Assembly: GCA_964016885.1 (NCBI GenBank) | Contig: OZ024741.1 | Span: 236,096,001 to 236,160,000, forward strand | From: Eledone cirrhosa | Taxonomy: Eukaryota | Direction: 5' to 3' | Length of the DNA stretch: 64,000 bases | Part shown: positions 1 to 64,000 of the stretch, one piece after another | How the letters are laid out: each line of letters opens with the position of its first letter | Position numbering within the stretch: the first letter of the stretch is position 1 | Position numbers and translations under genes: made by a program | Notes under the pieces: generated by a model | The model's database searches: none | Told to the model about the DNA's origin: nothing | What the model saw: only the letters and a program-made list of their open reading frames with translations

Positions 1-199
1 GCAGTTTTGTCGGCAGATTGATTCAGTGACTGCCTTATTTCATCTCTGCGAATATAAGGTAGTCAGTCGCATTAGCTCTGATTCTCCTCCAGAGATTTTT
101 CAAAGTTCTGCATTGCAGTCGCCGACTCATGGTATCTACTGTGTGATTTTGACTTCACATCAACTAGTCTTCAACTAAAGCTGACCCTCTCTTGGAAGC

Positions 200-800
200 T
201 TCTCGTTAAGTTTATTGTTTTAATGTGCCTGTTAATGTTGATCTTCGAGAGTTTAAGTTTATTATAAAGAATGACAACTGACTATTTCGTCTAAACGTGT
301 CCTAGACTTCGTTTGCGCCGATGGTGGTGTTTAATGTTGCCTTGTTTGTGGATAGGAGTGGTAATAACCAATAGTCACAGATCATGTAATAAGGGTTGAC
401 TAGTCTAGAATGGGTTTGTATTATAGATATCTGTGATTTGGAAGTTCCGTTTGAGACATGGGCACAGTACTCCTCTAGAGTAGGAGGAAATTATATATTG
501 TAAAGGTTTAGCACCAGTTTGGGCTTTAACTTTTCCACTATTCATTCAAAAGTAGCTATTTTGAAAAATGGAATATTTATTGGCGGGCATGTTAATTTAG
601 CAACTGCATGAGTCGTCGTCAATAAAATAAAACACATCTGTAGACGATGTAGTGAGGACCTACGATTATGAACTGGTGCAGTCTTGGTTCAGTAGCTGCC
701 ATCTCGCGTATGTGAGAAACTTTTGATTTAGTCAAGGAAGAATTTCTTTTTAAATAGGAATTCCGTAGCATTCTAGTTTTAAGTTTAGACTTTAGTGGAT
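200..800 (-). mobile_element. Highly degraded LINE (CR1-like) RT fragment
   Basis: Minus strand gives short RT-like remnants (KLECYGI near 765-790; EEYCAHV near 455-478) with no open frame. Confidence 0.25.
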
Positions 801-857
801 CAGCCTGCCAGAGGCTGAAGAGAAATTTGTTTAGTTTCCAAATCTCTAAGAAATGAT

Positions 858-1135
858 ATCATCATCATCGTTTTACGTGTTGTCGTCATCGACTGGACAG
901 CTTGTCACATTCTGAGATTAGGTCAGATAACAAAGTCTTGCTTATACATTCCATCATCTTAACATGATTACGGCTGGATGCCCTTCCAACGCCAAGCAGT
1001 TTACAACGAGCATTGGGTGCATTTTATCATGATGCCTGCACTGCTACTTTACTGCGAGTACTGGGAGCATTTTAACATGGCACTACCACTTAACAGTCTA
1101 CTGGGTGCATTTTATCGTGGCACCAGCTCTAGTGC
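858..1135 (-). mobile_element. Old RTE-type 3' UTR fragment
   Basis: catcatcatc-gttttacgt tail and ggctggatgcccttcc..acgccaa...ctgggtgc motifs resemble the RTE 3' UTR at 40965-41200. Confidence 0.45.
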
Positions 1136-1584
1136 TATCATTGTGTAATCAGACATGCAAAGAGGTAGGGGTAAAAGCATGGCGATAGTGACACGGGTAG
1201 CAATGGTCGCTTGAGCAACTATGTTGGTCATGGAGATGACCTTGAGTAGGGTAAAGTGACAAGCATCTCATCGTTGAGTGGGGGTGGACCTTCACAAGAT
1301 ATACATATAGAGGTACGATGCCCCGCTTTATGTGTGGGCAGTGATTTTGAGAGTAGTTGTGGATGATTTAGATAGTTAAGGAGGGGAGACAGACAAGTGA
1401 AGGGACAGATTGGATACTGTATTGCTTGTAAAAGTAAACATGACATTTTTGTCACGAGGTGATTTGAACTCGCACTGATGCTATTTAATTTCTCGCTCGA
1501 ATTTAATATCACTTAATACGTAATATCTCGCGGCTGATGTCAACAGCAGACGCGCTCAGAAAATCGCATGTAATCATTATTACA

Positions 1585-1713
1585 GCTATACGGGCTTCCA
1601 CAGTTTTCGTCTATTAAATTTCACTCACAATGCATTGGCCAGTTTGAGATTAGAGTAAAAGACACTTGCTGAAGGTGCCACGTAGTGGGACTGAACTTGA
1701 AATCCTTAACCAC
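1585..1713 (-). mobile_element. tRNA-derived SINE fragment
   Basis: Reverse complement reads gtggttaagg..ttcaagttcagtcccactacgtggcaccttcagcaagtgtctt, i.e. A/B-box-like head plus a SINE central domain. Confidence 0.45.
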
Positions 1714-2726
1714 ACATACGTCTACTGCAGATTCTAAGCAATTTACTCACTGTATATCGCAGGTTTTGCTTTCCGTGGAAGTAAACCTATTGTTTTATGT
1801 TACTATGGACAACGCACCCCAATAACATCTTGCATTACTGAATATATTTCCAACCTGATCCGATACTGGCTTTCACTGAATCGTCAATCTAGAACGTGGG
1901 ACAACAATATCGATGTTTATATTCTCTTGATTTTAGTGAAATAGGAAATGTGGCATGCCGAGCTGAAATGACCCTAGACAAAAATAAATAAAATAAAAAT
2001 AATTAGCCTTGTTCATGTATGCCTCTGGTGATGTTTATTCGTGTTTTTGTTATATTCCTTTACCTTTTCTGGATATACATTGCAGTTTTTGGCAGCTTGC
2101 GGTTTAGTATAATTCATCGAGAATATGCTCTCGTAGCTACTCTAAATTTCCTCTATTTAGGTTATTCAACGAATGGCAAATTCTATAATGTTTCCTTCCT
2201 CAGTTTTCATGTAATCGTCATAAAGTTACTTTTCTTCTAGACATAAGCCGTCCACATTTAGGACTTTGATCACAGTGCTGCTCGGTTGGTGGTGTGGATG
2301 GTACCAGTTTAGAGAGAGACGGCGGATTCATGAACATTTGTTTCTTTCTGTTGGAAAAATGACTTTCCCGTCAATCTTTAGCTGCAGCCCATCATTAAAC
2401 CTCTTCCCTGTAGTTTACCGTCTTTCGTTGTGGAAAGGGTTTAACGTAGATATGACTTAGTAGTAGGATCTGCTAGCATCCAGATTATTGAGAGAAAATT
2501 TCTGTAGATCTCTAGACGCCTCTAATTCACAGCCAACCCCTCAATTGACGAACATCCACTCCAGTTTTCAAACAGTACAGAGTACTCAACATTACCTACC
2601 TATTTTATACTCAACCTATTGACATCCTCAAAGCAAATTTGCACCGTTTTACTGATATATTACTAACGCACACATATTTATATTTGTATGCATAATAGTT
2701 TATATCTATAAACACACAACTCTTAC

Positions 2727-2769
2727 CTGTTCCATTCTGTGGGCTGTGATCAACCTGGAGCCTCGCCAT
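2727..2769 (-). CDS. Candidate first coding exon of a host gene (MARLQVDHSPQNGT, phase 1)
   Basis: Minus strand ataATGgcg...ggaacaG|GTAAGA: ATG in good context plus a consensus donor. No homology recognised. Confidence 0.3.
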
Positions 2770-3667
2770 TATATATATGTATTTTTACCTGCTATTTTAT
2801 ACATTTACATATATTAAATAGTTAAAACCTAAAGAAACAACTAAATACATATGAATAATTTATTATTCACGAGAAAGTAGGAAATTCCGTTTATTTTATA
2901 TAAAGTAAAATTACTTTTCTTTCTTACTTAGCTCTCTTTACCTCTTAAGCATACGTATATTATATATATAAAACATACAGCACCTTTCTTTCTCTCCCTC
3001 TTTACCTTTTCTAGTCATATACACCCGTATTTCTCCTTCTTTCTTCCCTCTCGTACACATCATATCTCCCACCTCTCTTGACCGACATATCAGTTGTGCA
3101 CACACATACTTTTCTGAAATGTTAAATCGATGGAAATTTAAATATCTTATTATTATTTTTTTTAATTATACCAGTGTGTACTTAGTTACCGACACTTAGG
3201 TTTGGTGTGGAAAACTTAAGAGCTACCTTATATTCATGACTGAAGTGAAGTACTGAGACAGCGGTTTATGGATAATAATACACCTTACCGGGAAATCTGA
3301 CATGCCTGTTACTTATTGCAATTCTTCATATAAGTTGCGTGATCTCTCTCTCTCTACCTCTCTCTCGTGGCCTGTCTGTCTGTTCTCGGCTTCGTCCTGC
3401 AGAGAGAGCCGTTTTAATTAACTACCGGATCTATTTACACACCGTGTCTAAATGTATGTTTACTAAACATACTTATATGAAATTCACCTATCACAGAATA
3501 TTGCAGAAACGTCAGACAAAATGATGTACGTTCTGATCCCACCGGGGTCGATAATATAATACTAATCAAGTATCGGTTTATATTTTTCCCGGTAAACGGA
3601 AACCCTAACTCTAATCCAGGGGGTAAAAAAGTATATTGCTAGCATCTTGTAGGTCAGATTAGTTGGT

Positions 3668-3701
<34 letters not shown>

Positions 3702-4595
3702 GCGAATAAAAACGAATAAAAATAATTATTTCCCACCAAACTCGAGGTAGGTGTAGATCTACGAAAGTCAGGTCTTTCCCCTCCTTTCCGCTGTCTTTTT
3801 CTACAAAGCTAGTCGTTTCCGACCGATTTGAAAGTAATATTCGTTGATAACGCGCGAAAAAAAAAATCGTAGAGAAAACGGTGGAGGAGGGGGGGGGGGG
3901 CTTCTCCGTTTTCCTAAAAAAGAAAGTCGATTGCGATCATTTTGGATGTCAGATTTGTTGGTAGTCCAAGAAATGGCTGAAGAAAAAATGTCCTCCCCCT
4001 CCAGAAATGGAAGGGGGGGGGGGTGAGGTTCTATAATAACATCTTATATTCTTCACATCGGATGAATGCTTCAAGATATTTGATATTTCTATATTCTCGG
4101 TTCGAGTAATGATCCCCGAAATTGATTGAAGGAACAGAGGAAGTGATCGAAAACATGGTCCCACTAAACTTAACGCAAAGAGTGTTCGTCGACTCGAAGT
4201 TATAGAAAATATTACAATACTGAGCAATGAGATTAAACCCGAAACCACATAGCTGCGAAACGAGCTTCTTAATCACATGGTTATAATTGAAGCCTCTATC
4301 TATAGACTAACTCTTTTTTTTTTTTAAAGAGGACAAAACTACCTTTCAATCGATCATATTGTCGCTAGTATCAGTTATCGAATGAAGGGACACAACTCGA
4401 ATCACACACCGGTATAGCTGACATGGTAATGGTAGATGTTCTGTGTTGACATCCTGTCGAAATCAACTTGACTTCTAAACATCACGGGGTCAACATAATC
4501 GACCACCCTTCTCCAAAATTAAAAGAATTTCTCGCTTTTTCTCCATATTTGAGATCATAAAAGAACATTGATGGGCAAAGGTGTTTTTTTTTTAG

Positions 4596-4665
4596 TGAAC
4601 GTGTTGTTGGTGATAGTGACACCACACACCGTTGACACTGGCACCAGGAATCTTTAGTACGTGAA
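4596..4665 (+). other. Candidate short exon
   Basis: ttttttttttag| acceptor and gaa|GTAAGT consensus donor 70 nt apart. Confidence 0.25.
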
Positions 4666-6732
4666 GTAAGTGCTATGGAATGGTCCCAACGGATATCGAA
4701 CCATGGAGGGTAGCCCTATAGTTTGGTCACATATGCTTAGAACAATTCCGTGGTGCGCGCAAAATCAGACAGATACGATACTTGATCGCACGAACTTCTA
4801 GAACCAGCAACCAAACTTCCTTACCGTCTTAAATGAAGACGAACACATTAACAGTATAATCCTAGATATTAATAGTTGACAAAGGTAATTCCAAATATTT
4901 ATATTTATTGAATTTAAAAAACAAACAATTTACAATTCATCAATGTTTGCACATGAAAATAAAAAAAAAAACGAAACAAAAAAGGGAAATAAATTAAATA
5001 GCGAAAGTAAGGAAAATGGAGGTGGATGCGGCAGACTGCAGTCTACACGGATAAAATGGAGAAGGTATTTCCAGTGAGAGCCAGCGTCACCCGTTGCATC
5101 AAGCACTCTATTCCACGGGGCGGATGCACTCCAACTAATTTTACAGTAAAAAATTGCAGTTAGGGAACCGACACGAAAAGGAAGCGGTCGGTCAATTCCT
5201 AGCTTTTAGCTATTTTACTCTACTTTATGAGCGGTGGTGCCCTGGTTTATGACCGAAGCGACCCGGTTGGAGGAGGAGAATGTGTTGCAGCCAGTAACGA
5301 CCCTATGAACAATAATAATAAAGATAAATAAAAAGGCAGATTCCCAATCCCAATTAAAGTACAAAATAGAACACTGGTATTTCCTCCTTCGTATTGTCAT
5401 AGACATAGGTTTGCTCAACCAGGTCTAAACAACAAACAAATAAATACGTGACCACCGCTAATACTCGTAGCCATAAACACCATTAGCACTCATTCATATC
5501 TACGGGACCACCACTATCATTCACATATCCACCACTGGCGCACACCCAGAGACATCCATGGCAACCGATAACATACGTGGACACGGATAACTAACTTATA
5601 CATGAAAATGCCTGTGCGTAGTCGCCTCAAATGCTAGAAATAAAAACCAAATCTTTCTCAAATTATACCCAATGATCTTAAAAATGTAAAGACGAGATAA
5701 TGTAGTCTGAAAAATATGTTATGGTGAGGGCAGGAATGCCTTTCATCGCAGAAAGTTTGCATGTGTGTGCGTGTGTAAAGCTGCTCTTCTATCAGGGGAG
5801 ATAACTTAATAAATATTGATAAAAATCTTTTCACCTTTGCACTTTTTCCACTCTTAATGTCAGCCGCAGACTTACTGGAAACGTGAGTCTTTGATTTATT
5901 AATTTTTTTATTATAATATAATTTCTGGACTTTAATTATTCTATTGTCTTCTATCTTACTTCCCTACCTCTCGTTTTTATCTATAACATCTGTTGGTTTC
6001 AATTGAAGAAGGAAGAAAGGAACAACTCGTGTATATAAACCAACGAGATTAACTTGTAAAGATTAGTGTTGCCATTGTTACCGCTAAATATACCTACATA
6101 AAACTGCTTCTACCTTACTCTGTAAATGTCACGTCCTCCCTATTCATTTTATTAGCCTCTCTTATAGTCTTTATACTACCGTGTATCTATACCTACATTA
6201 TAAGTGTGTGTCAGTATCCACATACGTACATGCTTATAGACCAATTAGTAGAAGCCCAACGGAGCCACCCCGTGGAATTTTACTAATTACTATGCCAACT
6301 CTGTACGTAAACATGCATCAAGTACTACTCTGTTCTGTGGTCTTGCCAGTCTCCGAACCGTGAACACTTCATATGTGTGTGTATGTGTCTGCTATTAGTC
6401 CGGGTAACGGTACATATGCACCATGTAAGGTGGACTGGGTACAAATGCACCCAGTCCACCTTCCATAGTGGACTGGCTGCATTTGTAGTGGTATCAACAT
6501 TATTTTGTACAACACTAGGGTGCTCAGTGTACATGGTCGTGTTCGAGGTGGTTGAAGTCGGGATTTCACTACTGGTGGCATTTTTATACTGCTTGGGGAA
6601 AATGGTTGGGTGTGTAGTGTCTGTCATGTTGGAGGTGGTCCAGGCTTTCCTGAGTTACAAAAATATTGGAAGTGCAAGGGTTCAGCAAAGAAGGTGAATC
6701 AGTCAAAGTTCCAGCTAGATTTCCATGCTGTG

Positions 6733-6890
6733 TATATATATATATATATAAAAATTAAAAGATATATCTTTTAATTTGGTTATTATGGCTCTAGATAAAG
6801 ACTATTGAGCTTACTTATTGAGAAACATAAAATTCTAAACATATTTGTTATGTTTTGATTGATCATTTGTATATATACATATATACACAC

Positions 6891-6922
<32 letters not shown>

Positions 6923-7063
6923 ATGTATATATACAAATGATGCATCAAAACATAACAAATATGTTTAGAATTTTATGTTTCTCAATAAATAAGCTCAATA
7001 GTCTGTATCTAGAGCCATAATAACCAAATTAAAAGATATATCTTTTAATTTATATATATATAT
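6733..7063. repeat. Near-perfect ~330-bp palindrome centred on (TA)n
   Basis: 6752-6870 is the reverse complement of ~6932-7051 with about 4 mismatches; centre and flanks are (TA)n. Confidence 0.9.
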
Positions 7064-7489
7064 AAAGTTGTATTCCTGTCTGTCTGTTTGTTTGTTCACG
7101 AACTCCTATGGTTTTGGAGATAGACCCCCATAACCATATATTCTGAAACTACATTGCCCAGGGTACTTGGATAAGTATATTTCATTTTAATCAAAGGGTT
7201 CCCCGGTAAATGACAAGATATGATGCCTATTCACAAAATTTCAGCAAGTTTAAATAATATTAAGACACCCTAATGGGTGTTAAACCCCCTATTACGGTTC
7301 CCCTGAGGCTCAAACCCCTGCTGAAACTTTTTTCCCTTCGATTTATATGAAATTGAAGAAACCATAGGTAAATGACAAGATATGCCTATTCACAAAAGTT
7401 TTGAATTGATATTTTGAAAAAAATTATTTACGAGAAACAAAACGAGAATAAGATTTAAAATGTAATTTTGATTTGATATATTACAAAAA

Positions 7490-7672
7490 ATAATTGTTTC
7501 TACTTTTGGCACAAGGCCAGCAAATACCAGTGCATTACTGGTACTTTATTTTATCGGCCCCATAAGGATGAAAGGCAAAGTTAACCTCGGCGGGATTTGA
7601 ACTCAGAATGGCAAGGGCCGTAACTCTATGCGTCAAAGCTTGGCGTCCGACCCTTTACCGATACTGCCAGTC
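7490..7672 (-). mobile_element. tRNA-derived SINE with Nin-like central domain
   Basis: Reverse complement closely matches 62566-62762: B-box gagttcaaatccc, then ttgcctttcatcct..gataaaataaagtaccag. Confidence 0.8.
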
Positions 7673-7839
7673 TACAAAATATGTTTACCAATTTTTCATG
7701 CATTACATTTTACATTGAGTAATATTGAAATGCAGAGTTTTTCTCCATGAATTATATCACTGATTTAAAATCAATCATCATTTTCTTACAAAAAAAGTGT
7801 ATATATATATATATATATATGTATGTATATATATATATT

Positions 7840-7960
7840 TGTGAAGGCATGTGGCTGAGTGGTTAGAGAATTAGATTCACAATCGTAAGGTGAGTTCGAT
7901 TCCTGGACCAGGCGATGCGTTATGTTCTTGAGCAAGACACTTTATTTCACGTTGCTCCTT
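7840..7960 (+). mobile_element. tRNA-derived SINE head (Meta/V-like domain)
   Basis: A-box tggctgagtgg, B-box gagttcgattcc, followed by gttcttgagcaagacacttt. Confidence 0.65.
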
Positions 7961-8227
7961 CTACCTGGAGTTGCGACCGATAGATAGTATTAGCAATTGG
8001 AAAGACCAACGGAAACATTGTTTCCTCGATCCGATTTGACGAAAGTCGATCGTTCCTTGTATGTATGTATATCTATGTATGTATGTATATCTATGTATGT
8101 ATATATATCTGTGTGTATATATATCTATGTATGTATATATCTATGTATGTATATATCTATGTATGTATGTATGTATATATATGTATGTATGTATATATAT
8201 GTATGTATGTATATATATGTATGTATG

Positions 8228-8267
<40 letters not shown>

Positions 8268-8283
8268 TGTATGTATATATATG

Positions 8284-8316
<33 letters not shown>

Positions 8317-8918
8317 GTATATATGTATGTATATATATATGTATGTATATATATGTATATGTATGTATATATATGTATATATGTATGTATATATGTATAT
8401 ATGTATGTATATATATATGTATATATGTATGTATATATATATGTATATATATATGTATATATATATGTATATATGTATGTATATATATATGTATGTATAT
8501 ATATGTATATATATATGTATGTATATATATGTATATATATATGTATGTATATATATATGTATATATATATGTATATATATATGTATATATATATGTATAT
8601 ATATGTATGTATGTATATATGTATGTATGTATATATATATGTATGTATATGTATGTATATATATATGTATGTATGTATGTATATATATATATGTATGTAT
8701 GTATATATATGTATGTATGTATATATATGTATGTATGTATATATATGTATGTATGTATATATATGTATGTATGTATATATATGTATGTATGTATATATAT
8801 GTATGTATGTATATATATGTATGTATGTATATATATGTATGTATGTATATATATGTATGTATGTATATATATGTATGTATGTATATATATGTATGTATGT
8901 ATATATATGTATGTATGT

Positions 8919-8984
<66 letters not shown>

Positions 8985-8993
8985 GTATGTATG

Positions 8994-9056
<63 letters not shown>

Positions 9057-9062
9057 ATATAT

Positions 9063-9425
9063 TGATGGTATCCAATGATGTTGACTTGTTCTTCTTTTTG
9101 GTAAATAGCATCTTGGTTAAGAGAGTGGGACTGGCTTTGTGCAGTGCCTTTGCTCACTATAAAAGCTTCACGGCACAGGCATTGCTTTATATCTGGAGAT
9201 CTCTCTGCACTTGTCCTCACATGGGCCCAGCACTATGTGTCAATAATTGTCCTACCATGGGCCTAGCACTATGTGTCAATGATTGTCACAGGTGTAGTGT
9301 TTGTACCAGAGGTTTCAAGTCGCTGGCTGGACTAAAAAGTCACACTCGTTCAGCGCTTCGTTAGGGGTTATCCTACATGGATGTAAAGTAGTGGCCGTAC
9401 TCGAAAACGAGTTGGCAGCCACCAT
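9063..9425 (+). mobile_element. Bipartite non-autonomous RTE derivative, copy 1 (5'-truncated, small internal duplication)
   Basis: Matches the 3' part of 39933-40543; ends ggccgtactcgaaaacgagttggcagccaccat then TA array. Confidence 0.9.
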
Positions 9426-9432
9426 ATATATG

Positions 9433-9464
<32 letters not shown>

Positions 9465-9975
9465 TATATATGTATGTATGTATATATATATATGTATGTA
9501 TATATATATGTATGTATATATATATGTATGTATATATATATGTATGTATATATATATGTATGTATGTATGTATATATATATATGTATGTATATATATATG
9601 TATGTATATATATATGTATGTATATATATATGTATGTATATATATATGTATGTATATATATATGTATGTATATATATATGTATGTATATATATATGTATG
9701 TATGTATGTATATATATATATATATGTATGTATATATATATATATGTATGTATGTATGTATATATATGTATGTATGTATATGTATATATATGTATGTATG
9801 TATGTATATATATGTATGTATGTATATGTATATATATATATGTATGTATATGTATATATATATATGTATGTATGTATATATATGTATGTAACTTTGAATA
9901 ACTTTGAAATGTTTTGGCCAGTATTGGCCCAGGCCATGTCTAACTTAATAGCACCACCTGGCGAAGTCTTTCAAT

Positions 9976-12900
9976 TCAGGATTTGGGCACCATGGCCCAT
10001 TCGAGAAGAGAATTACTGTTTGCGGAGACATATCCGGGTGTGGGTGGTTTGTCCGGGATTACTTGGAGGAATTTGTCCAAAGACTTCTTGAATTTTGTGT
10101 GGTCAGTTTCTGTTTTGACGTGTCCTGGTGTGATGTTGAAGAGAGCAGGGCCGATTGAGGTGAAATAATTGTGCCGTATTGTTGTTATGAGTTGCGATTT
10201 AGATTTTTGAATGGGACGGATAGCACGGGGCCCAAGCCTTTGGTGTATCTTGAAGGCGATGCCAACACCATTTGGGCAGTGATGATGGAACATTTTCCAC
10301 ATCATGCAGATAATATAACGCTCACGGCGACGTTGGAGTGAGTAAAGTTTCAGGTTTTCTAATCGACTCCAGTAGTCAAGGTCTGACATGCCATCTGTCT
10401 TTTTCGTGATTGCCCTTTGAGGAGCTTCAAGTTTCATGATACTTTGTTTTGTGTGGGGAGACCACAGTGGACAACAGTATTCAAGGTGTGGTCGGGCGAA
10501 AGTAGAGAAGAGAAGGATAATGGTGCGGGAATCTCTCGACTGGAAGGTTCTGAGGATCCAGGAACACATTCTGCGGGCCATGTCAACTTTGCTGCTTATA
10601 TGCGTGGTCCAGCTTATGTTGCTGTCCACGGTTACTCCCAAGTCTCTGATGTTGTTAGATGCCACGAGAGTTTCCCCGGAGGGAAGGGAGTACGGGAGTT
10701 TCAGAGCATCCTCTTTTCCAAAGTGGATCAGTTCGAATTTGTCTTCGTTCAGTAACATGTTGTTCTTTTCTGCCCATTGGGTAACAGCCAGTAGGTCTGA
10801 CTGAAGGCTTATCCGGTCATCCACGCCATTGATGACCTTTTGGAGCTTGGAATCATCAGCGAAAATTTTAATGTTGCTGTGTTTGATGATGTCAGTGATG
10901 TCATTAATATAGATGATGAAGAGAAGTGGGCCCAACACAGTGCCTTGTGGGACTCCACTACTGACTTTGGCTGGGCTTGATTTGACTCCCTCAACTACAA
11001 CATGTTGGGTTCTGTTTGACAGGAAGCTCTTGATCCACTGCAGCAGCTTTCCAGTGACACCAATATTGGACAGCTTTCTCAGTAGAATGTTATGATCAAC
11101 CCTGTCAAAGGCCTTGCTGAAATCAAGGTAGATAACATCAGTGTTGGAACCCTCTCCCAAGGCTCTCAAAATGTCATCAAAGTGATGCAGTAGCTGCGTC
11201 AGGCAATCCCTTCCATTACGGAATCCATGCTGGTTGGAGTTCAGCATATTGTTACTCTCAAGGAAGTGGGTCATTCGCGATCTCACCACTTGCTCAAATA
11301 CCTTAATGATATGAGAGGTGAGTGAGATTGGACGGTAATTCACGGCAAGGGATTTGTTTCCCTTTTTGAAAACTGGGACAACAGACTGGGATAGAAGGTT
11401 TTCTGGCACATATCCAGCATCCAGTGAGTTCCGCCACAGATTGGCAAGAGGAGATGCAAGTTGGTGTTGACACGCCTTCAAGACACAAGCAGGGAACCTA
11501 TCGGGACCTACTGCTGAATTATGCTTGATTTCCTTTATTGCCGCCAAGACATCAGGGGCGCCAAACGTTATGTCCGATAAGGTGTAATGGGGAGTAACAT
11601 CGCCGATACAGCCCAGATCGGCCATATCAGGATTGCTGAAAACGGAGCAGTATTGTTTCTGCAGTATCTCACCCATGGTTTTAGCATTGTCTTGAAGAGT
11701 GCCATTTTCATCAATTAGAGGGCCAACAGTAGAGCCAGTGATTTTGTGTTTTTTTGCAAATGAAAAGAACACTTTGGGATTGAGTTTGATCTTCTCAATG
11801 GCCCAGGCCTCTTCAGCTCTTCTCTGATTGTTGATGAGGGACATTATGTTGTTTTGGAGGTTATGTTTTTTAATCTCTAGTGATGAAATGGCAGTCAAGT
11901 TGATGTGTTGCTGCTGACAGTATTTCAGCTTGTTGATTTTTTTGTTCGTTCTCTTAACTTTTCTGATGAGCGTTTTTCTATTTCTAGGGATTCTGCTCTT
12001 AGATTTGTTTATAGTTCTTAATGGGGTGTGTTTTGCACATATGTTTGTAACAGTGTCCACAAATGTCTGCCAGGACTTTTTGATGTTAGTGGGTGTATGA
12101 GTGTGCGTGAAGGACCAGTCGACATGTGCAAGATCATGACTGATCGCTTCCCAGTTTGCATTGTGGAAATCCATAGCGTCAAACGGATGGACAGGAGAGA
12201 TGACATTGGGTTTGTATATTGGACGGTGGAATCTCAGATCACAGAGAACCATGTCATGATCAGAGAGTAGAGTTTTCTCCACTGCAATATTGTGGATATT
12301 GTCAGTGTGATTGCTGAAAATTAAGTCTAGGACGTTTTTGTGGCACCTCGTTGGTTCGAGCACCAGTTGGGATAGGAAGAAATCATCCATGAAGTCAAGA
12401 AGCGATTCCACTGCTTCCCTGTCAGAGGTTGAGGCAGAAGAACCTGGTGGCAGGCTGTTTGTGGACCAGTCAACTCCGGGGAGGTTGAAGTCCCCCATCA
12501 TTAAGATGTTGTCAAGGTGACACTCTTGGATGAAACACTTTATGCTGTTGAGGCATTCCTTGAAGCATGGTACAGGCGTTTGGGGTGGCCTATAGAGCCC
12601 AACTACTATTAGGTTGTTGGTTTGACTGAATACAGTGACTGCTTCGCAGTATCCATTAGTGAATATGTTCATAACCTCTGTTGAGAAAGAATTATGGACA
12701 TAAATGGCAGTCCCGCCCTTTCTTCTGCCAGCGCGATCAGCACGGATGGCTTTGAAATTTTTCACTTTCACCTCGGCTTCCAAGTGGAGGTCACTGAGAT
12801 GGGTTTCAGTGAGGACGAAGAAAGGGATGTGGTTTGGATGGACATCAATCCAGTCCGACAGGAATTTGATCTTCCATTTTTGAGTATTGGTGGAAGGGCT

Positions 12901-12996
12901 GATGCCTTGGGCGTTAAGCAAAAATGTAGAGGCGAGAGTGGATGGTTTTAATTGTTTTGGTGTGTTGTTAATTTGTTTGTTTGTTAATGGCAGCAA
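9976..12996 (-). CDS. ORF2: APE endonuclease + reverse transcriptase (1006 aa, no upstream AUG)
   Basis: APE motifs LNAQGI, LTETHL, YRPP, MGDFN, LDLIF, SDH; RT motifs [36 protein letters not shown]; CR1-type [13 protein letters not shown]. Confidence 0.93.
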
Positions 12997-13362
12997 TGGG
13001 AGTTTGTGCAGTGGGGTGATAGTGGAGGGTGGTGCTGGGTGATAGCTCGAATGTTTTTTTCCAGTTCTTTTGCCAGATTCATTATGGCTAAAGAGGAAGA
13101 AGTTTCCTGTTTAGAAGACTGTTGGTGACTGTGGTAGTGGTTATTTTTATGTAGGCTATGGTTTTTGTTTTTGCTTTTATTTTTAATTTTATTTTCATTT
13201 GTCCGACGGGTCCCCGGGAGATGGGTAAAGGGACAATCCCGGTCTAAACACAATCTGTCTCGCAGGGAAAAGCGGCAGATTTGTGGATTCCTTGTTTGAG
13301 TTATTGGTGGTTGTGTTGGTGTTAAATTAGAGTATGTATTATGGTGGTGGCTGTTTGTGGGG
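12984..13362 (-). CDS. ORF1 C-terminal remnant with CCCH zinc finger
   Basis: [19 protein letters not shown] (C-x8-C-x4-C-x3-H); its stop overlaps the ORF2 frame. Confidence 0.65.
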
Positions 13363-13388
13363 TATATATATATATATATGTATGTATG

Positions 13389-13419
<31 letters not shown>

Positions 13420-13802
13420 GTATATGTATATATATATATATGTATATGTATGTATATATATATGTATGTATGTATGTATATGTATATATATATATATGTA
13501 TGTATGTATGTATATGTATATATATATATATGTATATGTATGTATATATATATGTATGTATATGTATGTATGTATATATATATATATGTATGTATATATA
13601 TATATATGTATGTATATATGTATGTATATGTATGTATATGTATGTATATATGTATGTATATGTATGTATATGTATGTATATATGTATGTATATGTATGTA
13701 TATGTATGTATATATGTATGTATATGTATGTATATATATATATATATGTATGTATGTGTATGTATGTATATATATATATATATATATGTATGTATATGTA
13801 TG

Positions 13803-13833
<31 letters not shown>

Positions 13834-13894
13834 ATATATATATATATGTATGTATATATATATATATATGTATGTATATATATATATATGTATG

Positions 13895-13929
<35 letters not shown>

Positions 13930-13943
13930 GTATGTATATATAT

Positions 13944-13984
<41 letters not shown>

Positions 13985-14004
13985 TATATATATATGTATG
14001 TATA

Positions 14005-14063
<59 letters not shown>

Positions 14064-14206
14064 GTATATATATATATATATATGTATGTATATATATGTG
14101 TATATATATGTATATATATATGTATATATATATATATATGTATGTATATATATATGTATGTATATATATGTATATATATATATATATATATGTATGTATA
14201 TATATG

Positions 14207-14237
<31 letters not shown>

Positions 14238-14244
14238 ATATATG

Positions 14245-14275
<31 letters not shown>

Positions 14276-14389
14276 ATATATATGTATGTATATATATGTA
14301 TATATATATATATATGTATGTATATATATATATGTATGTATATATATGTATATATATATATATATGTATGTATATATATGTATATATAT

Positions 14390-14457
<68 letters not shown>

Positions 14458-14459
14458 GT

Positions 14460-14513
<54 letters not shown>

Positions 14514-14514
14514 G

Positions 14515-14609
<95 letters not shown>

Positions 14610-14639
14610 GTATATATATATATGTATATATATATATGT

Positions 14640-14679
<40 letters not shown>

Positions 14680-14754
14680 GTATATATATATATATATGTA
14701 TGTAGATATATGTATGTAGATATATGTATGTATATATATGTATATATATATATG

Positions 14755-14847
<93 letters not shown>

Positions 14848-14866
14848 GTATATATATTATATATGT

Positions 14867-14906
<40 letters not shown>

Positions 14907-14910
14907 GTAT

Positions 14911-14950
<40 letters not shown>

Positions 14951-14967
14951 GTATATGTATATATATG

Positions 14968-14998
<31 letters not shown>

Positions 14999-15169
14999 GT
15001 ATGTATATATATGTATATATATGTATATATATATGTATGTATATATATGTATATATATATGTATATATATATATGTATGTATATATATGTATATATATAT
15101 GTATATATATATATATGTATGTATATATATGTATATATGTATATATATATATATGTATGTATATATATG

Positions 15170-15206
<37 letters not shown>

Positions 15207-15915
15207 GTATATATATGTATGTATATATATGTATATATATGTATGTATATATATGTATATATATGTATATATATATATGTATGTATATATATGTATATAT
15301 ATGTATATATATGTATATATATATATATGTATGTATATATGTATATATATGTATATATATGTATATATATATATATGTATGTATATGTATGTATATATAT
15401 GTATATATATATATATATATGTATGTATATGTATGTATATATATGTATATATATATATGTATGTATATATATGTATATATATGTATATATATGTATATAT
15501 ATGTATATATATATATATGTATGTATATGTATGTATATATATGTATATATATATATATGTATGTATATGTATGTATACATATGTATATATATATATATAT
15601 ATGTATGTATATATATGTATATATATATATATGTATGTATATGTATGTATACATATGTATATATATATATATATATGTATGTATATATATGTATACATAT
15701 GTATATATATATATATATATGTATGTATATATATGTATATATATATATATATGTATGTATATATATGTATATATATATATATATGTATGTATATATATGT
15801 ATATATATATATATATATGTATGTATATATATGTATATATATGTATATATATATATATGTATGTATATGTATGTATATGTATGTATATATATGTATATAT
15901 ATGTATATATATATG

Positions 15916-15966
<51 letters not shown>

Positions 15967-15971
15967 GTATG

Positions 15972-16022
<51 letters not shown>

Positions 16023-16127
16023 GTATGTATATATATATATATGTATGTATATATATATATATATGTATATATATAAGTATATATATATATATGTATGTAT
16101 ATATATATATATATGTATATATATAAG

Positions 16128-16192
<65 letters not shown>

Positions 16193-16227
16193 GTATGTAT
16201 ATATATATATATATGTATATATATAAG

Positions 16228-16302
<75 letters not shown>

Positions 16303-16655
16303 GTATGTATGTATATATATATATGTATGTATATATATATATGTATGTATATAATGTATGTTTATATATGTATATATATGTATGTATGTATATATGTATA
16401 TATATATATGTATGTATGTATATATGTATGTATGTATATGTATGTATGTTTATATATGTATATATATATATGTATGTATGTATATATGTATGTATATATG
16501 TATGTATGTATATGTATGTATGTATATATATGTATGTATGTATATATATGTATGTATATATGTATATATATGTATATATATATATATATATGTATGTATA
16601 TATATATATGTATGTGTATATATATTATATATGTATGTATATATATATATGTATG

Positions 16656-16752
<97 letters not shown>

Positions 16753-16787
16753 GTATATATATATATATGTATGTATATATATATATG

Positions 16788-16819
<32 letters not shown>

Positions 16820-16847
16820 TGTATGTATATATATATATGTATATATG

Positions 16848-16922
<75 letters not shown>

Positions 16923-16975
16923 GTATATATATATGTATATATTTGTATCTGCTGATATTACTTCTTGTTGTTTTA

Positions 16976-17020
16976 ATTGCCCTGATGAGTCCTTAATAGG
17001 ACGAAACATTGTCGGCTAAT
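16976..17020 (+). ncRNA. Minimal type I hammerhead ribozyme, copy 1 (in a ~120-bp module 16943-17064)
   Basis: gcc-CTGATGA-gtcc(ttaata)ggac-GAAA-c-att-GTC-ggc: full core, 4-bp stem II, stem I gcc/ggc, predicted cleavage after 17013. Confidence 0.85.
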
Positions 17021-17073
17021 GAAAACTTTTGATGTATTCAAGGCTTCTTTGTTTTACTCTCTTAATATATATG

Positions 17074-17110
<37 letters not shown>

Positions 17111-17745
17111 GTATATATATGTATGTATATATGTATGTATATATGTATATATATGTATGTATGTATGTATGTATATATGTATGTATATATGTATGTATAT
17201 ATGTATGTATATATGTATATATATGTATGTATATATGTATGTATATATGTATGTATATATGTATGTATATATGTATATATGTATGTATATATGTATGTAT
17301 ATATGTATGTATATATATATGTATATATGTATATATATATGTATATATGTATATGTATATATGTATATGTATATATGTATATATATATGTATGTATATAT
17401 GTATATATATATGTATGTATATATATATGTATATATGTATGTATATATGTATGTATATATGTATGTATGTATATATGTATGTATATATGTATGTATATAT
17501 ATATATGTATGTATGTATATATGTATGTATGTATATATGTATGTATATATGTATATATATATGTATGTATATATGTATGTATATATATTTGTATATATAT
17601 ATGTATGTATATATGTATGTATATATATTTGTATATATATATGTATGTATATATGTATCTATATATATATATGTATGTATATATGTATGTATGTATATAT
17701 ATATATGTATGTATATATGTATGTATATGTATGTATATATGTATG

Positions 17746-17779
<34 letters not shown>

Positions 17780-18338
17780 TATATATATGTATGTATATAT
17801 ATATGTATGTATATATATATGTATGTATATATATATGTATGTATATGTATGTATATATATATGTATGTATATGTATGTCTGTATGTATATGTATGTATGT
17901 ATGTATATATATATGTATGTATATATGTATGTATATATGTATATATATATATGTATATATATATGTATGTATATATGTATATATATATGTATGTATATAT
18001 GTATGTATATATGTATATATATATATGTATATATATATGTATGTATATATGTATATATATATGTATGTATATATGTATGTATATATGTATATATATATGT
18101 ATGTATATATGTATATATATATGTATATATATATGTATGTATATATGTATGTATATATGTATATATATATGTATGTATATATGTATATATATATGTATGT
18201 ATATATGTATATATGTATGTATGTATATATGTATATATGTATGTATGTATGTATGTATATATGTATGTATGTATATATATATGTATGTATATATGTATAT
18301 ATATATGTATGTATATATGTATATATATATGTATGTAT

Positions 18339-18369
<31 letters not shown>

Positions 18370-18841
18370 TATATATATGTATGTATATATATATGTGTAT
18401 GTATGTATATATATGTATGTATGTATGTATATATGTATGTATGTATGTATATATGTATGTATGTATGTATATATGTATGTATGTATGTATATATGTATAT
18501 ATGTATGTATATATACATATGTATGTATGTATATATGTATATATGTATGTATATATACATATGTACAATATATAGTAAGAAACACAGTAAACCGTGTGTC
18601 CAAAATTACAAGGGTTGAAAAACCACATATGCTTGAAATATTTAACCAAGAAACAGACAGAATGACGAAATGAAAATAAAAATATATTATCAAATAATAT
18701 ATATGTATGTATGTATGTATAATATATACATATGTATGTATGTATATATGTATATATGTATGTATATATACATATGTATGTATGTATGTATATATACATA
18801 TGTATGTATATATACATGTATATGTATATATGTATGTATAT

Positions 18842-18944
18842 AGATGACCCCTCCGGGAGAGATGACCCCGTAGCCTTTGTCAAGGCAGAATTCTAGGAGA
18901 AGGAAACTCTGATATAACACCTGCAACCCTGATGGTATCCAATG
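18842..18944 (+). mobile_element. Bipartite RTE derivative, copy 2 (cut by assembly gap)
   Basis: agatgacccctccgggagagatgacccc...ctaggagaaggaaactctgatataacacc matches 34521-34623. Confidence 0.85.
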
Positions 18945-19144
18945 NNNNNNNNNNNNNNNNNNNNNNNNNNNNNNNNNNNNNNNNNNNNNNNNNNNNNNNN
19001 NNNNNNNNNNNNNNNNNNNNNNNNNNNNNNNNNNNNNNNNNNNNNNNNNNNNNNNNNNNNNNNNNNNNNNNNNNNNNNNNNNNNNNNNNNNNNNNNNNNN
19101 NNNNNNNNNNNNNNNNNNNNNNNNNNNNNNNNNNNNNNNNNNNN
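18945..19144. other. Assembly gap (200 N)
   Basis: Run of n characters. Confidence 1.
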
Positions 19145-19572
19145 ATATGTATATATATATGTATGTATATGTATATATATATGTATGTATATGTATATAT
19201 ATATGTATGTATATGTGTATATGTATGTATATGTATATATATATGTATGTATATGTGTATATATATGTATATGTATGTATATGTATATATATATGTGTAT
19301 ATATATGTATATGTATATATATGTATATATATATGTATGTATATATATATGTATATGTATATGTATATATATATGTATATGTATATGTATATATATATGT
19401 ATATGTATATGTATATATATATGTATATGTATATATATATATGTATATGTATATATATATATGTATATGTATATATATATATGTATATGTATATATATAT
19501 ATGTATATGTATATATATATATGTATATGTATATATATATATGTATATGTGTATGTATATATATATATATAT

Positions 19573-21193
19573 GAACAGTCAGTAAGGTTAGAATTAACAA
19601 CGAATATAGTGAAGAGTTTAGCGTAAAAGTTGGTGTCCATCAGGGCTCTGTACTTAGCCCCCTACTATTTATTATTGCCCTTCAGGCTATAACAGAGGAG
19701 TTCAAGACCGGCTGCCCATGGGAACTCCTATACGCAGATGATCTAACGCTCATAGCTGAATCAATGACCGAACTAGAGAAGAAATTCCAAACGTGGAAGC
19801 ACGGCCTAGAATCAAAAGGCCTTAAAATTAACCTGGCTATGACTAAAGTTCTAGTTTGTAGGAAAGAAAATAAGGCAGCGGTCCCATCGGGGAAATGGCC
19901 ATGCTCAGTGTGTAGGAAAGGCGTAGGTAGAAACTCCATTTTATGTCCCAAATGCAAAGTATGGGTGCATAAAAGATGTAGTGGGATCACAGGTAAGCTA
20001 ACTAAGAACATAGATTTTACATGTGGCCGGTGCTCTGGTGCAATAAGTAGCAGCAAGTGCCCACAAAATACTAGCTCCTTCAACTGCGCAGAGGGTTCTA
20101 TAGAAATAGTGGACAGCTTCCGTTATCTGGGTGACAAAATCAGCAGTGGGGGAGGGTGCTCTGAAAGTACAGTAGCTAGAGTCAGAACTGGATGGAAAAA
20201 GTTCAGAGAGCTTATACCACTATTAGCCGCTAGAGGGTTCTCCCTAAAAATGAAAGGCAGGTTATACGATGCCTGCATACGAACAGCAATGCTGCATGGC
20301 AGTGAGACCTGGGCATTGTGTGCAGAGGATATACGCAGACTAGAGAGGAACGAAGCTTGCATGCTCCGCTGGATGTGCAATAGTAATATACGTGAACGGC
20401 AAAGCATAAACGAACTAAGGAAAAAATTAGAAATAAGAGGGATCAGATGTTGTTTACTCGAGAGAAGGCTACGTTGGTACGGTCACGTGATGCGCATGAA
20501 AGACGACAGCTGTATAACAAAGTGCAGGGCAATAAAGATAGACGGTAGCCACGGAGTAGGCAGACCCAGAAAAACATGGGACGAGCTGATAAATTCCGAC
20601 CTCACACGCTTACACCTCTCCAAGACAATGTCACTGGACCGAGACCTTTGGCGGTACTCAGTAATAGAGAAGACCCGCCTTACCTAAATACAAACTAAAA
20701 ACCTACTACAGTCAGTAGGCATCTCTATCAAAACACACCCCCGTCCCACCACCTCCACCCCACCCACACCGCCCCTTTCAATGTAAAGTCATGTTGGTCC
20801 CACAACATCCAGGCCGAAACAAATGAGATCGTGTAGGTGTCACGACAAAAAACACACAGTCCACGCTGTAAATGTGGCCGTGTAGGCAACACGGTAAAAA
20901 CCTCCCAGCCCCACACTGTAAATGTGGTTGGTGTTAGGAAGAGCATCCAGCTGTAGAAAACCCGCCAGACAGTCCACGCTGTAATGTGGCCGTGTAGGCA
21001 ACACGGTAAAAACCTCCCAGCCCCACACTGTAAATGTGGTTGGTGTTAGGAAGGGCATCCAACTGTAGAAAACCCGCCAGACAGTCCTATGCGAGCAAGA
21101 CAACCACTCTTGCCTCAAGTGGGAAAACCCCCGTCCAAACCCATGCAAGCGTGGAACACGGACGCTAAACCTGATGATGATGATGATGATGAT
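19573..21193 (+). mobile_element. 5'-truncated RTE-clade LINE with PHD finger in RT (family P2), (GAT)n tail
   Basis: Frame open from ~19575 ([16 protein letters not shown]) to 20687; C4HC3 finger at 19896-20033; ~113-bp tandem duplication in the 3' UTR; ends gatgatgat. Confidence 0.9.
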
Positions 21194-21748
21194 GTATGTA
21201 TATGTATATATATATGTATGTATATGTATATATATATGTATGTATATGTATATATATATGTATGTATATGTATATATGTATGTATGTATATATATGTATG
21301 TATGTATATATATGTGTATGTATATATATGTATGTATGTATATATATGTGTATGTATATATATGTATGTATATGTATATATATATGTATATGTATGTATA
21401 TGTATATATATATGTATATGTATATATATATGTATGTATATGTATGTATATGTATATATATATGTATATGTATATATATATGTATGTATATATATATATG
21501 TATGTATATATATATATATGTATGTATGTATATGTATATATATATGTATGTATATATATATATGTATGTATGTATATGTATACATATATGTATGTATATA
21601 TATATATATGTATATATATATGTATGTATATATATATATGTATATATATATGTATATATATATGTATGTATATATGTATATATATATGTATGTATGTATA
21701 TATATATATGTATATATGTATGTATGTATGTATGTATATATATATATG

Positions 21749-21800
<52 letters not shown>

Positions 21801-22318
21801 TATGTATATATATATGTATATATATATGTATGTATATATGTATATATATATGTATGTATGCATATATATATATGTATATATATATGTATGTATGTATGTA
21901 TATGTATATATATATGTATGTATATATGTATATATATATGTCTGTATGTATATATATATATGTATATATATATGTATGTATGTATGTATATGTATATATA
22001 TATGTATGTATATATATATATGTATATATATATGTATGTATGTATATGTATATATATATGTATGTATATATATATGTATGTATATATATATGTATGTTTA
22101 TATATATGTATGTATATATATATGTATGTATATGTATGTATGTGTATATATATATGTATGTATGTATGTATATGTATGTATATATATGTGTATATGTATG
22201 TATATATATATATGTATGTATGTATGTATATGTATGTATATATATGTGTATATGTATGTATATATATGTATGTATGTATATGTAGGTATATATATATACG
22301 TATATATATGTATATATG

Positions 22319-25300
22319 TAACTTTGAATAACTTTGAAATGTTTTGGCCAGTATTGGCCCAGGCCATGTCTAACTTAATAGCACCACCTGGCGAAGTCTT
22401 TCAATTCAGGATTTGGGCACCATGACCCATTCGAGAAGAGAATTACTGTTTGCGGAGACATATCTGGGTGTGGGTGGTTTGTCCGGGATTACTTGGAGGA
22501 ATTTGTCCAAAGACTTCTTGAATTTTGTGTGGTCAGTTTCTGTTTTGACGTGTCCTGGTGTGATGTTGAAGAGAGCAGGGCCGATTGAGGTGAAATAATT
22601 GTGCCGTACTGTTGTTATGAGTTGCGATTTAGATTTTTGAATGGGACGGATAGCACGGGGCCCAAGCCTTGGGTGTATCTTGAAGGCGATGCCAACATCA
22701 TTTGGGCAGTGATGATGGAACATTTTCCACATCATGCAGATAATATAACGCTCACGGCGACGTTGGAGTGAGTAAAGTTTCAGCTTTTCTAGTCGACCCC
22801 AGTAGTCAAGGTCTGACATGCCATCTATCTTTTTCGTGATTGCTCTTTGAGGAGCTTCAAGTTTCATGATACTTTGTTTCGTGTGGGGAGACCACAGTGG
22901 ACAACAGTATTCAAGGTGTGGTCGGGCAAAAGTAGAGAAGAGAAGGATAATGGTGTGGGAATCTCTCGACTGGAAGGTTCTGAGGATCCAGGAACACATT
23001 CTGCGGGCCATGTCAACTTTGCTGCTTATATGCGTGGCCCAGCTTATGTTGCTGTCCACGGTTACTCCCAAGTCTCTGATGTTGTTAGATGCTACGAGAG
23101 TTTCCCCGGAGGGAAGGGAGTACGGGAGTTTCAGAGCATCCTCTTTTCCAAAGTGGATCAGTTCGAATTTGTCTTCGTTCAGTAACATGTTGTTCTTTTC
23201 CGCCCATTGGGTAACAGCCAGTAGGTCTGACTGAAGGCTTATCCGGTCATCCACGCCATTGATGACCTTTTGGAGCTTGGAATCATCAGCGAAAATTTTA
23301 ATGTTGCTGTGTTTGATGATGTCAGTGATGTCATTAATATAGATGATGAAGAGAAGTGGGCCCAACACAGTGCCTTGTGGGACCCCACTACTGACTTTGG
23401 CTGGGCTGGATTTGACTCCTTCAACTACAACATGTTGGGTTCTGTTTGACAGGAAGCCCTTGATCCACTGCAGCAGCTTTCCAGTGACACCAATATTGGA
23501 CAGCTTTCTCAGTAGAATGTTATGATCAACCCTGTCAAAGGCCTTGCTGAAATCAAGGTAGATAACATCAGTGTTGGAACCCTCTCCCAAGGCTCTCAAA
23601 ATGTCATCAAAGTGATGCAGTAGCTGCGTCAGGCAATCCCTTCCATTACGGAATCCATGTTGGTTGGAGTTCAGCATATTGTTACTCTCAAGGAAGTGGG
23701 TCATTCGCGATCTCACCACTCTCTCAAATACCTTAATGATATGAGAGGTGAGTGAGATTGGACGGTAATTCACGGCAAGGGATTTGTTTCCTTTTTTGAT
23801 AACTGGGACAACAGACTGGGATAGAAGGTTTTCTGGCACATATCCAGCATCCAGTGAGTTCCGCCACAGATTGGCAAGAGGAGATGCAAGTTGGTGTTGA
23901 CACGCCTTCAAGACACAAGCAGGGAACCTATCGGGACCTACTGATGAATTATGCTTGATTTCCTTTATTGCCGCTAAGACATCAGGGGCGCCAAACGTTA
24001 TGTCCGATAAGGTGTAATGGGGAGTAACATCGCCGATACAGCCCAGATCGGCCATATCAGGATTGCTGAAAACAGAGCAGTATTGTTTCTGCAGTATCTC
24101 ACCCATGGTTTTAGCATTGTCTTGAAGAGTGCCATTTTCATCAATTAGAGGGCCAACAGTAGAGCCAGTGATTTTGTGTTTTTTTGCAAATGAAAAGAAC
24201 ACTTTGGGATTGAGTTTGATCTTCTCAATGGCCCAGGCCTCTTCAGCTCTTCTCTGATTGTTGATGAGGGACATTATGTTGTTTTGGAGGTTATGTTTTT
24301 TAATCTCTAGTGATGAAATGGCAGTCAAGTTGATGTGTTGCTGCTGACAGTATTTCAACTTGTTGATTTTTTTGTTCGTTCTCTTAACTTTTCTGATGAG
24401 CGTTTTTCTATTTCTAGGGATTCTGCTCTTAGATTTGTTTATAGTTCTTAATGGGGTGTGTTTTGCACATATGTTTGTAACAGTGTCCACAAATGTCTGC
24501 CAGGACTTTTTGATGTTAGTGGGTGTATGAGTGTGCGTGAAGGACCAGTCGACATGTGCAAGATCATGACTGATCGCTTCCCAGTTTGCATTGTGGAAAT
24601 CCATAGCGTCAAACGGATGGACAGGAGAGATGACATTGGGTTTGTATATTGGACGGTGGAATCTCAGATCACAGAGAACCATGTCATGATCAGAGAGTAG
24701 AGTTTTCTCCACTGCAATATTGTGGATATTGTCAGTGTGATTGCTGAAAATTAAGTCTAGGACGTTTTTGTGGCACCTCGTTGGTTCGAGCACCAGTTAG
24801 GATAGGAAGAAATCATCCATGAAGTCAAGAAGCGATTCCACTGCTTCCCTGTCAGAGGTTGAGGCAGAAGAACCTGGTGGCAGGCTGTTTGTGGACCAGT
24901 CAACTCCGGGGAGGTTGAAGTCCCCCATCATTAAGATGTTGTCAAGGTGACACTCTTGGATGAAACACTTTATGCTGTTGAGGCATTCCTTGAAGCATGG
25001 TACAGGCGTTTGGGGTGGCCTATAGAGCCCAACTACTATTAGGTTGTTGGTTTGACTGAATACAGTGACTGCTTCGCAGTATCCATTAGTGAATATGTTC
25101 ATAACCTCTGTTGAGAAAGAATTATGGACATAAATGGCAGTCCCGCCCTTTCTTCTGCCAGCGCGATCAGCACGGATGGCTTTGAAATTTTTCACTTTCA
25201 CCTCGGCTTCCAAGTGGAGGTCACTGAGATGGGTTTCAGTGAGGACGAAGAAAGGGATGTGGTTTGGATGGACATCAATCCAGTCCTACAGGAATTTGAT

Positions 25301-25795
25301 CTTCCATTTTTGAGTATTGGTGGAAGGGCTGATGCCTTGGGCGTTAAGCAAAAATGTAGAGGCGAGAGTGGATGGTTTTAATTGTTTTGGTGTGTTGTTA
25401 ATTTGTTTGTTTGTTAATGGCAGCAATGGGAGTTTGTGCAGTGGGGTGATAGTGGAGGGTGGTGCTGGGTGATAGCTCGAATGTTTTTTTCCAGTTCTTT
25501 TGCCAGATTCATTATGGCTAAAAAAGAGGAAGAAGTTTCCTGTTTAGAAGACTGTTGGTGACTGTGGTAGTGGTTATTTTTATGTAGGCTATGGTTTTTG
25601 TTTTTGCTTTTATTTTTAATTTTATTTTCATTTGTCCGACGGGTCCCCGGGAGATGGGTAAAGGGACAATCCCGGTCTAAACACAATCTGTCTCGCAGGG
25701 AAAAGCGGCAGATTTGTGGATTCCTTGTTTGAGTTATTGGTGGTTGTGTTGGTGTTAAATTAGAGTATGTATTATGGTGGTGGCTGTTTGTGGGG
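22319..25795 (-). mobile_element. CR1-group LINE family A, copy 2
   Basis: Colinear with 9889-13362 (offset 12430), same 5' and 3' ends, about 99% identical. Confidence 0.92.
22406..25426 (-). pseudogene. ORF2 of copy 2 with a nonsense mutation in the APE domain
   Basis: CAA>TAA at 24797-24799 splits ORF2 into the 138-aa and 795-aa ORFs of the track. Confidence 0.9.
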
Positions 25796-25828
<33 letters not shown>

Positions 25829-25962
25829 ATATATATATATGTATGTATGTATGTATATGTATATATATATATATGTATATGTATGTATATGTATATATAT
25901 ATATATGTATATGTATGTATATATATATGTATGTATATGTATGTATATATGTATATATGTAT

Positions 25963-26532
25963 GTACAACCTGTCCCATGGTCGGGTCGTTGGCGACTAAA
26001 CTGGCAACCCCACCAAGGTTTCTTGGTGAGGAGGGTGACTTTGGACATCCTGCAGGACTAAAAACAAAACCTGTCAAAAGGCAAAGGAGCTCTTAAGAGT
26101 CAATGGCCATCCAAAATCACCGGGAGAGATGACCCCTTAGCCTTTGTCAAGGCAGAATTCTAGGAGAAGGAAAACTCTGATATAACACCTGCAACCCTGA
26201 TGGTATCCAATGATGTTGACTTGTTCTTCTTTTTGGTAAATATCATCTTGGTTAAGAGAGTGGGACTGGCTTTGTGCAGTGCCTTTGCTCACTATAAAAG
26301 CTTCACGGCACAGGCATTGCTTTATATCTGGAGATCTCTCTGCATTTGTCGTCACATGGTACCATGGGCCCAGCACTATGTGTCAATAATTGTCACAAGT
26401 GTAGTGTTTGTACCAGAGCTTTCAAGTCGCTGGCTGGACTAAAAAGTCACACTCGTTCAGCGCATCAGTAGGGGTTCTCCTACATGGATATAAAGTAGTG
26501 GCCGTACTCGAAAACGAGTTGGCAGCCACCAT
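25963..26532 (+). mobile_element. Bipartite RTE derivative, copy 3 (near full length)
   Basis: Colinear with ~39973-40543; embedded in TA array. Confidence 0.92.
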
Positions 26533-26725
26533 GTATGTATATGTATGTATATGTATGTGTATATGTATGTATATGTATGTATATATGTATGTATATGTAT
26601 GTATATATATGTATGTATATGTATGTATATATATATATATATATATGTATGTATATGTATGTATATATATATATATATATATGTATGTATATGTATGTAT
26701 ATATATATATGTATGTATATGTATG

Positions 26726-26843
<118 letters not shown>

Positions 26844-26963
26844 TGTATGTATATATATGTATATATATATATATATATATGTATGTATATATATGTATAT
26901 ATATATATATATATATGTATGTATATATATGTATATATATATATATATGTATGTATATATATG

Positions 26964-26995
<32 letters not shown>

Positions 26996-27251
26996 TGTAT
27001 GTATATATATGTATATATATATGTATGTATATGTATGTATATATATGTATATATATATGTATGTATATGTATGTATATATATGTATATATATATGTATGT
27101 ATATATATGTATATATATATATATATATATGTATGTATATATATGTATATATATATATATATATGTATGTATATATATGTATATATATATATATATATAT
27201 GTATGTATATATATGTATATATATATATATATATATGTATGTATATATATG

Positions 27252-27291
<40 letters not shown>

Positions 27292-27360
27292 TGTATGTAT
27301 ATATATGTATATATATATATATATATGTATATATATGTATATGTATATATATGTATATAT

Positions 27361-27486
<126 letters not shown>

Positions 27487-27515
27487 GTATATATATATAT
27501 GTATGTATATATATG

Positions 27516-27546
<31 letters not shown>

Positions 27547-27576
27547 GTATGTATATATATGTATATATATATGTAT

Positions 27577-27617
<41 letters not shown>

Positions 27618-28085
27618 TGTATATATATATGTATATATATATATATGTATGTATATATATGTATATATATGTATATATATATGTATATATATATGTATAT
27701 ATATATATATGTATGTATATATATGTATATATATATATGTATATATATATATATGTATGTATATATATGTATATATATGTATATGTATGTATATATATGT
27801 ATATATATGTATATATATGTATATATATATATATGTATGTATATATATGTATATATATATGTATGTATATATATGTATATATATGTATATGTATGTATAT
27901 ATATGTATATATATGTATATGTATGTATATATATGTATATATATATATATGTATGTATATGTATGTATATATATGTATATATATATATATGTATGTATAT
28001 GTATGTATATATATGTATATATATATATGTATATATATATATGTATATATATATATGTATGTATATATATATGTATATATATATG

Positions 28086-28118
<33 letters not shown>

Positions 28119-28271
28119 GTATGTATATATATATGTATATATATATGTATATATATATATATGTATGTATATATATATGTATATATATATGTATATATAT
28201 ATGTATATATATGTATATATATATGTATATATATATATATGTATGTATATATGTATATATATATGTATATA

Positions 28272-28316
<45 letters not shown>

Positions 28317-28331
28317 GTATATATATGTATG

Positions 28332-28378
<47 letters not shown>

Positions 28379-28396
28379 GTATATATATGTATGTAT

Positions 28397-28432
<36 letters not shown>

Positions 28433-28460
28433 GTATGTATGTATATATATGTATGTATGT

Positions 28461-28497
<37 letters not shown>

Positions 28498-29055
28498 ATG
28501 TATGTTTATATATGTATATATATATATGTATGTATGTATATATGTATGTATATATGTATGTATGTATATGTATGTATGTATATATATGTATGTATGTATA
28601 TATGTATGTATGTATATGTATGTATGTATATATATGTATGTATGTATATATATGTATGTATGTATATATATGTATGTATATATGTATATATATATATATA
28701 TGTATGTATATATATATATGTATGTATATATATATATGTATGTATATATATATATGTATGTATATAATGTATGTTTATATATGTATATATATATATGTAT
28801 GTATATATGTATGTATGTATATGTATGTATGTATATATATGTATGTATGTATATATATGTATGTATGTATATATATGTATGTATATATGTATATATATAT
28901 ATATATGTATGTATATATATATATATATGTATGTGTATATATATATATATATGTATGTATATATATATATGTATGTGTATATATATATATATGTATATAT
29001 ATATATGTATGTGTATATATATATGTATGTGTATATATATATATATATATGTATG

Positions 29056-29087
<32 letters not shown>

Positions 29088-29093
29088 TGTATG

Positions 29094-29125
<32 letters not shown>

Positions 29126-29131
29126 TGTATG

Positions 29132-29176
<45 letters not shown>

Positions 29177-29189
29177 GTATATATGTATG

Positions 29190-29220
<31 letters not shown>

Positions 29221-29273
29221 GTATATATATATGTATATATTTGTATCTGCCGATATTACTTCTTGTTGTTTTA

Positions 29274-29318
29274 ATTGCCCTGATGAGTCCTTAATAGGAC
29301 GAAACATTGTCGGCTAAT
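29274..29318 (+). ncRNA. Minimal type I hammerhead ribozyme, copy 2 (module 29240-29363)
   Basis: Core identical to copy 1; predicted cleavage after 29311; two substitutions in the flanking module. Confidence 0.85.
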
Positions 29319-29371
29319 AAAAACTTTTGATGTATTCAAGGCTTCTTTGTTTTACTCTCTTAATATATATG

Positions 29372-29408
<37 letters not shown>

Positions 29409-29534
29409 GTATGTATATATGTATGTATATATGTATGTATATATGTATGTATATATGTATGTATATATGTATGTATATATATATGTATATATATATGTAT
29501 ATGTATATGTATATATATATGTATGTATATATAT

Positions 29535-30184
29535 CCAGCGACTGGCCAGCGCATCACTGGTACTCTCTTTTGTTGACTCCGTGGAGAGCCATAACTCTAT
29601 GCTGTAAAGCAATTATAGTAATACTGGACTGTAATACGATCGGCTTCAACTATACAAACTCTTGAAAGTCAACAGTTGACATAATCTGGTAATCTTGTAT
29701 CAGTAATGACGGTAATATATATATAGATATATGTGTGTGTGTGCGTGTAAGTGAGTAGAGTAGCGTGTGTGTGTGTTTGTTGTGTGTGTGAGTGTTGCTG
29801 TGTGCACGCATATGTATGCGTGTGTGTGTATGTCGTACGTATAAGTGTCAATAAGTAATTTTTTTTTTTTTTTTTTTTTTTTTGCGCGGGGACATAGAAA
29901 TAATCGGGCTGGATGCCCGATCGCGCAGTTAAACCACTGGGAGTGAAGAACCCCTAGCCCATGTCAGGGTATTCTTCTAGGAGAAGGCATCTCAGGAAAC
30001 TGGGTTAACTCCGATATAAAACCTGCGGCTCAGTAGTTACCGATGATGTTGATCTTTTCTTCTTTTCGGGTTATAGCTACTGTCGCTCAGAGAGTGGGAT
30101 TGGTTCAGTGCACAGTCTTTCCTCACTTTAAAAATATTCGTCACGCACAGGCATTGCACGAGTGCATTAATAATTATTAATAGT

Positions 30185-30221
<37 letters not shown>

Positions 30222-30226
30222 TATTA

Positions 30227-30259
<33 letters not shown>

Positions 30260-33200
30260 CCCAATTCAATGATGTTCCAGAACAATGTAAACGAGATAAT
30301 TGCCAATTTGGGTTCTGGAACAAAAGAGATCATTGGCAATAAGGGCAGGGGCCCCAAGTTATCACAACCTGGGCCCGCCCGTCATCGTGCCATTGTAATA
30401 GAGCCAAACAGGGCATTTAGTCTTGGCTGCTGGAACGTACGGACGCTGCTTGACAGGGATTCTTTGGAGCGTCCTGAACGAAGGACCGCTCTTGTTGCGA
30501 AGGAGCTTCGACGTTACGATCTTGACATCGTGGCTTTGTCTGAGACGAGGTTAGCTGGAGATGGTCATCTTACGGAATTTTGTGGAGAATATACATTCTT
30601 CTGGAAAGGAAGAGATGAAGGAACCAGAAGAGAGGCTGGGGTAGGATTTGCTGTTAAGACTGTACTGGTGAATAAATTAGAAGAATTCCCAGTGGGGATT
30701 AGTGAGCGTCTTATGTCCATGAGAGTTCCGCTGGACAAGGGAAGATATGCTGCCCTGGTGAGTGTGTATGCTCCAACTATGAATTCTGTCGATGAAGAAA
30801 AACTGTCCTTTTACCATGCCTTGAAAGGTGTTTTAAGAAATATCCCTCAGGCAGACAAAGTCATCGTGCTTGGTGACTTTAATGCTAGAGTGGGTAGGGA
30901 TTTTAACACATGGAATGTGATCGGAAGGCATGGGGTGGGAAAGTGTAACAGCAATGGTATGCTCTTGCTGCAGATGTGTGAGGAGCTGGATCTGTGTGTT
31001 ACCAACACCATGTTCCAACAAAAGAACAAATTCAAGACCACATGGATGCATCCTGCATCTAAGGAATGGCATCTTTTGGACTACGTCCTAGTCAGGATGC
31101 GTGACAGACAGGATGTGCGGTGTGTTCGTGTTCTTCGTGGAGCTGAGTGCTGGACGGACCACCGCCTGGTACGCGCAAAAGTGAATCTAATCACCAAACG
31201 TAAAATCCGGGCTCCTGGTGTTACCCTGCCCAAAAGATTGAATGCTGCTCGTCTTAAGGATAAAAATGTGAAGAGGACATTGGAAGAAGAGATGCAGGCT
31301 GCAGATCTTGGTGAGGATTGGCCGACCCTTAAAAAGTCGGTTTATGATGTAGGCAGACGTGTTCTGGGATTGGTGCAGAGAAAACATCAGGACTGGTTTA
31401 ATGAGAAAGATGTGCATATAGATGACTTGTTGGCTGATAAGAGGCGCGCTCTGTCACGCTACTTGACGGCAAGACCACAGGAGAGGAATACGTTGCATGA
31501 GGAGCTCAGGGATGTAAAATCACGTGTTAGGCGGAGTCTTTCTCAGATGAAGGATCAGTGGTGGAGTGAGAAGGCTGGTGAGATACAAACTGCGTCTGAT
31601 TGCAATAACACAAAGCTGTTGTACAGTCTCTTGCGTGAGGTTTATGGACCGTCTTCTTCTCTGGTGACACCGATTCGCAGCAGGGATGGCAAAGAACTTC
31701 TTCGTGACTCACAGGGAATTCTACGAAGGTGGCGAGAGCACTTTGATGATCTTTTGAATCAGCCGTCTGTCGTCAGTGAAGATTTCCTCAATCTCATTCC
31801 GGAAAGTCCTGTGAAAGTAGCTCTCGCAGAGCCTCCGACACTTGTGGAGGTTGCAGTGGCTATTTCGAAGCTGAACAGTGGAAGATCTCCAGGTATGGAT
31901 GGCATACATGCTGAGCTCCTACAATATGGTGGTGAGAGACTCCTGCAACATCTTCACTCTCTGTTTGGAAGGATATGGGCTAATGAATCCGTGCCTGAGG
32001 ACTGGAGAGATGCAGTAATGGTGGTCTTGTACAAGGGAAAGGGTAACAGGAATGATTGTGGGAACTACAGAGGTATATCATTGCTTTCTGTCGTGGGGAA
32101 AGTTTTATGTAGGGTGCTTCTGGACCGTCTGCTGACACACATTGCAGATTGTGTCCTTCCTGAAAGTCAATCTGGTTTTCGTGTTGGACGCGGCACTACT
32201 GATATGATCTTCTCAGCTAGACAGCTCCAGGAGAAGTGCATTGAACAGGGCTTGGATCTGTATCAGGTTTTTGTCGATCTGACAAAGGCTTTCGATACTG
32301 TCAACAGAGATGCATTATGGAAGGTTCTCCAGAAACTTGGTTGCCCTGATAAGTTCCTTGCTTTAGTTAGGTCTTTCCATGACGACATGAAGGCTTGGGT
32401 TAATGTCGGAGGTAACATGTCGGAGCCTATCTCAGTAAAAAATGGAGTGAAACAGGGGGATATTCCAGCACCGACCCTGTTTGCCATATACTTTGCAATG
32501 GTTTTCTGTGTTGCATTCAGGAATTGCGAGCATGGTGTTTACATCCGATATCGAACCTCAGGCAGCATATTTAACATCAGGCGCTTTGCTGCGAAGACAA
32601 AAGTATTTACATCAGTCATAAGAGACCTCTTGTATGCAGATGATTGTGATCTTGTAGCGCACACAGAGAGTGATATGCAGCACATTTTGAATGTATTTTC
32701 TGACGCTTGCACTGCCCTGGGTTTGACTGTCAGTCTCAAGAAAACCGTCGTCATGTACCAACCTGCACCTGGTAGGCAGTACACTGAACCAAACATCTAT
32801 GTGTATGGCAAGCGACTTGGAGTGGTTGATCAGTTTGTCTACCTGGGAAGCACTGTCAATCGATACGGCAACCTTGACAGTGAAATCTCACTTAGGATTA
32901 GGAAAGCAAGTGATGCTTTCGGAAAGCTAGAAAGGCGACTCTGGGGTCGGCGAGACATATGCAGGAGGACAAAGGTAAGGGTGTACAGGGCATGTGTACT
33001 CTCTTGTCTTCTTTATGCCTGCGAGACCTGGGTCACATATCGACGCCACCTTGAGCAATTGGAGCGTTTCCATCAGATGTGTCTCAGACGGATACATGGC
33101 GTTCACTGGAGGGACCACATCAGTGATGTCGAGATTTTGGAAAGCTCTATGTGTGACAGTATAGAAGCTCTTGTGCTTAAGCAGCGACTCCGTTGGAGTG

Positions 33201-33822
33201 GTCACCTTGCCAGGATGAAGGATTCTAGAATACCAAAACAACTCTTCTATGGAGAGTTGGTTAAAGGAAAACGACCGCCACATAAACCAAAAAAGAGGTA
33301 TAAGGATTCCTTGAAGGCCTCTCTGAGAGACGCTAACATCTCTGCTGATACATGGGAAAATATTGCTGCTGATCGTAATAAATGGAGAAAGACTGTATAT
33401 GAGGGAAAAGTTGCCTTTGAGGCATCTCGAATCGCACACGAGAAAGTAAAGCGGGACGTGAGGAAGGGTATTGCTGTTGCACTTCCAGACGGCGAGGGTC
33501 CTCCTATGTTTCTGACATGCAGCGTCTGTGCGAGACTCTGCCTAAGCAAAGCTGGACTCGAAAGTCATCTTCGCAGTCATAAAGTAAGACCAGTGGTTGA
33601 CTACCAGGCTGCTGTTGGAGATGCTACTCATCATGCTTGCCAAACATGTGGTAGAGAATGTAAATCAGCAGGAGGACTCAAGCGACATGCAAAAGTACAC
33701 GAACTCCAACCACAGCCGACTATTCCCAGTAAATGTTTTGGTTGCCGACTCTGTGCAAGACATTTTGGATCATTGGCTGGGCTAAAAAGCCACATTCGAT
33801 CGCAGCACTGTTAGTTGCTATC

Positions 33823-33864
<42 letters not shown>

Positions 33865-33943
33865 GCTTATGTGCGTGCGTGTGTGTGTATATATATATGA
33901 ATATGTATATTATTATTGTTGTTGTCGTTATTATTATTATTGC

Positions 33944-33980
<37 letters not shown>

Positions 33981-34152
33981 GTTATTAATGTATGTGTGTA
34001 TATATGTGTGAGTGTATGTGTATGTATGTGTGTGTGTATATATGTATGTATGTGTATGTATGTGTGTGTGTATATATATGTGTATATATATATATGTGTA
34101 TATATATGTGTGTATATATATATCTTTTTTTTATTTTTTTTTTTTTTTTATT

Positions 34153-34194
<42 letters not shown>

Positions 34195-34278
34195 TTTTTT
34201 TTTTTTTTTTATTTTATTTTTATTTTTTTTTTTTTATTGTGCAATGGCCATACTCGATAACGAGGGGGCAGCCATCAT
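29535..34278 (+). mobile_element. Apparently full-length RTE-clade LINE with triple C2H2 zinc finger
   Basis: TA arrays at both ends; 5' UTR has the RTE-type motif ttctaggagaagg..aactccgatataaaacc; single ORF; terminal stem-loop atggc..ctcgataacgag..gccat. Confidence 0.9.
30269..33814 (+). CDS. RTE polyprotein: APE + RT + 3 C2H2 zinc fingers (1181 aa, intact)
   Basis: WNVRTL, ALSETR, YAPT, LGDFNARVG, LDYVLV, TDH; NYRGISLLS, QSGFR, FVDLTKAFD, GVKQG, LYADD, YLGS; fingers CSVC..HLRSH, CQTC..HAKVH, CRLC..HIRSQH. Confidence 0.95.
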   Translation: MMFQNNVNEIIANLGSGTKEIIGNKGRGPKLSQPGPARHRAIVIEPNRAFSLGCWNVRTLLDRDSLERPERRTALVAKELRRYDLDIVALSETRLAGDGHLTEFCGEYTFFWKGRDEGTRREAGVGFAVKTVLVNKLEEFPVGISERLMSMRVPLDKGRYAALVSVYAPTMNSVDEEKLSFYHALKGVLRNIPQADKVIVLGDFNARVGRDFNTWNVIGRHGVGKCNSNGMLLLQMCEELDLCVTNTMFQQKNKFKTTWMHPASKEWHLLDYVLVRMRDRQDVRCVRVLRGAECWTDHRLVRAKVNLITKRKIRAPGVTLPKRLNAARLKDKNVKRTLEEEMQAADLGEDWPTLKKSVYDVGRRVLGLVQRKHQDWFNEKDVHIDDLLADKRRALSRYLTARPQERNTLHEELRDVKSRVRRSLSQMKDQWWSEKAGEIQTASDCNNTKLLYSLLREVYGPSSSLVTPIRSRDGKELLRDSQGILRRWREHFDDLLNQPSVVSEDFLNLIPESPVKVALAEPPTLVEVAVAISKLNSGRSPGMDGIHAELLQYGGERLLQHLHSLFGRIWANESVPEDWRDAVMVVLYKGKGNRNDCGNYRGISLLSVVGKVLCRVLLDRLLTHIADCVLPESQSGFRVGRGTTDMIFSARQLQEKCIEQGLDLYQVFVDLTKAFDTVNRDALWKVLQKLGCPDKFLALVRSFHDDMKAWVNVGGNMSEPISVKNGVKQGDIPAPTLFAIYFAMVFCVAFRNCEHGVYIRYRTSGSIFNIRRFAAKTKVFTSVIRDLLYADDCDLVAHTESDMQHILNVFSDACTALGLTVSLKKTVVMYQPAPGRQYTEPNIYVYGKRLGVVDQFVYLGSTVNRYGNLDSEISLRIRKASDAFGKLERRLWGRRDICRRTKVRVYRACVLSCLLYACETWVTYRRHLEQLERFHQMCLRRIHGVHWRDHISDVEILESSMCDSIEALVLKQRLRWSGHLARMKDSRIPKQLFYGELVKGKRPPHKPKKRYKDSLKASLRDANISADTWENIAADRNKWRKTVYEGKVAFEASRIAHEKVKRDVRKGIAVALPDGEGPPMFLTCSVCARLCLSKAGLESHLRSHKVRPVVDYQAAVGDATHHACQTCGRECKSAGGLKRHAKVHELQPQPTIPSKCFGCRLCARHFGSLAGLKSHIRSQHC

Positions 34279-34520
34279 ATATGTATGTATATATGTATAT
34301 ATATATGTATGTATATATGTATATATATATGTATGTATATATGTATGTATATATATATGTATGTATGTATGTATATATGTATATATATATGTATGTATAT
34401 ATGTATATATATATATATATGTATGTATATATGTATATATATATGTGTATGTATATATACATATGTATGTATGTATATATGTATGTATATATACATGTGT
34501 ATGTATATATGTATGTATAT

Positions 34521-34944
34521 AGATGACCCCTCCGGGAGAGATGACCCCTTAGCCTTTGTCAAGGCAGAATTCTAGGAGAAGGAAAACTCTGATATAACAC
34601 CTGCAACCCTGATGGTATCCAATGATGGTGACTTGTTCTTATTTTTGGTAAATATCATCTTGGTTAAGAGAGTGGGACTGGCTTTGTGCAGTGCCTTTGC
34701 TCACTATAAAAGCTTCGCGGCACAGGCATTGCTTTATATCTGGAGATCTCTCTGCACTTGTCGTCACATGGTACCATGGGCCCAGCACTCTGTGTCAATA
34801 ATTTTCACAAGTGTAGTCTTTGTACCAGAGTTTTCAAGTCGCTGGCTGGACTAAAAAGTAACACTCGTTCAGCGCATCGGTAGGGGTTCTCCTACATGGA
34901 TATAAAGTAGTGGCCGTACTCGAAAACGAGTTGGCAGCCACCAT
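34521..34944 (+). mobile_element. Bipartite RTE derivative, copy 4 (5'-truncated)
   Basis: Matches ~40130-40543; same 3' terminus. Confidence 0.92.
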
Positions 34945-34973
34945 GTATATATGTATGTATATATGTAAGTATG

Positions 34974-35005
<32 letters not shown>

Positions 35006-35017
35006 TATATATGTATG

Positions 35018-35050
<33 letters not shown>

Positions 35051-35066
35051 GTATATATGTATATAT

Positions 35067-37118
35067 AGAACTAAACTCTCAAACCAGTTGAATAGTCAAC
35101 AAAACAAAATCAAGAAGGAATACTATTTGAAATGTGCACTACTTGACACCGAGATTGCACTCAAACTTTCACATGAGAATGAGAGTGCAAAGAAAGAGAA
35201 CAGGGCCATAGAAAACATTAAAACAAACCCTAAGGCCTTCTTTAAATTTGCAAAAGAAACTGCCTCAGTACACTGCAAGATTGGGCCACTCTTCCACACG
35301 GATGGTTCATTAACCGAAAACCCCCAAGAGATATGTGAAATACTGAACGAACAGTACAAAAGTGTGTTCACATGTCCACTGAGGCACATGCAAATAACGA
35401 AGCCAGAGGAGTTCTTTGATGCCACAACACTACATCAAGAAATGGCAACCATCAACCACATAGACATAACAGAGGAGGATGTGGTGTACGCCATTGATGA
35501 AATTAGAACAGACTCGGTTGCTGGACCTGATGGATTCCCAGCAGTTCTCTTAAAAATATGTAAGCGGGCCTTAGCAACTACACTGAAGATGCTCTTCAGA
35601 AGCTCCTTGGCTAGCGGTGTACTACCCAGGGAGTTGAAAGAAGGCACAAGGTAGTAGAGCGGAGGCTAAGAACTATAGGCCAGTCTCCCTGACGTCGCAT
35701 ATCAGTAAGGTCATGGAGCGAGTCGTCAGAAAGAAACTGATCACATTCCTCGAGGAAAATGACCGCCTGACTAGCACGCAACATGGCTTCCGCCCAGGAA
35801 GAAGCTGCCTTACACAGCTGTTACATCACTACGACTGGGTACTGAGACAACTACTAGACAGCTCACATGTGGACGTGATATATCTTGACTTTGCGAAGGC
35901 CTTTGACAAGGTCGACCACGGAATGATATGTCACAAACTACACGGACTCGGCATAACTGGAAAAGTAGGTGAGTGGCTGCATGGCTTCCTAAGGGACAGA
36001 AGCCAGGCAGTCGTAGCAAATGGGGCCCTCTCAAGGGAAACACCGATGACAAGTGGGGTGCCCCAGGGGACAGTCCTGGGACCACTACTGTTTTTGGTGG
36101 CTCTCTCGGACATGCCCTCTGTGGTGCATGCAACAACATCCCTCACTAGCTATGCTGATGACACTAAGGTAGCACAGGCAATCAAAAACCCGGCTGACGC
36201 TGCCCCTTTACAGCAGGATCTGGATGCCATATACAGATGGGCGGAAGAAAACAACATGCAGTTTAATGCTGGCAAATTCCAAGCCCTACAATACAAACCT
36301 GCAAACACAAATATAGTGGAACACAGCTACACAGGACCAGGAGGGACCGATATCCCCGTGTCAAAATCGATACGAGACCTTTTGCATCTTTTTCTTCACA
36401 CATCATGAAAGTGGCGACAATGTGCAGACGACTCACTGGCTGGATCTTGAGGACTTTCCGGACAAGAGATCGAGACACCATGTTGACACTGTGGGGGACT
36501 TTTGTCCTAAGCCGCCTGGACTTCTGCTCCCAGTTGTGGTCACCCATAGTGTCAAACTAACCACGGAGCTTGAGGCAATCCAGCGAAGCTACACCAAGAG
36601 GATTGCCAAGATGAGGGAGACAAGCTACTGGGAGAGGCTGAAGGAACTGAACCTCTACTCCTTGGAGCGAAGACGGGAGAGATACGCAGTGATCTACATG
36701 TGGAAAATCCTGGAGGGACTAGCACCAAACTTTGGCATTGGGAGCGGGTCCAACCGTCGAACAGGACGTCACTGTGTGGTGCCAAAGGTCCCGTCTTCCA
36801 CATCTAGAATAAGGAGCAGGTATTGCAATAGCCTGGGATTCAAGGGCCCTCAACTCTTCAACAGGCTGCCGAGGCATCTGAGAGTCTTGCATGACGTGGA
36901 GGTGGATGTCTTTAAGAAACATCTCGACACCTTGTTATCCAGGATCCCGGATGAGCCCACAGCAAGACACGAGGGAAACCTAAGGGCAGCAGCAACAAAC
37001 TCCCTCTTACACCAGTGGCCAACCTATACAGGCTGGAGATAAAATGTGTAGCAACAAGGGCGGTGTCCCAGCATGGCCTCAGCCGGATGGCTGAAACAGG
37101 TAAAAGAGTAAAAGAGTA
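35067..37118 (+). mobile_element. CR1-group LINE family B, 5'-truncated and disrupted
   Basis: RT motifs [28 protein letters not shown] split over three frames, with deletions near 35645 and 36380; gtaaaaga tail repeat. Confidence 0.88.
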
Positions 37119-37213
37119 TGTGTATATATATATATATGTATATATATATGTATATATATGTGTATATATATATATGTATATATATGTATATATATATATG
37201 GTATATATATGTA

Positions 37214-37288
<75 letters not shown>

Positions 37289-37306
37289 ATATATGTATGT
37301 ATATAT

Positions 37307-37836
37307 CATCATCATCATCAACGTTTAACGTCCGTGTTCCACGCTTGCATGGGTTTGGACGGGGGTAGTCCCACTTGAGGCAAGCTCGCATAGGACTGTC
37401 TGGCAGGTTTTCTACAGTTGGATGCCCTTCCTAACACCAACCACATTTACAGTGTGGGTCTGGGAGGTTTTTACCGTGTTGCCTACACGGCCACATTACA
37501 GCGTGGACTGTGTGTTTTTTTGTCGTGACACCTACACGATCTCATTTGTTTCGGCCTGGATGGCGCGGCACCAACATAACTTTACATAGAACGGGGTGGT
37601 GTGGATGGGGTGGGGGTGGTGGCGGGACGGGGTGTATTTTGTTAGAGATGCCTACTGGCAAGGCGGGTCTTCTCTGTTACTGAGTACCGCCAAAGGTCTC
37701 GGTCCAGTGACATTGTCTTGGAGAGGTGTAAGTGTGTGAGGTCGGAGTTTATCAGCTCATCCCATGTTTTTCTAGGTCTGCCTATTCCGTGGCTACCGTC
37801 TATCTTTATTGCCCTGCACTTTGTTATACAGCTATC
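37307..37836 (-). mobile_element. 3' fragment of RTE family P2
   Basis: Reverse complement matches ~20503-21193 ([17 protein letters not shown]...) without the UTR duplication; (CAT)n on plus strand. Confidence 0.9.
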
Positions 37837-38123
37837 ATATGTATGTATATATGTATATATATGTATGTATATATGTATATATATGTATGTATATATGTAT
37901 GTATATGTATATATATATGTATATATGTATGTATATGTATGTATATGTATATATGTGTGTATATGTATATATATATGTGTATATGTATATATATATGTGT
38001 ATATGTATATATATATATGTGTATATGTATATATATATGTGTATATGTATATATATATGTGTATATGTATATATATATGTGTATATGTATATGTATATAT
38101 GTATATATATATGTATATATGGA

Positions 38124-38156
<33 letters not shown>

Positions 38157-38254
38157 ATGTATATATGTATGTATATATGTATATTTGTATATATATATAT
38201 ATATATGTATATTTATATTTATATATATATGTATATGTATATATATATGTATAT

Positions 38255-39013
38255 AGAGACTTGGGAGTAACCGTGGACAGCAACATAAGCTGGACCACGC
38301 ATATAAGCAGCAAAGTTGACATGGCCCGCAGAATGTGTTCCTGGATCCTCAGAACCTTCCAGTCGAGAGATTCCCGCACCATTATCCTTCTCTTCTCTAC
38401 TTTCGCCCGACCACACCTTGAATACTGTTGTCCACTGTGGTCTCCCCACACGAAACAAAGTATCATGAAACTTGAAGCTCCTCAAAGGGCAATCACGAAA
38501 AAGATAGATGGCATGTCAGACCTTGACTACTGGGGTCGATTAGAACACCTGAAACTTTACTCACTCCAACGTCGCCGTGAGCGTTATATTATCTGCATGA
38601 TGTGGAAAATGTTCCATCATCACTGCCCAAATGATGTTGGCATCGCCTTCAAGATACACCCAAGGCTTGGGCCCCGTGCTATCCGTCCCATTCAAAAATC
38701 TAAATCGCAACTCATAACAACAATACGGCACAATTATTTCACCTCAATCGGCCCTGCTCTCTTCAACATCACACCAGGACACGTCAAAACAGAAACTGAC
38801 CACACAAAATTCAAGAAGTCTTTGGACAAATTCCTCCAAGTAATCCCGGACAAACCACCCACACCTGGATATGTCTCCGCAAACAGTAATTCTCTTCTCG
38901 AATGGGCCATGGTGCCCAAATCCTGAATTGAAAGACTTCGCCAGGTGGTGCTATTAAGTTAGACATGGCCTGGGCCAATACTGGCCAAAACATTTCAAAG
39001 TTATTCAAAGTTA
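38255..39013 (+). mobile_element. CR1 family A, copy 3 (3' ~760 bp)
   Basis: [10 protein letters not shown]...EWAMVPKS* and the same 3' UTR and tail as copies 1 and 2, in opposite orientation. Confidence 0.92.
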
Positions 39014-39015
39014 TG

Positions 39016-39046
<31 letters not shown>

Positions 39047-39240
39047 ATATATATATATGTATGTATATATATATATGTATGTATATATATATATGTATGT
39101 ATATATATATATGTATGCATATATATATGTATGTATATATATATATATGTATGTATATATATATATGTATGCATATATATATATGTATGCATATATATAT
39201 ATGTATGCATATATATATATGTATGCATATATATGTATGC

Positions 39241-39275
<35 letters not shown>

Positions 39276-39282
39276 TGTATGC

Positions 39283-39314
<32 letters not shown>

Positions 39315-39333
39315 GTATGTATATATATATATG

Positions 39334-39433
<100 letters not shown>

Positions 39434-39496
39434 GTATGTATGTATATATATGTATATATATATGTATGTATATATATATATATGTGTATGTATATA

Positions 39497-39560
<64 letters not shown>

Positions 39561-39563
39561 ACA

Positions 39564-39611
<48 letters not shown>

Positions 39612-39616
39612 ACATA

Positions 39617-39648
<32 letters not shown>

Positions 39649-39739
39649 CATACATATATATATATACATACATATATATATACATACACATATATATATA
39701 TATACATACATATATATATACATATATATACATACATAC

Positions 39740-39827
<88 letters not shown>

Positions 39828-39829
39828 CA

Positions 39830-39861
<32 letters not shown>

Positions 39862-39885
39862 CATACATATATATATATACATACA

Positions 39886-39920
<35 letters not shown>

Positions 39921-39932
39921 GCATACATATAT

Positions 39933-40543
39933 GGTCAGGTCACCAGTTGGTGCTACTGGTAACATGTATCCCAGTACAACCTGTCCCATGGTCGGGTCGT
40001 TGGCGACTAAACTGGCAACCCCGCCAAGGTTTCTTGGTGAGGAGGGTGACTTTGGACATCCTGCAGGACTAAAAACAAAACCTGTCAAAGGGCAAAGGAA
40101 CTCTTAAGAGTCAATGGCCATCCAAAATCACCGGGAGAGATGACCCCTTAGCCTTTGTCAAGGCAGAATTCTAGGAGAAGGAAAACTCTGATATAACACC
40201 TGCAACCCTGATGGTATCCAATGATGTTGACTTGTTCTTCTTTTTGGTAAATATCATCTTGGTTAAGAGAGTGGGACTGGCTTTGTGCAGTGCCTTTGCT
40301 CACTATAAAAGCTTCACGGCACAGGCATTGCTTTATATCTGGAGATCTCTCTGCACTTGTCATCACAGGGTACCATGGGCCCAGCACTATGTGTCAGTAA
40401 TTGTCACAAGTGTAGTGTTTGTACCAAAGTTTTCAAGTCGCTGGCTGGACTAAAAAGTCACACTCGTTCAGCGCATCAGTAGGGGTTCTCCTACATGGAT
40501 ATAAAGTAGTGGCCGTACTCGAAAACGAGTTGGCAGCCACCAT
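39933..40543 (+). mobile_element. Bipartite RTE derivative, copy 5 (longest, ~611 bp)
   Basis: Structured 5' head, RTE 5'-UTR core, zinc-finger remnant and 3' stem-loop; no long ORF. Confidence 0.92.
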
Positions 40544-40694
40544 ATATATATATATGTATGTATATATATATATATGTATGTATATATATATATATATGTA
40601 TGTATATATATATATATATATGTATGTATATGTATGTATATATATATATATGTATGTATATATATATATATGTATGTATATATATATATGTATG

Positions 40695-40725
<31 letters not shown>

Positions 40726-40830
40726 GTATGTATGTATATATATATATGTATATATGTATATATGTATATATATATATGTATATATATATATATGTATATA
40801 TGTATATATGTATATATATATATGTATATG

Positions 40831-40879
<49 letters not shown>

Positions 40880-41269
40880 GTGTGTATATATATATATATA
40901 TGTATATATGTATATATATATGTATATCTATATATGTATATATATATATGTATATATATATATGTCATCATCATCATCATCATCATCACCGTTTTACGTC
41001 CGTTCTTCCACGCTAGCATGGGTTAGACGGGTTGTCCTGTTGTGGGCAGTGTCTGGTCGGCTGACCATGCCTTGCTCATACAGGAACTGATCTGGCTTGA
41101 TTTCTACAGCTGGATGCCCTTCCTAACACCAACCTCATTTACAGTGAGTGCTGGGTGCTTTTTCGTGGCGCCTACACGTCCACTTTACAGTGTGGGCTGG
41201 GTGCTTTTTTGCCGTGGCACCTCCACGACCACCTTGCGGTGGGGGGGGGGGGCATATTGTTTATATGCT

Positions 41270-44200
41270 TCAGCATGTACACATGGGAGGTCGGGTACCC
41301 TGTATTACTGCGTGACGCCAGAAGTCACGGTCGTGTGTCATTGACTTTGAGAGGTGTAGTTGGGTAAGGTCGGCTTTTATCACCTCATCCCAAGTCATCT
41401 TGGGTCTCCCCACTCCGCGGTTTCCATCAACTTCTAGTGCTCTGCACCTTTTTATGCAGCTGTCATCCTTCATACGCATCACATGTCCATACCAGCGTAA
41501 CCGCCTCTCCTGCACGCAGCATTTGATTCCTCTTATGCTCAGTCTCTCTCTCAATTCATTTATGCTTTGTCGTTCACGTATATTACTGTTACACATCCAT
41601 CGGAGCATGCAGGCTTCGTTTCTCTCTAATCTACGTAAGTCTTCCACCTTCAGCGCCCAGGTCTCACTACCATGCAACATCGCTGTTCGGATACACGCAT
41701 CATACAGTCTGCCTTTCATTCTGAGGGAGAAGCCTTTTGCAGCTAGCAGTGGTAGTAGTTCCCTAAACTTCTTCCATCCCGTTCTTACCCTAGTTATTGT
41801 ACTTTCTGAGCACCCACCTCCGTTGCTAATTCGGTCACCTAGGTAGCAGAAGCTGTCTACTGTTTCTACAGGGCCCTCCCAGAGATTGGTGGTACTTGTT
41901 TCCTGTGGCTGTTTGCTTGCTGTTTCAGCACAGCTGCTGCATGTGAATCCTACATTCTTAATTAAGCTTCCTGAGATCCCGCTACATCTCTTGTGTACCC
42001 ATTGTTTGCATTTGGGGCAAAGAATGGAGTTCCTACCTACACCTTTCCTACATACTGAGCAAGGCCATTTCCCTGAGGGGATCTGGGTTCTGTTTTCTCG
42101 TCTACTTATAAGGACCTTAGTCTTTGTCATGTTGACTTTGAGGCCCTTTCTCTCTAGTCCCTGCTTCCAGGTTTGGAATTTATTCTCTAGTTCTACCATA
42201 GATTCAGCTATGAGTGCGAGGTCATCAGCATACAGGAGTTCCCATGGGCATCCGGTCTTAAACTCCTCCGTTATTGCCTGCAGGACTATGATGAACAGGA
42301 GAGGGCTAAGAACAGAGCCCTGGTGGACCCCAACCTGTACGCTAAATTCCTCGCTATACTCATTGCCAATCCTAACTTTGCTGACTGCTCCCCTATACAT
42401 GGCTTGTACCGCTTTCACAAGCCATTCATCTACTCCTAGTTTTCTAAGAGCCCACCAGATTACTGCACGTGGAACTCTGTCAAAGGCTTTCTCAAGGTCG
42501 ACAAATGCCAAGTAGAGTGGCTTACTTTTAGCTAGGTACTTTTCCTGTAATTGCCTCACAAGGAAGAGCGCATCAGTGGTGCCTTTCCCTGGAACAAACC
42601 CAAATTGCATCTCGTCTATATTCACCCGGTCCCTAATCAGCTGTGCTATAACTCTTTCTGTTACTTTCATGACCTGGTCCATCAACTTTATACCTCTATA
42701 GTTTCCTCTATCTAGTGCATCGCCTTTACCTTTGTAGCAGTTGACAATGATGCTACTGCACCAATCTTTTGGTATGGCCCCCTCTAGTATTACCTGGTTA
42801 ACGATACGTGTGGTTATAGTGTGACCTACAGACCCAGATGCCTTCAGCATCTCGGCAGCTATACCCGATGGACCGGTTGCCTTCCCTATCTTCATATCTC
42901 TGATTGCCTTACTTACTACGCTGCCGCTGACTTGTATTGCTGGTCCCTCTATAGGGTCTACGTGGGGTAGGGTCTCTTCTTCCCATGCATTCTCCTCATT
43001 TAGTAATCTATCATAATGACTCTTCCATGCATCTTTCTTCTCAGCACTTGTGAGGGCAAGCTCACCTTTATCATTCCGGATACACTTCTCTCCAATGACA
43101 TCACAACTATCTCTGACACACTGCCTCGCAATCTTGAATACCTCCTGTTTCTGGTCCTCACGTTGTAAAACATGCTTGAATTTTCTATCCTCTGCTTCCC
43201 TCCTAGCTAAGTATACTTGTCGCCTAGCTTCCCTCTTGGTCTCTATGTAATGTACCCTGCTCCCCCCGTTCTTCCATTCTTTCCATGCCTGTCTCTTGGC
43301 CTTGACTGCTTCATCTACCTTATTGTTCCACCACCAAGTCACTCTCCTCCTGCTTGAGGTCTTACTCCAGCCACAAACCTCATCCGTCGCCTCTAGTAAG
43401 TTATTTTTTAGGAACTCCCAGTTCTCTTCTACGTTAAATGTCTCTATCTGTTCTTCTTTACTGTCGTAGGCGTTGAGTAAAATATCTTTAAATCTGTTAC
43501 TGGTTGAGGGGACTTTCAGCTTCCAGATCTTTCTTCTCCAGGTTGGCCTCTGTTTCAGGGCTCGTCTAGTTCTGACCGTGAGGTCGCTGACAACTAAGCT
43601 ATGTTGGGATGTACATTCCTCACTAGGGAAGGCTTTTGTGTTTACGACCGTCCATCTGTCACGTCCTCTGATGAGGATAAAATCTAACTGACTAGAGTGC
43701 TCCCCTGATCTATAGGTGATCAGGTGGTTGTCGGGTTTTTTAAAGTTTGTGTTACATATCGACATGTCATTGGCGTCGCAGAATTCTAGAAGTCTGAATC
43801 CTTCCTCATTCCTTGTGCCAACTCCATGGCCTCCATGTACTCTATTGAAGCCGTCGCAGTGTTTACCTACGTGTCCGTTAAAATCTCCTGCAATGATTAG
43901 GAAGTCCTTGTCGTCTGTTAGAGCAGTAGTGTGTATTAGGGACTCGTAAAACCTATCCTTAAGTTCGTCTGGCAGCCCCGATTGGGGTGCGTAAGCTGAT
44001 ATTATTGTGGTAATTGTCTTATTCAGGACTAGTCTGAGTTTAATGATTCTTGCATTTACCCTGTACACTGAGATTACTTTATCTACCCACTTGTCAGCTA
44101 ATAGTATACCTACACCACCCATCCCATCGTCATTTCCCACCCAGAAAAATTTGTAGCACTGGCTTTTTCCTACAAGGACTCTAGCAGACCCTCCTCTCCA

Positions 44201-44389
44201 TCTAGTCTCTTGCACACAGCATACATCAACTTCCTTTCGCTCTAGCATTTCTACGATTTCTCCTGCTCTTCCTTTCATTGAGCCTACATTGATGGTACCA
44301 ACTCGGAGTTTTGGGCATTTGTCGACACTCGTAGGGGAGGGTCTCTGGGTTGGCGCTTCACGTGGGTGCTTGGTAGCTCGCAGATTCAT
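41270..44389 (-). CDS. RTE polyprotein: APE + RT with inserted PHD-type finger (1039 aa, intact)
   Basis: GTINVGSM, CVQETRW, AYAPQ, AGDFNGHVG; [28 protein letters not shown]; C4HC3 at ~41930-42067. Confidence 0.95.
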   Translation of the reverse strand: MNLRATKHPREAPTQRPSPTSVDKCPKLRVGTINVGSMKGRAGEIVEMLERKEVDVCCVQETRWRGGSARVLVGKSQCYKFFWVGNDDGMGGVGILLADKWVDKVISVYRVNARIIKLRLVLNKTITTIISAYAPQSGLPDELKDRFYESLIHTTALTDDKDFLIIAGDFNGHVGKHCDGFNRVHGGHGVGTRNEEGFRLLEFCDANDMSICNTNFKKPDNHLITYRSGEHSSQLDFILIRGRDRWTVVNTKAFPSEECTSQHSLVVSDLTVRTRRALKQRPTWRRKIWKLKVPSTSNRFKDILLNAYDSKEEQIETFNVEENWEFLKNNLLEATDEVCGWSKTSSRRRVTWWWNNKVDEAVKAKRQAWKEWKNGGSRVHYIETKREARRQVYLARREAEDRKFKHVLQREDQKQEVFKIARQCVRDSCDVIGEKCIRNDKGELALTSAEKKDAWKSHYDRLLNEENAWEEETLPHVDPIEGPAIQVSGSVVSKAIRDMKIGKATGPSGIAAEMLKASGSVGHTITTRIVNQVILEGAIPKDWCSSIIVNCYKGKGDALDRGNYRGIKLMDQVMKVTERVIAQLIRDRVNIDEMQFGFVPGKGTTDALFLVRQLQEKYLAKSKPLYLAFVDLEKAFDRVPRAVIWWALRKLGVDEWLVKAVQAMYRGAVSKVRIGNEYSEEFSVQVGVHQGSVLSPLLFIIVLQAITEEFKTGCPWELLYADDLALIAESMVELENKFQTWKQGLERKGLKVNMTKTKVLISRRENRTQIPSGKWPCSVCRKGVGRNSILCPKCKQWVHKRCSGISGSLIKNVGFTCSSCAETASKQPQETSTTNLWEGPVETVDSFCYLGDRISNGGGCSESTITRVRTGWKKFRELLPLLAAKGFSLRMKGRLYDACIRTAMLHGSETWALKVEDLRRLERNEACMLRWMCNSNIRERQSINELRERLSIRGIKCCVQERRLRWYGHVMRMKDDSCIKRCRALEVDGNRGVGRPKMTWDEVIKADLTQLHLSKSMTHDRDFWRHAVIQGTRPPMCTC

Positions 44390-44631
44390 ATTTCATCTAT
44401 TGATTCAGAGTTGCTCGTGTATTCCCAGCTCATCCATCCATAACGGTGGGAAAATTGAGGGCTAGAAGGACAGTGGTGGTGGGGTAATGGCAGGGTGTGT
44501 TGGGATGCGCCAGAGGAGGAGAGAGTTAGTTAGGCAGGTAGTAGCAGCAGCAGCAGTGGAAATGGCATGCTAGGTTTGATTGGTCGAATAGACTATGGTG
44601 GTGTGTGGGGGTGGGGGGAGGGAAATTGTGA

Positions 44632-47600
44632 GGTAGGAACTGAGGGTCGCATGGTAAATATCCAAGTTAATACTACATCAGTAAAATTAACAATAATAAC
44701 GTCATGAAAAAAGCTACTAAGAGAAACCCTCGAAAATTTATCGCTAATACAGCAGGGAAAATTTAACGCTAATACAGCAGGGAACATCATAATATTAACG
44801 ACATGAAAAAGCTACTAAGAGAAACCCTCGAAAATTTATCGCTAATACAGCAGGGAAAATTTAACGCTAATACAGCAGGGAACATCATAATATTAACGAC
44901 ATGAAAAAGCTACTAAGAGAAACCCTCGAAAATTTATCGCTAATACAGCAGGGAAAATTTAACGCTAATACAGCAGGGAACATCATAATATTAACGACAT
45001 GAAAAAGCTACTAAGAGAAACCCTCGAAAATTTATCGCTAATACAGCAGGGAAAATTTAACGCTAATACAGCAGGGAACATCATAATATTAACGACATGA
45101 AAAAGCTACTAAGAGAAACCCTCGAAAATTTATCGCTAATACAGCAGGGAAAATTTAACGCTAATACAGCAGGGAACATCATAATATTAACGACATGAAA
45201 AAGCTACTAAGAGAAACCCTCGAAAATTTATCGCTAATACAGCAGGGAAAATTTAACGCTAATACAGCAGGGAACATCATAATATTAACGACAATATGTA
45301 GGCTAAAATACCTTCGTAGATTAGGTGGATGGCTGGCTGGGCAAATTTGAATCAGCTCTACTGGTACATTTTAGCAGAGAAGAATGGCAAAGTGTCTTAT
45401 CTCTTCAATATTTTCAGATTGAATGAATTAGGTTAAAGACAGGGTAGTAAGCCTTAAAGAAGTGCATAGAGGGGGGGGGGGGGGTAGGAACTGAGGGTCG
45501 CATGGTAAATAACTGAGAGAGATACAATAGGATTAGAATACCGCATGGTAAATATCCAAGTTAATAAGTTAATACTACATCAGTAAAATTAACAATAATA
45601 ACGTCATGAAAAAAGCTACTAAGAGAAACCCTCGAAAATTTATCGCTAATACAGCAGGGAAAATTTAACGCTAATACAGCAGGGAACATCATAATATTAA
45701 CGACATGAAAAAGCTACTAAGAGAAACCCTCGAAAATTTATCGCTAATACAGCAGGGAAAATTTAACGCTAATACAGCAGGGAACATCATAATATTAACG
45801 ACATGAAAAAGCTACTAAGAGAAACCCTCGAAAATTTATCGCTAATACAGCAGGGAAAATTTAACGCTAATACAGCAGGGAACATCATAATATTAACGAC
45901 AATATGTAGGCTAAAATACCTTCGTAGATTAGGTGGATGGCTGGCTGGGAAAATTTGAATCAGCTCTACTGGTACATTTTAGCAGAGAAGAATGGCAAAG
46001 TGTCTTATCTCTTCAATATTTTCAGATTGAATGAATTAGGTTAAAGACAGGGTAGTAAGCCTTAAAGAAGTGCATAGAGGGGGGGGGGGGGGGGGTAGGA
46101 ACTGAGGGTCGCATGGTAAATAACTGAGAGAGATACAATAGGATTAGAATACCGCATGGTAAATATCCAAGTTAATAAGTTAATACTACATCAGTAAAAT
46201 TAACAATAATAACGTCATGAAAAAAGCTACTAAGAGAAACCCTCGAAAATTTATCGCTAATACAGCAGGGAAAATTTAACGCTAATACAGCAGGGAACAT
46301 CATAATATTAACGACATGAAAAAGCTACTAAGAGAAACCCTCGAAAATTTATCGCTAATACAGCAGGGAAAATTTAACGCTAATACAGCAGGGAACATCA
46401 TAATATTAACGACATGAAAAAGCTACTAAGAGAAACCCTCGAAAATTTATCGCTAATACAGCAGGAAAATTACCGCTAATACAGCAGGGAACATCATAAT
46501 ATTAACGACATGAAAAAGCTACTAAGAGAAACCCTCGAAAATTTATCGCTAATACAGCAGGGAAAATTTAACGCTAATACAGCAGGGAACATCATAATAT
46601 TAACGACAATATGTAGGCTAAAATACCTTCGTAGATTAGGTGGATGGCTGGCTGGGCAAATTTGAATCAGCTCTACTGGTACATTTTAGCAGAGAAGAAT
46701 GGCAAAGTGTCTTATCTCTTCAATATTTTCAGATTGAATGAATTAGGTTAAAGACAGGGTAGTAAGCCTTAAGAAGTGCATAGAGGGGGGGGGGGGGGGG
46801 TAGGAACTGAGGGTCGCATGTAAATAACTGAGAGAGATACAATAGGATTAGAATACCGCATGGTAAATATCCAAGTTAATAAGTTAATAACTACATCAGT
46901 AAAATTAACAATAATAACGTCATGAAAAAAGCTACTAAGAGAAACCCTCGAAAATTTATCGCTAATACAGCAGGGAAAATTTAACGCTAATACAGCAGGG
47001 AACATCATAATATTAACGACATGAAAAAGCTACTAAGAGAAACCCTCGAAAATTTATCGCTAATACAGCAGGGAAAATTTAACGCTAATACAGCAGGGAA
47101 CATCATAATATTAACGACATGAAAAAGCTACTAAGAGAAACCCTCGAAAATTTATCGCTAATACAGCAGGGAAAATTTAACGCTAATACAGCAGGGAACA
47201 TCATAATATTAACGACAATATGTAGGCTAAAATACCTTCGTAGATTAGGTGGATGGCTGGCTGGGCAAATTTGAATCAGCTCTACTGGTACATTTTAGCA
47301 GAGAAGAATGGCAAAGTGTCTTATCTCTTCAATATTTTCAGATTGAATGAATTAGGTTAAGACAGGGTAGTAAGCCTTAAAGAAGTGCATAGAGGGGGGG
47401 GGGTAGGAACTGAGTGGTCGCATGGTAAATAACTGAGAGAGATACAATAGGATTAGAATACCGCATGGTAAATATCCAAGTTAATAAGTTAATACTACAT
47501 CAGTAAAATTAACAATAATAACGTCTGAAAAAAGCTACTAAGAGAAAACCCTCGAAAATTTATCGCTAATACAGCAGGGAAAATTTAACGCTAATTACAG

Positions 47601-49922
47601 CAGGGAACATCATAATATTAACGACATGAAAAAGCTACTAAGAGAAACCCTCGAAAATTTATCGCTAATACAGCAGGGAAAATTTAACGCTAATACAGCA
47701 GGGAACATCATAATATTAACGACATGAAAAAGCTACTAAGAGAAACCCTCGAAAATTTATCGCTAATACAGCAGGGAAAATTTAACGCTAATACAGCAGG
47801 GAACATCATAATATTAACGACATGAAAAAGCTACTAAGAGAAACCCTCGAAAATTTATCGCTAATACAGCAGGGAAAATTTAACGCTAATACAGCAGGGA
47901 ACATCATAATATTAACGACAATATGTAGGCTAAAATACCTTCGTAGATTAGGTGGATGGCTGGCTGGGCAAATTTGAATCAGCTCTACTGGTACATTTTA
48001 GCAGAGAAGAATGGCAAAGTGTCTTATCTCTTCAATATTTTCAGATTGAATGAATTAGGTTAAAGACAGGGTAGTAAGCCTTAAAGAAGTGCATAGAGGG
48101 GGGGGGGGGGTAGGAACTGAGGGTCGCATGGTAAATAACTGAGAGAGATACAATAGGATTAGAATACCGCATGGTAAATATCCAAGTTAATAAGTTAATA
48201 CTACATCAGTAAAATTAACAATAATAACGTCATGAAAAAAGCTACTAAGAGAAACCCTCGAAAATTTATCGCTAATACAGCAGGGAAAATTTAACGCTAA
48301 TACAGCAGGGAACATCATAATATTAACGACATGAAAAAGCTACTAAGAGAAACCCTCGAAAATTTATCGCTAATACAGCAGGGAAAATTTAACGCTAATA
48401 CAGCAGGGAACATCATAATATTAACGACATGAAAAAGCTACTAAGAGAAACCCTCGAAAATTTATCGCTAATACAGCAGGGAAAATTTAACGCTAATACA
48501 GCAGGGAACATCATAATATTAACGACAATATGTAGGCTAAAATACCTTCGTAGATTAGGTGGATGGCTGGCTGGGCAAATTTGAATCAGCTCTACTGGTA
48601 CATTTTAGCAGAGAAGAATGGCAAAGTGTCTTATCTCTTCAATATTTTCAGATTGAATGAATTAGGTTAAAGACAGGGTAGTAAGCCTTAAAGAAGTGCA
48701 TAGAGGGGGGGGGGGGGGGTAGGAACTGAGGGTCGCATGGTAAATAACTGAGAGAGATACAATAGGATTAGAATACCGCATGGTAAATATCCAAGTTAAT
48801 AAGTTAATACTACATCAGTAAAATTAACAATAATAACGTCATGAAAAAAGCTACTAAGAGAAACCCTCGAAAATTTATCGCTAATACAGCAGGGAAAATT
48901 TAACGCTAATACAGCAGGGAACATCATAATATTAACGACATGAAAAAGCTACTAAGAGAAACCCTCGAAAATTTATCGCTAATACAGCAGGGAAAATTTA
49001 ACGCTAATACAGCAGGGAACATCATAATATTAACGACATGAAAAAGCTACTAAGAGAAACCCTCGAAAATTTATCGCTAATACAGCAGGGAAAATTTAAC
49101 GCTAATACAGCAGGGAACATCATAATATTAACGACATGAAAAAGCTACTAAGAGAAACCCTCGAAAATTTATCGCTAATACAGCAGGGAAAATTTAACGC
49201 TAATACAGCAGGGAACATCATAATATTAACGACAATATGTAGGCTAAAATACCTTCGTAGATTAGGTGGATGGCTGGCTGGGCAAATTTGAATCAGCTCT
49301 ACTGGTACATTTTAGCAGAGAAGAATGGCAAAGTGTCTTATCTCTTCAATATTTTCAGATTGAATGAATTAGGTTAAAGACAGGGTAGTAAGCCTTAAAG
49401 AAGTGCATAGAGGGGGGGGGGGGGGTAGGAACTGAGGGTCGCATGGTAAATAACTGAGAGAGATACAATAGGATTAGAATACCGCATGGTAAATATCCAA
49501 GTTAATAAGTTAATACTACATCAGTAAAATTAACAATAATAACGTCATGAAAAAAGCTACTAAGAGAAACCCTCGAAAATTTATCGCTAATACAGCAGGG
49601 AAAATTTAACGCTAATACAGCAGGGAACATCATAATATTAACGACATGAAAAAGCTACTAAGAGAAACCCTCGAAAATTTATCGCTAATACAGCAGGGAA
49701 AATTTAACGCTAATACAGCAGGGAACATCATAATATTAACGACATGAAAAAGCTACTAAGAGAAACCCTCGAAAATTTATCGCTAATACAGCAGGGAAAA
49801 TTTAACGCTAATACAGCAGGGAACATCATAATATTAACGACATGAAAAAGCTACTAAGAGAAACCCTCGAAAATTTATCGCTAATACAGCAGGGAAAATT
49901 TAACGCTAATACAGCAGGGAAC
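44632..49922. repeat. Higher-order tandem array: 98-bp monomers in blocks of 6,3,4,3,4,3,4,4 with ~310-bp linkers
   Basis: Monomer starts 44803, 44901, 44999; linker landmark gtaggaactgag at ~44633, 45484, 46095, 46800, 47403, 48110, 48719, 49425. Confidence 0.95.
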
Positions 49923-50115
49923 ATATATATGTATATATATATATGTATATATATATATGTATATATATATATGTATATGTATATATATGTATATATATGT
50001 ATGTATGTATATGTATATATATGTATGTATATATATGTATATATATGTATATATATGTATATATATGTATGTATATATATGTATATATATGTATATATAT
50101 ATATGTATATATATG

Positions 50116-50150
<35 letters not shown>

Positions 50151-50157
50151 GTATATG

Positions 50158-50190
<33 letters not shown>

Positions 50191-50229
50191 ATATGTATAT
50201 ATATATATATATGTATATGTATATATATG

Positions 50230-50260
<31 letters not shown>

Positions 50261-50415
50261 GTGTATATATACATGTATATATATGTATGTATATATGTAT
50301 ATGTATATATATGTATATGTATATATGTATATGTATATATATGTATATGTATATATGTATATGTATATATATGTATATATATATATATATGTGTATATGT
50401 ATATATATATATGTG

Positions 50416-50476
<61 letters not shown>

Positions 50477-50498
50477 GTATATATCTGTATATATATGT

Positions 50499-50554
<56 letters not shown>

Positions 50555-50555
<1 letters not shown>

Positions 50556-50785
50556 CTTCACGGCACAGGCATTGCTTTGTATCTGGAGATCTCTCTGCAC
50601 TTGTCGTCACATGGTACCAAAGGCAAAGCACTATGTGTCAATAATTGTCACAAGTGTAGTGTTTGTACCAGAGTTTTCAAGTCGCTGGCTGGACTAAAAA
50701 GTCACTCGTTCAGCGCATCGGTAGGGGTTCTCCTACATGGATATAAAGTAGTGGCCGTACTCGAAAACGAGTTGGCAGCCACCAT
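50555..50785 (+). mobile_element. Bipartite RTE derivative, copy 6 (3' 230 bp)
   Basis: Encodes [20 protein letters not shown]; same terminus gttggcagccaccat. Confidence 0.9.
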
Positions 50786-50934
50786 ATATGTATGTATATA
50801 TATGTATATATATGTATGTATATATATGTATATATATGTATGTATATATATGTATATATATGTATGTATATATATGTATATATATATATGTATATGTATG
50901 TATATATATGTATATATATGTATGTATATATATG

Positions 50935-50979
<45 letters not shown>

Positions 50980-50996
50980 GTATATGTATATATATG

Positions 50997-51047
<51 letters not shown>

Positions 51048-51062
51048 GTATATATATATATG

Positions 51063-51131
<69 letters not shown>

Positions 51132-51206
51132 GTATATATATATATGTATGTATATATATGTATATATATATATGTATATATATATATGTATATATATATA
51201 TGTATA

Positions 51207-51253
<47 letters not shown>

Positions 51254-51326
51254 GTATATATATGTATATATATATATATGTATATATGTATATGTATATA
51301 TATATATGTATATATATGTATATATG

Positions 51327-51357
<31 letters not shown>

Positions 51358-51738
51358 GTATATATGTATATATATGTATGTATATATATATATGTATATA
51401 TATATATGTATATATATGTATATATGTGTATATGTATATATATATATGTATATATGTATATATATGTATGTATATATATATATTTATATGTATAATTATA
51501 TATTTATATGTATATATGTATATATATATATGTATGTATATATATATATATGTGTATGTATATATATATATATGTGTATGTATATATATATATGTGTATA
51601 TATATGTATATGTATATGTGTATATATATGTATATGTATATGTGTATATATATGTATATATATATGTGTATATATATGTATATATATATGTGTATATATA
51701 TGTATATATATATATATATGTATATATATGTATATATA

Positions 51739-51769
<31 letters not shown>

Positions 51770-51780
51770 GTGTATATATA

Positions 51781-51811
<31 letters not shown>

Positions 51812-51880
51812 GTGTATATATATATATGTGTGTATATATATATATATATATGTGTATATATATATATGTGTATATATATA

Positions 51881-51915
<35 letters not shown>

Positions 51916-51924
51916 ATATATATA

Positions 51925-51959
<35 letters not shown>

Positions 51960-52020
51960 ATATATATATATATGTGTATGTGTATATATATATATATGTG
52001 TATATATATATATATATATA

Positions 52021-52053
<33 letters not shown>

Positions 52054-52160
52054 GTGTATATATATATATATGTGTATATATATATGTATATATATACATG
52101 TATATATATGTATGTATATATGTATATGTATGTATATGTATATGTATATGTATATATATG

Positions 52161-52191
<31 letters not shown>

Positions 52192-52302
52192 GTGTATATA
52201 TACATGTATATATATGTATGTATATATGTATATGTATATATATATGTATATGTATATATATGTATATATATATATATGTGTATATGTATATATATATATG
52301 TG

Positions 52303-52361
<59 letters not shown>

Positions 52362-52388
52362 CTGTATATATATGTATATATATGTATA

Positions 52389-52485
<97 letters not shown>

Positions 52486-52510
52486 GTATATATATGTATA
52501 TATATGTATG

Positions 52511-52557
<47 letters not shown>

Positions 52558-52570
52558 GTATATATATATG

Positions 52571-52601
<31 letters not shown>

Positions 52602-52837
52602 GTATATATATGTATATATATATATGTATATATGTATATATATGTATATATATGTATATATATATATGTATATATATATATATGTATATATATGTATATA
52701 TATATATGTATATATATATATGTATATGTATATATATATATGTATATATGTATGTATATGTATATGTATGTATATGTATTTGTATATATGTATATATATA
52801 TGTATATATATATATGCATATATATATATATATATAT

Positions 52838-52892
52838 CATCATCATCATCATCATTTTACGTCCGCTTTTCCCTGCTTGCAAGGGTGGGACA
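52838..52892 (-). mobile_element. Very short 3' terminus of an RTE (P-type) element
   Basis: (CAT)n-ttttacgtccg...gcttgcaaggg resembles the termini at 37307 and 40965. Confidence 0.65.
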
Positions 52893-53274
52893 TGTGTATA
52901 TATATATATATATATATGTGTGTATATATATATATATATGTGTATATGTGTATATATATGTATATATATATGTATATGTATATATATGTATATATATATA
53001 TATACGTGTATATATATATATGTATATATGTCTGTATATATATATATATATGTGTATATGTATATATGTGTATATGTATATATGTGTATATATATGTATA
53101 TATATATATATATGTGTATATATATATATGTATATATATGTATATATATATGTATATATATATGTGTATATATATGTGTATATATATATGTGTATATATA
53201 TGTATATATATGTGTGTATATATATGTGTATATGTGTGTATGTATATATATATATATGTGTATATATGCATATA

Positions 53275-53319
<45 letters not shown>

Positions 53320-53490
53320 GTGTATATATGTGTGTATATATGTAAATATGTGTATATATAGATATATATATGTATATATGTGTGTATATATGTATATATG
53401 TGTGTATATATGTATATATGTGTATATATAGATATATATATGTATATATATATGTATATATATATATATATGTGTATGTATATATATATG

Positions 53491-53529
<39 letters not shown>

Positions 53530-53546
53530 GTCTATATATATATATG

Positions 53547-53579
<33 letters not shown>

Positions 53580-53730
53580 GTATGTATATATATATGTATA
53601 TATATATATGTATGTATATATATATATATATGTATGTATATATATATATATGTGTATATATATGTATATATATATGTGTGTATGTATGTATATGTGTATA
53701 TATATGTATATATATATATGTGTATGTATG

Positions 53731-53761
<31 letters not shown>

Positions 53762-53772
53762 GTGTATGTATG

Positions 53773-53803
<31 letters not shown>

Positions 53804-53823
53804 GTGTATTTATGTATATATAT

Positions 53824-53857
<34 letters not shown>

Positions 53858-53922
53858 ATGTGTATATATATATATATATGTATATATATATGTGTATTTA
53901 TATATATATATATATCTATGTG

Positions 53923-53954
<32 letters not shown>

Positions 53955-53996
53955 TGTATATATATGTATATATATATATATATATGTATATATATG

Positions 53997-54033
<37 letters not shown>

Positions 54034-54044
54034 GTATATATATG

Positions 54045-54173
<129 letters not shown>

Positions 54174-54222
54174 GTATATATGTATATATATATGTATATA
54201 TGTATATATATATATATGTATG

Positions 54223-54269
<47 letters not shown>

Positions 54270-54542
54270 ATGTATATATGTATATATGTGTATATGTATA
54301 TATGTATATATGTATATATGTATATATGTATATATGTATATGTATATATGTATATGTATATATATATATGTATATATGTATATATATATATATGTATATA
54401 TGTATATATATATATATGTATATATGTATATGTATATATGTCTATATGTATATATGTCTATATGTATATATATATATATATGTATATATATATGTATATA
54501 TGTATATATATATGTATATATATGTATATATATATATATGTA

Positions 54543-55020
54543 TCGATACGAGACCTGGGCATAGACATGAGCGATGATGCATCTTTTTCTTCACACATCA
54601 TGAATGTGGCGACAGCATGTAGACTATTCGCTGGCTCGATCTTGAGCACTTTCCTTACAAGAGATCGAGACACTATGTTGACACTGTGGAGGACTTTTGT
54701 CCTAAGCCGCCTGGACTACTGCTCCCAGCTGTGGTCACCCCATAGTGTCAAACTAACCACGGAGCTTGAGGCAATCCAGCGAAGCTACACCAAGAGGATT
54801 GCCAAGATGAGGGAGACAAGCTACTGGGAGAGGCTGAAGGAACTGAACCTCTACTCCTTGGAGCGAAGACGGGAGAGATACGCAGTGATCTACTTGTGGA
54901 AAATCCTGGAGGGACTAGCACCAAACTTTGGCATTGGGAGCTGGACCAACCGTCGAACAGGACGTCACTGTGTGGTGCCAAAGGTCCCGTCTTCCACATC
55001 TAGAATAAGGAGCAGGTATT
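54543..55020 (+). mobile_element. Internal fragment of CR1 family B
   Basis: Matches ~36367-36824 (SIRDLG...SRIRSRY); lacks both element ends. Confidence 0.9.
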
Positions 55021-55034
55021 TATATATATATATG

Positions 55035-55065
<31 letters not shown>

Positions 55066-55108
55066 GTATATATATATATGTATATATATATATGTATATA
55101 TATATATG

Positions 55109-55141
<33 letters not shown>

Positions 55142-55160
55142 GTATATATGTATATATATA

Positions 55161-55207
<47 letters not shown>

Positions 55208-55216
55208 GTATATATG

Positions 55217-55351
<135 letters not shown>

Positions 55352-55773
55352 GTATATATATATGTATATATATACATGTATATATATATATGTGTATATA
55401 TATATATATATGTGTATATATATATATATATGTATATATATATGTATATGTATATATATATATGTAAATATATACATATGTATATATATACATGTAAATA
55501 TATACATATGTATATATATACATATGTATATATATACATATGTATATATATACATATATATATATATACATATACATATATATACATGTATATATATATA
55601 CATATATATGTGTATATATATATACATGTATATATATATACATATATATGTATATATATATATGTAAATATATACATATGTAAATAGATACATATGCAAA
55701 TATACACATATGTAAATATATACATATGTATATATATTAATATGTATATATATATACATATATATATATATAC

Positions 55774-55895
<122 letters not shown>

Positions 55896-55979
55896 TTATT
55901 AAAATGCTCCTCGGTTCTTATATATATTTTCCTTATCGAGCCCTCTTTTGATTTTAGTCTTCAATTTTATTATTATCAC

Positions 55980-56010
<31 letters not shown>

Positions 56011-56065
56011 ATACATATACATATATATATATATATATATATACATATATATATACATATATATG

Positions 56066-56181
<116 letters not shown>

Positions 56182-56182
56182 C

Positions 56183-56277
<95 letters not shown>

Positions 56278-56476
56278 CATATATATACATATACATATAT
56301 ATATATACATATATATATATACATATATATACATATACATATATATATATACATATATATATATACATATATACATATATATATATACATATACATATAT
56401 ATATATACATGTATATATATACATATATATATATACATGTATATATATACATATATATATACATATATATATATAC

Positions 56477-56543
<67 letters not shown>

Positions 56544-56664
56544 CACATATATATATGTTTATACATATATATATGATTACATATATATATATATAATGTG
56601 TATATATATATATATATATGTGTATATATATATATATATATGTGTATATATATATATATATATA

Positions 56665-56707
<43 letters not shown>

Positions 56708-57018
56708 ATGTGTATATATATATATATGTGTATATATATATATATGTGTATATATATATATATGTGTATATATATATATATGTGTATATATATATATATG
56801 TGTATATATATATATGTGTGTATATATATATGTGTGTATATATATATATATGTGTGTATATATATAAATATATATATATGTATATTTATATATATATGTG
56901 TGTGTATATATATATATGTGTGTATATATATATATATATATGTATATTTATATATATATGTGTGTATATATATATATATGTGTGTATATATATATATATG
57001 TGTGTATATATATATATA

Positions 57019-57088
<70 letters not shown>

Positions 57089-57144
57089 GTGTATATATAT
57101 ATATATGTGTGTGTATATATGTATATATATATATATATATATAT

Positions 57145-58820
57145 GAAATAATGAAATAATGAAATTATTGTGTACAGTGCTCAGGTGCACTACAACTCAT
57201 CAAAGGTGCATGTATAGTACATAAAATAATGTACAAATGTCAGGAAATTGAACAGTGTATGAGTCATGATATAATAATAATAATAATGAAATATTGTGTA
57301 CAGTGCCCAGGTGCACCACAACTCATCAAAAAGTGCATGTACAGTACATAGGGCAATGTACAAACATCAGGAAAATGAACAGTGCACGAGTCATGATACG
57401 TGTGCATGTGTATGGAAGGGGTACATCAGGTGTAGTTTTGGCGTATTTCGGGAAGCATGAGTGTCTTAAAGGATGCAGTGTCTCTGCAGCTAACAACTGA
57501 TGCAGGCAGTTTGTTCCATGCTTCAGCAACTCTGAGCGTGAAAAAATGTCAACGAAAGTCATTGCAGCTGTGCTGTTTTCTGATTTTGTAGGCATGTCCA
57601 CGTGTGTTAGACACGTGGAGATCAAAAAGGTGCTCAGGGTTGCAATTGGCGAGATGGTTAATAACTTTGTGGGTATTTACCAAGTCCATTGCCAGACGTC
57701 GGAGCTTCAATGAATCCATGCCCAGGGAAGCAAGGCGTTCAGAGTATGGTAGGTGTCTGATGGAGAGTATGCGCTTGGTTGCACGTCTCTGAACAGTTTC
57801 CAGGAGGTCAATGTTCTGAGCAAGATAGGGGTTCCAGACTGATTATGCGAATTCCAAGTGTGGTCGTACCATAGCTGTATACAGTTTTAAATAGATGGCT
57901 GGAGAACGGCTAACAAAGGTCTTGCTGAGTGATGCCAATACACCCTCGGCCTTCTTGACAATCTTAGAGTCATGCTTTGTCCCACGCTGCTGACAGTAAT
58001 GCCCAGGTCACGTTCACAAGAGGACTTCTTGATATCAGTGTCGTGGAAGGAGTATATGGACGCTGGATTTTTCCTCCCAAAATGCATGGTGGTACACTTG
58101 TCCACAGCCAGCTTCAGTTGCCAGTGTGTGATCCATTGCTGCATTGTGTCCAGGTCTGATTGTAGGAAAGAGTTGTAGATTTCAGGATCAGTCCTTTTGA
58201 TTTCAAGGTACAGCTTGATGTCATCTGCATATTTCAGTACCGTGGCATTCTGTAAGTTGGCATCTATGTCATTAATATATGCCACAAACAAAAGGGGACC
58301 AAGAACAGATCCCTGTGGTACACCAGATGTCATCTCATATGGTGAAGAATGCTGTCCTAGAACCGTGACTACTTCTTTTCGGCTGAGAATGAAGGATTTC
58401 AACCAGTCGAAAAGATCATCCCTCACACCCATTGCAGAGAGTTTTGCCATAAGTCTTTTGTGTGGCACAGAATTAAAAGCCTTAGCAAAGTCAAGGTAAA
58501 CAACATCCACCCATGAGCCGCTGTCAGTGATCCGGGTGATGTCTTCAAGGAACTCGATAAGCTGATCACAGCAGCTGGAGTTAGGGATAAATCCAAACTG
58601 TGAGAGCCGGATGAGGCTGTGAGAGCTCCAGAAGTTCCAAAGTGTTTCTCTGACACAGGATTCCATCAGTTTGGCCATACAGCTAGTAAGACTGACTGGA
58701 CGATAGATGACAGGTGACATGCGGTTGTGCTTTTTGAACAGGGGAATGACACTGGCAGTTTTCCACTGCTCCGGAGTAGCACCATTGTTGAGACAGTATT
58801 GAAAGAAGAAAGAAAGCTGG
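57145..58820 (-). mobile_element. CR1-group LINE family C, 5'-truncated, with duplicated 3' end
   Basis: YRPVSLTS, QFGF, YLDFAKAFN, GVPQGSVLGP, YADD; frameshift after ERDLGI; tail seen as gaaataat repeats on plus strand. Confidence 0.88.
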
Positions 58821-59080
58821 AACAATACCCCTCCACTACACACCCACAAACACACACCCAGCCTACACTGTAAAGTGGTCGTGTAGGCGCCACGGAAAAA
58901 AGGCACCCAGCACTCACTGTAAACGAGGTTGGTGTTAGGAAGGGCATCCAGCTGTAGGAATCAAGCCAGAATCAGTTCCAGTGTGAGCAAGACAAGGTCA
59001 GCCGACTGGACACTGCTCGCAACAGGACAACCCATCTAACTCATGCTAGCGTGGAAGAATGGACGTAAAACAGTGATGAT
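58821..59080 (+). mobile_element. RTE P1 3' UTR fragment
   Basis: Reverse complement of ~40975-41205; ends ggacgtaaaacagtgatgat. Confidence 0.8.
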
Positions 59081-59146
59081 ATATATATATATGTGTGTGA
59101 GTGTGTATATATATGTATATATATATATATGTGTGTATATATATAT

Positions 59147-59340
59147 CATCATCATCACCGTTTTACGTCCGTTCTTCCACGCTAGCATGGGTTAGACGGG
59201 TTGTCCTGTTGTGGGCAGTATCCAGTCGGCTGACCTTGTCTTGCTCATACTGGAACTGATTTTGGCTTGATTTCTACAGCTGGATGCCCTTCCTAACACC
59301 AACCTTATTTACAGTGAGTGCTGGGTGCTTTTTTGCCGTG
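59147..59340 (-). mobile_element. RTE P1 3' UTR fragment
   Basis: Near-identical to ~40978-41170. Confidence 0.85.
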
Positions 59341-61605
59341 TATGTATATATATGTATGTATGATCATAGCTTTTGATCAATTCATCTGCCAGATCAGGGT
59401 TCACCTAGAGCTAAACAATGGCAATGACCCCCACCTCCACCACACTTTGTATCAACACTGTGCTAGATTCTAGTCAGCAAAATGTTTTTCCTCCAAAATA
59501 TCTAAGTACATGACTCATACCATCCAACCTACCATTCTCCTGGGTGTGTCCATGTCACACAGATCTGTCACACCCTTCAAGTGGTTTCACTCAATGATTA
59601 TGTTGCTGCTGTACAAATGTAAGGATACTGACTACAGCATCTGGCAAATCACCCCCCCCCCCTGCTCCTTCCCCATCTTCCTCCCTGCATCAATATATAG
59701 AGCCATTTACCACCACCACTGCCACTAGCACTGCATCCCCTTATCACTACCTGTACCACCTCTTCCTCCCCCTTCACTACCACCATTTAAAGACATCCAA
59801 GATAAACATCAGTAAAACAAAGGAAAGACTTTGTTACATCACAGCCTTATAAGCTCCCTTGCCTCTCTAAATTACAGCAGACCCTTCTCTTTCCCCTGAC
59901 AAAAGACTTTTTACTAACTTTATCAAGTCCTACCACTCCTCTTTAACCTACCACTATTACCCACCCTACCAATTGTTATTTTGCTATCTTTGGAGAATAA
60001 AAAATGCTGTGAGTAACAAGCAGTGATTTTACTAATTTGCATATCAGCACATTTGTTTGCAGGTGTACTAACTTAAACTACAGAAGCTTTGTTGTGTGTG
60101 GGTGGATATATTGTAAATAAATTTACATTTATGGTAATCATTTTGGCCATTAAAAAACACTAAAACTATTAACTTTATTTTATATACATCGAACTGTCTG
60201 TGAGCTGGTCAATGATAATAAAGTAAATTGAACAGTCTTTAAAATGTTTTTGTAAATAAAGTACTAGTCCAATACTGGAGTAATTTCTTTCTTTTTCTCT
60301 GGCAGAAATCTGTTTTATTCTTCCTTGAGTATGATGGGTTCTGCCAAGAGTAAGATGCCCAAAATGCAGTTTGTATCAGACTGGCACCATTACAATTCCA
60401 CCAGGAATTAAGTGTCCTTTACCCTTAACCTTATCCTCTGTCAGAAATCAATATATAGCTTCATCAGTGTTTTCTTGTTGTTGAGGATGTTTCCAAGGTT
60501 TCTGAAACCTTGGGAGCCAATTGCTGCAGAGTTTAATTAGTGTGGAGAAACATAGCATAGGTCTGCTAGATCTGATCACAGACTTAGGGTTAAACAACAA
60601 CAATTAATATTTGTAGTAGTAGTATATTTCAAGAAGTTGCTCCAGTTAGAACTAGTACTGTGGACGTGTGATTGGAATTTTTAAAGAAACGCACAAACCT
60701 CAACTGTTTGAGGACAAACAACTTGTTTTAATCCAGAGATTACTAATTTTTTTCTGGGTAAATAATTATAAAAATTCGACATTTAAAAAATTTTAGTTTT
60801 TATATTAATATCTAACTTTGGCTCTTAATTGACAGAACCAGTAAAGTGTGAGAATATATGTAAGATGTAGAACCACCAAGCCATCTGAGGGGTCTTTAGC
60901 TCTACTTGGCTACTGACTTGGTCTGTGATGACCTGTCCAACCTTTCCTAGTAGGGAAAATGATGTTAAATAATGATGATGATGATGATATTTCTAGCCTT
61001 GGCTCTTAATTGGCGGAATCACTAGTGGATCAAACAAAATGACTTGAAATATTTAGTTTAAACCCTTTATGTTCTGAGTTCAAATTCGATAGGTCTGCTG
61101 GATCATAATTAACCTGGAGCTAAACAACTAACAATAGTTAATGTAGTCCTTAGATACATACACTGTCAGAATAAGAGACGAGATGGTCACGAGAGGAACA
61201 CCTTTCTTTATAGGTCAGCTGGCTCAAGATTAAGCTGCAGTTGAACAACAACAGAGACATTATCATTAGATAACACAATTCTTGATACACTATATCTGAA
61301 TTAAAGACAGTGACCATGTCTAGATCTTTGATCATAGATCTGCTGGCATGGCTGGCCCCAGGCTAAAAAACAACAATCTATCCATTCTGTTGTTCTCTTG
61401 TTGAGTGAGTGTTAATATATTTCAGGGGGAAACAACTCTGAAATTGTAGTTAATTAAAATTAGAATTATGTGTACAATCAGATAAATGGAAAACAGATCA
61501 AATACTGATATTTAGCAACTCTGAACAAGTTTCAGTCTTGTTAGATCTCACCAGTGAACCATATTCCCTTCTTGTACTTTCCAGACCATATGATATAGTA
61601 TTATT

Positions 61606-61785
61606 TTGGCAGTATCGGTAGAGGGTTGGACGCCATGCTTTCCAGCATAGTTACGTCCCTTTACGATCTGAGTTCAAATCCCGCCGAGGTTGACTTTGCC
61701 TTTCATCCTTACGGGGTCAATAAAATAAAGTACCAGTAATGCACTGGGTAATTGCTGGCCTTGTGCCTAAAGTAGAAACAATTAT
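61606..61785 (+). mobile_element. tRNA-derived SINE (Nin-like domain)
   Basis: tggcagtatcgg A-box, gagttcaaatccc B-box, ttgcctttcatcc domain. Confidence 0.75.
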
Positions 61786-61999
61786 TTTATAGGTGTACTT
61801 GCATAAAGTTTGATAACTTAACAACATAATGACAGAGAAATTACCTTAGAACACCACTGGCTTCATGAAAGTACACAGTTAAGTTTGTGCTGATATACTT
61901 AATGTAGTGAGCTAATATGTTCATTTATTGTATATAAGTCGCAGTGGTAGATAAGTCAAAGGCACTTTATGTTTATATTTTGGTTTCAAGGGTGGGTGG

Positions 62000-62215
62000 A
62001 GGATTGGCAAAATTGGTAGAACATTGGATAAAATGACATAGCAGTATTTGTTGAGATTTTTTACATTCTGTGTTCAAATCCTGCTGAGGTCAACTTTGCC
62101 TTTTATTCTTCCAGAGTTTATAAAACAAACTACCAACCAGTCAAATACTGCAGTTAATTTAATCAGCTTTGTCCGTCACCCATATTTTTTAGCATTGTGC
62201 CTAAATTAAAAATCA
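62000..62215 (+). mobile_element. Diverged SINE of the same family
   Basis: gttcaaatcctgctgaggtcaactttgccttt. Confidence 0.6.
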
Positions 62216-62565
62216 ATATTTTGGCTTCAATATTTAATATTTCAAGTGTAGAATAAAATTCAATAGAGTAAATGCTCAATTTATTAACATCCTGTAATGG
62301 TTTAGTAGAAAATATTTGTTTTTTCAGATGTTTATGTTATCTTCAGTAGGGAATAGATTATTTTGAACATTTGCAGTATTTCTCTACAGGACATTAAGTG
62401 TTCATAGACTAATAGGGGGAAGGTGTGTTTGTTAATGCCCAAAGTCCATTAAATCAAAAGTAACCTAGGTGGCATTTTTATTGTAAAAAACAAACAAACT
62501 TTGACAATATACACATGTGCATGTAATGTTTATACTTCACTTTTGACAGTAGGGCTGTATTATTT

Positions 62566-62762
62566 ATAAGGCGGTGGATTGGCAGTATTGGTAGAGGGTC
62601 GGATACCATGCTTTGACGTATAGAGTTACGGCCCTTGCCATTCTGAGTTCAAATCCCGCCGAGGTTAACTTTGCCTTTCATCCTTACAGGGTCGATAAAA
62701 TAAAGTACCAGTAATACTCTGGGTAATTGCTGGCCTTGTGCCAAAAGTAGAAACAATTATTT
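62566..62762 (+). mobile_element. tRNA-derived SINE (Nin-like domain)
   Basis: Best-preserved copy; matches 7490-7672 and 61606-61785. Confidence 0.8.
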
Positions 62763-62914
62763 ATAAGGCTGAATAAACTAAGACCTGGGAGCCTCACAAA
62801 GACTAAAGAGCTCGACAATAGGTTAATATGGGCTCTATTTGACAGTGTAGTTGAAGATTATTTTGCTGTAACTATAGTGGTAATACAGTATTGTATTATT
62901 ATTTGGTCTGTTAA

Positions 62915-63125
62915 AGGCAGTGAATTGGCAGAATCAGTGTTGGGCAAAATGCTTTGTAGCATTTAGTTACAGCCCTTTATGTTCTGAGTTAGAATCTTGC
63001 CAGGGTCAACTTTACTTTTCATCCTTCCAGGGTCTATAGGATAAAGTATCAGTCATACACTGGAATCAATGTTATCGACTTCCCCTCCACACATTGTTGT
63101 CCTTGTGACTAAATTCGAAACCATT
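62915..63125 (+). mobile_element. Diverged SINE of the same family
   Basis: ggcagtgaattggcagaatc...ttctgagtt...gtcaactttacttttcatccttcc. Confidence 0.6.
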
Positions 63126-63665
63126 ATTTGGTTTTTTAAATACGAAATTTACCCAATTGATAACCCTTAAAATAAAGGTCTACTGTATATATTTGTGTTG
63201 ATTACATAATATATTTATTCTAATGTTATTAAATTCTTTTTTTATTTCTTACTTTGAGATTTGTAATTATGTTTTCATGAATATAATGTAATTTCATTTT
63301 TATAAAATGTTTAATAACATTTAATTACAATCCTGAATTATTTCCTACCTCATCCAAAGTTTTCAGACCCTCAATTACTCCCCCAGTGCCTAAAGTTTCC
63401 AGTTGTGAATTATCTCTCTCCCTCTCACTATCAAAGTTTTCAGGCCCCTAATTATGCCCCCACCAAGGTTTTCTAAATTATACCACACCAGCCCAAAGGT
63501 TTCCATTCTACTACTACCTCTCCCCTCTTCCAAAATTTCTTGCCCTGAATTATACTCCACTTATAACCCAAATATCTGGTCTTGTACCAGTGTTTGAAAC
63601 TGTTTTCATTGTATGTTTTATATTAACATCTAATTTTGTTTTGTTTTTCTTTTTTCTCTTTTCAG

Positions 63666-63692
63666 CCACTACAGATTTCACCCAGTAAATGA
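63666..63692 (+). other. Candidate splice acceptor / start of terminal exon
   Basis: Long polypyrimidine tract ending ttttcag| at 63665; one frame reads PLQISPSK*. Confidence 0.25.
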
Positions 63693-64000
63693 AGGGATTC
63701 CACCACCTTCCTCTCTCTCTCTCCCCCCTCTCTCTCCTCTGTGTCTCTCTCTTCCATTCATTTTCTCTCTCCCCTTTCTCCCTCTCATACTTCCAGTTCC
63801 AACCAGAAAAAAAAATTTCAAATATCCACGGAATTTACCTCCCCTGATATTTTTTCTCCACTGGGATTTGTGCCAAGACATAATGAAGATACCAACCATT
63901 ATTTCTCTTCATCCTCCAATCCTTATTTAACTCTCTAAATGAACAGTATTATCTTTTTACTAACTTTTCTCAAGAAGCCTAATAACTTTGCTGATTATCA

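What the first reader, a model, noticed from the sequence alone, without database searches (positions are those of the whole stretch)
29535..34278. Candidate system: triple-C2H2 RTE LINE plus a co-oriented non-autonomous partner colonising TA arrays
Seen: an intact 1181-aa APE-RT ORF ends in three C2H2 fingers (33518-33811) sharing a S.(A/G)GL..H helix. Six short elements share its 5'-UTR core, last finger and 3' stem-loop. All seven end in CAT followed by TA/TATG array and all are on the plus strand, while CR1-A and the PHD-RTEs occur in both orientations. Established: typical RTEs lack C-terminal finger arrays, though C2H2-bearing RTEs are, to my recollection, reported from octopus. Inference: an oriented microsatellite-targeting retrotransposition system in which the fingers may read the target or the RNA 3' end.
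Basis: partly seen in the sequence, partly recalled or inferred. Interest (0 to 1): 0.85.

Follow-up and report, generated by a model that had tools for sequence, protein, structure and literature searches.

The report
Microsatellite-targeting three-finger RTE retrotransposon
A young jumping gene with three zinc fingers, and about 25,000 copies of a short non-coding relative, sit almost always inside TA/TATG microsatellites and face one way relative to the repeat, an insertion habit I did not find reported for this class; the fingers' role is untested, and they likely help grip nucleic acid rather than read the target.

Summary
Observation largely confirmed. 30269-33814 is an intact single-ORF APE-RT LINE with three C2H2 fingers; the 30 best genomic copies all keep the ORF (99.7% identical). 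Targeting is real genome-wide: 68 of 92 short-element 5' junctions abut TA/TATG arrays (background 6%), G-strand:C-strand 61:2, with 8-14 bp target-site duplications. Arrays lie upstream more often than downstream, so they are target, not tail.

Corrections: (1) the window LINE is 5'-truncated by about 840 bp. (2) The 610-bp short element (24,906 exact 3' ends) is an internal-deletion derivative of a decayed sister family (54-58% aa identity), not of this LINE; it likely borrows this LINE's enzyme now. (3) CR1-A and PHD-RTE also use TA arrays; only the G-sense polarity is specific. (4) Co-orientation is local; genome-wide both strands are equal.

The three-finger form is a well-supported clade (52 rows). 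Its fingers have long linkers and S/A/G/S at base-reading positions, and other RTEs are reported to bind an upstream T-stretch and prime by 3' microhomology, so finger readout is not needed. Works like Waldo (ACAY-targeting R1 elements). New variant of a known kind; no earlier scan note matched.

The parts
29535..34278 (+). RTE-type LINE, family A, 5'-truncated copy (full length about 5.4 kb)
29931..30157 (+). conserved 5'-UTR core shared with short elements (69% to N1)
30269..33814 (+). single ORF, 1181 aa: APE endonuclease (about aa 55-301), RT (YADD at 32633), three C2H2 fingers
33518..33808 (+). three C2H2 fingers with 19- and 14-residue linkers
33815..34243 (+). microsatellite-rich 3' UTR carried by the element itself
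34244..34278 (+). 3' terminal two-helix RNA stem-loop ending CATCAT
39934..40543 (+). full-length non-autonomous element N1 (1-430 = 5' UTR, 430-610 = last finger and 3' end of sister family P)
25963..26532 (+). N1 copy (41-610) inside a duplicated array whose paralogue at 13361-16943 has no element
34532..34944 (+). 5'-truncated N1 copy (198-610)
9063..9425 (+). 5'-truncated N1 variant (276-610, 88%)
18853..18944 (+). N1 fragment cut by an N gap; same 5' junction as the 34532 copy
50555..50785 (+). 5'-truncated N1 copy (378-610)
26533..29241 (+). example target array, TA/TATG, 301 G and 0 C on the elements' sense strand

Best explanation
This is a young RTE-type LINE whose copies, and those of a 610-bp non-coding relative, lie inside (TA)n/(TATG)n microsatellites with the G/T-rich strand as their sense strand; it likely gets there by target-primed reverse transcription in which the protein grips T-rich DNA upstream of the cut and the RNA's 3' AU end pairs with the nicked strand. 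Shown: arrays at both junctions, polarity, 8-14 bp duplications starting AT, intact ORFs, a covarying 3' stem-loop, and the short element's origin from sister family P. Inferred: a bottom-strand nick at AT^AC or AT^AT; polarity from the RTE-wide upstream T preference, since the TATG strand has twice the T of the CATA strand; the three fingers act as a clamp on the RNA 3' stem-loop or the DNA backbone rather than as base readers; the living family A now mobilises N1 in trans; each insertion leaves an oriented array that attracts the next, giving co-oriented clusters.
For: Position-ordered and random copies: 68 of 92 N1 5' flanks are arrays against 6% of 57,040 random 21-mers; G:C is 61:2 next to the junction and 48:2 beyond a TSD length (p=4e-16 and 2e-12). 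Genome-wide, 20,702 of 24,906 exact 3' ends are followed by (RT)4; 7,496 by (AY)4, of which 93 of the first 100 listed are pure AT. Full-length N1 (n=57): array of 20 nt or more upstream in 51, downstream in 42, upstream only 12, downstream only 3. Informative duplications of 8-14 bp in 7 of 145 copies, plus a 9-bp one read from family A copy L055. Family A 5' junctions: 23 of 32 in arrays, G 18:C 3. Sister three-finger copies: G 15, TA 7, C 1, none 2 of 25. Controls at the 3' flank: CR1-A G19:C20 of 50; PHD-RTE G3:C11 of 50. Empty paralogous array in the window. Stem-loop covariation 0.249, reached by 0 of 500 shuffles. RTE upstream-T and microhomology model: PMC6007223.
Against: Nothing here tests binding. 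Polarity tracks the three-finger lineage within this genome, which equally fits finger readout. 24 of 92 N1 5' flanks and 9 of 32 LINE 5' flanks are not arrays (some are internal deletions or 5' inversions), so specificity is not absolute. Duplication length is unreadable in 137 of 145 copies (88 pure-repeat matches, 49 with none found), and an eighth informative match was 30 bp. Only sister families P and B were checked for young intact copies, so another donor for N1 is not excluded. The LINE's own 48-nt 3' end folds no better than shuffles (z -0.41; N1 z -2.92). Flank samples come mostly from one contig.
Confidence: 0.6

Rival explanations
1. The three fingers are the target reader: they bind the TATG/TA array upstream of the cut in one orientation and position the endonuclease.
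For: All three-finger families sampled in this genome end at G-polarised or pure TA arrays (22 of 25), while families without these fingers show no G-sense polarity. The recognised DNA lies upstream of the nick, beyond reach of RNA pairing. Helix residues are strongly conserved across 45 proteins. The weak Foldseek hits are mostly DNA-bound C2H2 arrays.
Against: Positions -1, 2, 3, 6 are S, A/G, G, S/N/R, and the same S/A-x-x-G-L-x-S-H helix occurs in single-finger relatives; linkers have medians of 17 and 16 residues rather than the short canonical linker (canonical linker recalled). No Foldseek hit reaches E 0.001. An upstream T preference is reported for other RTEs (PMC6007223). Flanks of three-finger relatives in other organisms could not be obtained.
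Confidence: 0.22
2. Polarity comes only from RNA-DNA pairing: transcripts read through into the donor's own flanking array, so their UAUG tail can prime only on arrays of one orientation.
For: After the terminal CAT come GTAT (62) or ATAT (54) of 145. 3' microhomology is general for RTE, CR1 and L2 elements (PMC6007223).
Against: Copies whose duplication is not array-like (L012, L221, L228, L255) still have a G-type array upstream; arrays are upstream-only 12 versus downstream-only 3 (p=0.035).
Confidence: 0.12
3. The arrays are the element's own tail, made by slippage, as for lepidopteran RTEs; there is no targeting.
For: RTEs seed microsatellites (PMC2887409, abstract). Extra CAT units appear at some 3' ends.
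Against: 5' junctions, including 39 of 56 truncated ones, abut arrays. Some copies have no 3' array but a clean duplication. An empty paralogous array exists.
Confidence: 0.03
4. Passive accumulation or assembly artefact: elements survive or are mis-joined in repeat arrays.
For: Three unrelated LINE families abut arrays; the window has a local duplication and an N gap.
Against: The youngest copies (98-100% identical) show the pattern most strongly, which survival bias does not predict. G-sense polarity and a fixed junction register are family-specific.
Confidence: 0.03

Closest known systems
RTE-2_OV of Octopus vulgaris (PMC9115989)
   Same: Single-ORF RTE with APE, RT and a C2H2 finger; microsatellite 3' UTR starting at the stop codon; likely active.
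   Different: 1109 aa with one annotated C2H2 domain against 1181 aa with three; its five published primers and probe match this LINE with 5-7 mismatches each; no target preference appeared in the passages read.
Waldo elements (WaldoAg1, WaldoAg2, WaldoFs1), ACAY-microsatellite-specific (PMC3812793)
   Same: APE-type LINEs inserting in the same repeat (ACAY is the reverse complement of RTGT).
   Different: Insect R1-clade, two-ORF elements (recalled); here a single-ORF RTE with three C-terminal fingers and abundant non-autonomous partners. Convergent, not homologous targeting.
General RTE integration signature (Nishiyama and Ohshima 2018, PMC6007223)
   Same: T-rich DNA upstream of the cut, duplications of 7-15 bp, 3' hairpin with compensatory changes, 3' repeat matching the first TSD base; platypus Plat_RTE1 ends in (TA)n.
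   Different: There a weak bias in otherwise dispersed insertion; here about three quarters of insertions are in arrays with about 30:1 polarity.
Bipartite non-autonomous RTEs (RTESINE1/2, WALLSI3, RTE-N2_Lch; PMC5786205)
   Same: N1 is the 5' UTR joined to the 3' end of an RTE by internal deletion.
   Different: N1 keeps a finger-coding remnant, inherits the array targeting, and appears to have outlived its parent.

Membership tests
RTE clade LINE | single ORF with APE then RT, catalytic motifs intact | tested here: met
RTE clade LINE | no separate ORF1 | tested here: inconclusive
   no ORF of 150 aa or more in the window's part of the 5' UTR; the further 840 bp of full-length copies were viewed but not ORF-scanned
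RTE clade LINE | 3' stem-loop and microsatellite-like end | tested here: met
RTE clade LINE | target-site duplication 7-15 bp | tested here: met
   8-14 bp in 7 informative N1 copies and 9 bp in L055
RTE clade LINE | RT phylogeny with named RTE references | tested here: inconclusive
   tree of 76 rows held no named reference RTE; it shows a three-finger clade (SH-aLRT 100, quick method) nested among single-finger relatives
RTE-2_OV | same sequence (published primers and probe match) | tested here: not met
   5-7 mismatches for each of 5 oligos; its full sequence was not readable in the supplements
Waldo (R1 clade) | inserts in ACAY microsatellites | tested here: met
   (works like)
Waldo (R1 clade) | two-ORF R1 structure (recalled) | tested here: not met
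   one ORF with RTE-like motifs
Bipartite non-autonomous RTE | 5' part and 3' end of one parent LINE | tested here: met
   N1 1-430 is 96-99% and 430-610 mostly 93-97% identical to family P
Bipartite non-autonomous RTE | no small-RNA-derived head | tested here: met
   no Rfam family near threshold; the head is the 5' end of family P
Ribozyme-bearing RTE (twister of Perere-3; HDV-like) | [quoted passage not shown] | tested here: inconclusive
   no Rfam ribozyme hit in N1 or in the window's part of the LINE 5' UTR; the LINE's true 5' end was not scanned
Classical DNA-reading C2H2 array | short linkers and base-contacting residues at -1, 2, 3, 6 | tested here: not met
   linkers 19 and 14 aa; S, A/G, G, S/N/R at those positions
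Classical DNA-reading C2H2 array | sequence-specific DNA binding | not testable with these tools
   needs SELEX or EMSA

The most novel reading that the evidence does not exclude
A whole RTE lineage triplicated its C-terminal finger into a new kind of strand-specific microsatellite reader that works with small residues and long linkers. That gave an APE-type, single-protein LINE a portable safe-harbour targeting module, and its radiation plus tens of thousands of partners helps build the host's giant polarised TATG arrays.
Probability: 0.22. Interest if true: 0.8.

Novelty: new variant of a known kind. Interest (0 to 1): 0.55.

Why it matters
Target-specific APE-type LINEs are known mainly from the R1 and Tx1 clades (PMC4640811); RTEs are regarded as dispersed inserters and are being developed as RNA-only gene writers with random integration (PMC13708176). 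A young single-ORF RTE that goes about three times in four into TA/TATG arrays, with many intact copies, a natural 610-bp template and sister families to compare, makes it directly testable how an APE element gains specificity: endonuclease, fingers or RNA tail. It also bears on octopus-type genomes, where active RTEs have been linked to brain function; an element that mostly lands in microsatellites argues for harm avoidance and may help explain the array load.

Tried and rejected
Ribozyme lead: parts of the 5' UTR resemble twister motifs by eye, but Rfam gave no ribozyme hit and single-sequence folds were not significant (z -1.48 and -0.18); left open. Flanks of three-finger relatives in other organisms: the metagenome scan used generic RT patterns and returned one single-finger element not followed by a TA array (L261); finger-motif scans of genome contigs (5 loci) and viral contigs (3 loci) gave no relative. 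Cluster look-up of 10 homologues gave no usable host names; the Atlas lists look-alike clusters as mostly Mollusca where known (lead only). Sequencing runs: no RNA holder listed; the LINE ORF had shares of 0.26 or more in 10 runs under 7 organism codes; N1 was laid on 4 runs and covered in all, whole in one contig of X7, without informative flanks. Foldseek on the finger model gave no match at E 0.001. The RTE-2_OV sequence could not be read from the supplements, so the comparison rests on primers and text. The careful tree search did not finish; the quick tree is reported. The search of earlier findings: one unrelated note by sequence, none by place. Window-wide co-orientation as evidence was rejected: neighbours within 2 kb agree 15 of 15, at 2-20 kb 11 of 18, beyond 20 kb 33 of 66.
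Full report
1. Observation. The window is rich in TA/TATG arrays. The ORF at 30269-33814 encodes 1181 aa with Exo_endo_phos, RVT_1 and sub-threshold C2H2 hits; catalytic motifs are present. Three C-x2-C-x12-H-x3/4-H fingers lie at 33518-33808 and are modelled confidently (mean pLDDT 83.5, pTM 0.46, low confidence in the linkers). Six short copies lie on +. One (18853) is cut by an N gap and shares its 5' junction with the 34532 copy, so six of seven 3' ends are verifiable.

2. The LINE (family A). The 30 best genomic matches all keep an open frame of 1191 codons and are 99.66-100% identical over the ORF (chosen as best hits). Full-length copies start about 840 bp upstream of the window copy (L044: 5,403 bp, ORF at offset 1,590). 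Four of 30 show an inverted 5' part (L032, L038, L056, L058). The exact 26-nt 3' tip occurs 5,173 times. At least 13 of the first 30 are a second non-autonomous family, N2, with the LINE's core at about 87-93% (rows L143-L145 partly cut from view). Of 74 proteins (73 homologues plus the window's), 45 have three fingers, 4 two, 18 one and 7 none. All three-finger rows fall in one 52-row clade with SH-aLRT 100 (quick tree, no named references).

3. The short element (N1). It is 610 bp with 24,906 exact 3' ends, 12,481 forward and 12,425 reverse. It is only 69%, 64% and 85% identical to family A over core, finger and tip. A gapped pattern found a sister three-finger family P (215 matches, many of them N1 variants). 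In 19 of 20 fetched loci that could be oriented, N1 430-610 matches P at mostly 93-97% (range 83-97), N1 1-430 matches its 5' UTR at 96-99% in the two copies that reach it, and P is 54-58% identical to A in protein. The 25 best P copies are 91.8-97.1% identical pairwise with no complete ORF (longest 863 aa); 12 copies of family B have median 92.3%; the 30 closest N1 copies have median 98.5% and reach 100%. So N1 likely outlived its parent and is now copied by family A (inference; other sister families not checked).

4. Target or tail. In 92 position-ordered or random N1 copies, 68 have an array at the 5' junction (6% background), G:C 61:2; beyond a TSD length, 54 arrays, 48:2; truncated copies 39 of 56. 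Genome-wide 20,702 of 24,906 ends are followed by (RT)4 and 7,496 by (AY)4, 93 of the first 100 of which are pure AT, about 26:1 by estimate. Among 57 full-length copies (best-hit and position-ordered loci mixed), arrays are upstream in 51, downstream in 42, upstream only 12, downstream only 3. Duplications are readable in 8 of 145 copies: seven of 8-14 bp, all beginning AT, and one of 30 bp. In the window, a duplicated CR1-A/array/119-bp block carries N1 in one copy and a plain array in the other. Family A: 23 of 32 5' flanks are arrays, G 18:C 3:TA 2. Other three-finger families: G 15, TA 7, C 1, none 2 of 25 (two rows are near-duplicates).

5. Controls. CR1-A 3' flanks: 46 of 50 arrays, G19:C20; 5' flanks G6:C6 of 24. 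PHD-RTE: 25 of 50 arrays, G3:C11. By the same 30-nt test N1 gives G48:C4 of 78 and LINE-type ends G17:C1 of 30. TA arrays are thus a shared sink; G-sense polarity is what singles out the three-finger lineage. Co-orientation holds within 2 kb (15 of 15) and vanishes beyond 20 kb (33 of 66).

6. Mechanism. The 3' ends of 13 representatives support two helices: 90.6% of cells paired, covariation 0.249, 0 of 500 shuffles, with relatedness not controlled by the shuffle. Junctions imply a bottom-strand nick at AT^AC or AT^AT with 2-4 nt of RNA microhomology (inferred). The recognised array lies upstream of the nick, where RNA cannot pair, so protein must read it. PMC6007223 proposes that RTE proteins bind a T-stretch one turn upstream and prime by microhomology; on a TATG/CATA duplex that alone would give the observed polarity. 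The fingers carry S, A/G, G, S/N/R at the base-reading positions, share that helix with single-finger relatives, and have long linkers. I therefore put RNA or backbone clamping ahead of base readout (0.6 against 0.22); neither is tested.

7. Comparison with the literature. RTE-2_OV (PMC9115989: passages, supplement list, part 1 of file 1, searches of files 2 and 3) is similar in plan but a different element. Waldo elements target ACAY (PMC3812793, passages). Most target-specific LINEs are early-branched, Tx1 or R1 (PMC4640811, passages). Bipartite non-autonomous RTEs are known (PMC5786205, passages). RTEs seed microsatellites (PMC2887409, abstract). Also read: PMC6007223 (abstract, parts 2-3, Discussion), PMC8501958 (parts 1 and 3 of 9), PMC13282606 (parts 1-2 of 3: 13 recently active RTE families in O. 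vulgaris, no target analysis), PMC13708176, PMC12988792 and PMC10294476 (passages). Nine searches showed no report of a three-finger RTE clade or of polarised TATG targeting by an RTE. Repbase, the Zenodo library of PMC13282606 and subscription papers were not seen and may already list these families. That the host is an octopus-type genome is my inference from repeat content, not a call result.

8. Verdict. A real, very active system and a new variant of known kinds: it works like Waldo, is built like an RTE, and has bipartite partners.

Noticed in passing
window 9893-13360, 22321-25793, 38257-39009; loci L161-L190, L399-L418: CR1-A (2,544 exact 3' ends genome-wide) also sits in TA arrays (46 of 50 3' flanks, 17 of 23 readable 5' flanks) without polarity; a TA-targeting CR1 may deserve its own look.
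   Followed up: partly
window 41270-44389 (-), 19575-21188 (+); loci L191-L220, L419-L438: PHD-containing RTE-like LINE with (GAT)n tail, 11,870 exact 3' ends; half abut TA arrays, with a slight opposite bias (G3:C11).
   Followed up: partly
L134, L136, L141, L142, L150, L154, L156-L158, L160: Second non-autonomous family N2 carries family A's core and 3' tip but the GTCAGG-type head that family A lacks, suggesting family A replaced the first 1.2 kb of its 5' UTR.
   Followed up: partly
L100:3768-4298, L111:858-1400, L117: Further short families (N3) share the same head but end in the 3' tips of other sister LINEs; each three-finger family seems to spawn its own partner.
   Followed up: partly
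window 29535-29582 versus 61711-61758: The LINE 5' UTR contains a 48-bp antisense match (79%) to a SINE-like repeat; it resembles a MetaSINE domain (recalled).
   Followed up: no
window 39934-40060 and 29925-30040: The 5' head and core contain twister-like motifs and a covarying hairpin by eye; Rfam gave no ribozyme hit.
   Followed up: partly
window 44692-49924: 98-bp minisatellite array of about 5 kb with 97-99% identical units.
   Followed up: no
window 9893-17062 and 22321-29360: Local duplication of a CR1-A/array/119-bp block (CR1-A copies 99.0% identical).
   Followed up: yes
L032, L038, L056, L058: Four of 30 near-full-length LINE copies have inverted 5' segments, as in L1 twin priming (recalled).
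   Followed up: no

What the first reader, a model, noticed from the sequence alone, without database searches (positions are those of the whole stretch)
44632..49922. 5.3-kb four-tier tandem array at the 5' end of an intact RTE
Seen: a 25-bp doublet (gaaaattta[t/a]cgctaatacagcagg) sits inside a 98-bp monomer. About 31 monomers form blocks of 6,3,4,3,4,3,4,4, separated by ~310-bp linkers with a G run, and the 3/4 alternation gives a ~1.31-kb super-period. Copies are near identical. The array joins the 5' UTR directly and stops mid-monomer at the TA array, like a 5' insertion junction. Established: mouse L1 and Dictyostelium TRE5-A use tandem 5' promoter modules. Inference: a renewable tandem promoter in an RTE, or a satellite being born from a LINE UTR.
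Basis: partly seen in the sequence, partly recalled or inferred. Interest (0 to 1): 0.7.

Follow-up and report, generated by a model that had tools for sequence, protein, structure and literature searches.

The report
Tandem-repeat leader on a LINE retrotransposon
An intact jumping gene (a LINE, likely of the RTE type) has 5.3 kb of nested, near-identical repeats joined to its front end; a matching 37-base stretch on both flanks suggests the repeats likely moved with it, and they likely act as a renewable promoter like that of mouse L1, which is untested.

Summary
The array is real: 31 monomers of 98 bp (30 full, 1 partial) in blocks of 6,3,4,3,4,3,4,4, with seven ~310-bp linkers, joined without a spacer to the 242-bp leader of an intact 1039-aa EN-RT-PHD ORF. 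Three tiers are solid (doublet, monomer, cassette). The 1.31-kb fourth tier rests on monomer counts alone (2 of 20 orders; the last block breaks it). Differences between copies look like read errors (10 indels, 2 substitutions, none shared). New here: an exact 37-bp direct repeat in the TA/TG tract flanks element plus array, and the 5' junction lies inside a monomer, so monomer sequence most likely went through reverse transcription with the LINE. Also new: a motif found in the 5' UTR of two distant relatives lies in this family's 3' UTR and is absent from the leader and array, which fits a replaced 5' end. Best reading: a monomer-plus-tether 5' module working like mouse L1's, recently expanded by unequal exchange. 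Promoter activity and family-wide occurrence were not testable; no second full-length copy was available. Main rival: a one-off 5' transduction of a host repeat. Verdict: new variant of a known kind, interest 0.5.

The parts
40929..40965 (+). Left copy of a 37-bp direct repeat in the TA/TG tract (candidate target-site duplication)
   Evidence: identical to 49924-49960
40965..40988 (-). 3' microsatellite tail, eight TGA units
   Evidence: read directly
40989..41269 (-). 3' UTR, with a terminal hairpin and a relocated conserved motif
   Evidence: sequence; folding z -2.5 for the whole UTR; short copies at 58847-59080 and 59145-59333 are 90-95% identical
41095..41144 (-). Conserved ~50-bp motif that lies in the 5' UTR of relatives L002a and L002b
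   Evidence: profile from five non-window copies hits it at E 5e-6; no hit in 44393-49922
41270..44389 (-). Single intact ORF, 1039 aa: APE endonuclease, reverse transcriptase, PHD finger
   Evidence: 120 listed homologs at 46-55% identity, 114 of 120 with the PHD-like pattern
44390..44631 (-). Unique 242-bp leader (tether), C-rich on the sense strand, no repeat
44632..44703 (-). ORF-proximal short form of part A (72 bp; lacks a 43-bp and an 8-bp stretch)
44704..45291 (-). Block 1: six 98-bp monomers
45292..45605 (-). First of seven linkers: part B (45292-45470), G run (45471-45484 on +), long part A
45483..49423 (-). Six full cassettes (A + 3 or 4 monomers + B + G run), 603-707 bp each
   Evidence: 2 substitutions and 10 single-base indels in 3868 bp, none shared
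49424..49924 (-). Last cassette: part A, three full monomers and a partial one; 5' junction inside the monomer with one base of overlap with the target
49924..49960 (+). Right copy of the 37-bp direct repeat

Best explanation
The array is joined directly to the leader of an intact LINE and is likely that element's own 5' module, likely copied into the TA microsatellite together with it, and likely serving as a renewable RNA polymerase II promoter in the manner of mouse L1 monomers. Shown: monomers, cassettes, a 242-bp tether, an open ORF, a flanking 37-bp direct repeat, a junction inside a monomer, and the absence from the 5' side of a motif that relatives carry there. Inferred: (1) this lineage lost the ancestral 5' end and acquired a new cassette, B + (98-mer)n + A; (2) a second cassette became joined upstream at the G/C tract; (3) out-of-register exchange or slippage between monomer blocks then multiplied the linker, in the donor or at this site, very recently; the proximal A lies outside the exchanging unit and so stays different; (4) transcription can start in any cassette, so a copy truncated within the array keeps promoter units. 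Because the sense strand upstream of the ORF holds 132 ATG triplets, RNAs starting far upstream would be good templates but poor messengers; protein would come mainly from starts near the tether. Rough odds: monomer sequence co-inserted with the LINE 0.8; typical of the family 0.6; promoter function 0.5.
For: Exact 37-bp direct repeat ending at the tail and starting at the monomer break: reached by 6 of 1500 and 7 of 1500 sampled tract positions, 0 of 255 positions in the same right tract, 0 of 140 in the same left tract, 1 of 306 cross pairs of junctions; it is the longest of 18 island-flank matches. No TA spacer inside 40965-49920, whereas TA tracts bound the other islands of this region. 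Junction is mid-monomer. Tether of 242 bp against ~250 bp for mouse and rat L1 (PMC5381506, passages). Motif 224 and 242 nt upstream of the endonuclease start in both L002 copies, but 3' of the ORF in all three ORF-linked window copies and not detected in 44393-49922. 5' UTR switching is documented for RTE LINEs in tobacco (10.1101/2022.11.04.512097, parts 1-2 and passages). All eight blocks start with the same longer-A-run monomer variant, so the cassette was copied as a unit. Near-zero divergence: 2 substitutions to 10 indels in the array against 31:3 and 9:0 between true element copies in the window.
Against: No transcription data. The monomer is 35% GC, not a CpG island, with no YY1 consensus and no TATA box; initiator-like hexamers (three per distal cassette) are at about the level chance gives, by a rough estimate not run as a call. 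The flanking repeat lies in low-complexity DNA with a 14-bp period, occurs 13 times in the window, and could be 9, 23 or 37 bp long; flank matches of 15 or more occur at 6 of 18 islands against 63 of 306 cross pairs, so the positive control is weak. None of the 3 relatives with 5' flank in hand (L001, two copies in L002; 45-47% identity, other hosts) has tandem monomers. Only one copy with a 5' end exists in the window; the other family members are 5'-truncated.
Confidence: 0.5

Rival explanations
1. One-off 5' transduction or chimera: a donor LINE lay downstream of a host repeat block, or the reverse transcriptase jumped onto a repeat RNA, so this single copy carried the array along. The array is not a regular part of the family and need not be a promoter.
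For: Explains the flanking direct repeat and the mid-monomer junction equally well. Relatives lack monomers. The monomer has no clear promoter marks. Such fusions are named as a source of new RTE 5' ends in 10.1101/2022.11.04.512097 (passages).
Against: The proximal part A shares its sequence with distal A without a substitution and is followed by a 242-bp unique leader before the ORF, an ordered layout rather than a break into coding or random sequence. The family lacks the ancestral 5' motif here, so it would need some other 5' module.
Confidence: 0.25
2. Nascent satellite: a short 5' cassette came in with the LINE and expanded in place by DNA-level exchange, with no benefit to the element; the array is a local by-product.
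For: Near-zero divergence and the (3,4)x3 pattern fit recent unequal exchange. A 9-kb cDNA is long for this clade: mean curated RTE-BovB length is 3583 bp in PMC10294476 (passages).
Against: Does not exclude promoter function; it concerns size only. The alternation is not significant (2 of 20 orders). No other block of the monomer was seen in the window.
Confidence: 0.15
3. Assembly artefact: the cassette is real but its copy number or order was inflated or shuffled by the assembler.
For: Variants are single-base indels clustered at 46.4-47.6 kb, typical of unpolished long-read consensus; the window holds a 200-N gap elsewhere.
Against: Read-like errors and uneven block counts fit sequence taken from spanning reads better than a graph walk (inference); both outer junctions are clean and match each other.
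Confidence: 0.05
4. Independent element: a head-to-tail array of a non-autonomous Helentron (HINE) with central tandem repeats, or a host satellite, that merely sits beside the LINE.
For: The unit left module + variable tandem core + right module resembles oyster HINEs (PMC7492417, passages).
Against: No inverted match of 10-12 bases (one mismatch allowed) between A and B, no hairpin in A and only one internal hairpin in B, no internal microsatellite. HINEs make no target duplication, yet one direct repeat encloses LINE and array together.
Confidence: 0.05

Closest known systems
Mouse L1Md and rat L1 5' UTR (tandem monomers plus tether)
   Same: Tandem monomers upstream of a ~250-bp unique tether; 5' end cut inside a monomer; rat units are ~650 bp, like the 600-700-bp cassette (PMC5381506 and PMC6454616, passages).
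   Different: Different LINE type (one ORF, microsatellite tail); monomer 98 bp, 35% GC, no CpG island or YY1 consensus; two nested repeat levels; 5.3 kb long; promoter activity not shown.
RTE-clade LINEs with 5' switching (SolRTE of tobacco)
   Same: Single EN+RT ORF, microsatellite tail, conserved body with an exchanged 5' UTR (10.1101/2022.11.04.512097).
   Different: The words 'tandem' and 'repeat' do not occur in that paper's main text; here the new 5' part is a nested array, the ORF has a PHD finger, and a 5' motif sits in the 3' UTR.
Bipartite RTE derivatives and RTE-bodied SINEs (Kojima 2018, PMC5786205)
   Same: A 5'-UTR domain fused to the 3' end of an RTE; the window element's 3' UTR has this two-part make-up, and L003 holds tRNA-like-headed short elements with the same motif.
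   Different: Here the two-part module is the 3' UTR of an autonomous ORF. This particular motif was not found in the paper's supplement text, so its 5' origin rests on L002.
Dictyostelium TRE5-A
   Same: A 200-bp 5' module with promoter activity; a 5'-UTR module (B) duplicated into the 3' UTR (PMC3159450, passages), a loose parallel to the relocated motif.
   Different: Two ORFs, tRNA-gene targeting; tandem A-modules are recalled, not seen in the passages read.
Helentron HINE elements with central tandem repeats (oyster Cg_HINE, DINE-1)
   Same: Left module, variable tandem core, right module; can occur in tandem.
   Different: No subterminal inverted repeats, terminal palindrome or internal microsatellite here, and a flanking direct repeat is present.

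Membership tests
RTE clade of non-LTR retrotransposons | Single ORF with APE endonuclease and RT, no gag-like ORF1 | tested here: met
   definition as in 10.1101/2022.11.04.512097
RTE clade of non-LTR retrotransposons | 3' microsatellite tail instead of poly(A) | tested here: met
   eight TGA units at 40988-40965
RTE clade of non-LTR retrotransposons | RT phylogeny groups with named RTE references | tested here: inconclusive
   No named RTE reference was available; tree of 25 rows unresolved. Closest other window LINE (E 3e-90) belongs to a family whose short copies carry the RTE 5' domain printed in PMC5786205's supplement; human L1 ORF2 scores only 1e-32
RTE clade of non-LTR retrotransposons | [quoted passage not shown] | tested here: inconclusive
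   No Rfam match; own HDV-like descriptor found none but had no positive control
Mouse-L1-type monomeric promoter | Tandem monomers at the 5' end, joined to the ORF by a unique tether | tested here: met
Mouse-L1-type monomeric promoter | 5' end truncated within a monomer, insertion flanked by a target duplication | tested here: met
   low-complexity target, length ambiguous
Mouse-L1-type monomeric promoter | CpG-island, GC-rich monomers with a YY1 site | tested here: not met
   GC 0.35, CpG o/e 1.0 on four CpGs; no GCCATNTT on either strand
Mouse-L1-type monomeric promoter | Monomers present in variable number across full-length copies of the family | not testable with these tools
   No eukaryotic genome collection; one 5'-complete copy in the window
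Mouse-L1-type monomeric promoter | Transcription starts within monomers; additive promoter activity | not testable with these tools
   needs CAGE or reporter data
Helentron HINE | Subterminal inverted repeats of 11-12 bp shared by left and right modules | tested here: not met
Helentron HINE | 3' palindrome near the end and internal microsatellite | tested here: not met
Helentron HINE | No target-site duplication | tested here: not met
   37-bp flanking direct repeat
Satellite with higher-order repeat | Higher-order unit marked by shared diagnostic variants | tested here: not met
   no variant shared between alternating cassettes; the cassette level itself is a clear higher-order unit
Satellite with higher-order repeat | Long arrays elsewhere in the genome, independent of the LINE | not testable with these tools
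   only the window and prokaryotic collections could be searched

The most novel reading that the evidence does not exclude
An RTE-type LINE lineage has turned its layout around: the ancestral 5' motif moved to the 3' end, and a nested, self-renewing promoter array took its place, convergent with rodent L1 but in an invertebrate single-ORF LINE. The element's own reverse transcriptase copies up to 9 kb and rebuilds cassettes by re-entering the template at the C tract, so that LINE insertions themselves seed higher-order satellite arrays.
Probability: 0.15. Interest if true: 0.75.

Novelty: new variant of a known kind. Interest (0 to 1): 0.5.

Why it matters
LINEs lose their 5' promoter in most insertions, and how they keep or replace it is well worked out mainly for mammalian L1. 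PMC6454616 calls the many-monomer 5' end a special feature of mouse L1 and says the mechanism of monomer duplication is unclear. A second, independent case in a single-ORF LINE, with two nested repeat levels and a marked proximal copy, would let that mechanism be tested by comparing block counts across young insertions. It would also give a dated example of a higher-order repeat arising from a retrotransposon leader. If it is a one-off transduction, it is an ordinary though tidy event.

Tried and rejected
Monomer elsewhere: no match in the rest of the window, no exact 25-mer in GTDB genomes, no cassette match in plasmids, none in the 16 fetched loci. These collections are prokaryotic, so this excludes vector or bacterial origin only. 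Structured RNA: no Rfam family at gathering score in the window, only TA-tract noise at E up to 1 in 40900-46200, no tRNA; monomer, A, B and tether fold no better than shuffles (z -0.6 to 0.7). Coding role for the monomer: only repeated frames of 61-86 codons; not pursued. B as a diverged copy of the tether: not supported (258 of 300 shuffles scored as high). A as an inverted piece of the endonuclease gene: one scoring scheme beat 300 shuffles, but against the whole element it held in only one of three schemes (2, 27 and 58 of 150 shuffles as high); rejected. Monomer as an old 4 x 25 bp repeat: only subunits 1 and 2 are alike. Polymerase III transcription on the sense strand: each monomer has a T run of five or more (31 in all), so unlikely. 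HINE: rejected. rDNA-spacer-like origin was considered from memory; no rRNA gene in the window; no test beyond that. RT tree: uninformative. Names for the homologs could not be obtained, so clade and host names stay unchecked by that route. A search of the supplements of PMC9115989 for six short window motifs found none, but 4 of 8 files were not searched and only 4.1 million characters were read, so this is no evidence of absence. Literature: ten searches showed no paper describing a nested 5' array on an RTE; the library lacks most subscription papers and Repbase entries, and bioRxiv supplements were closed.
Full report
Setting. From about 8 to 57 kb the window is a chain of LINE pieces separated by TA/TG microsatellite tracts, nearly all with G on the + strand. 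The host is an animal. An octopus-like cephalopod is a likely guess: a neighbouring LINE has the endonuclease, RT, C-terminal C2H2 finger and microsatellite 3' end described for octopus RTE-2_OV (PMC9115989, passages), and its short derivatives carry a 22-base match to the RTE 5' domain of squid SINEs. This was not confirmed, and part of the guess is recall.

The array. Splitting 44632-49925 at fixed anchors gives 31 monomers in blocks of 6,3,4,3,4,3,4,4. Of these, 28 are error-free copies of the internal or block-first form, two carry small errors and the last is cut at about 84 bases. Each linker is part B (~178 bp), a G run of 10-17 and part A (~122 bp). Read in the element's direction, the repeating cassette is B, monomers, A, C run. 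The first monomer after every A has one extra base in its A run, in 8 of 8 blocks, so cassettes were copied whole. The A next to the leader is 72 bp and lacks two stretches (43 and 8 bp) bounded by direct repeats; it has no substitution against the long form. Cassettes 2-7 differ from error-free cassettes by 2 substitutions and 10 single-base indels in 3868 bp, none shared. True element copies in the window differ the other way round, 31 substitutions to 3 gap columns and 9 to 0. I read the array's variants as mostly sequencing error and its true divergence as close to zero. The 1.31-kb period is present as lengths, but only 2 of 20 orders are needed to match it and block 8 breaks it; three tiers are firm, the fourth is not.

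The element. The ORF runs 44389-41270 on the minus strand for 1039 aa, with Pfam endonuclease, RVT_1 and PHD matches and intact catalytic motifs. The search listed 120 homologs at 46-55% identity; 114 of 120 have the PHD-like pattern, so the PHD finger is a lineage trait, not a local oddity. A 76%-identical truncated relative at 19573-20677 differs mostly at third codon positions (63, 39, 164 over 365 codons). One ORF, no ORF1 and a trinucleotide tail fit the RTE clade; a tree could not confirm this because no named reference was at hand.

Did the array arrive with the element? The 37 bases ending at the tail (40929-40965) are identical to the 37 bases starting at the monomer break (49924-49960). 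With one flank fixed, 6 of 1500 and 7 of 1500 sampled tract positions reach 37; 0 of 255 positions in the same right tract reach even 30; 0 of 140 in the same left tract reach 37 and 2 reach 35; 1 of 306 cross pairs of real junctions reaches it. Against this: the string is low-complexity, has a 14-base period, occurs 13 times in the window, and 6 of 18 islands reach 15 or more against 63 of 306 cross pairs, so target duplications are not clearly enriched among the other islands. With 18 islands one such match could arise in roughly 6% of cases, though this island was chosen beforehand. With the missing TA spacer and the mid-monomer break, the simplest reading is one insertion whose 5' end lay in a monomer. 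This does not say how many cassettes the RNA held.

A displaced motif. The scan of GTDB genomes gave 16 loci; about eight look like eukaryotic LINE contigs inside bacterial bins and the rest are weak matches of 24-38% identity. Three copies have sequence upstream of the endonuclease: L001 and two in L002. None has tandem monomers. Both L002 copies carry a ~50-bp motif 224 and 242 nt upstream of the endonuclease start; L001 does not have it there, and the 3' ends of L001, L002, L005 and L006 lack it. In the window the motif lies 3' of the ORF in all three ORF-linked copies (41123, 20937/21049, 37431) and in three short pieces. A profile built from five non-window copies finds the 3' UTR copy at E 5e-6 and nothing in 44393-49922. 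A six-base core at about 44505, at similar spacing from the ORF, may be a remnant but is not significant. L003 holds two short elements with a tRNA-like head, this motif and an RTE-like tail (by eye), the make-up Kojima describes for RTE-bodied SINEs (PMC5786205, parts 1-3 of 5 and two supplement searches). I infer that this lineage took such a two-part module as its 3' UTR and replaced its 5' end. The 5' position rests on two copies in one contig.

How it most likely works. Monomers, a 242-bp tether and then the ORF is the layout of mouse and rat L1 (PMC5381506, passages), where monomer number varies, the first monomer is truncated and duplication offsets 5' loss (PMC6454616, passages). I commit to the same logic here at 0.5: the cassette is an acquired polymerase II promoter, a second cassette was joined at the G/C tract, and out-of-register exchange between monomer blocks multiplied the linker while leaving the proximal A untouched. 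The sense strand of 44393-49922 has no AATAAA or ATTAAA, so a long RNA is not barred, but it has 132 ATG triplets, so long RNAs would serve as templates rather than messengers. What is not shown: any transcription, and any second copy. The monomer lacks the CpG-island and YY1 marks of L1, so it works like, at most, and is not a member of, the L1 monomer family. Some RTEs instead rely on host promoters and a 5' ribozyme (PMC8501958, passages); none was detected here, with a weak test.

Rivals. A one-off 5' transduction or template jump gives the same junctions and cannot be excluded from one locus (0.25). Expansion in place with no function for the element (0.15) differs only in what the extra cassettes do. 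Assembly inflation (0.05) and an independent HINE or satellite (0.05) fit less well.

Papers and what was seen: passages only for PMC9115989 (plus supplement list and a partial supplement search), PMC6007223, PMC6454616, PMC5381506, PMC3159450, PMC7492417, PMC6947457, PMC10294476, PMC4758252, PMC8501958, PMC11203168, PMC2881922; part 1 of 3 plus passages for PMC13282606 (supplement listed, not read); parts 1-2 of 6 plus passages for 10.1101/2022.11.04.512097 (supplements closed); parts 1-3 of 5 plus supplement searches for PMC5786205. Ten searches showed no description of a nested 5' array on an RTE; repeat libraries such as Repbase and Dfam, where such a family could already be curated, were not available.

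Verdict. A real, very young nested array that most likely belongs to the insertion of an intact RTE-type LINE whose lineage has rearranged its untranslated ends. New variant of a known kind; interest 0.5, limited by having one locus and no functional data.

Noticed in passing
window 8000-57150: A dense chain of LINE pieces, each set in TA/TG microsatellite; almost all tracts have G and no C on the + strand, with short reversed stretches at 39607-39933 and 55498-56557. Suggests repeated nesting into microsatellite tails.
   Followed up: partly
window 29860-33829 (+): Second intact-looking LINE (open frame of 1245 codons; endonuclease, RT, C-terminal C2H2 finger) ending in a GT tract; same domain layout as octopus RTE-2_OV.
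   Followed up: partly
window 25968-26529, 39979-40540, 34522-34941, 9063-9422, 50556-50782, 18843-18944: Young short elements (88-98% alike) that join an RTE 5'-UTR domain to a C2H2-finger remnant and a TA tail: likely internally deleted, non-autonomous derivatives.
   Followed up: partly
window 9891-13361 and 22321-25794 (-), 38256-39011 (+): Two 99%-identical full-length copies of another LINE family (one with an open 1044-codon frame, one with a stop at about 24797) and a 3' fragment, all in TA tracts.
   Followed up: no
window 20856-21087: The 3' UTR of the related truncated copy holds a 112-bp tandem duplication that includes the conserved motif; the studied element has a shorter internal duplication there.
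   Followed up: partly
window 16942-17064 and 29240-29362: Two 98%-identical 123-bp islands, each with a 16-base flanking direct repeat; nature unknown.
   Followed up: no
L002:1-4593: A contig binned as a bacterium holds two PHD-type LINE copies in a row, both with the conserved motif in the 5' UTR; L001-L008 look like eukaryotic contamination of prokaryotic genome records.
   Followed up: partly
L003:7389-7550 and 9290-9520 (-): Two copies of a short element with a tRNA-like head, the same conserved motif as body and an RTE-like tail.
   Followed up: partly
window 57147-57398: A 127-bp unit in two copies, 86% alike, at the end of the large TA tract, downstream of a minus-strand RT fragment at 57887-58960.
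   Followed up: no
window 18945-19144: A gap of 200 N inside a TA tract.
   Followed up: no
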